64,000 nt of DNA from Rebecca billardiae RCC1528 (Eukaryota; Protista; Haptophyta), in NCBI GenBank assembly GCA_965240325.2, contig OZ251233.1, positions 1,178,001-1,242,000 of the forward strand, in the 5' to 3' direction. The notes below the pieces were generated by a model. That model saw nothing but the letters and a program-made list of their open reading frames with translations, did no database searches and had not been told where the DNA came from. Below are positions 1 to 64,000 of this stretch, piece by piece; positions within the stretch are counted from its first letter, which is position 1; every line of letters starts with the position of its first letter. The translations under genes were made by a program, and so were the position numbers.

Positions 1-174
1 GCGCTCAACACCTTCATCGACGACCTCTTCGCGTTCATCATCCAGATGCCGACGATGCACCGACTCTCGTGCCTGCGCGACGACGTGATCTTTCTCATCT
101 ACCTATACCAGCGCTGGGCGTACGGTGTCGACCGGAAGCGCGCCAACGAGTATGGGCAGCGCGCGGCGGACTGA
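1..174 (+). CDS. CLPTM1: CLPTM1-family membrane protein (lipid scramblase family), C-terminal fragment (5' partial)
   Basis: Frame +1 reads ALNTFIDDLFAFIIQMPTMHRLSCLRDDVIFLIYLYQRWAYGVDRKRANEYGQRAAD*, the conserved CLPTM1/CLPTM1L C-terminal signature. Not in the ORF track. Confidence 0.9.
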   Translation, partial: ALNTFIDDLFAFIIQMPTMHRLSCLRDDVIFLIYLYQRWAYGVDRKRANEYGQRAAD

Positions 175-368
175 GACGTGACCCGAAAGCCACGTGTGCT
201 CGGCGCCCAGACCGTGTGACCCTGAGGGAAGTATACGATGACGCGACAAACTCAAAACTGGCGCAACGCAGCAGCAGTCGTGGTCATCGCACTGCTCGTC
301 GTCCTTGGACGACCTTGGCATAGTGGCAAAACGCGCCGCGATGATCTAGAGTCTCTGACGAGACGATA

Positions 369-3001
369 CACAGTGCCGGAAAACTGCTCAGGGTGACGTT
401 TTAAGTTGTCCGCACCACTAGTCGAATCATCGGACAATTCTGAAGCGGTGCGCCTAAATTCGGCGCACCATAGGCGCGTCGAATCGTGGCACAGACCTTG
501 GTAGCAGGCCACACCTGAGCGCGCTGCGCGCGCCGACGCGCGCTCGGCGCGGGCAAAAAATCATGCGCCGTTGGCATTACGCAGCCCCGCGCAGCGCTGT
601 GCTCGAGCTCGGCGGCGGCGAAAGCGGGCGGGCGCACACGGCGGTGCCCGTGCGCGCTGCTCCGAGCGCAGCTGCGGCCACCCCGGCGGCATGCCGCCGG
701 TCGAGGGCACGAAAACCGATTTTTCGGGAAAATGCAGAGCAGCGGCGCCCGAGCGCGCCCGAGCTCGTCGCAGCACAGTCTCCTGGTGGCTGCGCCCCGT
801 GAAGCCACGCCACGCGGGGCGCTGGCGTGCGCGTGGCCTGCGCCCACCGTGCGCTGCCCCATCATGGCCGTCGACCGCTCCGAGCGCCTCACCACGCGTG
901 CTCGAGCCCACCGATACTGACGCCCGAGCACGGTGCCGGCAGCGCTCGCAGGTGGGCGTCGGAGAAAACACGCCGGCCGAACGAGCTTGAAGCGTCCGCC
1001 GCGATGCCAACGGCAGCGGACGACGTGCGCGCCACCTCGGCGCCAGTCGCCCAGCCCTTGCGCGGCGGTGCGGGCTCGCTCGTTCGCCGCCATCAGCTGC
1101 GCGCGCGCAGCCCGATCACTGCCCGCTGGTTCTGTTGTCGAGCAGCTGCGGCCTGCCACGCGCACTGCCGGACATTGAGCCACAGCGCGAGCACGCGCCT
1201 CGTCTGGCACGCGCGAGCACTCAGCACCGTGCGTGGCCACCATGACGCGCCCATCTGCGCCAGCAGCGATGAGCACGCCGCCGTTCAGCTCGAATCGGGC
1301 TCGCTCGCGACGCAGCAACGCGCGGCCGTAGCGGCGGCAGCAGCGCCGTCGAGCACGCGCGGCAAACAAATATGCAGCGCGGGCGAGTCGACGGTCTGGA
1401 AAATGCGCGATCACGCCACAGCAGGCTGGCAGAGCCCGCCCGAGCTGCAGCATGCCGTAGGTGCTGCCCCAAGCTCTCGACTGCCCGTAAGCGGCGGCAT
1501 GTGCGGCGGCGCCGGCGGCGGCCATGCTGCCACGCCGTTGCGCGCCGCGGGGCGCCGTCGGCACCTCCGTGGTGAAGCGCACAGAGCTCGAGCCCACGGG
1601 GGCTGGCGACCGTCAAACCGACACCCCATGACGCGGGGCTGCGTGCGCCAGCTGCGCGCACTCCGTGGGCCCACCTAGCCCGCTCGAGCAGCTCGCCTTG
1701 GGTGCGCGCAGCGGCTCGAGCACACTGGTATGGGACGCCTGCCTGCGGTGCCGCCGAGCACATGCGGCCGACGGTCACTCAGCACGGGCGACTCGACGGC
1801 GGCGAGCAGGCGCGACGGCCTCGCCGCGCCGCGGAAAAGCCTGCCCGGGCTGCAGCACGCCGTAGGAGCAGCCCAGCGCCCTCCTCCGCCCTCCAGCTTC
1901 GGCGCGCGCAGCAGGCCCGGCGGCGGCCATGCTGGCGTGCCCAAGCATGAAGATGGGCGCGGCCGGCCGCGCCGTCGCAAAGCGCGCAGAACTCGAGCTC
2001 GGGGGGGCGGACGGCCGCCAAACTGGCGCGGCAGGACGTGGCACTGCGTGCGCCAGCTGCGCGCACCCGCTGCGCCCGCGTGGCCCGTGCGAGCGCCGCG
2101 CCTCGAGCACACGCAGCTGCTCGACACAGCCACGGCAGTGTGGCTTGTGCGCGTGCACGTGATCAGTCTCAGCTCTGAGGCGCGCGCTCAGGAGGGCTGC
2201 GGCCGGGCCGAGCGCGATCTGCGCGGACGGTACAGCCTGGCGGCTCATGCCAGCCAGCCCAAAGCCCGCTCCGCCATCCGCGTCATGGCGCTCCAGCCTC
2301 TCGCGTGCTGCGCTGCAGCCGCGCTCGGCAAAGACGTCGCCCAGCCCGCCTTGCACGCGGCTGAGCAGTGGCAGCCAGGCGAAGCGTCGTCGCGGGCGAG
2401 GCTGCGCTGGGTGATGCGGCTCGGGTCGGTGGGCAAGTCGCACCCCGCCGTCGGTCGCCTCCACGCCTCAGGCTCGCTCGAGGTCAAAGACAACTGCGCG
2501 GCGCGGCGTTTGCGCGGGCGGGCCGCGGGCGTGGCGGGGTGTACGCGTGCAATGTCACAGCCTCCCACACAATTTCAGGAGGGTGAGATGCACCGCCAGC
2601 GGCACCCGCACACAATCCCACCCTGCGCGAGCCACCTGCCGTGTCGACTGAAGCATCAGGCTCGGGCGCAACCGCGGGCGGCGCATGCAAGAAGCTCGCG
2701 AAACGCACCGCGCGCGCCGTGAGGGCGAAAGGAGAGCACCCGTCAGGGCGGCGAGGAACTTGCCCAGCGCCACGCGGAAGACGACCCCAGCCCGCGTCGA
2801 CGCATAGTCGGGCCCGCGAGCAGCCTCGTCGGTCTTCGCCGAGTAGATCGCGCCGCGAGCCGAGGCACCGCTCGTTTGAGGCTCCGTCCGCCGCGAAGTC
2901 GCGGCTTCCACCCGAGTTCCACTGTCCGGCCGAGACCGGATTCGCTGACTCGAGCTGCGGACCGTCCGAAGCGTCACGGAAAATTCCAATCCTGCACTGT
3001 G
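369..3001. mobile_element. Putative non-autonomous DNA transposon (CMC/EnSpm-like or Tc1/mariner-like), 2-bp TA duplication
   Basis: Ends CACAGTGC (369-376) and GCACTGTG (2994-3001), flanked by TA at 367-368 and 3002-3003. The imperfect TIR continues with equally spaced GTGACG and GTCCGCA blocks. No recognisable coding region inside. Confidence 0.55.
1439..2095. repeat. Diverged direct repeat pair (about 250 bp, offset about 405 bp) inside the 369-3001 element
   Basis: 1439-1690 and 1844-2095 share blocks GCTGCAGCA(T/C)GCCGTAGG, GGCGGCGGCCATGCTG and CTGCGTGCGCCAGCTGCGCGCAC. Confidence 0.65.
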
Positions 3002-3775
3002 TATGTTATTATTATTATTATGGCACTGGCTTCCGCGACACGCCGATTGGCAGGCCCTCGGCCTCGTCCGCTCGAGTGGCGCGGCGCGACGTAGCCGGGG
3101 CAGCCGGGCCTCGTCGTCAGCAGACGGTCCGCCCGGACGGTCCGAGTGTGCGCATCGGCATATATGCGACTACGACTGTTCCGGTAGTCGTTAGTCTGTG
3201 TTATTCATGATGCATATGTCACTGCTGCGCTGGCCGGGCTGCAGCGGACTGCCGCCGCAGGCAGGCAGACTGACTACCGCTCACCGCTGCTCTGCCCGGC
3301 TGCGGCAGCACGGCTACCACGGCTGACTCCGGGGGGGCGCCGGGGCAGGCGCGGGCTGCGCGCGGGGCCGGGGGCGCACTCCGCCCGTCGACGAGTAGCG
3401 CTGTAGCGCGAGCGGCAATGCGAGCCGCATAGTAACTATAACGACTCTATTAGACTTAGTACTACTGAGTACTGGTCGACATCAGCAGACACAGACAGCC
3501 GCTCTGGCTCTTTGAGAGCAGCGCCTCTGTCACCGACTAGACATAGTACGACAGTGTCCGCCGAGTATAAGGCCGGTATATATATCAGCATCAATTGAAA
3601 CCGCGTACAAGATCGACTTACATAACTCGGATGATACACTGTAATAACCGCGCGCGCTACTCGCGTACGCCCTGCGGCTCGGGGCGCTGCTCGCTCTGCA
3701 ATGACCTATTTGCGCAGTCCTTTGCTTTCGGGTCTAATAAGAATACTACTCTATAGCTAGTCTAGCTTACTATAG

Positions 3776-4744
3776 TTACATCGACGTAATCCTACTTGAT
3801 GGGGCCCAGATGGCCACCGCGTTCTCGACGCTTGCCACGCGTCGGAAGACGATGGTTACGTACTTGTGCCTCACCTCCAGGTGCATGACCTCGAAAAGGG
3901 AGCATGCTGCTTGCTGGATCATTTCCACGATGGGCACGACGTTCTCAAAGTACTGCTTGCCTGTCCCCGACGCCTTGGCACGCTTCGCGAGCTTCTGTTG
4001 GAACGAGGCCGATGGGATGTGGATGGCGAGCAGCGTACCTGCGCGCGAATGGGCCTTGAGCACAGCCCACAGGTCGCGCTGCCGATAAGCTGGGATGTGC
4101 TCGTACGAATCGTTCATCATGATCACGTCGAAAGTCCGCTTGAGCCGGACCTTGGTGATGTCTGCCTCGTGGAAGCTCACGGTGGGTATCAAGCTGCTCG
4201 CCGCGCGCACCCAGCCAGGCACGAGCTCAACGCCGTGCACACTGCCTGTTCCGCTGATACTCTTGGCCCGGCGTGTGACGACGCCGGCAGCGCAACCCAG
4301 ATCGAGCACATCGTTCCCGCGCTTCACAAATCGTTTCAGCATGTCATTGATCTCGTCGTAGCGTGAATGGGACCAAAACGCCTCCCCGTCCGACAGCTCG
4401 GTCTGCAACTCGGCCACCTTCTTCGCGAACTTTGGCGAGCTCTCGTATTTGCTGACCTCGGCGCGGAGGAGCTCGTCGTAGTCCGCCGGCGTTGGCTCGT
4501 CCGTGAACGCACGCGAGCATTGCTGCAAGGAGATATGGGGGGAAACAAGCTGCGACGCATTGGCAGGCGCGCACGGCGAGACATGATGCCGCATCTCGAC
4601 AACTGCTGCCGGTTGGCTATCAGTCGGCGACGAGGGTAGCCTGCTCAGCACGGTGGCAAGGCTGAAGGCGACGGCGCCCACTACGAGATGCGTCGCGACG
4701 CATCCGCTCGTCACGCATCCACCTGCCGGCCCGGCGGCGACCAT
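3776..4744 (-). CDS. Class I SAM-dependent methyltransferase with N-terminal membrane anchor
   Basis: Motif I VLDLGCAAG, acidic post-I GVELV, FDVIMMNDSYEHIP; hydrophobic LVVGAVAFSLATVL near the N-terminus. ATG at 4744 chosen because the upstream part of the 509-aa ORF runs into the transposon TIR. Confidence 0.8.
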   Translation of the reverse strand: MVAAGPAGGCVTSGCVATHLVVGAVAFSLATVLSRLPSSPTDSQPAAVVEMRHHVSPCAPANASQLVSPHISLQQCSRAFTDEPTPADYDELLRAEVSKYESSPKFAKKVAELQTELSDGEAFWSHSRYDEINDMLKRFVKRGNDVLDLGCAAGVVTRRAKSISGTGSVHGVELVPGWVRAASSLIPTVSFHEADITKVRLKRTFDVIMMNDSYEHIPAYRQRDLWAVLKAHSRAGTLLAIHIPSASFQQKLAKRAKASGTGKQYFENVVPIVEMIQQAACSLFEVMHLEVRHKYVTIVFRRVASVENAVAIWAPSSRITSM

Positions 4745-5599
4745 CGCGCCCAGTGGTGCTAGCCACCCGTCCCAGAAAGCCTCTTGAGCCCGTCTTCGGC
4801 TCAGCGGGCTCAAAAACTTCGCAGCGAGGCTTTTGAGCTCAGTGCAGCCAGGTTTGGCGCTCTGCAGTGGCGGATGCCAGCTGAAACTGGGGCTTTTGGC
4901 CCAGTTTGCGATGGCACAGTGGGGGGCTTCGCGGGTCAGTAAACTGGGGAAAAGCCTCAGTTTCAGATGGCACGCGCCCACTGCGGCCGTGCCATCGCAA
5001 ACTGGGCCGAATCGCCCAGTTTGCGTGTGCACGGGGACGCACTGCGGCCGGCTGCAACTTGGCTCAGCATGGGGCAACAGGGCAGCTGTCCACAGCCCAG
5101 GCGGGGCGTCACCGCCTGCGGGCCGCCGGTGGGCAGGGCCGACGGCGTCGCAGAGCTCATGCGTGGGAGCAGCGCGTTGAGAAGGCAACCAAGGTCGAGA
5201 AGGAGGGGGCAAGGCCGGCAAGCAGCAGGGGCCACCGGTACGTTCGTACATGCCTCCACACCGGTGCACATCACCCTTGCTCGCGGCCGTGACCTGTGCT
5301 GGCACTCACCTCATCATCGCCCACCATGCAGTGGCGGCCGAGCTAAGGCGAATACTCACAGGCACCGAACACGCATCGGCGGTGCCCACTGGTGCTGGCA
5401 TGCTGTCCTCTACTTGCTGTCGGACAGCAAGCGGAGACGGCACCGCCGCAGCTGCGAGCGGGTGAGGTGCTGCTCTGCTCAGCGAGGCTGAGAGGCTGAG
5501 CACGGATCACGGATGGTGAGCCCTGGTCTCTCAACGCATCCAGGAGAGCAGTTGGTGCATAACTGTGCTCAGGCGTGCAGGACCAACCATCCGGTGCTG

Positions 5600-8466
5600 C
5601 TTCAAGCACCCGCGCCAACAGCGGCGGTACTCAACTCCACGCTGCTCATGCGGCCACACAGCTGCAGGGATGGTGCCACGGCGGGCGGCGGCGGTCGACG
5701 CAGCTGTCAGCTCGGCGGTGCGCGCCCGAGGGGCCTAGGCGACGAACGCGCCGAGCGCGGTGTGGCTGCTCGCTTCGCCCAGCGCGCGCGAGCCGCTGCC
5801 ATCGGGTGCCGCTGCGCCCGCGCCCAGCGCGGGCAGCAGCAGCTGTACTCAACTCCTCGCCGAGTGCGGCGGCAGCAGCAGGGATGGTGCCACGGCGGGC
5901 TGCGGCAGTCGCTGCAGCTGGCAGCTCGGTGGTGCGCGCCCGAGGAGCCTGGGCGCTGGGCGCACCGAGCGCGGTGACGCTGCTCGCCTCGCCCAGCGCG
6001 CTGGAGCCGCTGCCACCGGGCGCCGCTGCGCCCGCGCCCAGCCGGGGCAGCAGCAGCTGCGCTCGACTCCGCGCCGAGTGCGGCGGCAGCAGCGGGGATG
6101 GTGCCACGGCGGGCGGCGGCGGTCGCTGGAGCTGGCAGCTCGGTGGTGCCTGCCCGATGGGCCTGGGCGCTGGGCGCACCGAGCGCGGTGACGCTGCTCG
6201 CCTCGCCCAACGCGCTCGAGCCGCTGCCATCGGGCGCTGCGCTGCCCGCGCCCAGCTTGGGCAGCAGCAGCTGCGCTCGACTCCGCGCCGAGTGCGGCGG
6301 CAGCAGCAGGGATGGTGCCACGGCGGGCGGCGGCGGTCGCTGCAGCTGGCAGCTCGGTGGTGCCTGCCCGATGGGCCTGGGCGCTGGGCGCACCGAGCGC
6401 GGTGACGCTGCTCGCCTCGCCCAACGCGCTCGAGCCGCTGCCATCGGGCGCTGCGCTGCCCGCGCCCAGCTTGGGCAGCAGCAGCTGCGCTCGACTCCGC
6501 GCCGAGTGCGGCGGCAGCAGCAGGGATGGTGACACGGCGGGCTGCGGCGGTCGCTGGAGCTGGCAGCTCGGTGGTGTGCGCCCGAGGAGCCTGGGCGCTG
6601 GGCGCACCGAGCGCGGTGACGCTGCTCGCCTCGCCCAGCGCGCTGGAGCCGCTGCCACCGGGCGCCGCTGCGCCCGCGCCCAGCCGGGGCAGCAGCAGCT
6701 GCGCTCGACTCCGCGCCGCGTGCGGCGGCAGCAGCAGGGATGGTGCCACGGCGGGCGGCGGCGGTCGCTGCAGCTGAAAGCTCGTTGGTGCCTGCCCGAT
6801 GGGCCTGGGCGCTGGGCGCACCGAGCGCGGTGACGCTGCTCGCCTCGCCCAGCGCGCTCGAGCCGCTGTCACCAGGCGCTGCTGCGCCCGCGCCCAGCCG
6901 GGGCAGCTGCAGCTGCGCTCGACTCCGCGCCGAGTGCGGCGGCAGCAGCAGGGATGGTGCCACGGCGGGCGGTGGCAGTCGCTGGAGCTGGCAGCTCGGT
7001 GGTGCGCGCCCGAGGAGCCTGGGCGCTGGGCGCACCGAGCGCGGTGACGCTGCTCGCCTCGCCCAACGCGCTGGAGCCGCTGCCATCGGGCGCTGCGCTG
7101 CCCGCGCCCAGCTTGGGCAGCAGCAGCTGCGCTCGACTCCGCGCCGAGTGCGGCGGTAGCAGCAGGGATGGTGCCACGGCGGGCGGCGGCGGTCGCTGGA
7201 GCTGGCAGCTCGGTGGTGCGCGCCCGAGGAGCCTGGGCGCTGGGCGCACCGAGCGCGGTGACGCTGCTCGCCTCGCCCAGCGCGCTCGAGCCGCTGCCAC
7301 CGGGCGCTGCTGCGCCCGCGCCCAGCCGGGGCAGCAGCAGCTGCGCTCGACTCCGCGCCGCGTGCGGCGGCAGCAGCAGGGATGGTGCCACGGCGGGCGG
7401 CGGCGGTCGCTGCAGCTGAAAGCTCGTTGGTGCCTGCCCGATGGGCCTGGGCGCTGGGCGCACCGAGCGCGGTGACACTGCTCGCCTCGCCCAACGCGCT
7501 GGAGCCGCTGCCATCGGGCGCTGCGCTGCCCGCGCCCAGCTTGGGCAGCAGCAGCTGCGCTCGACTCCGCGCCGAGTGCGGCGGCAGCAGCAGGGATGGT
7601 GCCACGGCGGGCTGTGGCAGTCGCTGGAGCTGGCAGCTCGGTGGTGCGCGCCCGAGGAGCCTGGGCGCTGGGCGCACCGAGCGCGGTGACGCTGCTCGCC
7701 TCGCCCAGCGCGCTCGAGCCGCTGCCATCGGGCGCTGCTGCGCCCGCGCCCAGCTTGGGCAGCAGCAGCTGCGCTCGACTCCGCGCCGAGTGCGGCGGCA
7801 GCAGCGGGGATGGTGCCACGGCGGGCTGTGGCAGGTGCTGGAGCTGGCAGCTCGGTGGTGCGCGCCCGAGGAGCCTGGGCGCTGGGCGCACCGAGCGCGG
7901 TGACGCTGCTCGCCTCGCCCAGCGCGCTCGAGCCGCTGCCATCGGGCGCTGCTGCGCCCGCGCCCAGCCGGGGCAGCAGCAGCTGCGCTCAACTCCGCGC
8001 CGCGTGCGGCAGCAGCAGCAGGGATGGTGCCACGTCTGGCGGCGGCGGTCGCTGGAGCTCAAAGCCCGGCGGTGCGCGCCCGAGGGGGCTAGGCATTTGG
8101 CGCACCGAGCGCGGTGACGCCGCTCGCTTCCCGCAGCGCGCTGGAGCCGCTGCCATCCGATGCTGCTGCGCCTGCGCCCCGCTTGGGCAGCAGCAGCTGC
8201 GCTCGACTTCCCACCGCGTGCGGCGGCAGCAGCGGGGATGGTGCCACGGCGGCCGGCGGCGGTCGCTGGAGCTGACACCCCGGCGGTTCGTGCTTCAGGG
8301 GCCTGGGCGGTGGACGCACTGAGCGCGGTGACGCTGCTCGCCTCGCCCACCGCGCTCGAGCCGCTGCCATCTGATGCTGCTGCACCGCCCGGGCAGCTGC
8401 AGACTCTGCGCTCGACTCCACGCCGCGTGCCGTGTCGTGGCAGGCAGCAGCAGCAGCAGGCTGGTG
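5600..8466 (+). repeat. Tandem array of 214-bp GC-rich units, about 13 copies (left arm)
   Basis: GATGGTG(C/A)CACG recurs with ATG at 5670, 5884, 6098, 6312, 6526, 6740, 6954, 7168, 7382, 7596, 7810, 8024, 8238 (exact 214 period); edge units degenerate. Confidence 0.95.
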
Positions 8467-8885
8467 ATTAACTGCTGCTGCTCAGCAGATTACTGCGACT
8501 GCTGCTCGGTCGCTGCGTGTGAAGTAGATGAGCGAGTCGCTTGTGCCGGGCCGCAGGCAGCAGCCCAGCCGTGCCGATGCCTCGGATGGCGTAGTCAGTG
8601 GTCGTACTCGGGGCGGAGTAGTGCCGTGCCCGTAGGTGATCCGGACTCGCGAGTCGCGGAGTGCCGAGCACAGCCCGGCCGGTATTGGCGGATATGGACG
8701 ACTGCTATATCGTCGTCGCGCGATACATCGGCATCATCAGCATCATCATCAGCATCGAATACCGTAGTCTGCTCCGAATATGACGGCGCGAATTTGAGCG
8801 CAGCTAAGAATTTATAATAAGTATAGTAGCGCAGATGACGCCAGACGAATTCATCACTCTGCTCCGATGACCGAGCGGCGCGCAT

Positions 8886-8905
8886 TATATATATATATAT
8901 ATATA
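8886..8905. repeat. (TA)n microsatellite in the foldback spacer
   Basis: tatatatatatatatatata. Confidence 0.9.
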
Positions 8906-9279
8906 GCTGCTGCGGCTGCGCATGCAGTGCCATGAGCCCTCTATACCAGTTGTCGGTCTGCTGCATATATATATAGTACATTATGACCAACTCCTCGGAG
9001 ATCGGGTCCGCGTAACCGGATCGCCCGAATATCCCCGATCGGACGGCGGGACGCGACTCCGGAGTCGGAGACCGGACGGTGATGACACAGTACTCAGTAG
9101 CCGCTCGGCTCGCGGCTCTGACCGGCTGCCCCGCCCCCGCAATAACCGACCGCGCGCGGTCGTTTACCGGCGGGTTAACGCGGCGGCCGGCCGCGCTGCG
9201 AGGCTGCGACTGCTGACAGCGAGTCAGCGGGTCACTCATCTAGTTCATCATACGCATCGACCGAGCAGTCGCGACGGTG

Positions 9280-11890
9280 CTGATCTGAGCTGCTGCAGCT
9301 GCTCCGGCTGGGCGCAGACAGCGCAGCGCCGGGTGGCAGCGACTCACCAGCGCGCTGGGCGAGGCGAGCAGCGTCACCGCGCTCGGTGCGCCCAGCGCCC
9401 AGGCTCCTCGGGCGCGCACCACCGAGCTGCCAGCTCCAGCGACCGCCGCCGCCCGCCGTGTCACCATCCCTGCTGCTGCCGCCGCACTCGGCGCGGAGTC
9501 GAGCGCAGCTGCTGCTGCCCAAGCTGGGCGCGGGCGCAGCAGCGCCCGATGGCAGCGGCTCGAGCGCGCTGGGCGAGGCGAGCAGCGTCACCGCGCTCGG
9601 TGCGCCCAGCGCCCAGGCTCCTCGGGCGCGCACCACCGAGCTGCCAGCTCCAGCGACTGCCACAGCCCGCCGTGGCACCATCCCTGCTGCTGCCGCCGCA
9701 CTCGGCGCGGAGTCGAGCGCAGCTGCAGCTGCCCCGGCTGGGCGCGGGCGCAGCAGCGCCTGGTGACAGCGGCTCGAGCGCGCTGGGCGAGGCGAGCAGC
9801 GTCACCGCGCTCGGTGCGCCCAGCGCCCAGGCCCATCGGGCAGGCACCAACGAGCTTTCAGCTGCAGCGACCGCCGCCGCCCGCCGTGGCACCATCCCTG
9901 CTGCTGCCGCCGCACGCGGCGCGGAGTCGAGCGCAGCTGCTGCTGCCCCGGCTGGGCGCGGGCGCAGCGGCGCCTGGTGACAGCGGCTCGAGCGCGCTGG
10001 GCGAGGCGAGCAGCGTCACCGCGCTCGGTGCGCCCAGCGCCCAGGCCCATCGGGCAGGCACCAACGAGCTTTCAGCTGCAGCGACCGCCGCCGCCCGCCG
10101 TGGCACCATCCCTGCTGCTGCCGCCGCACGCGGCGCGGAGTCGAGCGCAGCTGCTGCTGCCCCGGCTGGGCGCGGGCGCAGCAGCGCCCGATGGCAGCGG
10201 CTCCAGCGCGTTGGGCGAGGCGAGCAGCGTCACCGCGCTCGGTGCGCCCAGCGCCCAGGCTCCTCGGGCGCGCACCACCGAGCTGCCAGCTCCAGCGACC
10301 GCCGCCGCCCGCCGTGGCACCATCCCTGCTGCTGCCGCCGCACTCGGCGCGGAGTCGAGCGCAGCTGCTGCTGCCCAAGCTGGGCGCGGGCGCAGCCGCG
10401 CCCGGTGGCAGCGGCTCGAGCGCGCTGGGCGAGGCGAGCAGCGTCACCGCGCTCGGTGCGCCCAGCGCCCAGGCTCCTCGGGCGCACACCACCGAGCTGC
10501 CAGCTCCAGCGACCGCCGCCGCCCGCCGTGGCACCATCCCTGCTGCTGCCGCCGCACTCGGCGCGGAGTCGAGCGCAGCTGCTGCTGCCCAAGCTGGGCG
10601 CGGGCAGCGCAGCGCCCGATGGCAGCGGCTCCAGCGCGTTGGGCGAGGCGAGCAGCGTCACCGCGCTCGGTGCGCCCAGCGCCCAGGCTCCTCGGGCGCG
10701 CACCACCGAGCTGCCAGCTCCAGCGACCGCCGCCGCCCGCCGTGTCACCATCCCTGCTGCTGCCGCCGCACTCGGCGCGGAGTCGAGCGCAGCTGCTGCT
10801 GCCCAAGCTGGGCGCGGGCAGCGCAGCGCCCGATGGCAGCGGCTCCAGCGCGTTGGGCGAGGCGAGCAGCGTCACCGCGCTCGGTGCGCCCAGCGCCCAG
10901 GCTCCTCGGGCGCGCACCACCGAGCTGCCAGCTCCAGCGACCGCCGCCGCCCGCCGTGTCACCATCCCTGCTGCTGCCGCCGCACTCGGCGCGGAGTCGA
11001 GCGCAGCTGCTGCTGCCCAAGCTGGGCGCGGGCGCAGCGGCGCCCGGTGGCAGCGGCTCCAGCGCGTTGGGCGAGGCGAGCAGCGTCACCGCGCTCGGTG
11101 CGCCCAGCGCCCAGGCTCCTCGGGCGCACACCACCGAGCTGCCAGCTCCAGCGACCGCCGCCGCCCGCCGTGGCACCATCCCCGCTGCTGCCGCCGCACT
11201 CGGCGCGGAGTCGAGCGCAGCTGCTGCTGCCCCGGCTGGGCGCGGGCGCAGCAGCGCCCGATGGCAGCGGCTCCAGCGCGTTGGGCGAGGCGAGCAGCGT
11301 CACCGCGCTCGGTGCGCCCAGCGCCCAGGCTCCTCGGGCGCGCACCACCGAGCTGCCAGCTCCAGCGACCGCCGCCGCCCGCCGTGTCACCATCCCTGCT
11401 GCTGCCGCCGCACTCGGCGCGGAGTCGAGCGCAGCTGCTGCTGCCCAAGCTGGGCGCGGGCGCAGCGGCGCCCGGTGGCAGCGGCTCCAGCGCGTTGGGC
11501 GAGGCGAGCAGCGTCACCGCGCTCGGTGCGCCCAGCGCCCAGGCTCCTCGGGCGCACACCACCGAGCTGCCAGCTCCAGCGACCGCCGCCGCCCGCCGTG
11601 GCACCATCCCCGCTGCTGCCGCCGCACTCGGCGCGGAGTCGAGCGCAGCTGCTGCTGCCCCGGCTGGGCGCGGGCGCAGCAGCGCCCGATGGCAGCGGCT
11701 CGCGCGCGCTGGGCGAAGCGAGCAGCCACACCGCGCTCGGCGCGTTCGTCGCCTAGGCCCCTCGGGCGCGCACCGCCGAGCTGACAGCTGCGTCGACCGC
11801 CGCCGCCCGCCGTGGCACCATCCCTGCAGCTGTGTGGCCGCATGAGCAGCGTGGAGTTGAGTACCGCCGCTGTTGGCGCGGGTGCTTGAA
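9280..11890 (-). repeat. Inverted tandem array of the same 214-bp unit, about 12 copies (right arm)
   Basis: Minus-strand unit ATG at 9467, 9681, 9895, 10109, 10323, 10537, 10751, 10965, 11179, 11393, 11607, 11821. Confidence 0.95.
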
Positions 11891-12827
11891 GCAGCACCGG
11901 ATGGTTGGTCCTGCACGCCTGAGCACAGTTATGCACCAACTGCTCTCCTGGATGCGTTGAGAGACCAGGGCTCACCATCCGTGATCCGTGCTCAGCCTCT
12001 CAGCCTCGCTGAGCAGAGCAGCACCTCACCCGCTCGCAGCTGCGGCGGTGCCGTCTCCGCTTGCTGTCCGACAGCAAGTAGAGGACAGCATGCCAGCACC
12101 AGTGGGCACCGCCGATGCGTGTTCGGTGCCTGTGAGTATTCGCCTTAGCTCGGCCGCCACTGCATGGTGGGCGATGATGAGGTGAGTGCCAGCACAGGTC
12201 ACGGCCGCGAGCAAGGGTGATGTGCACCGGTGTGGAGGCATGTACGAACGTACCGGTGGCCCCTGCTGCTTGCCGGCCTTGCCCCCTCCTTCTCGACCTT
12301 GGTTGCCTTCTCAACGCGCCGCTCCCACGCATGAGCTCTGCGACGCCGTCGGCCCTGCCCACCGGCGGCCCGCAGGCGGTGACGCCCCGCCTGGGCTGTG
12401 GACAGCTGCCCCATGCTGAGCCAAGTTGCAGCCGGCCGCAGTGCGTCCCCGTGCACACGCAAACTGGGCGATTCGGCCCAGTTTGCGATGGCACGGCCGC
12501 AGTGGGCGCGTGCCATCTGAAACTGAGGCTTTTCCCCAGTTTACTGACCCGCGAAGCCCCCCACTGTGCCATCGCAAACTGGGCCAAAAGCCCCAGTTTC
12601 AGCTGGCATCCGCCACTGCAGAGCGCCAGACCTTATTGCTCAGTGACTATGAAATGGACTGGCAACGAATAGCTGCGGGTATTTTTCAATACCAAGGGCC
12701 TTGAATAGACTCAGGGTGGTCAACCTCGAAACGATATGAGTCCTTGGTATAAGTGGGCCAGTCATTTAATTCGTCCTTTTGATGCCGCTTTTTATTCCCG
12801 CCGAGTCGTTAAATCATAGTAAATGAG

Positions 12828-12894
12828 TACAGTTTACTTTGAAGAAGAAGAGACGCACACAGCTCAGGCAGGCGAGATCGACGCCCGCCAACTG
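12828..12894 (+). repeat. Dispersed repeat core, copy 1 (copy 2 at 60028-60088)
   Basis: TACAGTTTACT..AAGAA(G/T)AAGAGACGCACACAGCTCAGGCAGGCGAGAT(C/T)GACGCCC..AACTG present at both loci, each in an AT-rich island. Confidence 0.9.
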
Positions 12895-13908
12895 TCACCG
12901 CCCATGAAGCCGTCACCGATGGTGGCGCCGCCGGGAAAATTCGTTCAGCCGTCCGCCTGCGAGGCCTGGATGAGGGCTGCGGCAGTGAATTTTACGCTCT
13001 GACAGCGATGGACAGCGACGAGGGCCACAGGCCGACTTCGTGGCGAACGATTACGGAATGCTGTAGTATTCTAAACTACTGCTAAGAAAATTATGCTAGC
13101 CAATTTAAGTCATAAGTGAACGGCAAGCCATTCATTGAACGCATTGAACGGACGGAGTCAGTACAGGCCAGCGCGGGCAATAATAAGAAGTCAGAGATCT
13201 CACGGCTAGTCTCGGTGTCTGCTTAGCCGTTCGGTAGCCCGAGCGCCCGTACGTCGGAGCCGTCTGTAGTGACTGTACGGGCGGCATCATCATACGTAGT
13301 AGTTCCGCGCGAGGCCTGGCACTACAGCTCCCGCCTCACTGACAGCTCCGTACGGAGTGCCGCCGTCCGATGACCGAGTCATTACTCACTGACTGTCTTA
13401 GCAGCTGTTAGCACGACTACCGAGCTATAGTCATCACTGACTCGGACTCAAACTGCTGTCAGCTGAGACTGAGCTGAGACTATATACTCAATACTGCTAG
13501 CTAGTAGTGCCCGCCGCGCAATGTGTGCACTGTGCGTGGCCGACATGCCGCGAGCCGAGTGCCGCCCGGACCCAGCCTAGCCAGGGGTCAGGCCGCCGCG
13601 TCAGTCTTTCAAATAGTAGGCACTAGGCATTGCGGGCGCCGCCACCAGTGCCGTGCCGCGTGCGGCGCGGCATGTGCTATCCGGTCCGAACACGTCACCG
13701 ACACGGCGGGCCTGTAAACGGTGCCGCTGACTAGTGACTGAGCGGAGTGTCGTCAGTCGGTGAGTTCGTTCGTTTGGGCCCGATGCAGCCGAATGGTTGC
13801 ACTCAATGGCGCCGCGGCGGCGCCGGGACAGCATGGTGACGAGCCGACGAGCCGCAGCCGCAAGGTCGCAGCGGGAGCAGGAGCTCGGTACGGTGGACTC
13901 GAGGCAAG

Positions 13909-14538
13909 TCACTGCATGAATTGCATGTCATCGCCTGGATCCCGGCGCAGCGCCATGAGCTCTTGGGCGTAGCGCACAAGATGATCGCCGAGGCCACCCT
14001 GGCACGCATCCTGGATCGAATCGTAGGCACTGCGCGCAGGAGGCTGCCATCCTGGCCCCCTGAACTGCCAGTGGCAGAGACGCCCGGTCGACGACCCTGG
14101 CACCAGCACCACGCCAAAACGGTTGCTGCAGCCAGGGTCGTCGACCGACGCACCACGAACGGTGTAGGAGCACAGATGGTGCTGGAGAGCGAGCGCATCC
14201 ATGAGGCACTCGTCATGCGTGAACCCAGCGGCTAGCCGGATCTGCATGATACGGGCAGATTTGCAACACGGCAAAGGAGCACACGGGCGTTCGGAGTAGG
14301 TGTCACCGCGAAGGAAGAGCGCATACTCGACGGCCTCGTCTGGACTGGCAGCGAGCGCGGCTGACAGCGTGATGGCGTCAAAGCCCCGGCGGCGATCACG
14401 ACCGCCAACACCGGCATCGTCGTCCGTGGCGTAGCCGCCGGAGGCCTCGGCGATTTCAAACGGGTAGATCGACCAAACCGAGCTCAGAACCGGAGTGTAC
14501 CGAGCTAAGCGGATGTACCATGGTACACTTTGGTACAT
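13909..14538 (-). pseudogene. Possible degenerate coding fragment, unknown function
   Basis: 209-aa frame with protein-like composition but no plausible ATG start (begins in the TGGTAC repeat) and no recognisable family. Confidence 0.25.
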
Positions 14539-14580
14539 AATTGGTACACTATTGGTACACTATTGGTACAAATGGTACCA
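14515..14580. promoter_or_regulatory. Helically phased TGGTAC minisatellite directly upstream of a start codon
   Basis: TGGTAC at 14521, 14531, 14542, 14553, 14564, 14573; further GTAC at 14497 and 14515. The repeat is certain, the regulatory role is inferred. Confidence 0.5.
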
Positions 14581-14598
14581 GTAAGTGCGGCAGCATGG

Positions 14599-16683
14599 AT
14601 GCCGGCCCCAACGACACAGCCGTGCATCATCTTCCTCGTCCTGGCTGCGCGAGCGGCTGGCATCCGCTCACCACCAGACCCTCACCCGCCTGAGCGTGTT
14701 CGCGCTGTGCGCGCGTACCTACGCGCCGTCTACCCCGCCGCGGAGCCCTCCCTCGAGCGCGCGAGCGACGCGCACGTCATCAGCCTGTTCGAGAGCCTCG
14801 ACTACTACTACGCATACGACCCGCAGCGGGGCGCCGAGATGGTGCCGCGCGCGGAGTTCACGTGGATCACGGCGTCGGATCATGCCGGCCGGCGGGTGCG
14901 CCGGCCGCCACCGCCTCTCCCGTACCTGCCAGCCGGTGCCTACTACGACGCTTCAGGCGGGCACGGCTGGGCGGACGTGCTCGAGAGCCGCGCCTCGGCG
15001 TCGTTCGACCGTTGGAGCCAGCCCGTCCGAGTGTATCGGCAGGCGCAGGAGCCGCCGCCTCGCCTGCACGCCTCCCTCCACGCGCGCCTCGGCCCTGCGC
15101 CATCGTGGACCTCCCCGCTTGCGGTCGTTCGGTACGTGCTGCACCCGGCGCGCGTGATCGAGCCCGTGCCTCCGACGCCGCCGGTCAGCTCGGAGGCGGG
15201 GCCGAGCGCGGCGAGGCTCGAGATGCGGCTGGACGCGCCCGCACTGCCACTCGCGCCGCTCGGCCTCGCGCCGGGCGCGCGCGGCCGCGCGGCCGAGGCG
15301 CTCTCGCGGCTGCGCGCGCTGCAGCACGGGTCTTGGCTCGAGGTCGAAGCGTTCGGCGGCGCGCGCTGGGCCAACTGCCCTCCGCACTGCGGCACGTGGG
15401 CGAACGTGTGGCGGGGCACGGGCGTGTTCATGCGCGTCTCCGCGCCGTTCGTCTCGCTCTCGCGCGCCACGGCCATCGTCGAGATGCTCGACGAGGCGGG
15501 CGCGCGTGCCTCGGCCGCCGCCGCCACCGCCCGCGCCGCCGAGCCCGCGCCCGGGCCCGGCGACGCGGCGGACGCGCCGGCTTCGCTGCACGCGCCAGTG
15601 AGCGCACCGAGCGTGCTCGATGCCCTCGCGCGCGGCCTGGGCGTGGAGTCGGACGTGCAGCTGGTGCTCGAGCGCTTCCCCGACGCGTCGCACGCGCGCG
15701 CGCTCGCCATGGTGCTCTTCGCGCCGCCGCACACCCGCGCGCCGCCTTGCGCGGTCGGCGCACCCCGAGCCACTGCGGCCAACGCGTCGACCGCAGCGCG
15801 CGCGCGCGGGCGCGCGTCCGGCCGAGCGCTCGCGCACGAGGCGTACGAAGGGTGCCGCTGGGCGGCGCAGGCGCACGCGCTCGAGCTGCACCCGGACCGC
15901 TTTGCTGAGCACGTCCTCCTGCGACGCCGGACGCAGGGCGAGGGCACGGCTGCGGTCGCCAGCCTTCGAGAGTTTGGCTGCTACTGGCTGCACAGCGTGT
16001 GCGGTCGGGGCACGCAGTACGCGCACAGGCCTCGGCGCAAGCGCGGCGCGGGCGGCGCGGCGGCGCGCTGGGTGCGCGCCTTCGACGCGGTGCTCGCCAC
16101 CCTCGCGTGCCTCCTCGGCGTGCACACCGTCATCCTGAGCGCATCCCCGAACGACAACGGCCTGCTGCACCAAGAGCTTGTCGATTTTGAGGTGCCGCTG
16201 GCACTCGGCGGGTGGGAGCCCATCGTGCCGTGCCGCGGCGGCGCGCCGCGCGGCGAGGCAGCCGCGTGCGCGGACGCGCGGCTGCACCCGCTCGAGCGCT
16301 GCGCCGTCCCCTTCGCCGGGGCCGACGGCGCGGGCCGGGCCGACGGGCATGCGCTCTACTCCTACTGGCAGCGCAGTGCCAAGTTTCGGCAGCTCGATCC
16401 GCTGGCGCCGCGGCCACCCGCGTGGCGGGGCGAGGCGCAGGGCCCCTCCGCGCCGCGTGCAGGCCTGCCGTGCTCGCTGTTTGGCGGCGAGTGGCTCCCG
16501 CCGGGCGGGGCCAGGGCGTGCAAGTCGCTCGTCGACTTGAGGCCGAGTGGCATGAGCGCCTGCTACGCGTGGTGCGAGGGCAGCATGTCGCAGGCGCACG
16601 CGAACATCTCGATCTCGGCGATCTACGACCCAGCGGGCGGTCACAATGCTGCCCCGCCGATGGGTCGCCTGCGGCGGGCGTGA
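14599..16683 (+). CDS. Hypothetical secreted protein (694 aa)
   Basis: Long ORF with GC3-biased codons, signal-peptide-like MPAPTTQPCIIFLVLAARAAG, globular Cys/Trp-containing blocks (CGTWANVWRGTGVFMRV; HTVILSASPNDNGLLHQELVDF). Confidence 0.75.
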   Translation: MPAPTTQPCIIFLVLAARAAGIRSPPDPHPPERVRAVRAYLRAVYPAAEPSLERASDAHVISLFESLDYYYAYDPQRGAEMVPRAEFTWITASDHAGRRVRRPPPPLPYLPAGAYYDASGGHGWADVLESRASASFDRWSQPVRVYRQAQEPPPRLHASLHARLGPAPSWTSPLAVVRYVLHPARVIEPVPPTPPVSSEAGPSAARLEMRLDAPALPLAPLGLAPGARGRAAEALSRLRALQHGSWLEVEAFGGARWANCPPHCGTWANVWRGTGVFMRVSAPFVSLSRATAIVEMLDEAGARASAAAATARAAEPAPGPGDAADAPASLHAPVSAPSVLDALARGLGVESDVQLVLERFPDASHARALAMVLFAPPHTRAPPCAVGAPRATAANASTAARARGRASGRALAHEAYEGCRWAAQAHALELHPDRFAEHVLLRRRTQGEGTAAVASLREFGCYWLHSVCGRGTQYAHRPRRKRGAGGAAARWVRAFDAVLATLACLLGVHTVILSASPNDNGLLHQELVDFEVPLALGGWEPIVPCRGGAPRGEAAACADARLHPLERCAVPFAGADGAGRADGHALYSYWQRSAKFRQLDPLAPRPPAWRGEAQGPSAPRAGLPCSLFGGEWLPPGGARACKSLVDLRPSGMSACYAWCEGSMSQAHANISISAIYDPAGGHNAAPPMGRLRRA

Positions 16684-16822
16684 CGCCCGCCACCGAACTT
16701 CTACTAGTCACCATCTTCTGACTTGCATGTGCATGATGCTATAGCTAGCCGCCTGTTAATCATTGTTATCGTGCGCAGTCTGTCGTCGCTGAGCCTCAGC
16801 CTGAGTCTGAGGCGGTCGGAGG

Positions 16823-18793
16823 TAGGTGGGTCCCTGGCGATTTTCCAGCGGTCTTTTTAACATTTACCGGGTTTTCTGGCCTGATTTCTTTTCGCGGGGC
16901 GCGGCTCGGGAAAATCGCCGGGCCGCCGCCGAGGTCCCGATCTGAACGCTCCCGACGATGTCGGAGCGCCTCTCCGAGCGCGACCGAGCCGCCGTGTGTC
17001 GGGTAGACCACAGCCAACACCTATCGCGCGCTCCAGCGCTTTGCGCGTGCTCACGGATGGGATCCCGGATCCGTGCTCACACATCCCCCGCCTGGCACGT
17101 GCCCGCATGTTTGACTCTCGCCCGGCTAGACGCGTACAGACAACTTGAATCGATCGGCGGGTGTTCGACCCGTGCCTTCGAGCAGGGCCACTTTTCGCTA
17201 CAGGCGGGTCAGGTGACGGGAGGCATGGGCCACCATCAGGCATGGGCATGCTCTTGACGCTCCCGCCATCTTGAGCAGCTCAACGCACCGTGAAGGTGAC
17301 ATTTGGGCTGTGCGCAAGCTGCTCGTGAGAACGCACGACAGCCAGCCCCGGGCTCTCGGGGAGCCATGTAAGCGATTGGCGACTTCCGAGAGGGCGTGTT
17401 TGGTGGGGGTTGGTACCAATCATCGACCAGCAGGCCTAGGATGGGTGCACTGAGGACTTGGGATGCTGAGAAGCCGCCGCGATGTGCGGCGAGCACGCCG
17501 ACTTGCCATCCGTGTGCACGATCCAGCGCCAGGAAGATCAGCAGGGCCTTTGACAGCGGCAGCAGGCGCTCAGCGATCCATCCCTATGCCGAGTGTGGGC
17601 ATAGTATGCGGTGCTCGAGGGTGGTCGCAGGATATGGGTCCATTCTTGACAGAACGCGGTCGCGTTGACAGGCGCGGGTGCCACCCCACGCTGTTGCTCC
17701 TGCCATTGGGTGGTCCCACTCGTTCCGCTTGTGGTCTGCGAAGACTCGTACTCAGCAACTCTACGGCTAGGCGTAGTAGACCCCTCAGACGCATGTCTGA
17801 TGATTGCCCGGCACGTTCTCGTCGTCACGTTGGGTGTACTTGAGCGAGCGGAAGCCGCAACGTGATGGCTAGGCCAGCAGCTCAACAATGACTCAACCAT
17901 CTGACGTCTCGCCGGCCAACTGGCTGAGTGCTCTCAGCCTAGCAGCAGCGTCGGTGAACCTATCGTATTGCTGCCTGGCGAGAAGATGGTAGGAGGCATC
18001 GTCGGCGGCATGGGCTGCAGCTGCGGTAGTCATGGACTGGTGGCGGCCTCACGCGGGTGGGCATACGACGACCGGTGACACGCGGAGTACGAGCACGGAA
18101 GCCGCCGAACGCGGCAAGCTCCGGCGGTGGCGTTGGCTGATAGTCCAGCCTCGACGGCGGAGGGCTCCCGTGTGACGACGGTGGCATGCTCGGTGGCGGG
18201 CGATGGTGTGTGCCTCGGCACGCAGCCCGCCACAAACACTGCCACTCGCAGGCAGTCCGCGGTTGCGGCCCGGGTTGCCTGTGTCCGCGTCGCTCGGCGT
18301 CTATTCGATGACCCAACAAACGTACCCACATATCGGAACGAATTTGAATATAAAGTGAACCGCATCCACGGTCAATATAAAGTGGGTAACACTCATACTA
18401 TATACGGGTAAGTGGCTATATATGAAGTGGGTAATATGCTCGATCTTGCTGTAGTTTGTTGGAGGTATCAGCGCACAGCATAGAGCCCCACTCTTTGCTT
18501 CATAAAATGGTTCGGTCGGGTGTCAACGGTTGTCAATAAGTGATTCCGATCGCATGTCGCCATCTAGCCACCATAACCATGAAGTAACGCTTCGCAAAAT
18601 CTCTATGTGACACTACTGGCGCGGCGCGCGCGCGCTCGGCCGTGCGACGGCACGCGGAGTAGGTTTTGAGGTCGAAACTTTTGCTCCGCCCCGATGGGAC
18701 GCATTTATAGCGTCGATTCTGGGTGAGAGACAAAATCTAGGACGTCATTCTGAGTGCGCCAGAATATCGCCCCAGTTGGGAGGGACCCACCTA
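16823..18793. mobile_element. Non-autonomous DNA transposon, 13-bp TIR, 7-bp TSD
   Basis: TAGGTGGGTCCCT (16823-16835) / AGGGACCCACCTA (18781-18793); TSD TCGGAGG at 16816-16822 and 18794-18800; subterminal GGCGAT(T/A)TTC match after a short indel; no intact ORF. Confidence 0.8.
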
Positions 18794-18839
18794 TCGGAGG
18801 TAACTTCCGATCCTCCTGACCACGGTGACAGTCTGCTTG

Positions 18840-19673
18840 TCACCATTGCTCTGGGACGAATCTGCAATCCGGCCAGTTCTGCGCGTCGAGCAGCGAGTCG
18901 CTAGCATCGCTTGCTCTTGGCTGCACCCGCGCCGCACGATCTGCTGCGGACGCCGAGTGGTTGCCTGTTGCAGGCGGGCGCTTGCTAGGGTGGTCATTCG
19001 CACGCGGGTCTGCAAGCGTGTTCATCTGCGCAACACGTTGAAAGCGGCAGCCGCGGTAGCCAATCCAGCGCGCCATGCGGTTGAAAGTGAAGGCCGAGAA
19101 GTCCTCCACGGCCAAGTCCAGCACGGCGTCGCGTGGCAATCGCTGCCGAATGCTCTCCAAGCGCTGGCGTGAGATTGCAATTCGGTCATGCGACCGCTTT
19201 TCATCATTGGCGTTGGGCCGCTTGTTGCCAAAGGTAGACTTCGCCTGCGCCCCCTCGTCGCGCCGATAGCTCACGATCAGCTTGGCGCGCGGGAACAGGG
19301 AGAAGAAGTCGGCGTGATCCGGGTAGCGGATCTCCTTGAAGCCGCGAATGACTGCCGGCTCGCCTGGCTCTGGGCGGATGCTTGCGTGCAGCATCGCGCA
19401 CGTTGCGCCCGCCACCTGGCGGCGGTCCGGACGCGTGAACCACGCGTAATTTGGGTGTGCAGGGTGCTGCAGTGCGTCGAACACGGCGTAGAAGGCGCCA
19501 CCATTCTCTCCGCTGAGATAAGCGCCCGGCAGCTCGTTCACCATGCGCAGGACGGTCGTGCTGCCCGTGCGGCCGCCAATCGAGAGGATGAAGAGCCAGA
19601 AGACGTCGTGGCAGTGCGACGCGCGCTGGGCATCGAGCAAAGAGGTCTTGTTGCGCCCCGCGGCGGCGGGCAT
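18840..19673 (-). CDS. Sulfotransferase family protein (P-loop fold)
   Basis: 5'-PSB loop LFILSIGGRTGSTT, then GEN, GFKEIR and LFPRAKLIVSYRRD (3'-PB region). Confidence 0.8.
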   Translation of the reverse strand: MPAAAGRNKTSLLDAQRASHCHDVFWLFILSIGGRTGSTTVLRMVNELPGAYLSGENGGAFYAVFDALQHPAHPNYAWFTRPDRRQVAGATCAMLHASIRPEPGEPAVIRGFKEIRYPDHADFFSLFPRAKLIVSYRRDEGAQAKSTFGNKRPNANDEKRSHDRIAISRQRLESIRQRLPRDAVLDLAVEDFSAFTFNRMARWIGYRGCRFQRVAQMNTLADPRANDHPSKRPPATGNHSASAADRAARVQPRASDASDSLLDAQNWPDCRFVPEQW

Positions 19674-19815
19674 GGGCGAGGCGCTTCGTCGGCGGTCGTC
19701 CGGGCGGGCAACGGACGAGCGAGGCGCCACCGCCAGCGTGCTACAAAAGCACTTTCCGTCTCCGCATTCAACCGATGCAGCAAATGCAGCATGGCTACCG
19801 GGTTCGGGCACACTG

Positions 19816-21027
19816 ATGTGCACTAACGGCCGGCTGTTCGCTCTCGTATGGCTCGCCGCGGGCGTGGTGCGCGACCTCGCTGGCGCGGCCTCGGCGGTGC
19901 AGGGGCCCTCAGCCTCCCCCACGGGCGAGCACGACGCTGCCCCGGCCGTGATGCACACCGATGCGGAGATCGAGTCCCTGGCGGAGGAGGTGGCGGAATT
20001 GGAAGCCCTTGATCGCAGGGCGCGCCATTGGCGAAGATTCGCCGACGAGATGCGCTGCGCTGGGCTGCAGGGCGCGGCCCGAGCGGCGTGCGCGCAGCAT
20101 GCGCGCATCACCCTCCTGCGCGAGCGTCGCGCGGAGCTTGCTGGCGTGGAGGAGCGGTACCGGCGCGAGCGAGCGCGCGCGGGCGCCGCGAGCTGTATGC
20201 GCAACGGCACGGGCCCCTCGGGGGGCTTCTGCTTCAACTCGAAGACCACCAAGTCGGAGGGCAACAACTTCTGCCTCTCCCGGCCCTACGCCACGGGCCT
20301 CGGCGAGCTCTTTGGCGCCGGCGTGCGCGTGCTCGACCTCGGGTGCGGCGTGGGCAGCTACGGCCGTTTTTTCAAAAAGCACTTTGGCGCCAGCATCACG
20401 TGGACGGGTCTCGACGGGAGCGAGCGCGTTGAGGAGCTCACACATGGGCGCGTGCGCTTCGCCGACCTGGCGGAAGGGCTGCCCATAGACGTACGCCGCG
20501 CGGCCTGGGACTGGGTCATGAGCATCGAGGTCGCCGAGCATGTGCCGCCGGCCCACGAGGCCAAGTTCGTGCACAACCTCGTGGCGCTGCGGCCCTCGCG
20601 TGGGCTTGTGCTCACCTGGGCGCGCGTCGGCCAGCCGGGCACCAACCACGTGAACTGCCAGCCCGACAGCTACGTGATCTGCGTCATGGCCAAGCTTGGC
20701 TATGCGGCCGACATGAACGCGACCGCGCACCTCCGCCGCCTCGGACGCCTCTCCGTCGACGACAAGGCCGCGCCCTGCAAGTGGCTCTCCTTCACCACTC
20801 TCGTCTTCCGCCCCGCGGGGGCCGCGGCCGCGTCGCAGCTGGGCGCAGGCCTCGTTCCCGTGCCCCGGACGGCCACGCCCGGTTGGGTGGCCGCCTACGA
20901 CGCTCTGATGACGCGCGAGTGCCCGCGCTATGATCCACGGTTCAGCTGCGTGAAGAAGCGCGAGTTGCCTGATGGCCGGATACACCAGCTCCTTCGCGAT
21001 GTCCAGGCTTCGCAATTGCAACCTTGA
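19816..21027 (+). CDS. Secretory-pathway class I SAM-dependent methyltransferase
   Basis: Signal/anchor LFALVWLAAGVV; VLDLGCGVGSYG, GLDGS, WVMSIEVAEHVP, LVLTWARVGQPGTNHVNCQ. Confidence 0.88.
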   Translation: MCTNGRLFALVWLAAGVVRDLAGAASAVQGPSASPTGEHDAAPAVMHTDAEIESLAEEVAELEALDRRARHWRRFADEMRCAGLQGAARAACAQHARITLLRERRAELAGVEERYRRERARAGAASCMRNGTGPSGGFCFNSKTTKSEGNNFCLSRPYATGLGELFGAGVRVLDLGCGVGSYGRFFKKHFGASITWTGLDGSERVEELTHGRVRFADLAEGLPIDVRRAAWDWVMSIEVAEHVPPAHEAKFVHNLVALRPSRGLVLTWARVGQPGTNHVNCQPDSYVICVMAKLGYAADMNATAHLRRLGRLSVDDKAAPCKWLSFTTLVFRPAGAAAASQLGAGLVPVPRTATPGWVAAYDALMTRECPRYDPRFSCVKKRELPDGRIHQLLRDVQASQLQP

Positions 21028-21616
21028 AGTTGTGAAGTCCTCTCGCAGCTCGTCTTCTACCATCTACGACAGCGCGTAACATCATGACGATAAGATCAGC
21101 AACTTCTGCGTCGCATCGAATAAGTTATAAGATCGATTCCGGAGTCTCATCGATTATTATTATTCTCATTTCCCGGCGGGCCGGACGGATCCGAGTCATA
21201 TTTATTGACACTGACTCAGAGTGATTCAGACAGCAGCCTGAGTGAGCTGGAGCAGCCTCAGTTTCAGTCGTCATTGACAATGACGACATTGTCTGGAGTG
21301 CTGCACTGGCGCACTTGCCAGCCGCGGCCGCGCGCTGTGGTGCCAGCCGACCAACAGGCAGGCTGAGGCTGCTGCCGAGCACAGAGCAGTTCGGGGTGCG
21401 GTGGCCGGCCGGCGGGCGGGCGGCGCAGCCCGCACCCGCCGCACCGAGTAAAGGTACGTCCGATTGAGCCCGATTCCGAAGCGCCGCGCGTTCGTTGCAC
21501 TGAGCACGATTCGCGTACGACTCCGTGCGCAGACCAGAGGCTGGCCGGCTGAGCTCATCTGTCTGGCCCCAGCGGGCGCACGGCGCGGGAAGTGCCTAGC
21601 AGAGACTCCGACCCGT

Positions 21617-22114
21617 TCAGCCCTTCGTCACCTTGGCGCCCTTCAGCACGTCGAACCTCCACTCGAGGTTGGAGATTTGCACCGGCTCGTTGGCTTTGTC
21701 GTCGTAGTCGGCCCACATCGTCGGGTCCTCGGAGAGGTCGACGTCGGCGAAGACCTTGCCACCCGTGCTGGTCACCTCGTAGCCCTCGGTCGGGTGCCAC
21801 GCGGTCGGCTCCATGCCGCGGCAATCGAAGGCCACGATGGGTGCCCACTCGTCGTCGGGCGTGAGCGGCTTGACTAGGTCCTTCACCTCAACCACGCTCA
21901 TCGTGTGCTCGCGCTTGCCGTCCTTGATAACGAGGTTGGCGGTGCCGCGGCTGCCGTGCAGCTCGAGCTCTTCCGTCGGATCGAGCATCACCTTCTCGCG
22001 GGTATCGCCGCCCGCGCTGGGCGAGACATCGAGACACCACAGGTGTCCCTCGGGCGCACGGAAGGACGCGACGTTCTCGAGCTCTGCCTTCACGTACAGG
22101 GCGATGATCGGCAT
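21617..22114 (-). CDS. CZIB: DUF866 / CZIB (C1orf123) family protein lacking the CXXC motifs
   Basis: IALYVKAELENV, GSRGTANLV, IVAFDCRGMEP, FADVDL, WADYDDKANEPV are DUF866 hallmarks. Confidence 0.88.
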   Translation of the reverse strand: MPIIALYVKAELENVASFRAPEGHLWCLDVSPSAGGDTREKVMLDPTEELELHGSRGTANLVIKDGKREHTMSVVEVKDLVKPLTPDDEWAPIVAFDCRGMEPTAWHPTEGYEVTSTGGKVFADVDLSEDPTMWADYDDKANEPVQISNLEWRFDVLKGAKVTKG

Positions 22115-22383
22115 CGGGCCTCCGCGCGCTGGCGTACGCTCGCGACTGGTCAGGCTCGACGCAGCGATGAGCGAATGCGCGCGCTGACGAGGTTGCACTC
22201 GTCGCGCGGAAACCCGCGCCCACGCTTGAACACGACCTCAAGGAACGAAGGCCGTCCTCGCGCGCTTGCCACGGACCGACGAGGACGGCTTGCAAGCCGA
22301 GGAGGCACCAGCACCGGACGCGCGGCGGCGGACCGCGGAAAACGCCGATCGCTCGTCGACGCTCGGAGTCCCGCGATCGGGCC

Positions 22384-23763
22384 ATGGGCGCGTCCCATTC
22401 CGCGTCGAGCACGCACCTTCTCGAGCGCGCCGACCCGGTCGAGGTGGGCCTGCGCCTCGCGGCGGCGCTCCGCGCGCGATGGTTCGGCTCGTCAGACGAG
22501 TGGGCCCACCCGAGCTCGCACCTCGACTCCGACGAGGAGCTGCTCCTGCTGCGCGAGCGCATGCTGGCAATCACGCGCGCGCCGCTTCACGAGTTCCTCG
22601 CCGCCGTGCCTGAGAGCCCCGCGCGACGCGAGCTGACGGACGCCTTCTGGGAGTTCGACGGCTTCCGCGCGTACGCACTCGCCGCCGTGAAGGCCGACCC
22701 GTCGCTCGGCAAGCTCACGTACAAGGCCGTGCCCAAGCACTGCACGGAGAGCGAGTTCTGGCGGCTCTACTTTGCGAGCGTGCACGCGGTCTTCTCGGAC
22801 ATGCCCGACGAGGAGCCGTCGCCCGCCAAGTCGCGGCGCACGTCGAGGATGACCTCGCCCAAGCGGCTCCCTCCGCTCTCGCTGCCGCGCACAAAGTCCA
22901 ACTTCCTGCGGCAGGAGCCGTGGGCTCGGCTCGGCGGCGAGCTCGTCTGGCTGCTGTCGCCGGAGTCGCCCAACCTGCAGCAGGGGAAGCTGCATGGCGG
23001 CGCGACTGTGACGGCGGGGCCGCACGACGGCGTCGCGGGCTTCTCGTTCGAATCGCCCAGCGCCGTCTTCGAGCTCGGCGAGCGCGTGCCCCTCGACGGC
23101 GAGTGGACGGTCGCGTGCTGGTTCTGGGCGGACGAGGCGACGTCGATGCGCAAGCGCTGCCTCGTGTCCGCGCCGGACGAGGAGGAGCACGCGGTCTGCT
23201 CGCACGGCGGCGAGCTGGGCGTGCTGCTGCCCGAAGCGGGCGGCGGGTTCCATCCGTGCGGCTTCAACCTCTCCGTGCTCGGCGAGGAGGCCAAGGGCTG
23301 GTTCCACCTGGCTGCGGTGGGCGGGCGCGCGAAGACATCCTTCTATCTGAACGGCGGCTGCGTCGGCGTGTCCGACGCGCAGGCGGAGCACGACCTGCTG
23401 TACGTGGGGAACACGCCGCCCGGCGCGATCGGCACGCTGTCGCAGCCGTGGGGCGTGATCAGCGACCTGCGCGTCTTCGGGCGCATGCTCGACGAGGTCG
23501 AGCTCGTCACGCTCGCGCGGATGGTGCCCGAGGAGGACAGGCCGCCGATGCCGAGCACCGAGATCATTGCGCAGCACGCGCGGCAGCGCGAAGTGATCGG
23601 CGCGATTCACAGCCTCGAGCTCGCCGCGGACATGCTCGCGTCCGCCGACGTCACGCTCGGGTCCTCCATCCCCCGTGATAAGTGCGACCTCAAGCGCATG
23701 CGCGAGGACATTCTGGACCTGTCCAGCCGAGTCAAGGGCGATCGAAATGCTCAGTCTCAGTGA
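22384..23763 (+). CDS. BSD-domain plus LamG/ConA-like jellyroll protein, possible N-myristoylation
   Basis: BSD motif DPSLGKLTYKAVPKHCTESEFWRLYF; LamG-like WTVACWF..WFHLAAV..FYLNG..ISDLRVFGRML; N-terminus MGASHS. Confidence 0.8.
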   Translation: MGASHSASSTHLLERADPVEVGLRLAAALRARWFGSSDEWAHPSSHLDSDEELLLLRERMLAITRAPLHEFLAAVPESPARRELTDAFWEFDGFRAYALAAVKADPSLGKLTYKAVPKHCTESEFWRLYFASVHAVFSDMPDEEPSPAKSRRTSRMTSPKRLPPLSLPRTKSNFLRQEPWARLGGELVWLLSPESPNLQQGKLHGGATVTAGPHDGVAGFSFESPSAVFELGERVPLDGEWTVACWFWADEATSMRKRCLVSAPDEEEHAVCSHGGELGVLLPEAGGGFHPCGFNLSVLGEEAKGWFHLAAVGGRAKTSFYLNGGCVGVSDAQAEHDLLYVGNTPPGAIGTLSQPWGVISDLRVFGRMLDEVELVTLARMVPEEDRPPMPSTEIIAQHARQREVIGAIHSLELAADMLASADVTLGSSIPRDKCDLKRMREDILDLSSRVKGDRNAQSQ

Positions 23764-24294
23764 CGACTCATAATCAGGAATCTCAGCGCCTCAATTCCTC
23801 ATCATCGGAGTCATCATCGACTACAGTAGCTCATGCATCGAGATTCGAGTGATCGCGACGACGACGAGGACATGATAATGGCAGCAACATATATTCCGAG
23901 TCAACAGCGCATACGACGCGCATCATCGCGGTTAATAAATATACCGTGACGATGATAGTCTCAGACGTCCGCGCCCATTAGAACTTCATAGCGCATCGCC
24001 CGATCATGCTGCTCGCGCGCCGTCCGTAGGACCATGGCTGCAGCTGACACTGATGCGGCACGCAGAATCACCGTTGCTCGGGTGGGTCGCTGTGATGACG
24101 ACGCAAGCCAGCGGCGCTGCGGCACGATAACGATTCGCAGGCTGATAATGCGCTCGAGTCGGGCTTAGTTGGCAGTGACTAGTGAGTGTCACTCGACCGC
24201 ACTCCGGACGACTGGCGGCGCATGTCGAGTCAAGCCACGTGATATGGTCGCGCGTCGGGCAGACCCGATGCACGCCGACAGCTGCGGCTCGCGG

Positions 24295-25062
24295 CTACGT
24301 TGCGCCCTGCACCCCCTCATACGGGTTGGGTGAGCCGGGCGGGTAGTGCAGGCACCGCTGTGCAAAGAGGGCCATCGTGCCCGCGTGGTGCACGCAGCGC
24401 GGCAAACGAGTGAACGTCGTCTTCTCGTGGACGGGGAAGACGGTCTCAAAGACATCCTGCTCGCCATTCGCGAACGGCATGAAGTCGCCAAGCCGCGCCT
24501 TGTCCGTCATCACGCGGTAGATGTAATGGTTCGGGATCATCCAGTAAGTAAACGCATGGAAGCCATCATGCGGCCGCACGGAGCGCTCGTGCCCGGCCAC
24601 AAAGTATAGTCGGCGCCTGTAGAGCTCGAGCATCTGCGGGCGTGGGTCCTCTTTGAAGCACGCGTCGCTGTCGATCGCGAGCACGCCGTCGTACTCCGTC
24701 AGGTTCCACGTGTGCAGCTTGAGGACGGTGCAGTTCCCGTCAGGGCGGTTCTGTGTCTTGTCGTTCAAGGGCCACATGCGCGACGCGTCGCGCTTTCGTC
24801 GCTTCATGAAGTTCAGGCGCTCGGTCGGCATCACGATGACGCGATCCCAGTACCGCGTCCAGTTCGCCATGTATTTGGCGTTGTCAAAGCCGGCAACAAC
24901 GAGCACCTTCTCGACGCGAATGCCTGGCGGGCCCGGGGGCGCGAGCGTGGTCATCAGCGACTGGCCCAGGATGTTGGCGCGGTGAATCTGGTTGATGGGC
25001 GGGTTGTTACGCTTGTCTTTGGCCGCGCACAGGCAGCACATGATCGCCAACCGCGGCACCAT
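24295..25062 (-). CDS. Glycosyltransferase family 8 (glycogenin-like) protein
   Basis: TVLKLHTWNLTEYDGVLAIDSD (DxD motif) and GEQDVF; start codon uncertain. Confidence 0.8.
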   Translation of the reverse strand: MVPRLAIMCCLCAAKDKRNNPPINQIHRANILGQSLMTTLAPPGPPGIRVEKVLVVAGFDNAKYMANWTRYWDRVIVMPTERLNFMKRRKRDASRMWPLNDKTQNRPDGNCTVLKLHTWNLTEYDGVLAIDSDACFKEDPRPQMLELYRRRLYFVAGHERSVRPHDGFHAFTYWMIPNHYIYRVMTDKARLGDFMPFANGEQDVFETVFPVHEKTTFTRLPRCVHHAGTMALFAQRCLHYPPGSPNPYEGVQGAT

Positions 25063-25158
25063 CCCAGCACGTCCCAGCCTTCGCGCACGATGGCGCCCGC
25101 CGGTGGAGCCGGCCCGGGCGGGGGGGTTGGCGGGTTGCCCAAGGAATTCGTCTGTGCA

Positions 25159-26106
25159 ATGATGGAGGCCGCGCCGGCCGAGCAGGCGGACACGGCCATG
25201 CCACTGGCGGCCGCGCCGGCGGGAGAGCAAGAGCCAACGCTGTCGAAGAGAGCACGCAAGCGCGCAGCAAAACAAGCTCTGCGCGAGGAGCAACGCCGGG
25301 CGAAGAAGGCGCTGCGGAAGGAGCGCAAGCAGGCGGAGCGCGAGGAGCGGCAGGCGCGGGCACCCGCCGCAGCTGCGCCGGCAGGGTCCCCGAGGCAGGC
25401 GTCGATGGGTACAGCGCGGCTTCCAAAGGAGGTGTGGCGCTCGCGTATCCGCGAAGCGCTCGAGCGCACGGCCGAGCTGCCCGCCATCGCCATCGACCTG
25501 TCGCACGGCGCTCTGATGCGAGAGCACGAGCGCAAGAGCCTCGCCAGCCAGGTGATGTTTGCTTACGGCGTAAACAAGCGGGCGGAGCGGCCGCTGCCGT
25601 ACCACCTGACGTCGTACGAGGGCGAGCTCGCGGAGAACTTCAGGCGCATCTCGGGCTTCGAGCGCTGGCCGGTCGGCGTGCACACGAGGCCATACTGGGA
25701 GGTCTTCGAGCCGAGCTCAGTCGTGGTCCTCTCGGCCGAGTCGCCCAACGTGCTGCACACGCTCTCGCCCGGCAAGGTGTACGTCGTCGGCGGCATCGTC
25801 GACCGCAATCGGCACAAGGGCCTGCTGCACGCCGCGGCGTCCGAGCACGGCCTGGCCAGCGCGCGGCTGCCGCTCGACGAGCTCTCGACCATGCCCACAC
25901 GGAAGGTGCTCGCTGTGAATCACGTGGTTGAGATGCTGATCCGCTTCCACCAGTCGGGCTCGTGGCCGGACGCGATCCAGAGCACGGTGCCGCAGCGCAA
26001 GGGGCTGGTGTTGAAGCAGGGCGAGGGGGACGCGAAGCAGGGCGAGGGCGAGGTGGAGGCGGAGGGGACGGCGGAAGAGCAGGGCGAGGCTGAGGCGGCG
26101 GACTAG
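25159..26106 (+). CDS. TRM10: tRNA (guanine-N1)-9 methyltransferase Trm10
   Basis: LSKRARKR basic N-region, IAIDLS, KSLASQVMFAYGVN, LSAESPNVL, VYVVGGIVDRNRHKG, ARLPL, RKVLAVNHV. Alternative ATG at 25090. Confidence 0.93.
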   Translation: MMEAAPAEQADTAMPLAAAPAGEQEPTLSKRARKRAAKQALREEQRRAKKALRKERKQAEREERQARAPAAAAPAGSPRQASMGTARLPKEVWRSRIREALERTAELPAIAIDLSHGALMREHERKSLASQVMFAYGVNKRAERPLPYHLTSYEGELAENFRRISGFERWPVGVHTRPYWEVFEPSSVVVLSAESPNVLHTLSPGKVYVVGGIVDRNRHKGLLHAAASEHGLASARLPLDELSTMPTRKVLAVNHVVEMLIRFHQSGSWPDAIQSTVPQRKGLVLKQGEGDAKQGEGEVEAEGTAEEQGEAEAAD

Positions 26107-26603
26107 TTCGAGTGCCCGCGCGGCGCGGCTCCAGGCGGGTCTGAAGTGACGCGACGAGTGCGTATACGCTGCCGCGCTCCCGCTCCGCCTGATCCGGCCG
26201 CCCAGGCCCAGGCCACCCTGTCCCCTGGCGAGTGGCGGCCCTGCGCTCGTATCCGCGTGCTCGGGCTGATGCGCTGCGCTGCGCCTGATATGCCGCTGCG
26301 CTGCTGCACGTACCGCGCGCGGGCTAGTCAACGCAGCACCTGCTCCTCGAGCATGATATATGTGACGATATGGTTTGCAGCGCAGCGCCAGCGCCCGCTC
26401 GCGCCAGCAGGCAGCTCCGGAGTCCGGGACTCAGGCTCAGCAGGAGTGCAGCAGCACTGTAGTCGCGAAGGATGTATAGCATATATATATATATATTATA
26501 ATTATAAAATTATTATAATTACATAATCATATCTAATACTAGTCTATCTACGACAAGCAATGATGACTGATGACGGACTACAGCAGCACAGCCTCCAAGT
26601 ACA

Positions 26604-27460
26604 TCATGCGGCTTCGTGTGACGAGGTCGACACGGGCCGCACCTGCACCGTCGCCACCTGTTGCCCGGCGCCCGCCGTGCTGTCGGCGCTGCTGTCGACG
26701 ACCGTCGCCGCCTTGTGCGCTCTCCGCCGGCTGAACCAGTACGCGAGCACGCAGACGAGGCAGAGACAGGCGACGACGGGCACGACGATAACGAGGACCA
26801 GGAAGATCGCCGTGCCCTGCAACGGGATCTCCGGGATGTTCTGGCCGCCACCTCCGCCGCCGCCACCGTCCGAGTCATCGTCGTCGTCGTCGCCTCCGCC
26901 CCCGCTGTTGTCGTCGTCGCCCCCCGTCTCATTGTCGTCGGCTGCGACCACCTTGGTGACGCTCAGGCCGACGACCGTGACGCCGGTCGACGCCTCGACC
27001 GCCGACTTGATGGCGTCCGTCGAGCCGCTCACCAGCCCGGCGAGATCCTCGACGCTCGACGCCGCCGCCGAGCTCGCATCCGTGTACAGAACGTCAAAGA
27101 CGACCTGCACGCTCGCGCTCACGACCGCGAGAATCTCGACGTCGGCCGCGCTCACGTTGAGCCCTTCGGAGCCGTTCGCGTCGTTCAGGCCGTCGGCCAC
27201 GCCCTGGCGGAACGCGGAGCGGCGCTGCTGCCCACTCCCCGTGGTGCCGTCCCAGTCCGCGACCGCGCCGCCGAGCGTCGCCTGCGCGCGCACACGCGAG
27301 ACCCTCTTGTCGCCGGCGATGGGTGGGAGCGGCGGCGGCGCGGGCGGCGGCGGGCTTGGCGGCGGCGAGGGCGGCGGCGAGCTGGGCGGCGGCGGCGAGC
27401 TCGGAGGCGGCGGGCTGGGCGGCGGGGAGGGCGGCGGGGGCGGCGGCGGGCTGGGCGGCC

Positions 27461-27508
<48 letters not shown>

Positions 27509-28116
27509 GAGACGGCGGCGCGCTCGGCGGCATCGGCGGCCCCGCAATGCTCACAACCCCCTCAAGGTTGTCATAATACGAACCCCCGAGCACGGATGCC
27601 GCGCACGCGCCCGTGACGGCGTCGTTGGCGTCCGCGCGGTCCTGGATCGCGACGCGGACCACCGCGGAGCTCGAGCAGCGGCCGGGCGGCAGCGCGAGGA
27701 GCGTCACGGCGTCCTCGCGCGCGCTGCCCAGCCGCAGCTCCGCGGGCGCGTACACGCGCGAGTAGAGCTCCTCGGTTTCGTCAGCAGAGTCCGCCTGCGC
27801 GAGGAGCAGCTTGAGGCTGAGGCCGTGCACGCTCACGCGCGAGCCGGGGAACGCGGTGAAGCGCCAGGCGACGCGCAGGGCCCCGGGCGCGGAGGTCGTC
27901 GCGAGCTCGAGCCACTCGAGCCGCACGCCCGCGTGCAGCCGCGCGCACGGCGAGCCGGGCTGCAGGCTGGTGAACGTGCTCTGCGCCAGCGACAGAAGGC
28001 CGCACGCGGGCGGCGAGGGCGGCGGCGCCGGCGGGCTCGGCGGCGGCGTCGACGGCGGCGCGAGCGGCGGCTGCTCTGGTGGCGGCGGCGGCGGCGGATT
28101 TCTGGGCGGCGGGCTC

Positions 28117-28150
<34 letters not shown>

Positions 28151-31100
28151 CGCCAGGCGGCGCGGGCGGCGCGGGCGGCGGTGCCGGCGGCGGCGGCGAG
28201 CTCAGCGGCCCAAGCCCAAAGCTGCCTTCCAGGTTGTCAAAATGGCTGCCGCCGTCGCCAGTCGCGCACAGACCGAGCACCTCGTCGGAAGGTCCGGCGC
28301 GGTCCTCGAGCGCGACGCGCACGACGGCGGATCCCGAGCACCGGCCGCCCTCGACCGTGTACACGAGCGAGTCGTCCACCGTGCCGCCCGCCGCCGGCAG
28401 CCCCGCGCCCGGCGCGTACAGCCGAGAGGCCACCTGGGCAAAAGCGCCGCCATCATACGCGACGAGCACCTTCACGGAAACGCCGTTGGCGGCGGTGAAG
28501 CCGCGGGGCGCGCCGTTCTCGAGGACGGCGAGGAAGGACCACGCGACGCGCAGCTGGCCCGGCACGCCCGTCCGGCTCAGCTCGAGGCTCACCAGCGCGT
28601 CGCCCGTCGACGAGCGCTCGCAGTACGAGTTCTCGAGCAGGGAATCAAACGTGGCCGGATTCTCCGCCAGCGTGACGTCCGCGCACAGAGGCGACGAGGG
28701 CGGCGCGGGCGGCGCGGGCGGCGGCGAGGGCGGCGCGACGGCGCAGCCGGACGCGCGCAGCGAGTACTCTCCCGCGTCCCACAGGAAGCCCTCGACGAGC
28801 ACGTACGCCGTCGCGCGCGCCGGTAGGCTGACCGAGAGGGCGGAGGCGAGGCCGTTGCAGCCGCTGTCGTCGCTGTGTGCAATCTGCCGGGCAATCTCGC
28901 GCCCGCCAGCGCTCGGGCAGCCGTCGTAGACACGGAGCACGGTGTCAAAGGCGGAGTCGCACGCGTCGAGACTCACCTCGCCCGCGTCCGCGCCCATCGT
29001 CAGCCGGTACACGTGCTCGCCGCTCGGGAAGCCCAGGAACGAGAGCGCACCCGCCGTCGAGCCCGTCGTCGCGCCGCCGCCGCACGCGAGATCGCCCAGC
29101 ACGACCGCGCATGGAGGCGGCGGCGCGTGCGGCGGCGGCGCGGGAAGTGGCGGGGCGGGCGGCGGGCTCGGCGGCGAGGGCGGGGTCGCTGGCGCGGCCA
29201 CCGCCGAGAAGCGCGCCTCCAGGTTGTCGTAGTGCCTGCCCTCGCCCGAGTAGGCGCAGAGAGCGCCCAACGCATCGTCCGAGTCGGTCGCTCGATCCTG
29301 CAACGACACGCGCACGGCCGCGTCGCCGCACGCGCTCGGTGGCATCGAGTACAGCCACGAGTCCTCGTTGGTCGCGTCGAGCTCAAGCGCGGCGCGCGGG
29401 TACGAGCGGCTGAGCACCGCCTCGTACGCGCCGTCGCCGAGCCGCACCGCCAGCTGCACCTGCACGCCGTGGCGGCGCGTGTGCAGCCCCGAGCTCGCCG
29501 GCACAAAGCGCCAAGACAGCCGCAGCTGATGGGCGTGCGTTGTGGCCTCGATGGTGAGCGACTCGAGCCGGTCGTCCGAGGTGCCGCGCGCGCAGTCGGA
29601 GCCGGAGAGCAGCCCGGTGGAGGTTGCCTCCGAGCCGGGCTGCGCGCCCAAGCAGAGCGGCGGCGGCGGCGCGGACGGCGGCGGCGATGGCGGCGGCGGC
29701 GGCGCGGGCGGCGCGGGCGGCGACGCGGGCGGCAGCGGCGGCGGCGGCGACATGTACGGGCAGACTGCGCCGAGCCCGTACTCACCCTCCGCCCAGCCGG
29801 GACTCCAGTGGTACCCTTCGACCAGGACGTAGTACGTCGTGCCGGCGAGCGCGTAGATCGACGCGAGCGCGCCGAGCGGGCAGAAGAGCGCGCTTGCGTC
29901 GTTGTTGGACGCGGCAAGCTCCGCCGCGCCGCCAAAGGTCGGGCAGCGGTCGTAAACTCGCAGCACCGGATCGAAGGTCGGTCCGGGGCACGCGACGAAT
30001 GAGACGATGCCGTCGGCAGGGCCCATGGTGAACGTGTACACGTGCTCGGCCGACGGGTTGCCCACGCTGTGCGCCGCGCCCTGCGTGCTGCCGAGCACCG
30101 ACGGCGCGAGGTTGACCGAGCACGCCATCGGACCAATCGCGATGGCGCACGACTCGGAGGGCGGCGGGCTCGGCGGCGGCGGCTGGCGCGGCGGCGGCGG
30201 CGGGGCGGGCGGCGGCGAGGGCGGGGCGACGACGTGCTCGCACACAAAGGGGAAGCGCTCCTCGCACAGCTCGTTGACCCAGTGGCCCCACGCCGACTCG
30301 AGCGAGACGCACTGGCGCTCGAGGAAGGAGGCGCTGAAGGCATCAAACGTCGGCGGCGCGTAGTACAGGTCTGATTCCTCCGCCTGCGACCAGAACATGA
30401 AATCGGACGGGAACCAGGGAGAGCCCTCGGTCCACGCGACGACGGCCGGGATGACGAGGTCGTACGCCAGCCCGATCCACACGCGCGGGCCCAGCCCACG
30501 CGTGAGGCCGTGCACGAAGACCTGCTCCTCGATCGCGCTGATCACGGCGAGGTGAGCGCCCGGCCGCCACGCCGCGCACGCCGCCTCCGCCTCCTCAAAC
30601 GTGAGAGGCGTCGCGACTGGCCGGTAGCAGCTGCCGCCGAGCGCGGAGCACTCGCGCGCCGCGGGCGGGCTCGGCGGGCTCAGCGGGCTCGGCGGCGCCG
30701 GCGGCGGCCTCGGCGCCACGTCCACGATCTCGAACGTGCCCTCGACGTTGTCGAAGCGGCCCGAGTTGGCGCCGTTGCCGTGCGGCGCGGCGCACTCGGC
30801 CGAGATCGTGCCGTCTGGGACGGTGTCCTGCCGGACGGCGAGGCCGACCCGGACTGTGCCGACACCCCGGCACGCGTCGGCCGGCAGCTCGTACGTCGTC
30901 GAGTCGGCGTGCGAGGCGCCCGACGCGAGCTCCGACGCGTCGTACACGCGCGAGTACGCCTCGACGAAGGCGGCCGCGCCCGCATCGCCCGCCGTGGCGG
31001 CCGCGCCCGCGGCGGCGCCGCTTCGCGCACCCACCCAGACCGTGAGCTGAGCGCCGTGCTGCTGGGCCTCGTCGGCGGTGAAGGTCCACGTGAGCTCGAG

Positions 31101-34100
31101 CGTGCGCTCGCCGATCGGCGCGACCACCAGCGTCTCGATCGCGTCGGCCGTCAGCCCGCGCTCGCACGCCGACGACGAGGGCAGCGAGGAGAACGCGCGC
31201 GGCGCCTCGCCCACGCCGCGGAGCGAGCCGCAGAACGGTGGCGAGAGAGGCGGCGACGGCGACGGCGGCGGCGGGGTGTACGGCGGCAGGGGCGGGGGCG
31301 AGGTCGTGCCGGCGAGCTCGCAGACGAACGGGTGCTCGGCGGAGCATTGATCCGTCACCCACGCGCCGTCGGCCTCGCCGTCCATGCCCACGCACGCCTG
31401 GTTCTGCCGGCCGGGCGCCAGTGGCGCGTACGCCGTCGGCACTTGGAGTGAGCCGTCAGTCCACGCGCGCACAGCCTTGAAGGGGACGCGGCGCAGGCCG
31501 AGCCACGTGAGCCCGGCGGATGGCGGGAGGAGCGCGCGCACGAACGCGTGCTCCGCGGCCGAGCGCGTCGAGGCCAGGTGCGCGCCCGCCTGCCACTGCG
31601 CGCACAGCGCCTCCGCGCCGTCGAACGAGGCGGCGGTTTCAAAGTGCTGGTAGCAGCTGCCGCCAAACATGGCGGCAGGACCGCAGCTCGGCGGCGGCGG
31701 GGAGAGCGGCGGGCTCGGCGGCGGGCTCGGCAGCGCGCTCGGCGGCGCGCTCGGCGGCGGCGGGCTCGGCAGGTGCGGCGGCGGGCTCGGCGGGCTCGGC
31801 GGCGGGAGCGGCTGCGCCGCGCACCCGCTCGCACGCAGCAGGAAAGTTCCGGAAGGTTCCTCGGCCGACGCGCCCTCGAGCAGCAGGTAGTAGGCGGCGC
31901 CGGCGGGCACCGTGAGCGCGAGGCGCGAGGCGCGCTGGGCGAGGAGCGCCACGTCGTCCTGCGCGACGAGCGCCGCGCCGTCCGTCGGGCACCCGTCGTA
32001 CACCGAGAGCCACGCGCCGAACGCCGAGCCGAGCGAGTCGACGCTCAGCTCGCGCGGCGCGCCGAGCGGCGGGATCTGAAAGACAGCCTCTGGGGTGGCC
32101 GAGCCGGCGAGGTCGGGCGAGCCGAGCGTGGTGCCGATGAGCGGCGCGTCGCACGTGAGCGGCCCGCGCGAGACGGCGCACGCGGGCGACGGCGGCGACG
32201 GCGGCGGTGACGGCGGCGGCGGCGCGGACGGCGGCGGCGGCGGGCTTGGCGGCGAGGGCGGCGAGGGCGGCGAGCGCGGCGCGAGCGGCGGCGGCGACGG
32301 CGGCGTCACCACCGTTCCAAACACGGCCTCCAGGTTGTCAAAGTGCGCGGCCGAGCCGCTCGCCCCGGCGCACGCGCCGCCGAACGCGCCCGTCGGCCCC
32401 GCCCGGTCCTCGAGCGCCACGCGCACCACGCCCGCCTGACCGCACCGGCTCGGAGGGACGTCGAGGAGAAACTCGCCGCCGAGCGGCCGGCCGAGCTCGA
32501 CGCTCTCCGCCGCGTAGGCGCGCGTGTGCACCTCGTCGAAGGCGTCGCGCCCGGCGTACTTGACGAGCAGCTTGAGGCTGAGCCCGTGCGCGCTCGTGTA
32601 CCCGCCCGCGCTCGGCACGAGCCGCCACGCCACCCGCAGCTGCCCGGGCATCCCGGTGCTGCCCAGCTCGAGCCACTCAAGACGGTCGTTCACGTCGCCG
32701 CGCGCGCATGCCGAGCCTGGCTGCAGCGTGTCCGAGCGGCCCGGATCGGGGGAGAGCTCGACGCCGGCGCAGAAGGGCGGCGGCGGCGGGCTCGGCGGCG
32801 TGGGCGGCGGCGCCGAGTCCGTGCACCCCGACGTGCTCAGCGTGTACGCCCCCTCGCTCCCTTCGTACCCCTCGACGACCACAAAGAGCGTTGTACCCGC
32901 GGCGACCGTGAGCGAGACGCGTGACTGGAAGTCGCAGCTGTCGTCGTTGCGCGCGATCTCGGTGGAGCTCGGCGGGCACTCGGTGAAGACGCGCAGGAAC
33001 GTGTCGTACCGCGGGCTGGCGCACGTGTCGAACGTCACCTCGCCGCCCTCGCCGCCCATCACGAACGTCCACACGTGATCGCCCGCGGCGTTGCCGACGA
33101 GGTTGTCCGCGCCGACAGTGCTACCGGTCGCGGGCGCAAAGCACGAGAGGACGCCGCGCGAGATCGGGCAGCGCGGCGGCGCAGGCGGCGGCGTGGGCGG
33201 GCTTGGCGGCGCGGGCGGCGGCGGCGGCGAGCTCGGCGGCGCGGGCGGCAGCGGCGGCGGACGCGGCAGGCGCGGCGGCGGCGGCGGCGGCGCGGTGTAC
33301 GCCTGCAGCAGACGCGCGTTGGCCGCGTTCGGAAACGTCTGGTAGCTCAGCCGGCCGGTGAGCGCGGTGTCGAGGAGGGCCGAGCGGAGCTGCGCGGGCG
33401 TCGCGCCGGGGCCGATCGCCGCCGCGTGCTGCGCCACGACGCCCGCCACCAGTGGGCACGCCATCGACGTGCCCGTCAGCGTGAACGTTTCGTGTGGGCC
33501 GCCATAATACGAGCTCACAATCTCGAAGCCGGGCGCCCATATGTCCACACAGCTGCCGTAGTTGGAGCCGACGTTGGCGTCGGTCACCCAGCGCTCGTCG
33601 CGGTCGGCGCGGACGTGGGTGGCACCGACGGTGATCGCGCCCGCCGCCGACGCCGGCGAGTAGTTGCACGCGTCGTCGTTCTCGTTGCCCGCCGAGACGA
33701 CCACGGTCACGCCGAGAGACGTGAGCAGGTCGACGCCGCCGTTGAAGACTGGGCTGAACGGGCCGCCGAGCGACATGCTGACGACCTTGGTCTGCGCGGG
33801 GTGCACGAGGACCCACTCGAGGCCGGCGGTGATCGACGCCGTCGTGCCGAACCCCACGTCGTCCAGCACCTTCACGGCGTGCAGCCTCGCGCCGCGCGCG
33901 ACGCCGTAGTGCGTGCCGAGCGCTGTGCCCGCGACGTGCGTGCCGTGGCCGTCGCCGTCGGCGGGGTGCTTGCCCGGCTCGAAGGCGTTGAAGCCGTCGG
34001 CGACGCGGTTGGCGAACTCGCTGTGTCCCTCGTACGCGCCCGAGTCGAGGATGAAGACGTCCACGCCCTCGCCGTCGTGCTGCGGCGAGAAGGCGCCATC

Positions 34101-34466
34101 GAGCGGCAGCTCGCGCTGGTCGATCCGATCAATGCCGGTCGGCACGACGTACGAGGCGGGGGGCGCGTGCGCCGTGTGCGCGTGCACGGGCAGGTCGGGC
34201 ACGACCGTCGCGCCGTGCGCCTCGAACGCCCGGCGGGCCTGCGCCGTGAGCACCGCCGAGAAGCCGTTCAGCAGCTTGTGGTACACGTGCGTCACGTTCA
34301 CCTGGTGCGGCAGCGCGTGCTCGACGTCGCGGCGCGCGGCCTCGACGGTGGCCGAGGGGGCGGCGCGGTCGAAGGTGACGATCACCCTCTCCAACGTCGC
34401 CGGCGGCGTGCCGCCGACGGCGGTGCACACGGCGGCGAGCACGACGAGCGCGCGTGGGCTGCCCAT
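26604..34466 (-). CDS. Giant type I membrane subtilisin-like (S8, proteinase K type) protease with I9 prodomain, PPC-like, C-type lectin and novel repeated domains
   Basis: Single 2620-aa ORF: signal peptide, I9-like (YHKLLNGFSAVL), triad FILDSG / GHGTHVAG / GTSMACP, oxyanion SAGN, two CTLDs (SCY..F..AE..C..HLA..W.GL..C....PFVCE), Pro-rich linkers, TM AIFLVLVIVVPVVACLCLVCVLAYWF. Confidence 0.93.
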
Positions 34467-34757
34467 CGCCAAGCTGGCCCCGCGCACCCAGCTGCTCGAC
34501 GAGCCCTGCGCAGGCGTGCACCTTGCAGCGGTAGCTGGGCGAGCGATCGTAACGAACGATTTTGCGGCCGCTGCCTGGACCAGTGGAGTGGAGTGGACCG
34601 TGTCCCAAGTCCAAATGTACCCACATATACAAAAAATGAGCCTCCGAATTCGCCAGCAATCAGCGCCAACTAGATAGGAACCGCAGCTCAGATACTACGT
34701 CCGCATATGGAGCAATCGTGATGAATATTGGTTTAAGAGCGCTATTGATAACACGCG

Positions 34758-36302
34758 TCAGGGTCCGGGTACCTCCCGGTCCGGGCAGCGCTCGACTGCA
34801 TGCGGCATCACGTGCGTCACCCACACGTCACGCAGCGCGCCCGACGCGCCCCCGAACCGGGCGTCTGTCGCCAGCTGGTGGCCGAGCACGAGCAAGCGCG
34901 TCGCGCGCGCGCGATCGGCCGGCGGGAAGAGGTGGTGCGTTTCGGCAGACCACGGGCGGGCGGCGGCCACCACGCACGACGCGGCGGCGTGCCGCGGGTC
35001 CGCCTCGAGCACGCGCCGCGCCAGCGCGAGCGGCGTCGGCGCGTCGGCTGCGCCATCGCCGGCGCGCAGATCGGCGCCGGCGCGCAGCTCGGCGAGCGCC
35101 TCCGCCCCCGTCATCTCGCCCACGTGGTGCAGCGCCGTGCTCCACCGCGCAGCGCGCCGCAGCCAGAGCGACAGAGCCGTCGGGCCGCACGCACCCTCTA
35201 GCTCCTCCGCAAGCCTTGAGCGACTCCGCAGGTCCGAGGCCGCCCACGCGAGCCCCGCGCCGTGGCGGCACAGCAGCCGCGCGAGCTCGAACGCGCGCGC
35301 GGCCTCGCCCGCTCGGTCGCGCGGCCCCTCGGCCAGGTGCGTCTCCACGCTGACCAGCCCAACGATCAGCAGCGGCGTGCTCTCGTCCTGACGTCGGACG
35401 GCCTCGACGTCCGCGCCCGGCGCGCGGCGCAGAAGCGCGCGCGCGCCCTCGAGCGCGAGCGTCTCGCATGCGCAGTGCAGGGGCGTCTCGCCACGCGCGT
35501 CGCAGCGCTCGTGGTCCGCGTGCGCGCCGAGCAGCAGCTGCACGAGCGCCGCGCTCGCGCGCTCGCCGCCCCTGCACGCCACGTGAAGCGTTGACTGTCG
35601 GAGCAAATCAGTCTGATTCACGTCGGCGCCCGCGCCGAGCAGGATCGAGACGAATTCGCATTGCTCCCGCCCCCCGCCCGCGGCGCCCTGCCTGCACGCG
35701 ACGAGCAAGGCGGTCTGCCCGTCCATGTCGGTGCGGTCGACGTCGGCGCGCGCCGCGAGCAGCAGCCGCGCGTGCGCACACCGCGGGACGGTGCTCGCCG
35801 CAGCGACGTGCAGAGCGGTCATCTCGGCTCCGTCCGCGAGGTTCACGTCCGCGCCCGCGGCGAGCAGCGCGCGCACGACGTCGGCGTCGGTCGCGCCGCA
35901 CGCGCACGCGGCGTGCAGCGCGCTGCAGCCCCACTGGTCGGTGTGCTGCACGTCCGCGCGTGCGGCGAGCAGCCGCCGCACGCCCCGCGCCTGTCCCCCG
36001 GGCAGGAACCCGACGCCTGTCGACGACGCCAGCCACAGCAGCACGGTTCGTCCTTGGTCGTCCGCGCGATTCAGGTCCGCTCCTGCCTCGAGCAGGAGCT
36101 GCGCGAGCGCGCCGTGCGTGCACGGAGGGGAGGACGACTCGCACCGACAGACGTGGCCCTGGAAGCACGCGAGAAGCGCGCGTGTCCTCGTCCTGCGCGA
36201 CGAGCAGCTCGACGCGGGCAGGCGCGCGTCCGCGAGGAGGAGCTCGCGTACGCGCGGGAGATCGTCCAAGAAGCACGCGTCGTCGAGCGCGTCCTCGTTC
36301 AT
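34758..36302 (-). CDS. Ankyrin repeat protein with C-terminal WSxxTHHLFP motif
   Basis: Several GxTxLHxAC..LL.AGADVN repeats; C-terminal WSAETHHLFP..LL.G helix motif. ATG at 36302 preferred. Confidence 0.85.
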   Translation of the reverse strand: MNEDALDDACFLDDLPRVRELLLADARLPASSCSSRRTRTRALLACFQGHVCRCESSSPPCTHGALAQLLLEAGADLNRADDQGRTVLLWLASSTGVGFLPGGQARGVRRLLAARADVQHTDQWGCSALHAACACGATDADVVRALLAAGADVNLADGAEMTALHVAAASTVPRCAHARLLLAARADVDRTDMDGQTALLVACRQGAAGGGREQCEFVSILLGAGADVNQTDLLRQSTLHVACRGGERASAALVQLLLGAHADHERCDARGETPLHCACETLALEGARALLRRAPGADVEAVRRQDESTPLLIVGLVSVETHLAEGPRDRAGEAARAFELARLLCRHGAGLAWAASDLRSRSRLAEELEGACGPTALSLWLRRAARWSTALHHVGEMTGAEALAELRAGADLRAGDGAADAPTPLALARRVLEADPRHAAASCVVAAARPWSAETHHLFPPADRARATRLLVLGHQLATDARFGGASGALRDVWVTHVMPHAVERCPDREVPGP

Positions 36303-36613
36303 GCGCAGGCGTCGGGGGCTTTCCAGGCCGCGCGCTGCCACGCCCGTCCAAGGACGGCGGAGGCAATGCCGGTTCCTCAGCAGCTCAGCGGGTGAGTTGA
36401 CGTGTCTGAAATCTGATGAAAAATAATCTGCGCTGACGACGAAATCTTGTCGTGTCGCTCGTCCTCCAACGTGCAGTCGTGCGTGCACTGGTTGCATCCA
36501 GTCCATCCACGGTGCGCGCCCGTGCCCGCCCGGAACCGTCCACTACGACCGGGAACGTGAAAGTGTCACAGCCTGTGCTAAGGAGCTAGAGAGCGACATC
36601 GTCAGACTCATCA

Positions 36614-37603
36614 TCATCGGACGCCAGGCTGCGCATCGACGGCGTCGTCGCCATCGGCATCGGCGACCTGACGGCGACCGGGCGCTGCGTGCGGAGCTGC
36701 CGTCGGCGCGGCCGCGAGCGCGTCGTGCGCGAGCGTCACCAGCGAGACCATCGCCACGTCCGAGCGTAGCACGCGCGGGCCGAGGCTGACGGCGGCGAAG
36801 CCGTGCGCGGCGAGGAGCTCAAGCTCATCTGGCTCCTCCCACCCGCCCTCCGGGCCCATCGCCACGAGCACTCGCGCCGCGCACGGCGCGTGCTGCCGCG
36901 CGAGGCGCACCGCCTCTCGCACAGACGGCAGCCGCGGCGCGGGCGCGTCGCGCTGCGGGTGCGCGACCAGCCTGAGCACCTCGGCGCGTGGGCAGACGGC
37001 GTCGAGCTCGCGCTCGCAGAAGCGGCGCAGGTGCCGCGCCTCGACCACGCGGGGCACACGCGTGTCCCCGGCCTGTGCCAGCCCGTCCACCAGCGCCCCG
37101 CGCAGCTTGGCTGCACCACCGTCTCGCCGCAGCAGGTGTGACCCCCAGTAGTCGCGCGGCACCTTGCACGCGTGCGCGAGGATGAGCGTGCCGATGCCGA
37201 GCTGCGCGGCGACGGGCAGCATGCGCTCGAGCTGCAGCGGCCGCGGTAGTGCGAGCAGCAGGTCGACCGCCGGCTCAGCCGGCGCCGCCGTCCCGAGCGC
37301 CGCGTCCGCTGGCAGCTCGATGGTCACCTCGCCGTCCGCACCGAGCACGCGCGCCTCGTCGCACACGCCTCCGTCGATCTGGCCGACGCGTACGGGGGAG
37401 CCAGGCTCGAGGCGAAGGATCTCACGAACGTGCTTGGCGCGCCGGTCGTCCGAGCGCAGCCGCAGCTCGCGTCCGCACAGCTCGTGCGCGTCAAATAGGA
37501 GGCGGTTGAGCGCGCGCGCGCCGCGCGGCGGCGCAAAGGCGAGCACAGAGAAGGAGAGGGACGCGAGCAGACGCGACGGGCGCCTACTACACGCATGCAG
37601 CAT
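36614..37603 (-). CDS. rsmE: 16S rRNA m3U1498 methyltransferase RsmE, probably plastid-targeted
   Basis: HVREILRL, LLLALPRP, VAMGPEGGW, SLGPRVLRSDVA (SPOUT RsmE motifs); presequence LLASLSFSVLA-FAPP. Confidence 0.9.
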   Translation of the reverse strand: MLHACSRRPSRLLASLSFSVLAFAPPRGARALNRLLFDAHELCGRELRLRSDDRRAKHVREILRLEPGSPVRVGQIDGGVCDEARVLGADGEVTIELPADAALGTAAPAEPAVDLLLALPRPLQLERMLPVAAQLGIGTLILAHACKVPRDYWGSHLLRRDGGAAKLRGALVDGLAQAGDTRVPRVVEARHLRRFCERELDAVCPRAEVLRLVAHPQRDAPAPRLPSVREAVRLARQHAPCAARVLVAMGPEGGWEEPDELELLAAHGFAAVSLGPRVLRSDVAMVSLVTLAHDALAAAPTAAPHAAPGRRQVADADGDDAVDAQPGVR

Positions 37604-38314
37604 GCCGCGGCGCGCGTGCCGTGCCCTCGTGAATGGCACGGATACGCCCGCTCGCGCCTCGCGCCTCGCGAGCTCCGCGGCACGTCGTCGCCACGTTGCG
37701 CTGTACTAGTAGTGGGAGGCGCCACGGGCCAGCGCCACAATGGCGGCCGCGAAAAGCTGGCATAAATGCCCCTTTCTCGCGTTGAGGGCGCCATCCTTAC
37801 GCTTGGGGCAATATGCCAGCCAGTGACCACTCTGGGAGGCGGCATTATTGCTTAGTCGAAATCTAATTTCAGACCCCGACTCTGTGGCTCTGCCCTGAGT
37901 CAATGTTTGGCATAATCCATCACAACACCGCCGCCGCTGCTGTTGTCTGTTGACCATCTTCATCGTAGCCAACGCTGACCGTCTCACAGTGCCGTGAATT
38001 GTAATGATGACGACAGTGCTGCTGCCATCCTCCCAGCCGACAAACGGTGCCGGAGAGTGCGCACGTGCCCGGAGCAACCGAGAGTGCACGTCAACGTGCC
38101 CGGAGCAACCGGCGCCCATGCCAGCCAGCCACGAGCCAGGCAGCTGCGCCCGAGCCCGCTCGGACTAGTTCGGAGTGACTTAACGGTGGCGCGGGATTTA
38201 CGTAGTGAGGTCAGGCCATGATGCCGCCGATCTGATGCGGCTGTATTACTGTGCGCCGCTCGAGGCTGAGTTGCGGTACGCGTAGGCGGCCTCGCGCGAG
38301 CTCAGGCTCGTCGG

Positions 38315-40603
38315 TCAGTCTGCGTTTAGAGTCTCGCCGAGCATGTCCAGTGCGTTGCGGAAGCGTGCGTCCACCTCGCGCCAGTGCTTGCTGTCGTCCG
38401 CCCGGCCAGACCCAGAGGCAGAGGGCGAGCTGCTCCGGCGGCGACCGAGCCGGGTGCGGGTGCGGCGTGGCGTGCCACCGTCAGGCAAGTCCGCTTGCGC
38501 AGCTCCGAGGAGGCGCCGGCGTTGTGGGGCCAGGATGGTGTTGCCCACGGGGTCTGTCGGCGTGTCGGTGAAGCACTTGTTGTCGCGCGGCGTGGCGCGC
38601 ATCAGAGGCGTCTCACCGTTGCGCACCTTCCACTCGTCGTACACGGTCTGAGCACCAAGGATCGCGCCGTGCATGTAGCTGCGTGGCCACGGGGTAACCA
38701 CGGGATCGAGATGGAGATCGAGATCGAGAGGGAGAGAGCGCGAGCACCCAGCGCACGCGCACGCGCGCGCACCAGGCAGACATGGCACGCAGAGCGGGCA
38801 CACGAGGGCGAGGGGCTCAGCACGTCAGCCTATCGATGCGTAGGGTGTATCGCGGTGCGGAGCAGGCGCGTGGGTGGCGCTGCGCACGGCAGTCGGCAGT
38901 AGCAGCCTGCGCGCGGCGCAGCACGCCAACACAACGGCGCGTGCTCGGCGGCGCACCCGGGCATGTTCTCGCACGTGATCTCGCCCACCCACATGACCGA
39001 GCCGTCCGCCATCGGCGCGCGCACGGCGTCGATGCTCGAGTCCACACCAAAGGGCAGGTTCAGGTAGGTGCCGCGGAACCACTCGTCGTGCCGCCAGCGC
39101 GAGACCGCGAAGTCCGTCGGCTCGGGCACGTTCTTCGCGCCGAACACCGCGCGCAGGTCGAGCATCAGCGCGTCCTTGAGCCGCTTGTCGCCCATCGACT
39201 CGAAGCGCTCCGCCTCGCGGCTGAAGAGCGTGGCGAAGATCACCTTCGAGCCCGGCCGGAAGCCCTTGGCGTCGAGGGACTGCCAGACGACGCCGGCGAG
39301 GCCCGAGCGGCTCATGATGTTCGAGAAGACGCCATCCCAGAACTTGGTCGGGAACTTGAAGAACACCTTCTGGTACAGCGGGTAGTGCAGGGAGAGAAGG
39401 CCTCGCAGACGCTCGCCGCGCACGCGCGGCGTGTACGCAGTGCCGCCCTCGCGCACAGCGTTCCACCGGAGGACGTTGAGCGAGCGCGTGTCGAAGAGCG
39501 TGTCGAAGGAGTAGGCGGTACCGTTGCGCAGCGTGATCGTCTTGAGCTCGGTGTTCACGTTGTCCACCGGCGAGTTGTAGTTGAGCAGCTGCGAGGCGCG
39601 CCCAGCCGCCCGCGGCGAGCTCAGGTGAAGGTCCAGCCAGCAGCCGACCAGCTCCTCCGCACCGCGCTCGTCCTTGATGAAGTAGTCGACGTCCGTGTGC
39701 GGGGCGGTGGTCGTGGTGTGCGGCAGCGACTTGTGCAGGCGGTTCACGAGCGCACTCTCCGCGAAATCGTATTCAATGGATTGCTGGCAGCGGCAGCGGC
39801 AGCCGGGGGAGGAGGAGGCGAGCGGAGAGCGATGCGAGAGTTGAGCGAGAGAGGCAGCGCGCGGGGCGATCAGTGGGCGGGCACCACCGCCATGAGCACG
39901 GCCAATCGCACGGGCGCGCGAGGAAGGCAGGGCGCACGCAGCGGGCCGACAAAGGGCTTACAGCAAGCAGGCACAGGGGCGCGCCACGCGCTGACTGGCG
40001 CACGCACACGCCGCCGCCGCGCACCGTCTCGGCGAGCCAGTCGTCCTGTGTGACGGGCCACCAGCCGCACAGCTTGAGTCCGACGTCGAGCGGCATATCG
40101 TCCTTGCCGCGGGCGAGGTTGTGCGCGGCGAGCTCGGCCACACAGTCTATGGCCGTGTCGAACTCGTCGTACGGCACGTCCGCCTCCTCGCCACTCGCGC
40201 GATAGTCCGTCCAGTCGTCCCAATCCTGCTCCTGCGTCTCGACTAGGCACTCGGCGATGCGCTCCGTGAGCGGGTGAGCCGCGCCACCGCCCGCCTGCCA
40301 GCTCGCGCCCTTGGGCATCACATCGCCACTCTCGAGCGAGAAGGACTGTGCACGCCCGCCGTACGTGTGCCGCGCCTCGAATGCGACGAACTCCTTGCCA
40401 TCGCGCGCGAGCATGGAAGCCAGCTCGGCGCCTGCAAATCCGAGGCCGATCACGATGTGCTTGAAGTGGGCGCTCGGCGCGACGGGCTCAGTTACAACGC
40501 GGCGGGGACCGACGCCATCATCGACGGGACTGAAGGCGTCGAAGGCGCCGAAGCCCCATGGGCACGTCAAAAGGGCGACCGCGATCGCGCAGCTCGTCGC
40601 CAT
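38315..40603 (-). CDS. Secreted flavin-containing amine oxidase (polyamine oxidase-like); exons 40603-40025, 39783-38957, 38678-38315
   Basis: Signal peptide; IVIGLGFAG, FEARHTYGGR, KVFFKFPTKFW, WRHDEWFRGTY, GE..; splicing at GT-AG sites restores PGYMHGA. Confidence 0.88.
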
Positions 40604-40716
40604 CGCGCCGATGAATAAATAAGATTAAAAAAGTTTATTCCAGTTCCGACGGCCGTTGCTCCCCGGCGGCCGCCCGGCCCCGCCTCCGCTGCACACCTAC
40701 ACGCGAACGGTCACAC

Positions 40717-43425
40717 TCACAAGCTGACGTGCGCGCGGTGTGCTGGGCGAGGCGGCGCAACGCTGTGGTCCGCTGGCGCCGCGTCCACGTCGCCGTCCTT
40801 CGCGCCGGGCGGCGTCCCGCCTCGCGCCGCCTCGCGCTCAGCAGCCGGCTGGGCGCACGCCGCCGCAGCGGCGGCGTTGAGCTCCGAGTGGTTGGTGCGC
40901 GCGGCCGCCTGCGCCATCCTCGCCTCCATCTCGGCGACGCGCGCGCGGATGGGCGAGTCGCTGGCGTTCCTGCCAGCGCCGGCGCGGGGGCTAAGCGGCG
41001 CGCCCGCCTCAGCCTCAGCGGCGCTGGCGGAGGCGCCGTGCGGCCGCGTCGGCGGCGGAGTGCCGTGGCCGCGCGCGCCCTCGCGCGCCTTGGGCAGCGC
41101 CGCCGCTCTCGCGCCGTGCGCATGCTCGGCGGTCGCGCCGCCGCTCCGCGCGTGGCCGGCGCCGCTCGGCACACTCTCTCGATCCAACGAAACCCGCGCC
41201 GCGGGCACGCACGCCCTCGGCGGCGGGCGGAACGGCGGTGGCGTGTCTCCGCCGCCGCCGCTGCCGCTGCGACCGCCGCTGCCGCCGCCGTCGATGTGCG
41301 TGCCAGACCAGCCGAGGCCAAGCGCGGGGCACAGCCCCTCGCGCGACGGCCGCGAGCCGCGCCTTCCCATCGGCAGCGGCGGTGATGTCTCGCTCCCGTG
41401 CGCGCACGCGCCGCCGCCACTCCGGGCGTTGGGAGACGCTGGCGGCGCCGCCGTCGGCTCGCTCGCAGCCGCCAGACGCGGCGGCAGGGGCGGGCTGCTC
41501 TCGGCGCCGCCGCGCGCCGCGGCGGCCTCGTGCGGCGCGCGCGCGAGCGGCGGCGTGCTTTTCTGAGGCGGTCGGAACGGTGGCGGTGTGTCACTCTTGC
41601 CCGAGACTGGCTGTGGGCTTCGCGGCGGCGCGTCGGCAGCAGCGCGCTCGGTGACCCTCGACTTGGACGGTCGACGTCGAGGGGGCGCGGTCCTCTCGCC
41701 TGCCGCGGCCGCCGCGGCAGGCGCCGCTGTCGCCGTCGCCGCCGTCACCGGTGCCGCTGCCGCCGTGGGCACCGCCGTCTCGGGCGGCGACGTAGCGGGC
41801 GCGGCCGCCGCCACGCCGGCTTTCGGAGCCGCGTCCGCATCGCGCGGCTCGGCATCGCGCGCGCGCTCGGCCGGTGGCTCCGGCCGCGAGCTCGCCAGCG
41901 CGCTCGAGTGGCGCCCCATGTGCTCCTCGCGCGGTCGCGTGCGCATAGGCGACGCGGCCGGCGTGATCGCGGGCGACGGGCTCGCCGAGGCGGAGGTGGA
42001 CAGCGGCAGCACCCTCGAGGGCGATCTGCTGCGATCTTGGCTTGCGCTGCCGCCGCCCGCGCCGGGCACAGCGAGCGCAAGGCCACCGCTGCCCTGCCGC
42101 TTGAGCGCGGCGGCGACGGCGCTGCGCACGTGCTCGACGGCGGACGCGGCGTCGATCGGCGAATCGCTGCGCGCCGGCTGCCGCGCCGCCGCGGAAGGCC
42201 GCGGCGAGGGCCGCGGCGGCGGCGGCACGGCCGACAAGTGCGGCACGCCGCGTGCCAACACCGCCACACCAGAGCCCGCGCCGAGCGGGTCGGCGGTCGG
42301 CGGCGGCGGGTCGGTGGGCGGCGCCGGCGGGGATGACTCAGCCGACTGAACGATGAGTGCGGGCGGAGCTGAGTGGCGCGAGGGGTCGCTCGGCCCTGTG
42401 CCGGGCGGCGCCGCGGGCGGGGGCGCGCCGCCCCTGGCACCGGCCGCGCCGCCAGGGGCGCAGACTCGTGCGAGCAGCTGCGCCGCGGCCGAGGCGGAGG
42501 CAGGGGCGGCGGCCGCGCGCGCCGCTGCCTCGCGCGTCGGAGCCGCGGCCGAGGAGGGCGGCGGCGGCGGGGCGGCGGGCGGGGGCGCGGGGGGCGCCGA
42601 CGGCTGGAGCGACGCTCCAGCCGACGGCGGCGGCACCGCCGGCTTCTCGCCGCCGCCGTGGCTCGATTGCTCCTGCAACGGCGGTAGCTGCGCGGGGCGA
42701 CCGCCGCCTGGGAGCGGCGAGCGTGGGCGTCTGCCGCCAGGCGGTGACGATGAGCGATGGCTGTGCCGCATCGGAGATCCGGCGCGCGAGGAGTAGTCGG
42801 ACGCGTCGTCATCGTCGTCCATCCCCGTGTCGCCGTGCAGCCGCCGCTCCGCCGCGTTGGCCCTCGCCTCCGCCATCGCCACCCTCAGCACCGCCTCGTT
42901 GAGCGCTCCCATCAGCTGCCCGTGCCGCTTGGTGCTCGCTGCCACGTCGTCGTCGAAGGCGGCGCACTCGGACTGGAGCACGCCCAGAATCGCGATCGCC
43001 GTCGCCTCGAAGCGCCCCTGCGCCTCCGCCAGCCGCGAGTCCAGCGTGCGCTCGAGCGCGGCGATGCGCGCCTTGGCGCGTGCCAGCTCCTCGCGCAGCT
43101 CCTCCGTCACCTCCTCGCGGTGGAGGCGGTCGCGCTCGGCCTCGATCTCGAGGCGCGCCTGGGTCGTCAGCTGCGTGGGCGGCACGCGCCGCCCCTCGAG
43201 CTGCGGCGAAGCCGTCGCAGGCCGGCGCGCCGACATCGACACGCGCGAGAGGCTGCTGCGTGCCGGCGGCGTGCGCAGCAGCGTGCTTCGCGCGCTCGCA
43301 GAGGCAGGCGGTGGCTTGTATGAGTTGCGCCTCTCGCGCGACGCCTCGGTCATCGACGCCGGGTAGTACGTCGGGGCCGTGGTCGCAAGCCCCGCGGACG
43401 GCCGCATGCCGCCACGCTCGGCCAT
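40717..43425 (-). CDS. Hypothetical coiled-coil plus Pro/Ala-rich protein
   Basis: Heptad-like region (ARLEIEAERDRL..LREELARAKARIAALER) followed by long low-complexity region with repeated TPPPFRPP / SPPLP; 3' end uncertain. Confidence 0.6.
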   Translation of the reverse strand: MAERGGMRPSAGLATTAPTYYPASMTEASRERRNSYKPPPASASARSTLLRTPPARSSLSRVSMSARRPATASPQLEGRRVPPTQLTTQARLEIEAERDRLHREEVTEELREELARAKARIAALERTLDSRLAEAQGRFEATAIAILGVLQSECAAFDDDVAASTKRHGQLMGALNEAVLRVAMAEARANAAERRLHGDTGMDDDDDASDYSSRAGSPMRHSHRSSSPPGGRRPRSPLPGGGRPAQLPPLQEQSSHGGGEKPAVPPPSAGASLQPSAPPAPPPAAPPPPPSSAAAPTREAAARAAAAPASASAAAQLLARVCAPGGAAGARGGAPPPAAPPGTGPSDPSRHSAPPALIVQSAESSPPAPPTDPPPPTADPLGAGSGVAVLARGVPHLSAVPPPPRPSPRPSAAARQPARSDSPIDAASAVEHVRSAVAAALKRQGSGGLALAVPGAGGGSASQDRSRSPSRVLPLSTSASASPSPAITPAASPMRTRPREEHMGRHSSALASSRPEPPAERARDAEPRDADAAPKAGVAAAAPATSPPETAVPTAAAAPVTAATATAAPAAAAAAGERTAPPRRRPSKSRVTERAAADAPPRSPQPVSGKSDTPPPFRPPQKSTPPLARAPHEAAAARGGAESSPPLPPRLAAASEPTAAPPASPNARSGGGACAHGSETSPPLPMGRRGSRPSREGLCPALGLGWSGTHIDGGGSGGRSGSGGGGDTPPPFRPPPRACVPAARVSLDRESVPSGAGHARSGGATAEHAHGARAAALPKAREGARGHGTPPPTRPHGASASAAEAEAGAPLSPRAGAGRNASDSPIRARVAEMEARMAQAAARTNHSELNAAAAAACAQPAAEREAARGGTPPGAKDGDVDAAPADHSVAPPRPAHRAHVSL

Positions 43426-43794
43426 GTCCTCGCGCGCGCCCGACGACGACGACAGCCGAGCTCGAATGGCTGATGCTGGCGGCTTTTTTGTCGTTGCCAC
43501 TTGCCAGGCGGCCATCGCCCCAGTGCGCTGTGCTGTTTCACCGATCGGATTTCGTCGTCGTCATGGGTCCGTGCCGGTGGGCAGCAATAACAAATCGCGA
43601 CCGCCCTTGACCGCGGCTGGAGCCTCCGCGGCAACGCAGCACCGGCTGGCGGACTGCCACTGAGCGTGGTCCGACTCGCAGTAGCACACTGTGCGGCCTG
43701 ACCATGCCAGCTGATGACAATATGCCAATCGTCCGCGTGCCCGTGGTGCCGCCGCATCGCCAGCTCATCAGTGCTCAGCGTTGCTCATTGTCAG

Positions 43795-45039
43795 TCAATA
43801 TAAGATTGCATGGCTGCGGCCGCTCCTCGGCAGTGGCACAGTGTCACTGTCAGTGACAATGCACGGGACAGCTGGATGGCGCACCGGATGATAGAGCCGG
43901 CCAGGCGCGCGCCTCGCCGGCACGCCGCCCATCGCCCGCGCCCTGGCCGGGACCTCGACGAACCCAATGTATCTCGGGGCAATCGATGCGAGCTCGCACC
44001 GCGGCGGTGCTGGTGCACCCGTGTCCTCGGCCCGCGGCGCTGGTCGGAGGGCGCGTGCCGCCGCGCTCGCGTGTGACCAAGTGCGATTCGCTTTTGTGCT
44101 CATCGCAGTGGCACCGAGCTCATGCCAGCGCCGCTCGCAGCGCTCGAGGCCGGCACGTGCGCGCGGCGCGAGCGAGGCCATGCCCGTTGGGCGCCGGCCG
44201 CACACCGCGTCGAGCGGCTGCCGGGCGAGCAGCCTGCACACATGCGGGAGCAGCAGCTCGTGGTGCGCGTGCTGGCCGAGATCGCGATCTCGCAGCTCGG
44301 CGTCGACGTGCCTCAGGATGGACGCCGAGAGCCGCACGACCGCGACCATGCAGAAGTGGCGCCCGCCGGTCGGGAACGCCGTCGGCCCGGCGCAGAACGT
44401 GCATCGCTCCGGCGAGGCCCAGATGTGGTCGGACGCGCCACGGCGCGGCGGGTGCCACGGGCCGCAAGAGCGCGCGAGCACGTCGGCAGGCTCGCGCTCC
44501 GGGGCGTGCGCGCGCAGGAGCGCGCGCCACGCGGCGGCGGCTGGCGGCAGCCGCGGCTGCGCGCCGGCGTGGAGAGCACCGATCGCCACGTCGCTCTCGA
44601 AGAACCAGATGTGCGCGTGCGGCTGGCGCGCGCCCCACACGATCATTGCCACCTTACTCAGGCGCGAGTGGTGGGGCGAGAACCGACGCAGTGCGGCGCT
44701 CGCGTAGCCACGCGCGGCGAGGACGCGCGCGAGCGCGGGCTGGGTGTACGCGACGACGCGCGCGCCGTGCGTCGCGTTCCCTGCGGCCGTCGACGCCAGC
44801 GCGTCGCGCAGCCGCTGCGCGCTCTCACGAGTCTCGTCCCAGAGCACCGCGAAATCGTACGCCTCCGCGCGCGCCGCGCGGTGCATGGCGATCACGCGCC
44901 GTGCGAGGCAGCTCGCGTGCTCATGGGCGACGAGTACCACCGCGACAGAGGCGGTGCTCGAGGGCGCCGGCGCGAACAAGTCCAGCCTTGGGGTTGGACT
45001 TGCTCCTGCCACAAGGGCAGCGCACCACGCCGCCGCCAT
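43795..45039 (-). CDS. DUF3405-like putative GT-A fold protein with signal peptide
   Basis: MAAAWCAALVAGA; HIWFFESDV, VVRLSASIL, HHELLLP, LYHPVR resemble the W..E.DV / RLS / H.E / HPVK pattern. Confidence 0.6.
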   Translation of the reverse strand: MAAAWCAALVAGASPTPRLDLFAPAPSSTASVAVVLVAHEHASCLARRVIAMHRAARAEAYDFAVLWDETRESAQRLRDALASTAAGNATHGARVVAYTQPALARVLAARGYASAALRRFSPHHSRLSKVAMIVWGARQPHAHIWFFESDVAIGALHAGAQPRLPPAAAAWRALLRAHAPEREPADVLARSCGPWHPPRRGASDHIWASPERCTFCAGPTAFPTGGRHFCMVAVVRLSASILRHVDAELRDRDLGQHAHHELLLPHVCRLLARQPLDAVCGRRPTGMASLAPRARAGLERCERRWHELGATAMSTKANRTWSHASAAARALRPAPRAEDTGAPAPPRCELASIAPRYIGFVEVPARARAMGGVPARRAPGRLYHPVRHPAVPCIVTDSDTVPLPRSGRSHAILY

Positions 45040-45208
45040 CGTGAAGTAGTACGACCGTTTGCTGCTAACCTTATCGTGGAAACTGAAAACGTTCTCAGCC
45101 CACCGACGCCAGAGGCTGCGGCGCATCATCCGGCCGGCATCATTCGTCAACGTTCTGCAAACAGCGCGCACAGGCCGTCATCAGCGCCTCGAGGCTGCCG
45201 TCAGCAGC

Positions 45209-47025
45209 ATGCACGAGCCGGGCGCGCACGATGCGCTGCTGCAGGCGGGCAACGAGGGCCCGCGCGGGCGGAAGCGAGCGTGCTCCGGCGCCCTCGGCCT
45301 CCTCCCCATCGCAGCCGCCATGATCTTCGGCGTCGCTGTGGGCCTGGCCGTCAGCCGCGGCACTCCGCCGCTGCCGCCGCGGCTGGCCTCGCCGGTGGGC
45401 TCGCAGTCGGCATTGCCATTCGGGACGCCGGGCGACGTGATGTCGCATACGCCCGACCTCCGCCCGTACCCCACCCCCGGCCAGCACCACACCAACAAGC
45501 CGCCCAAAGACCCGGAGTGCAACTGGACCGGCAACGCGCTGCTCAAGGACGCGCGCAAGGCGCGGCCGATGGGGCCGCACTCCGTGTGGCACTGCAACCC
45601 GGGCGAGGGCCCGCCGCTCCACTCGAGCACGCGCAAGCCGATCCGCGACGACGTCTTCCAGCGCTTCACGCGCGAGTTCGACACGCTCTTCAACGCCACC
45701 GCCGGGCTGGAGACGGGGGGCAACCCGGCGTTTGAATGCACGGCGGACTGCGCCGATGGCCCGTTCACTGAGCACTGGGGCGGTGCATTCGTCTCGGTCG
45801 ACGGGCAGATGCACTCGCGCGGGTACGCGGGGCACGTCTCGCTGATGAGCCAGTCAAAGGTGCGCCCTCGCGGCCCGCGTCGGTGGCACACTTCCGTCCG
45901 CTGCCCCTCGCCAGCACAGGCTGATCGGCAGTCGCGACACCCGCCCCCCGCCCGGCACGCGCGCCCTTCCGACAACGGCGCAGGTGGCGGCGTACATCCT
46001 CGCGATCCAGGCCGTGGGCATCGCGCGCGTGCAGCAGTACGTCTCTGCCGAGCCCTCCGGCCGCGGCTTCGGCGACCTCTCCACGCTGAGCGACCACCGC
46101 GCCTTCAACCCCTACGTCTCGACCGGCGCCGAGCTCGTGTGGTCGCTGCTGGAGGGAGCGACGCCCGGGGGGTACAAGGAGGCGGTGGAGCTGAACCGCG
46201 AGTTCTGGCAGCGGATCAGCGTGGGCGCGGAGGACGACGAGGTCCGGCTCAAGCTGGACACGGGCGAGGCGCCCGCCGCCGAGGCCATCCGCCAGCTGCC
46301 CGAGGACCCTCGCGAGCTGATGGGGAAGGGCAAGTCCACCTCGTCGACAAACCTCGCCACCATCTACGTGATGGCGGCGCGGCTCGCGCAGATGGGCGGG
46401 CTGCCGCCGAATTCGACGATCGAGGGCACCTTCCAGGTGCGCGCAGCCCTCGCGCGCGCCGCGCGCGCCATCGCAGCTCGCCACCGCCGGCCGGCCGAGC
46501 CGCACGGCTGACGCGGCCGCGTGCTCCGTCTCGCGCCGTGCGGCCGCGGCGCGCATGCAGGGCTTCGTGCAGGTTAACAACCTGCGGCTGACGCCGCGCA
46601 TGATGGCAACCGCCTCCGCTACGCTCGCCAACGGAGGCGTCAACCCGCTCACCGGCGAGCGCTGCCTCACCGAGCGGCAGGTCCGGTACGTGCTCTCGCA
46701 GATGATGATGGCGGGCCTGTACGACGGCAGCGGCCGTTGGGCGTTTGCGATCGGCATGCCCGCCAAGTCGGGCGTGGCCGGCGGGCTGATGGTGGTCGCG
46801 CCCGGCGTCGGGGGGTTCGCCACCGTCTCCGAGCCACTCAATGAGCAGGGCAACTCGGCGCGAGGCATCGCCTTCTTCGAGGGCCTCATCCACCGGTTCC
46901 CGCACCTCCACTCGTACACGCCTGGCGCCGGGAGCGACCCCAACCTCTCGCTCACGCCGCAGGAGGAGTGCCACCTGAAGGCAACCACCGTTGAGCTGCG
47001 ACCAGGAGTGTACGTCCCCGCCTGA
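45209..47025 (+). CDS. Glutaminase-fold enzyme, type II membrane protein; exons 45209-45859, 45984-46436, 46561-47025
   Basis: VSVDGQ, SQSK (SxxK), EPSG, ATLANGGVNPLTG, GLYDGSG, GMPAKSGVAGG, PLNEQGNSARG; two in-frame GT-AG introns; TM LGLLPIAAAMIFGVAVGLAV. Confidence 0.88.
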
Positions 47026-47274
47026 GACGCTCGCGGGCACAAGGGCGTGCAGCCCCGAAAGACTGCTGGACCCTTACAAGGAGAGTGGCGGTACCGGCCG
47101 CCATCGTGCGGGAAGTGTCAGCATTTTCAATTTTCATGATCCGCAAATGACATTTCGCACATGATTGTCGCACATCAAACAAAACAAAAGTTCGTTTCTC
47201 GCGCGGCTTTCGAAGACGGAACCAGCAGGGCGGACCTGCGCGCCTCGGCGGCCGTGGTCGAGAGGAGCGGAGCC

Positions 47275-50200
47275 ATGGCGGCCGCGGACGCGAGCCCGCC
47301 GGTCATCACGCACCAGCTCACGGACCAGCAGCAGCAGGACCAGGCCGCGACCGCGATCCAGGCGGCCATCCGCAGCCGCGCCGCGCGCAAAACGACGCAG
47401 GGGCAGGCGGCGTCGGAGCGCGCCGAGGCGAGGCGGAAGGAGCGGGTGCGCGCCGAGCGCGTGCGGCCCGAGCGCGGCCCCGCGGCGGAGCCAGCACAGC
47501 CCTCTCCGCGCCACGGCGCTCGCGCATGACCGACCCCGCCCGCCGCGCGCTGCGCCGCCTACCCGCCGCCGCGCAGGAGGAGAAGGCGGCGGCGGCCGCC
47601 GCGGCCGCTGAGGCGGAGCGCCTCACGGAGCGGCAGCGGATCGCGGAGGAGAAGTACGCGGAGGCGGACGTCGATGGGGACGAGTCGGTCTCGAAGGACG
47701 AGCTGGCCACGCTCATCCAGCAGATGCTCGTCGAGCAGGGCATCGAGCTCGACCCCGAGGTTGTCAAGCAGTTTGTGATCGAGCAGTTTGAAGAGGCGGA
47801 CGCGGACGACGACGGCACCGTCTCATTCGAGGAGTTCTGCGTGTACTACAACTCGCTGATCGACCGGCTGGAGGGGGAGCAGCGCAGCGCGGTGATGCGC
47901 GGGCTGCGTGAGCGCGAGGCCGAGGTCTCCGCCGAGCGGATGCGGCAGGACGCGGCGCAGCTCGCGGCGGACGACCTGGCGGACATGGAAGCGCTGATGA
48001 AGCTGATCGCTGTGCTGACGGACGAGTCGGTGGCGCCCGTGTCGGGCACGCAGCTGCTGTTCGAGCGCGGCGAGGCGGGCGTGCGCCCCGTCGCGTCGCC
48101 CAGCGAGGAGGCGTACCACACGACGCGCGGCATCGTGCTCGACCTCAACCAGTACGGCCAGCGGCTGATCACCCCATGGGGTTCGTACATCATTTCCTAC
48201 ACGCTCACGTTTGAGGGCTACAACGAGGAGTCTGCGCGCGCGGCGGCGGAGGAGGCGGCGCTGCTGCGGATGAACACCGAGTCGTTCTACTTCGTGCTCT
48301 GCCGCATCTCCAGCCCGCTCCTCCACTTCAAGAAGCTGCCCGAGCGCACGCACTTTGCGCTCACCTCCGTGCTCAACACGGCCGTCGCGGTCGGCGAGGT
48401 GGTCGACGACGCGGCCGCCCAGCGCGACGAGGCGTGGCACGCGGAGCGCGTGGCGCGGTTCGAGGCGGCGCGCGACGCGGCGGCGCTGCCCGAGCCGCCG
48501 CCGGGCAAGTTCCTCGTCAACGCCGTGCTCGGCCGCACCGTCGTCGTCGACAAGTCGCTCATCGAGCCCCTCGAGTCGCGGCTGAAGAAGTCGAAGACGA
48601 AGCAGCGGCCCGAGGTCGTGGAGACGGCGCTGCTGCTCACGGGCAACGACCTGGAGGCGGCGCACAAGCTGCGCTCGGAGCACCTGAAGGACGTGGACAA
48701 GCTGGTGAGCGCGCGCAAGGGGTACTCGACGCGCGACCATTGCGATGAGGTCCTCGCCTCCTGCCGCTGGGACTACGAGCGCGCGCTCTTCGTCCTCGAG
48801 AACGAGGCGATCGCCGAGGCGACCGTGAACGAGATCATGAAGAAGCGCGGCCTCGAGACAGGGCTGGGCTTCCCCTCGCGCGACGAGGTGAAGTGGGAGG
48901 TGGCGCTGGCGAAGAACGAGCAGGCGAGCGCGATCCGATCGATCGTGCGGCAGTGGACCATCGAGGTGCGCATGATGCGCGAGATCGTCAAGTACGCGCC
49001 CGTCGACAGGCTCGCGCAGCGCGACGCCGAGCTCGAGCACCCGGGTCGCAAGCACATCGAGCAGCTGCTCGAGCGGCACGGCGGCGACGCCGACTACGTG
49101 GAGCACCTGCTGAGCGACACGGCGTTCATCCTGAAGGAGCGGAAGAGCCTGGGCAACCCGAGCCGCGAGCGCGTCGAGGAGCTCGTGCGCCACTTCGACT
49201 TCGACGAGCACAAGGTGAAGGCGTACCTCAAGTCGGTCGAGTACATCTACAAGTCGCGCCGGCAGGTGGGCTCGCCCTCGCGCGCCGAGATTGAGCACTA
49301 CCTCGACAAGTTCAAGTACGACCAGAAGAAGGCGATCAAGTACATGAAGTTCGTGTTCAAGTTCATCGACCCGAAGCAGCCGCGCGAGCTCGCCGCCGCG
49401 CCGAGGAAGATCGAGGGCCGGCTCATCACGCACATCGCGCACAACTGCGAGCTGCTGCTGAAGGGCACGCCGCAGCCGTGGGCGCGCCACTCGGTCGAAG
49501 TCGCGCTCGACGCGACGGACTCGGTGGAGGACGAGGCGATCGCGTTCCTGATCAAGGTGGCGAAGATGCACAAGGACTGCCCGCACCTGCCGCGGTGGGA
49601 GCTCGAGTACGCCTCGGCGCGCTCGTACGTCCTCGACCGCGACGACGGCAAGGTCACCCTTGACGAAACCATGAAGCAGTGGAAGCGATTTGACCAGTAC
49701 GTCAGCTCGCTGCGCGACGTGGGCGCGCCCGACCGCTTGCGAGTGCGCGACATGCTCGAGACGCTCGATTTCGACGAGGAGGCGACGCGCGCGCGGTTCG
49801 CGGCGATACACGAGGTGAGCAAGACGAACGACAAGGCCGAGCTCGGCCTCGGCAAGGACGAGATCGAGAAGAACCTCGCCAAGTGCGCGCGGCGTGAGCC
49901 GCGCGAGCCGCGCGAGCCGCGCGCGCCGCGCGCGCGCGCGCGCTGGCCACGTGGGCGGGCGCGGCCGCCGCGCCGCGGCCGCCCGGCCGGGCGGCGGCGC
50001 GGCCAACGCCTGCCGGCCTCGCCGCGCGCTCTGACGCGCCGAGCGCGCGCCGCGCCGCGCAGGTACGACTGGGACCCCGAGCCGACCAAGAAGTACCTCC
50101 TCGGCATGCACAGCCTGCGCTCGCGCGCGGCGCAGTGCGGCAACCCGCCACTCTCGACGATTGAGGCGGCGCTCCGGCGGCACGAGCTGGACGCGGAGAT

Positions 50201-51115
50201 GGCTTACAGACACCTGTGGGCGGTAGGGCAGGTGAAGTCGGACAAGGAGTTCCTCGCGGACGCGAGCCAGCCGAGCGCCGCGGACATCGACCGCGCGATG
50301 GCGCTCGTCAGCTACGACGTCGACAAAGCCCGGGTGCGCGAGCCTGCCCGGTCGTCGCGAGCGGCCGCGCCGACAACACTCGCGCCCCCGCGCGCGCGGC
50401 GCGCGCAACGCGGCGCGGCGTGCGCCCGGGCGTGCGCGCGCGACGCGTGAGCCGGCACGCTCACGGCTCGGCGGCCTTCCTTCCCTGCGCGCCCCTCGCG
50501 TGCCCCGTGCCTCCTCCGCCCTCCCCGCCGCCCCACCGAGCGCAGAAAATCCTCCTCACCGTCTCCGAGCTCGTGCGCGACTGCGAGAGGTACGGCGGAC
50601 CGGACCGCGAGCACGTCGAAGCAGTCTTCATCGAGGCCGGGCTCGACAGGAAGGCGGCGCTCTCGCAGCTCAAGGCAGAGCATCGGTCTGGCGAGGTGGA
50701 GCGGATCCGCGAGGCGCAGGCGGAGAGGCGCGCGAAGAAGGCGGAGGAGGAGAAGTACCAGCGCATCGTGCTCGCCGACGACCCCAAGGAGAAGGAGCGG
50801 CTGGAGGCGGAGGCGCGCGCGCGCGAGGCGGCCGAGGCGGCGGCGCGCCGCGTGGCCGCAGAGGAGGCGGAGCGCAAGGCGGCCGAGGCGCGCGAGGCGG
50901 AGAAGCAGCGCCAAAAGGAGGAGGAGGAGGCGCGGCGGCAGCGCCTGGTCGCGAGCATCGACACGGGGCCGAAGATGAAGACGAAGCGCTCCAACTCGAA
51001 GAGCGAGGACGCAGGGCCCGAAAAAACCGTCGAGGAGCTCAACGCCGAGCGCCTCGCGCGCATCGCCGCCATCACCGGCCAAGCGTCCGACGAGCAGCGG
51101 AGTGCGCAGATCTGA
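47275..51115 (+). CDS. IQ motif + EF-hand pair + tandem UBA/CUE-like repeat protein; exons 47275-47445, 47577-49882, 50063-50333, 50546-51115
   Basis: AATAIQAAIRSRAARK; EF loops DVDGDESVSKDE and DADDDGTVSFEE; about 13 helical repeats; three GTGCGC..CAG introns keep the frame; charged C-terminal coiled coil. Confidence 0.85.
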
Positions 51116-51569
51116 GATCGGCTTACGTATCGGCGTACTCGGTACGCTGCTGCTGACGCGCGCTGGTCGGCAGCCCGGACGGCGTGCCGGACCGGCGGAC
51201 GGCATCGTCGTCGCGCGCATTCGATACGCAGCCGACGCCGTACAGGTGCTGCTGTCTGCCTGTCACATACATAGAGAGAGAGAGAGACTTTACAGCAGGT
51301 CGTAGTCTGACTAGCTAACTAGTAACTCGACTCTGCCTCAGTCAGTACTGTAACTACAGTACTCAGTACATGTAGTTACTATGCATCAGGTACAAATACT
51401 GTCAGCCGATTAGGCTGTCCGACTCTACACTGCTGTGTAGGCGGAGGGGGGCCGGACAGGCTATCAGCCGATGAGTAGCTACGTACTGAACAATTATTGT
51501 TGTACATTGTGTACACCGGACTGCGCGCTAGCCTAATCCGCCCAGCATCAGGCGGGCGAAGCGCGATCG

Positions 51570-54112
51570 ATGTTGCCGACGATCGCCGTCCTGGCCGTCG
51601 TCTCCGCGCTGTCCGCCTCGCCCGTCAAGCTCGAGGTGCGCCCAGACACGCGCGCGGAGGGCGCATACAGCGTACTGCTTGATGGCGTCGAGTGGCTGCC
51701 GGCCGGCAAGCCCGTCGAGTTTTGGCATCACGGCACGCGCCTCTCCGCTGCGGGCGGCGGCCTGACCGCCGAGCACGCGTCGACGACTCACGGTGCCGAC
51801 AGCCTGGGCGACTTCGCGCGGCACGCGACCGTATGGCGCGCGCGCACGTCGCCGCCCATGCGCTTCGTCACGGCCGTGCGCGTCTACGCGCACGCCGCCG
51901 TCTTTGAGCAGCAGTACCCAGATGGCGCCTCGCCTGTCGAGCCGGGTGCGGGCCAGCCGCTGGCCAGCACCTTCCCGTCGTTCCTCGTCCGCGCCGAGCC
52001 GAGCTCGGCGGGGCCGGGCCGCCGCGGCTTCCTGCAGTACATCGGCGAGATGATCGGCTCGCACTACCGCGCGGGCGAGTGGACGGCCGCCGCCGCCGCG
52101 CGCGGCGCCCTCGGGCCGGGCGGGCTGTCTGGGACGGGCCCGCTCGTCCTTTTCGCCGAGTCGCTCGCGAGCTCGGCGGTGCTCTCGCCGCTGGCGAGCG
52201 CGATGGCCACGTCGCAGCACGTCGACGCGACCGCCGAGCCGGGCCCCACGCTCGGCTACGGCCTCCACGGCAACGTGACGCACGTGCCCGCCGGCTTCCG
52301 CCTTGAGACAATTGTCGTGGCGTCGGGCGGAGGCGTGCGCGCCGCCATGCTCGCGTGGGGCGACGCGCTGCTCGCGCGCACGGGCAAGGCGCGCTCGCAC
52401 GCGTGGGCGTCAGACCTGACGCTGCAGTACCTCGGCTACTCCACCGACGCCGGCAGCTACTACTACTACCGCACCGCGCCCGGCGCGTCGTACGAGCAGA
52501 CGATCGTCGGCCTTGCCGAGTACGCGCGCGCCGCGCGACTGCCGTTCGCCTATTGGCTGGCTGACAGCTGGTGGTATTACAAGGAGCACCCGGGCGGCGG
52601 CGTGACGAACTGGACGGCGCGGCCGGAGGTGTTCCCGAGTGGGCTGGCCAGCGTGTACGCGCGCACGGGGCTCGCCGTGCAGGCGCACAACCGCTTCTGG
52701 TCAGCGAAGACCAACTACACGCGCGATTTCAAATTTGTGGTCGCGGAGCCGACGCCCGAGCGCGCGCACCCGCTCGCGCTGCCCGTCGAGCGGCGCTTCT
52801 GGGACTGGCTGATGCGCGGTGCGGCGGCGTGGGGCATGCGCGTGTACGAGCAGGACTGGCTCGACGCCCAGGTGCGCCCCGCCTGCGCGCGCCCGACTGC
52901 GCACGCGCTGCACACACGCGCCGCGCCCCTCGCCCGCGCGCGCGCGCCGCGCCCTCACCGGCGACTGCGACCCGGCCGCTGCGCACGCGCGGGCGTCGGC
53001 GCGAGCAGCACCGCAACTTCCCCCCGCTGCTGCAGTCGGCGACGCTCGGGCACGAGTGGCTCGGGCAGATGGCCGACGCCGCGGCCGCGGCCGGCGTGAG
53101 CATCCAGTACTGCATGAGCTACCCGCGCCACGTGCTCGCAAGCGCCGCGCTGCCCGCGGTCACGCAGGTGCGTGCGTCCGAGGACTACCACGCCGGCTCC
53201 AACCAGTGGGCACCGGTGGGGACGACGGCGCTGTTCGCGTACGCGCTCGGTCTGGCGCCGTCGAAGGACAACTTCTGGTCCTCGCCGGCGCAGCCGCGCG
53301 CGCCCAAGGCGCGCGAGCCGCACAGCCGGCTGCAGGCGGCGGTGTCAACCCTGAGCAAGGGCCCGGTGCAGCCGAGCGACGCGATTGGCCACGCCGACCG
53401 CGAGCTCATCATGCGCTCGGCCATGGAGGACGGGCGGCTGCTGCAGCCTGCGGCGCCGGCGATGAAGGTGGACTGCGCGATCCTCGCCTCCGCCCTCGGT
53501 GCCCGCTGCCCCGACGCCGACGGCGGCTGCAGCTGCGCCGACCCGAGCGGCACTCGGCCGCGCGGCGAGCTCTGGTCTGCAGAGACTGAGATTGACGGCC
53601 GCGTGTTTGGCGTCGTCTTTGGCGCGCAGATCGCGGCCGATCTCGAGCTCACGCCCGCACTCGCTGGGCTGGACGGCGCGTCTCGCGCCGAGCAGGCCCG
53701 CGCGCTCGGCTACGTCGCGGTCGAGGCGAACGCGAGCTCGCGCGCTCTGCCCTTCTCGGCGAGCGAGCCGCTCCGCATGCGCGCGTGCGGCAAGGCGGAC
53801 TTCCAGCTGTGGAACGTGGCGCCACGCGAGCCGAACGGGTGGGCTCTACTCGGCGAGGTGCGCACCAAGTGGGTCGGCGTCTCGTCCGCGCGCTTCAGCG
53901 CCATCTCGTCCGACGAGGAGACCGTCGTCACGCACATGCGCGGCACGCCCGGCGAGCGCATCATCGTCGGCTTTGTGCCGCCGCCGCGGGCCAGCTCGCC
54001 GCGCCAAGACGCGGGCGGCGAAGATCAGGGCGCTGCGCAGACCGTCGTCTTCGTGGAGAGCGTCGTTTCCGAAGCCGGAACGGCTGTCGCGCAGGCGCCG
54101 CCACCATCGTGA
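51570..54112 (+). CDS. Secreted putative glycoside hydrolase, clan GH-D (GH27/36/raffinose synthase)-like; exons 51570-52871, 53009-54112
   Basis: Signal peptide; LGYSTDAGSYYYY, LADSWWY, HNRFWS, YEQDWL, IQYCM, RASEDY, PSKDNFWS, LSKGPVQPSD, DGRLLQP. Confidence 0.78.
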
Positions 54113-54200
54113 GGCGTCGCCGTCCGTAGTCCCGGTCGTCATCGGCCTTCAGCGTCGGCCGACGCTTGATTGAGTACTTTCGTAGATATTAAGTACTCAC

Positions 54201-55319
54201 CAAGGGGAGTCAGGGTACAGCACGTCCAGTTGGGCTGCAGCTGGAGCTTGGGTCCAAAAGCTTCCCGCGGCGCAGCGGCACTCGCCGCCGCCGCCGCCGT
54301 CGAGGGGCGGTTGTGGCGCGCACGGCGTGAGCCGCTGCGGGCGCTGAGGTGCGCGCGACGGCGGCGCGCCCGGCGGCGCTGCTGTAGGAGGCCACTGCCC
54401 TCCTCTCTGCCCCGCGCGCTTCGCTCGTCGTCGCCGTCTCCGCGCCTGCGACTCAGCGCGCACGCGAGCGCGGCACCGCCCGGCAGCCGGGGCAATCTCT
54501 GCCGTGACTGCGCATGTGCGTCGCGACCTGGTCGGCCCAGCGCGCGAGGCGCGTGCGGGCGAGGTAGGGCCAGTATGGGCGCGCGCCATGCCGCCTCAAG
54601 TAAGCCCATCAGAGCGTACAACAGGGAACTGAGCACGTGTGTCTGGTTGGCCGCTCAGTGGACTGTGTTCAAGCAATGCACGGGCCATCGTCGAGGCGAT
54701 CTCGAGGCACTCAGTCAAAACGTCAGTTCAGCGCGCAGACGACCTGGGTGAGAGTCACTGACAATGTATGACTCGCATGATCACAAAAGGCTCTGCAACT
54801 ATCGCGTCTGTACGCCTACTGCCTCGATCGTGCACACTGACGCCTGCGCTTGGGTGCCGCATTGTTTGTCAACGTTGTCGACAGAGGTGCAAGGCCCGCG
54901 ACATGCCCACCGGCGCAAGGTCGAGGCGGCATGGCGCGCGCCCATACTGGCCCTACCTCGCCCGCACGCGCCTCGCGCGCTGGGCCGACCAGGTCGCGAC
55001 GCACATGCGCAGTCACGGCAGAGATTGCCCCGGCTGCCGGGCGGTGCCGCGCTCGCGTGCGCGCTGAGTCGCAGGCGCGGAGACGGCGACGACGAGCGAA
55101 GCGCGCGGGGCAGAGAGGAGGGCAGTGGCCTCCTACAGCAGCGCCGCCGGGCGCGCCGCCGTCGCGCGCACCTCAGCGCCCGCAGCGGCTCACGCCGTGC
55201 GCGCCACAACCGCCCCTCGACGGCGGCGGCGGCGGCGAGTGCCGCTGCGCCGCGGGAAGCTTTTGGACCCAAGCTCCAGCTGCAGCCCAACTGGACGTGC
55301 TGTACCCTGACTCCCCTTG
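54201..55319. mobile_element. 1.1-kb foldback element, 397-bp TIRs, 7-bp TSD
   Basis: Arms 54201-54597 and 54923-55319 are reverse complements (CAAGGGGAGTCAGG...CCTGACTCCCCTTG); 325-bp spacer; TSD TACTCAC at 54194-54200 and 55320-55326. Confidence 0.93.
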
Positions 55320-55320
55320 T

Positions 55321-55364
55321 ACTCACCTCGCTTTGCGAGGTGAGTTTACTCACCTCGCTTTGCG
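55321..55364. repeat. Hairpin plus direct duplication at the foldback right junction
   Basis: ACTCACCTCGC-TTT-GCGAGGTGAGT (55321-55345) followed by a second TACTCACCTCGCTTTGCG. Confidence 0.85.
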
Positions 55365-55434
55365 GCGGGCGGGTGGCGCGCCTTCGAGTGCGGCGCATCT
55401 GGATCGCGTGCCCACCACCGTCAGGACCGTGCTC

Positions 55435-56064
55435 ATGGGGAACTGCTCGAGCAATGAGTCTGGGCCACCCTCGGGCAAGCCGATGATCAAGGAGGGGCAG
55501 CGCGTACCCAACGTCAACTTCGTGACGCGCGTGCGCAACTCGACGAAGGGCGAGAACCCGTTCGAGTGGAAGACGATCAACTCGGACGAGTACTTCAAGG
55601 GCAAGCGCGTCGTGCTCTTCGCGCTGCCCGGCGCGTTCACGCCGATGTGCAGCACCACGCACTTGCCTGGGTATGAGAAGAACTATGAGGCCATTAAGGC
55701 CCTTGGCATCGACGAGATCTACTGCCTCTCCGTCAACGACGCGTTCGTGATGCGACAGTGGGGCTTGAAGCAGGGCCTCAAGGAGGACAAGACGCTGTAC
55801 GCCAACGGCTTCCAGAAGGTGAAGCTCATACCCGACGGCGCGGCGCACTTCACGCGTGGCATGGGCATGTCGTGTACGTGGACCTCCGAGCGCGGCTTCG
55901 GCGAGCGCTCGTGGCGCTACTCGGTCGTGATCAACGACGGCGTTGTGGAGAAGCTCTTCCCCGAGATGGGCGGCGTCGTGCAGAACTCGGTGGAGGATCC
56001 GGTTGAGGTGTCGGAGGCGGACACTATGATGAAGTACCTGAAGGAGAAGAAGGCGCGCGTCTAA
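55435..56064 (+). CDS. Peroxiredoxin, Prx5/type II family
   Basis: FKGKRVVLFALPGAFTPMCS (PxxxTxxC), CLSVNDAFVM, GFGERSWRYSVVINDG; N-terminus MGNC. Confidence 0.95.
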   Translation: MGNCSSNESGPPSGKPMIKEGQRVPNVNFVTRVRNSTKGENPFEWKTINSDEYFKGKRVVLFALPGAFTPMCSTTHLPGYEKNYEAIKALGIDEIYCLSVNDAFVMRQWGLKQGLKEDKTLYANGFQKVKLIPDGAAHFTRGMGMSCTWTSERGFGERSWRYSVVINDGVVEKLFPEMGGVVQNSVEDPVEVSEADTMMKYLKEKKARV

Positions 56065-56386
56065 GCGGCTGGCTGTGGGGATGGTCGCACATGGATCACG
56101 AGGCCGGGTCACAACTCTCGGACCAGGGCCTTCGGTCTTGGACTCACGGACACGGTGACGGCGTGAGTCGCCGGTCCGTTCGACCGTTGTCTGTTGTTGT
56201 CCGTTCGGGGCCATCTATTCTGATTGCAACTGCAACGTTCTGTGACTGCGCTGTTGCGCCTCATTATGCTGCTCAAGAACATCAGAGTCATCCGGGCGCG
56301 AGCATCCGAACTGACTACTGCTGTAGACCTGTTACTGTATAAATAACTCGGCATCGGGCCCGGGGCCGCATCGGCTCACATTACAC

Positions 56387-56420
<34 letters not shown>
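56387..56420. repeat. Compound (TA)n(GA)n microsatellite
   Basis: atatatatagagagagag... Confidence 0.9.
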
Positions 56421-56427
<7 letters not shown>

Positions 56428-56974
56428 ACGCGGAGCAGGCGGCTTAGGTAACCTGACGAGTGCTCACTACTCGGTCACTGCCTTACGGAAACTACTGCTA
56501 GTAGTTAACTATTATAAGTAGAATCCGACTCCGCCCGATCCGGCGATCCGCGGTCCGGACGATCCGGGTCGTGCCGCCCACTTTCGACGCGGTGCCACTG
56601 GCACTGACGACGCACGCGTGACGCAACTCGCATCAGTCCCGCAGGCGCACGCCCACGTCCTGCCCGGCGCATTGTCGCGCGATCTATAGCGCTGTGATCA
56701 TCCGGTCCGGTCGTCATCACCCGCTGACGAGGTCATCACGGACACCGGTCGTCACTGCGGCTCGTCATGCATGAAAGACCCGGCGTGCCCGGCCCCGTGG
56801 ACCGTCCGGGACGAAGGCCGGGACCTGGCGCGCCGGTTGCACTCAAACAGCGGCAGACTGCGACGCTGACGAGTCATTGTCAGCTTTCACCTCAGCTGCA
56901 GGGAGAATCCCACCTGCCGCCGCCGCGCCGCCTCGCCAATAACGTCGCACCTGGCCCCAGCGGCGGGCCCGGCG

Positions 56975-58294
56975 TCATCCCGCGCGCATCATCATCCTCC
57001 ACACGATGTTGGCCGCGCGCTCGCTTGGCATCTGCCCGTCGGAGGTGCTGTCCGCGACGAGCGCCTCGCACACTGGGGCGAGCGCGCACAGCTGGGCTGC
57101 GCGAGCAGCGCGCGCGCTACCAGGCCCGCGCACGTCGAACGCCAGCGGCGCGACCGTGTCGGCGAGGCGCGCGGGCGTGCACCGACTGAACAGCACCTCT
57201 GGCAGCGGCGCGCGCTCGCCTCCGGCCGCGGGCTCGGGTGGGTCGCGCTCGGGCGGCACGCCGTCGAGCTCGAGCAGCAGGTTGGGGATGGACACGTGGT
57301 GCACACGCGCGAGCGCGCGCGCCGCGAGCTCTGTCAGCGCGGACGCGCGGTAGAAGGCCACGGTCGGGCGCGCGTGCAGCGCGCACTCGAGGGCGGCGGT
57401 GCCTGACGCGCACACGGCGACGTCGCTCGCGCCTAGCGCGGCTCGGAGCGCGTGGGGCGCTGCGTTGGTGGTGACGACGACGCGCGCGTCGTCCGACGGC
57501 ACGCCGAGCTCGCGCACGCGCGCGCGCACGAGCGCGTCCGTCGTCGGCGGCGCCACGAAGAGCGCCTGGAACCGGTGGCCGCTTTTGCGCAGCGCGCCGA
57601 GCGTGCGCGGCAGCAGCTCCATCGAGCGCGCCGCCTCTGCGGGGCGCGATCCGGGCAGGAGGGCGAGGACGGTCGCGTCGGGGGCGAGGCCCAGGCTCGC
57701 GCGGGCGAGGGCCCGCTCGGACGCGTCCACGCCGCGCGAGCCGCCCGCCTCGAGGAACGCCTCCACGGCCGGGTGCCCGACCACCGAAGTGTTCTGCACG
57801 CCCGCCGCACGCCAGTACTCCGCTTCGAACGGCAGCAGGAGCAGCAGCTGGTCGGCGAGCTCGGCGAAGCGCCGCGCGCCTCGCAGGCCGTCGCGGTAGG
57901 CCCATGCCGAGGGCGCCACGTACTGCACGAGTGGGGGCGTCGCCGCGCCGAGCCGCGCGCGCACGGCGCGCATGAGCCGCGCGTTGAAGCCCTTTGAATC
58001 GATGCACACGACGCAGTCAGGCCGGCGGTGGGCGATGTCGTCCGCCGTCTGCGACAGCCGCCACGCGAGGCGGGGGAGATGCGGCACGAGCTCGAGGAGG
58101 CCCATGACCGAGAGATCGCTCATTGGATAGAGGGAGCTCAGCCCGTGCGAGCACATCTGCTCGCCGCCGACGCCCGCAAACCTGACGGGCGACGGCGCCG
58201 CCACCCGAGCGAGCGAGCGCATGAGCCGCGCGCCGATCATGTCGCCCGACGCCTCGCCCGCCACGAGGTAGACGAGGCGGCTGGCGCCCCGCAT
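56975..58294 (-). CDS. lpxB: Lipid-A-disaccharide synthase (GT19)
   Basis: LVAGEASGD, GVGGEQM, LSVMGL.E, IDSKGFN, YVAPSAWAYR, LLPFE, VGHP, LLPGSR, ASGTAALE. Confidence 0.93.
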   Translation of the reverse strand: MRGASRLVYLVAGEASGDMIGARLMRSLARVAAPSPVRFAGVGGEQMCSHGLSSLYPMSDLSVMGLLELVPHLPRLAWRLSQTADDIAHRRPDCVVCIDSKGFNARLMRAVRARLGAATPPLVQYVAPSAWAYRDGLRGARRFAELADQLLLLLPFEAEYWRAAGVQNTSVVGHPAVEAFLEAGGSRGVDASERALARASLGLAPDATVLALLPGSRPAEAARSMELLPRTLGALRKSGHRFQALFVAPPTTDALVRARVRELGVPSDDARVVVTTNAAPHALRAALGASDVAVCASGTAALECALHARPTVAFYRASALTELAARALARVHHVSIPNLLLELDGVPPERDPPEPAAGGERAPLPEVLFSRCTPARLADTVAPLAFDVRGPGSARAARAAQLCALAPVCEALVADSTSDGQMPSERAANIVWRMMMRAG

Positions 58295-58463
58295 GCGCCT
58301 CGCGTGCCAGCCCCCCACTCTTTTGCCAACTCCACCAAAGCCCGCTCGCGCCCGGCAGCCATCGTGCGGCCTGCTCGCGGCCGATCGGCAGCGTCGAACC
58401 GCGGAGCGTGCGTGCGGTCCAGCTCACGGTTGAGGTCTTTGCCGCCCCCAGTGGAGAGCAGCG

Positions 58464-59412
58464 ATGCTCGCGGTGTTCGCGGTGGCTGCTTTGGCTGCGG
58501 ATGCAGCCTACCTGTTCCAGCCAGGCTACCTGGCCGACGGCAACGACCTGGGTGAGCTCTTCTTCAACATCGCGGTACGCGTGGCAGCTCGATCGCGCAC
58601 GCGCGCGCCTCGCCAGCACCCACACAACGGCGAGCCCCCGCGCCGCCGGCGCGCGCCGCCGCACGCGAGCAGGACGCGAAGAAGTACTGCGACAAGGAGC
58701 CCGCGTGCAAGGGCTTCACGTTCAAGGACACCGAGGAACCCACCTTCAAGCTCTCCGTGCGCTTCAAGTCCAACTCGGCCGTGACGTACGACCCACTGTG
58801 GCTCTCCTACACAAAGACAGCGTCCAGCACACCGTACTTCTACCAGGCGGGGTACCTGGGCGACGGGAAGGAGCTGCACTCGGGCCAGATGACGCTCAGC
58901 GACGCGCAGGTGCGCGCGCGCCGCCGAGCCACAGGCCCAGCGCACGCCGTCGCGCGGCAGCGCCATTCCCACCGGGCTGCCGGCACCCGCCGCGCCCGCG
59001 CTCGCGCGCGCAGACGTGGTGTGACAAGAGCGCGAAGTGCAAGGGGTTCAGCGCGGAGAAGATGAAGGCGTCGATGGACACCCTCTTCATCCGCTTCCAG
59101 GACAGCGAGCGCGTCACCTACGACGGCAACTGGATGTCCTACACCAAGGTGGCCAAGACGGCGGGCCACCAGCCGTACACGTACCACCCGGGGTACCTCG
59201 GCGACGGGAAGACGGTGCACGAGGCGTTCATGACGATCGAGAACGCCAAGATGTACTGCGACGTCAACGCCAAGTGCGCCGGCTTCACCGTCGACAAGGA
59301 GGTGCCCGAGTCCACGATGGAGCTGTTCGTGCGCTTCAAGAGCGACCCGCAGGTCTCGTACGACCCGGGCTTTGCTTCGTACGTGAAGGACACGGTCAAG
59401 AGCGAGCTGTGA
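58464..59412 (+). CDS. Signal-peptide protein with three PAN/apple-like repeats and KDEL-like end (KSEL); exons 58464-58574, 58673-58909, 59014-59412
   Basis: Two in-frame GT-AG introns yield three repeats Y.Y.PGYL.DG..L....T...A..YCD....C.GF...F.RF.....V.YD..W.SY.K. Confidence 0.88.
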
Positions 59413-60027
59413 GCCTGGGCCGCGCGGCCGGGGCGGCATGGGCGCCGCGGGCCGGCGCCTCGGCGGGGGCGCTTCGGGCCAGCGAAGTGGGCGCTGCGAC
59501 CCAGCGTCCGTGGGGAGGCGGCCGCGGCATCGCGACGAGTCGGCCATGAGCCCGGATGCGGCACAATCAGCAGACATCAGTGTCAATAAATAACATGATT
59601 CAGCCGCATGCAATGGCACCGACGAAACTTATAACTGCTACTAGTCTGCCCGGACCTGGAATCACTACTGATGCCGCCACTGCGGTGAGTGACTGTCGAT
59701 GGTGAGTGGTTGGTGACTGCGCCACACGGGCCCAGTGCATGCCCAGTACTAGTAGACAACGACACTGCCACTGGCGGCTCGGGCCGGCTCCCGGTCCGAC
59801 TCCGCCGCCCCGCCCCGTCGAGGCGCTGCCGCAATGATGGCGAGTGCACTCATCGTCTAGAGGAGGTTGAGGGGTTGTGCCAAAGGCTCTAAATGGGTAG
59901 GCATTTTAGCTACAGATTCGGCCAGACGTACCCCTTTCCCCTATTTAGAGCGTGGAACGCCCTATTTAAAATCATACCATTTATTTTTAATATATATTTA
60001 GTAATTGTTAAAATTAACCAGACTCTA

Positions 60028-60088
60028 TACAGTTTACTAAGAATAAGAGACGCACACAGCTCAGGCAGGCGAGATTGACGCCCAACTG
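60028..60088 (+). repeat. Dispersed repeat core, copy 2 (copy 1 at 12828-12894)
   Basis: Same AAGAGACGCACACAGCTCAGGCAGGCGAGAT core inside an AT-rich island at about 59880-60250. Confidence 0.9.
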
Positions 60089-60423
60089 CTGGCTATCTTC
60101 TGACCGTTCTCTGATGGAAATGTTTTAGGAATAAAATAACTTATCAAGACCACATTTATAATAATATGAAAAACCTCTACCATTCGTTTCAAATGTTATG
60201 CTATTTTAAATCATGGCAGTAGTTGCCAATAAATTATAATGATTCCTGCTACGTGTGCATCGCGGCGCCGAACGCCGGTTGAAGGGGAGCAGCACAACCG
60301 GCTCTCTCGATCGGCGCACCACCGGCGCAAGGCTCGTTAGGGCCAACGCCGCCACCGTCGACCCATCAATCACACACGCCTCGGTCGACATCAACGGATG
60401 CGTGCGCAGACGCATTGCAAGCG

Positions 60424-61152
60424 ATGCTGGGAGATCGCGTACACGACCTGCAAGCCATTCTGCGCTCGCTTACGCCGTCACGAAAAGCGCCGCCCGATAT
60501 CGTGCTGCTGCAGGCAGCTTACGATTCGAAACGATCCCAAAAACCTCGATCGTCATTCTACCCGCGGGAGGCGGTGCTTAAAACTTGCAATGGGCGCGTG
60601 CGGCTGCTTCGAAACGAGCTGCTACGCCGCGATCGCGCCTTACACGACGCCATCTTCAACTTGCAACCGCTACCACCTGCGCCGTCATCGCACGACCGGT
60701 GCCACTCATTTCGTTGCTCACACCAACCATTACGCTCGCAACTAACATGTCTGCCTGCGTGTGCGAGCACAGCAGCAACCACCGCACCGAGCGTGACATC
60801 AACAGCACACGCGCCATCGTTGCTGCACGCCGGCTCGCCGTACGCGCCGCCACCCGCGAAGAACGCGCACGCCACGACCGATACACCACCAACACCAGCA
60901 CCATCCACCGCAGCGAGCACGGCGCAGAATTCCACGCCTGCTGCGGGCAGCGGAGCCGCTGCTGACGCAACCGACGAGCTTCACACGTTTTTCCAGCTGA
61001 CAACGGCGCTCGAGGCGTACGCCAAGCGGCCGCAAGAAGCGCGCGCACAAGGTCTGCGATACCCGCGGGCCGCCACGCTCGCGCGCCCGTCGCTCCTCCA
61101 GCCGCCGCGTGGCTCGCCGCCAACGATGGCGACCGGGGGAGGCCACCAATAA
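60424..61152 (+). CDS. Hypothetical protein or gene remnant with Thr/Ala/Pro-rich region
   Basis: 242-aa ORF, weak codon bias, no recognisable domain. Confidence 0.3.
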   Translation: MLGDRVHDLQAILRSLTPSRKAPPDIVLLQAAYDSKRSQKPRSSFYPREAVLKTCNGRVRLLRNELLRRDRALHDAIFNLQPLPPAPSSHDRCHSFRCSHQPLRSQLTCLPACASTAATTAPSVTSTAHAPSLLHAGSPYAPPPAKNAHATTDTPPTPAPSTAASTAQNSTPAAGSGAAADATDELHTFFQLTTALEAYAKRPQEARAQGLRYPRAATLARPSLLQPPRGSPPTMATGGGHQ

Positions 61153-61246
61153 TGACGCCCAGCGCCCGGTGTGATACATTTACGGCCAATTTGGGATTTA
61201 TCCTTGGGACGAAACTCTTGCAGAGCCCAGCCTGTCGGTGGTGACG

Positions 61247-62296
61247 ATGTCGATGACGATGCAGATCTTTTGGGCCCTCGTGAGCGCGAGCATGCTTTAC
61301 GGCGTCGAGTGCGCGGCCGGCGGCGCCGAGCACACGCAATCCGACGTAGTTCGTCGTTTCAAGAAGTGCGCGATCCGCACAGCGCATGAGTTCACCCCGC
61401 GGCCACAGGATGCGCGCCAAGGCGCCACATCCCATCCCGCCGGTCGGGGCAAATGCGACGTGGTTCACGTATCCGAGAAGCACAGGTTCATGCTGGTGCA
61501 GAACCAGAGGGCAGCATCGAGTGTCTTCAAGGGGATGATATACGCTGCCTTCACAGGCGTGAACCATCCGCTGGGTGCACAATCCCCGCTTCATCGATGC
61601 GAGTCGTGCAGGCGCAAGCTCAAGTTCGCCAAGGTGACCTCGTGCCTGCTGCCGCGCGAGTGGCTTCGAGACTTCTTCAAGTACAGCCACGTGCGGGATC
61701 CCCTGGCAAGGTTCGTCAGTGGCTTGCACCAAGCCAGGATCTCGAACGCCACCAACTTTGCGAATATCACGTTCGAGTCGGCCATGGCGCGCATGACCGA
61801 CTCGTACGGGGGCTGGGGCGACTCGCACCTCGAATCTAGCCTGTTCAAGCTGAGTCCTTATCTTGATGACGGCCGCCCAGTGGATCTGGACTTCATCGCC
61901 ACGACGGAAAATATCGTGGCTGACGTGGACCACATTGCGAGACACATGCACAACATCACACATGAGCAGCGCAAAATCATGCTTGCTTTCGCAGAAGCCA
62001 GTGCGAGGGGAGACGCCACACTTCCACGAGCTGCAATCAACAAGTTCGTCAACGGTGGCTCTAAGCCGCGGGGCCGCCTGTCGCGGCTGCCTGCTGATTT
62101 CACGATGCACAAGTCATCACCACAAGAACAGCTGATACCACACACACACACAGAACGCCACTCCCTTCCCTTGCATCTGGTGCGGAAATTTTGCATGTTC
62201 CGGCGGCAGGAGTACGAATGCCTTAACTATGAGCAGCCCTTGGAATGTCGAGACCAAGACTCCGATGCCTTCGGCCGACCATCACCTCCCTACTGA
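61247..62296 (+). CDS. Carbohydrate sulfotransferase-like protein (Sulfotransfer_2)
   Basis: Signal/anchor IFWALVSASMLYG; HRFMLVQNQRAASS (5'-PSB-like), FKYSHVRDPLARFVSG (3'-PB), DFIATTENI. Confidence 0.85.
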   Translation: MSMTMQIFWALVSASMLYGVECAAGGAEHTQSDVVRRFKKCAIRTAHEFTPRPQDARQGATSHPAGRGKCDVVHVSEKHRFMLVQNQRAASSVFKGMIYAAFTGVNHPLGAQSPLHRCESCRRKLKFAKVTSCLLPREWLRDFFKYSHVRDPLARFVSGLHQARISNATNFANITFESAMARMTDSYGGWGDSHLESSLFKLSPYLDDGRPVDLDFIATTENIVADVDHIARHMHNITHEQRKIMLAFAEASARGDATLPRAAINKFVNGGSKPRGRLSRLPADFTMHKSSPQEQLIPHTHTERHSLPLHLVRKFCMFRRQEYECLNYEQPLECRDQDSDAFGRPSPPY

Positions 62297-62930
62297 CTCG
62301 GATGCGGCAGTGAGCCCATCCAGTTGGCTCCGACGCACATGCAGCCGCTCTTCCATCGACTGCCCAGCCTCCCTGCGCCACAGCAGACAGACATGCTGTC
62401 GCTGAGCGGCCACTCTGAGCTTGGCGGGTGAGTCAGCTGGTTTTATAAGTGGTTAGTCGACTTTCTTCACTAACCGCGCTTCGGCTTTGCTCGAACTGAA
62501 AAATCGCATTCCCTTCGCCGAAGCAGACGGTGCACGTTTCTATAATATTTAATAATAATCCGGCGGACGACTCAGCTGTGCTGACTTTGAAACTGCGCCG
62601 AAGTTCATCCGAAGCTGAAGCAGCCAGCCTAGCAGCAGCAGTCACAGTCACTCCGCAGCGCGTAGTAACTACGTTCGTAGCTTAACGTCCGCCCAGACAC
62701 AGGAATAAGGTGGTAGATGCGCTGCCACGCTCCAGCTGGGCACCGCCGCCGCGCGGCGGCAGCTACATGCATGCCGCGCTGGTGCGGCGACTGTCACTGC
62801 CGACTGCTGTGACTATCCAGCGGCTGCCAGAGTGTCGTTTTTTCGGCGCTCGTGTGCAACTGGTCCGCATGATATCTATGCTGATGACTATGTCTAGTCG
62901 TCAGACTAGCAGTAGCACACGCGCTTGCAG

Positions 62931-62977
62931 TTTCGGGCCATTGTCAATGGCCATTTGGACCATGGGTGAAGATACTT
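62931..62977 (+). repeat. 47-bp exact copy of 63742-63788
   Basis: TTTCGGGCCATTGTCAATGGCCATTTGGACCATGGGTGAAGATACTT at both positions. Confidence 0.92.
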
Positions 62978-63435
62978 GGGTGAAGTATCTTCTAAACAAG
63001 GTCATGGCCAGGCTCACGTCCCGTCCACCGACTATCATACATCTATAGGCAGAATTCGCGGACGAGTGCCCTTTTTGGCACTACGAACTCAATGTCTAAA
63101 GGAGGTCTCAAAAACTCTGCGAAACTCCGTCTCCTCCGGCCCTGAAAATCGTCCCCCGTCCGACCTTTTTTCTTGACTTTATTTTGAAACGTGTTTAGTG
63201 CGGCCCGCGGGCGGGCTCCATGCGGAGCGCTCCGCGCCCCAGTGCACCGCTGACCATGTAACGACGTGGTATGCTATTAAACGGGCAGGCGATATGTAAC
63301 TATATATATATACATTCCCTTTATAATAATAACGGACTGGTGTGGCTGCGTGTGAGTATTGTGATCGACATACCGAGTATGATGTAGCTATACTGCTATT
63401 GAGTCTTATTGCAGTGTAAAGAACATACACGCCTG

Positions 63436-64000
63436 CTAGTGTCGTTTTTTGCTGCTGGCAATCTGCTTGAGCATCTCACGCACCCTGTGCAGTGTGTGTT
63501 CGTCAAATCCCAGAGATGCATTGCAACATGTAGCCTGGAAGCTCCGGTAGTCGAAGACCTCAGCTGGATCGGCGTATGGCAACCTGCCAAGGGCATCAGC
63601 CTCCGGGGGAATGCAGGACTGGTCTTGCACAGAATGATGAGTCTTCACTGTCTTGCCCCTGGTCCTGGAGAAGACTGATTTCATGGCGCACGGTGACCAG
63701 AGCATGGTGGGACGTCCCAGCTTCGAAGCACATGCGCTTTCTTTCGGGCCATTGTCAATGGCCATTTGGACCATGGGTGAAGATACTTTGATCACCTGCT
63801 CTTGCGAGGTTTTTGAGCCAACAAGCACATCAGAAGTCCAGGCAGCGTGCCAGTTGCGAAAGCGGTTGGTGTCGATTGCCACGGTAACACTCGACCCCAG
63901 GCGCTCAAAGGCAGGGCAACAGAGCTGGTCCTCGGTCTCCCGAGTCACCACAATCTCAAGTTGGCATCCATGGCCAGCCACAGTCACATTCATCCACTCA
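63436..64000 (-). CDS. Hypothetical Cys-containing protein, C-terminal part (5' partial)
   Basis: Frame open to the window edge in DNA of roughly 50% GC, where long chance ORFs are unlikely; no family recognised. Confidence 0.55.
   Translation of the reverse strand, partial: EWMNVTVAGHGCQLEIVVTRETEDQLCCPAFERLGSSVTVAIDTNRFRNWHAAWTSDVLVGSKTSQEQVIKVSSPMVQMAIDNGPKESACASKLGRPTMLWSPCAMKSVFSRTRGKTVKTHHSVQDQSCIPPEADALGRLPYADPAEVFDYRSFQATCCNASLGFDEHTLHRVREMLKQIASSKKRH

Follow-up and report, generated by a model that had tools for sequence, protein, structure and literature searches.

The 7.8-kb near-palindrome at positions 4845–12638 of the window (the whole 64,000-nucleotide stretch of the haptophyte Rebecca billardiae RCC1528 analyzed here) is most likely a single insertion of a non-autonomous cut-and-paste DNA transposon of the foldback type. 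Foldback elements with satellite arms are a known kind of element, and in flies those whose arms are repetitive are known as sources of satellites and of inversions. What is new here is a cluster of paired subterminal motifs in each arm, satellite arrays that do not mirror each other, an insertion site upstream of a methyltransferase gene, and the presence in the same window of two unrelated elements with 7-bp target-site duplications (TSDs) and the sequence CCAGTT. Full-text searches of the literature found no paper in which foldback elements are treated together with haptophytes or algae. The window holds one copy of the foldback element, whose features are collected in Table 1 together with the neighboring gene and the two other elements.

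Table 1. Positions in the window of the foldback element's parts, the adjacent gene and the two other elements with 7-bp TSDs
Feature	Position	Strand	Basis or remark
SAM-dependent methyltransferase gene	3779–4744	-	Methyltransf_25 domain and homologues
Left TSD copy, CTCAGTG	4838–4844	.	Same as 12639–12645; flush with element end
Left unique arm (814 bp), begins CAGCCAGGTT	4845–5658	+	Alignment to right arm
Subterminal motif cluster, three palindromic pairs	4878–5032	.	Motif search with ≤3 mismatches
Left 214-bp array, ~12.7 units, 91% matches, 78% G+C	5659 to about 8386	+	
Decayed partial unit (8391–8453), then weakly paired inner tail of left arm	8387–8555	.	63-bp match to unit
Unpaired center (~650 bp), AT-richer, TA microsatellites, nothing coding recognized	8556–9214	.	
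Right 214-bp array, ~11.9 units, 95% matches	9292–11832	-	Inverted relative to left array
Right unique arm (806 bp), tip read inward begins CAATAAGGTC	11833–12638	-	Alignment to left arm
Mirror-image motif cluster of right arm	12451–12605		
Right TSD copy, CTCAGTG	12639–12645	.	Same as 4838–4844
Third element (~2 kb)	16823–18793		TSD TCGGAGG
Second element	54201–55319		TSD TACTCAC; tips CAAGGG; arms ~400 bp

The limits of the element are defined by a 7-bp direct repeat, CTCAGTG, lying flush on both sides of a sequence that opens with CAGCC and closes with TATTG, so that the CA...TG termini and the duplication proposed in the first-pass annotation are both recovered. When random pairs of positions in the window were examined, with 11 symmetric offsets allowed, a flush 7-bp direct repeat of this kind arose by chance in ~0.35% of pairs (~0.0035). 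The duplication can formally be read as 8 bp (GCTCAGTG) if the final G of the element is counted, and the 7-bp reading is preferred because it keeps the ends symmetric and agrees with the two other elements in the window. Membership in the hAT superfamily, the tips of which follow a YARNG rule, was rejected, given TSDs of 7 rather than 8 bp in all three elements and tips (CAGCC/CAATA) that depart from that rule.

Most of the element consists of two long inverted arms of ~3.6 kb each, with 4850–5076 pairing in inverted orientation with 12407–12633 at 100% identity and 5080–8144 with 9347–12411 at 95% identity; the near-palindrome initially described was thus recovered when the inverted arms and the opposed 214-bp arrays were recomputed. 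The outer, unique part of each arm had been put at ~820 bp of almost identical TIR, a description that holds for the near-identity and less well for the lengths, which are 814 and 806 bp, and for the tips, which are imperfect. Aligned to each other, the unique arms show 223 matches in 227 positions, an 8-bp indel (5072–5079) and then 578 matches in 579. Four of the ten outermost bases are mismatched (4847–4849 and 4854), whereas the next ~800 bp of unique arm carry a single mismatch (5171), so that identity is 99.8% in the interior versus 60% in the outer ten bases. A tip mismatch of this extent is unusual for an active element, and was counted against the transposon explanation. The near-identity of the arms had been attributed to recent insertion or to ongoing arm-to-arm conversion; with a near-identical interior, divergent tips and reshuffled arrays, the sequence data fit conversion, or alternatively constraint, acting on the unique part of the arm.

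Inward of the unique arms, the proposed 12–13 inverted tandem units per arm were approximately confirmed by the array counts given in Table 1, and the order of units in the left array is not mirrored in the right. The arrays are separated by 905 bp (8387–9291), the edges of which pair weakly (8472 to ~8555 with 9298 to ~9215, limits set by eye from the alignment). The non-coding character of the spacer annotated at ~800 bp is retained, nothing coding having been recognized in it, but its length has to be revised to 905 bp between arrays, or ~650 bp for the unpaired center. The 214-bp unit is not significantly similar to the unique arm, the center or the remainder of the window. An architecture in which nearly the whole element is made of two inverted arms of tandem repeats is shared with the Drosophila elements Foldback (FB) and Tetris. 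FB is grouped with MULE/NOF and generates a 9-bp TSD, in contrast with the 7-bp TSD found here, and the present element further differs from it in an ~810-bp unique outer arm bearing a distinct motif cluster. The title of the Tetris paper presents such elements as able to seed satellite DNA (PMC4079207).

The lack of mirror order in the arrays, the differences between the tips and a center made of unrelated sequence would also be compatible with a local palindrome that never moved as a unit, whether it arose as an inverted duplication during template switching or the repair of a break, or because a one-armed, satellite-bearing element inserted twice, head to head. This origin is nevertheless highly improbable, as the whole structure is bracketed by a flush 7-bp TSD and the motif clusters are confined to its two outer ends. 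Near-palindromes are also familiar from long-read libraries as an artefact, in the form of chimeric foldback reads. An assembly artefact of this type is, however, still far less credible: the arms differ by the 8-bp indel, by unit number (12.7 vs. 11.9) and by array order, the ~650-bp center is unpaired, the TSD lies in the flanks, and contigs from another sequencing run match the left arm at 100% identity as well as part of the center (8858–9049).

That run alone, among the outside runs compared with a stretch of 6,000 letters, holds part of the sequence, and does so as short contigs, which cannot span the palindrome. Besides the identical pieces, it contains a 5%-divergent variant of 5473–5694, and its contigs depart from the element at 5463 and 5504. 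These variant arm copies suggest that further members of the family exist. Among the contigs listed for this run, none crosses either junction. Exact-pattern scans with a subterminal 25-mer (metagenome and viral contigs) and with a 32-mer from the satellite core (metagenome, viral and prokaryote genome contigs) returned no match, and the fact that no second copy was found in those scans to confirm the ends was counted against the transposon explanation.

The reading of the structure as a foldback transposon is complemented by a lack of recognizable coding capacity. No Pfam family was matched by any ORF of the arms, arrays or center, nor by the 905 bp separating the arrays, and the longest ORF of the unique arm, used as a protein query, had no match. 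Coding remnants were found neither in the foldback element nor in the ~2-kb third element. The initial description of a non-autonomous foldback element that is non-coding, is bounded by TIRs, has its arms filled with satellite and is flanked by a TSD is hence upheld. Its arms, on the other hand, carry a conspicuous subterminal signal. Within the first 190 bp of each arm lie three palindromic pairs of an 18-bp motif, each pair reading AAACTGGG, 5–7 nt and CYCAGTTT, with pairs spaced by ~56 bp. Counting from the tip, the earliest occurrence of the 18-mer CCCAGTTTGCGATGGCAC is at +56 to +73 (4900–4917). Allowing up to three mismatches, the window contains eight matches to it, where 0.07 would be expected, and every one of them falls within the two arms. 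The 214-bp tandem units are devoid of it.

Several of these features are reminiscent of Galileo, and the element had been assigned in the first-pass annotation to a Galileo-type family of the P superfamily, mobilized by a THAP-plus-DDE P-type transposase. Like the element described here, Galileo generates 7-bp TSDs, possesses long TIRs able to hold internal tandem repeats and exists mostly as non-coding copies, including a 9-kb copy in D. willistoni that is made up only of TIRs with ~140-bp units (PMC4168063). The CA...TG ends are likewise in keeping with such an assignment, and the first 18-bp motif, here a candidate binding site, resembles in position the 18-bp THAP footprint of Galileo (+63 to +80), a protein-binding site 60–80 bp from the tip (PMC3688188). 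Neither a THAP domain nor a P-type transposase was detected in the element or the 64-kb window, however, and the three duplicated targets (CTCAGTG, TACTCAC and TCGGAGG) do not fit the palindromic GTANTAC preferred by Galileo (PMC4168063). The subterminal motif is missing from the tandem units, unlike in Galileo, the host is a haptophyte alga rather than Drosophila, and neither a foldback shape nor the length of the TSD is specific to a superfamily. The assignment to the P superfamily is therefore not borne out, and we regard a Galileo-type identity as unlikely.

Dada-type transposons, which encode a DDE transposase that in some members has a built-in 3'-5' exonuclease, are a candidate source on a par with the P superfamily. 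They occur in protists and algae, and their 6–7-bp TSDs are equally compatible with the 7 bp observed here (PMC3706591), so that the foldback families with 7-bp TSDs could be their non-autonomous partners. Described Dada families are nonetheless devoid of TIRs and specific for small RNA genes (Kojima and Jurka, 2013; PMC3706591), inserting into tRNA or snRNA genes, whereas the element studied here has long TIRs and is located upstream of a gene, in AT-richer DNA. None of the three insertion sites coincides with a tRNA or snRNA gene, the sole snRNA of the window being a U4 (37793–37921), and no Dada-type DDE transposase was found in the window. A Dada affiliation is accordingly held as a possibility, though a doubtful one; together with the lower estimate for a P-like enzyme, it leaves the remainder to another or undescribed lineage. 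Were the affiliation correct, these would be, going by the 2013 description, the first foldback derivatives known for Dada that bear TIRs and have no small-RNA-gene specificity, and haptophytes would own a separate route to mobile satellite carriers.

The two other elements in the window bear on the identity of the transposase. The three elements are unrelated in sequence, and all have 7-bp TSDs and YA...TR tips. The window contains 12 occurrences of the octamer CCAGTTKG, where 1.9 would be expected, and in nine of them the distance to a tip of one of the three elements is no more than 190 bp. In the second and third elements, the CCAGTT hexamer lies at +26 and +17, respectively, the background frequency being 11 hexamers per 53 kb. 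The common 7-bp duplication, the YA...TR tips and the subterminal CCAGTT(T/G)G core are the basis for a tentative proposal, to which we attach rather low confidence, that three sequence-unrelated families may share one transposase lineage, either an exonuclease-bearing Dada-type lineage or an undescribed superfamily.

In the proposed model of foldback transposition, a transposase provided in trans by another element of the genome would recognize the palindromically paired 18-bp motifs, as candidate sites in the outermost 190 bp of both arms, pair the CA...TG ends and excise the element. Integration at a target site cleaved with a stagger of 7 bp, followed by repair of the stagger, would then generate the CTCAGTG duplication. 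The 214-bp arrays would travel as cargo, expanding, contracting and reshuffling through unequal exchange, while the unique parts of the arms would be held near-identical by exchange between arms or by constraint. With defined tips, a TSD and a candidate binding motif, the element offers a handle for finding the responsible transposase, and as a well-delimited copy it provides another on the origin and spread of the 214-bp satellite.

In a host genome that is very GC-rich, the element is inserted in AT-richer DNA ~100 bp upstream of the methyltransferase gene, and offers a handle for testing the effect of a 7.8-kb hairpin-forming insert on a gene 100 bp away. The Methyltransf_25 domain (E = 4.9e-10) maps to residues 333–415 of an ORF at 3776–5305 and falls in the flank of the element, with the first in-frame Met past the junction at 4744, ~100 bp from the insertion point. 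The homologues of this protein are methyltransferases, and an exact-sequence lookup, performed in search of an empty-site allele, returned no record. The best relatives are just 33–41% identical, indicating that the host genome is absent from those collections. A tRNA-like target had been suggested by the A box-like AGCTCAGTG at the insertion site, and was rejected after ARAGORN reported no tRNA in the rebuilt empty site or in the whole window. As a separate observation, folding for the given G+C content is unusually good at two of the three insertion sites, that of the foldback element not being among them.

The giant element, a 7.8-kb foldback, is delimited by inverted-repeat search as perfect inverted arms at 4850-5076 and 12407-12633 followed by a second pair, 5080-8144 and 9347-12411, that is 95% complementary, and a reading of both ends places a 7-bp duplication flush with its limits, an arrangement that random position pairs of the window display in ~0.35% of cases at any of 11 symmetric offsets. 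The unique outer part measures 814 bp in the left arm and 806 bp in the right; an 8-bp indel at 5072-5079 accounts for the difference, and on either side of it the arms match at 223 of 227 and then 578 of 579 positions. Four of the five mismatches fall within the outermost 10 bases, so that the arm interior is 99.8% identical, whereas the tips are 60% identical. This pattern fits either arm-to-arm exchange that stops short of the homology border or a family in which the left end consistently differs from the right. Given the arms, the arrays and the low chance of a flush CTCAGTG, the first-pass annotation of a near-palindrome with opposed 214-bp arrays and a CTCAGTG duplication can be considered correct, as inverted-repeat and tandem-repeat searches and the reading of the ends confirm, with small corrections: its almost identical arms of ~820 bp hold for the interior, and require amendment for length, indel and tips.

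The left and right arrays of 214-bp units are related, but their units do not follow a mirrored order. Left unit 6 is matched by right units 9 and 10 at 99-100% and left unit 7 by right units 5 and 6, while left unit 10 is identical to right unit 11; identical neighboring units are present within a single arm too, a distribution indicating that the arrays were reshuffled by duplication and loss after the last common state of the arms. The unit itself (78% G+C) has no significant match elsewhere in the window, whether in the unique arm, in the centre or outside the giant element. The centre (~650 bp) is unpaired and AT-richer, with TA microsatellites. The ORFs of arms, arrays and centre have no Pfam match, and those of the centre look like chance frames. 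An assembly artefact is a very unlikely source of this structure, since the arms differ by the 8-bp indel, the arrays are unequal, the centre is unpaired and a target duplication flanks the whole. The single public run, which contains a fifth of the sampled words, yields contigs that are identical to the left arm over 4883-5502 and also cover part of the centre; these are too short to span the palindrome, and none among those listed crosses a junction. Also in this run are a 5%-divergent copy of 5473-5694 and contigs departing from the giant element at 5463 and 5504, which suggests that the family has further members.

Features of the giant element, the other two elements and neighboring loci
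Feature	Position	Strand	Details
Target-site duplication CTCAGTG	4838-4844 and 12639-12645		Flush with giant element; both ends read
Giant element	4845-12638		Start CAGCC, end TATTG; both ends read
Period-214 array, left	5659-8383		12.7 copies; Tandem Repeats Finder
Decayed partial 214-bp unit	8391-8453		Internal to arrays, before centre
Weakly paired tail	8472 to ~8555 vs 9298 to ~9215		Limits by eye from alignment
Period-214 array, right	9292-11832		11.9 copies, orientation opposite to left; Tandem Repeats Finder
11-bp unit TGGTACACAAT in tandem	14521-14578		5.5 copies; AT-richer stretch right of giant element
Third element	16823-18793		1,971 bp; 13-bp TIR TAGGTGGGTCCCT; 16816-18800 with TCGGAGG duplications
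tRNA m1G methyltransferase-like protein	24712-26106	+	Ordinary host gene
Ankyrin-repeat protein	34758-36506	-	Ordinary host gene
U4 spliceosomal snRNA gene	37793-37921	+	Rfam RF00015, 72.6 bits
Second element, foldback	54201-55319		1,119 bp; perfect 397-bp arms, 325-bp centre, CAAGGGG tips; 54194-55326 with TACTCAC duplications
LpxB-like lipid-A-disaccharide synthase	56975-58318	-	Ordinary host gene
CCAGTT(T/G)G near tips	4901-5023, 12460-12582, 18772-18779, 54226-54233, 55287-55294

In the giant element, the 18-mer CCCAGTTTGCGATGGCAC and its variants occur in both arms within 190 bp of the tip, with eight matches in the window, all of them in the two arms, against 0.07 expected. Together with reverse copies, they form three palindromic pairs per arm at ~56 bp spacing, a layout shared with the transposase-binding sites of many cut-and-paste elements, which makes them candidates for this role. 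Two further elements of the window likewise generated 7-bp duplications, without extended similarity to the giant element or to each other, and the ORFs of the third give no sign of a coding remnant. The core CCAGTT lies at +26 in the second element and at +17 in one end of the third (background, 11 per 53 kb), and 9 of the 12 CCAGTTKG matches in the window (1.9 expected) lie no more than 190 bp from a tip of one of the three elements. The sharing of this 6-mer is suggestive only, since it was picked after the sequences had been seen; one transposase lineage might serve several unrelated non-autonomous families. To the right of the second element, an 18-bp direct repeat TACTCACCTCGCTTTGCG (55320-55337 and 55347-55364) starts with the duplicated target and forms a strong hairpin, ACTCACCTCGC-TTT-GCGAGGTGAGT; it could be a footprint or a local duplication.

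The giant element is best read as a non-autonomous foldback DNA transposon that would have been moved in trans, with P/Galileo and Dada among its candidate superfamilies. On the one hand, the 7-bp duplication and the general architecture agree with the Galileo-type P membership initially proposed, and the first forward copy of the 18-mer, which spans +56 to +73 counted from the tip, resembles in length and position the 18-bp THAP footprint of Galileo at +63 to +80 (PMC3688188). The proposal is weakened, however, by the lack of a linked transposase, none having been detected among the window ORFs scanned against Pfam, and by duplicated targets that do not fit the GTANTAC preference of Galileo (PMC4168063); unlike in Galileo, moreover, the tandem units do not repeat the subterminal motif. 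On the other hand, Dada produces target duplications of 6-7 bp (PMC3706591), but its described families have no TIRs and target small-RNA genes, and a small-RNA gene is present at none of the three insertion sites. Elements of this kind are already well known (Drosophila FB, Galileo, Tetris), and full-text searches returned no paper pairing foldback with haptophyte, or foldback transposon with algae. A protein search with the longest unique-arm ORF gave no match, the exact subterminal pattern was absent from metagenome and viral contigs, and the exact satellite-core pattern was absent from metagenome, viral and prokaryote contigs. The giant element is of moderate interest, mainly as a lead to the transposase responsible and to how the 214-bp satellite arose.

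The SAM-methyltransferase domain of the ORF at 3776-5305 (-) maps to the left flank of the giant element. Beyond the junction, this ORF has its first in-frame Met at 4744, followed by a hydrophobic stretch, which places the element ~100 bp upstream of the likely start of the gene; homologues of the protein are methyltransferases with 33-41% identity. The ORFs at 3779-4744 (-) and 19543-21027 (+) each hit the same SAM-methyltransferase Pfam families and are possibly paralogues, and both have an element with a 7-bp duplication upstream, at ~100 bp and ~740 bp, respectively. When rebuilt as empty sites, the three insertion points (4844, 16822 and 54200) show a G+C content of 0.40-0.62, compared with ~0.70 for the window. 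Folding at the site of the giant element is not unusual (38% of G+C-matched random sites), whereas the hairpins at the other two are unusually stable for such a composition (1.5% and 2.6%).
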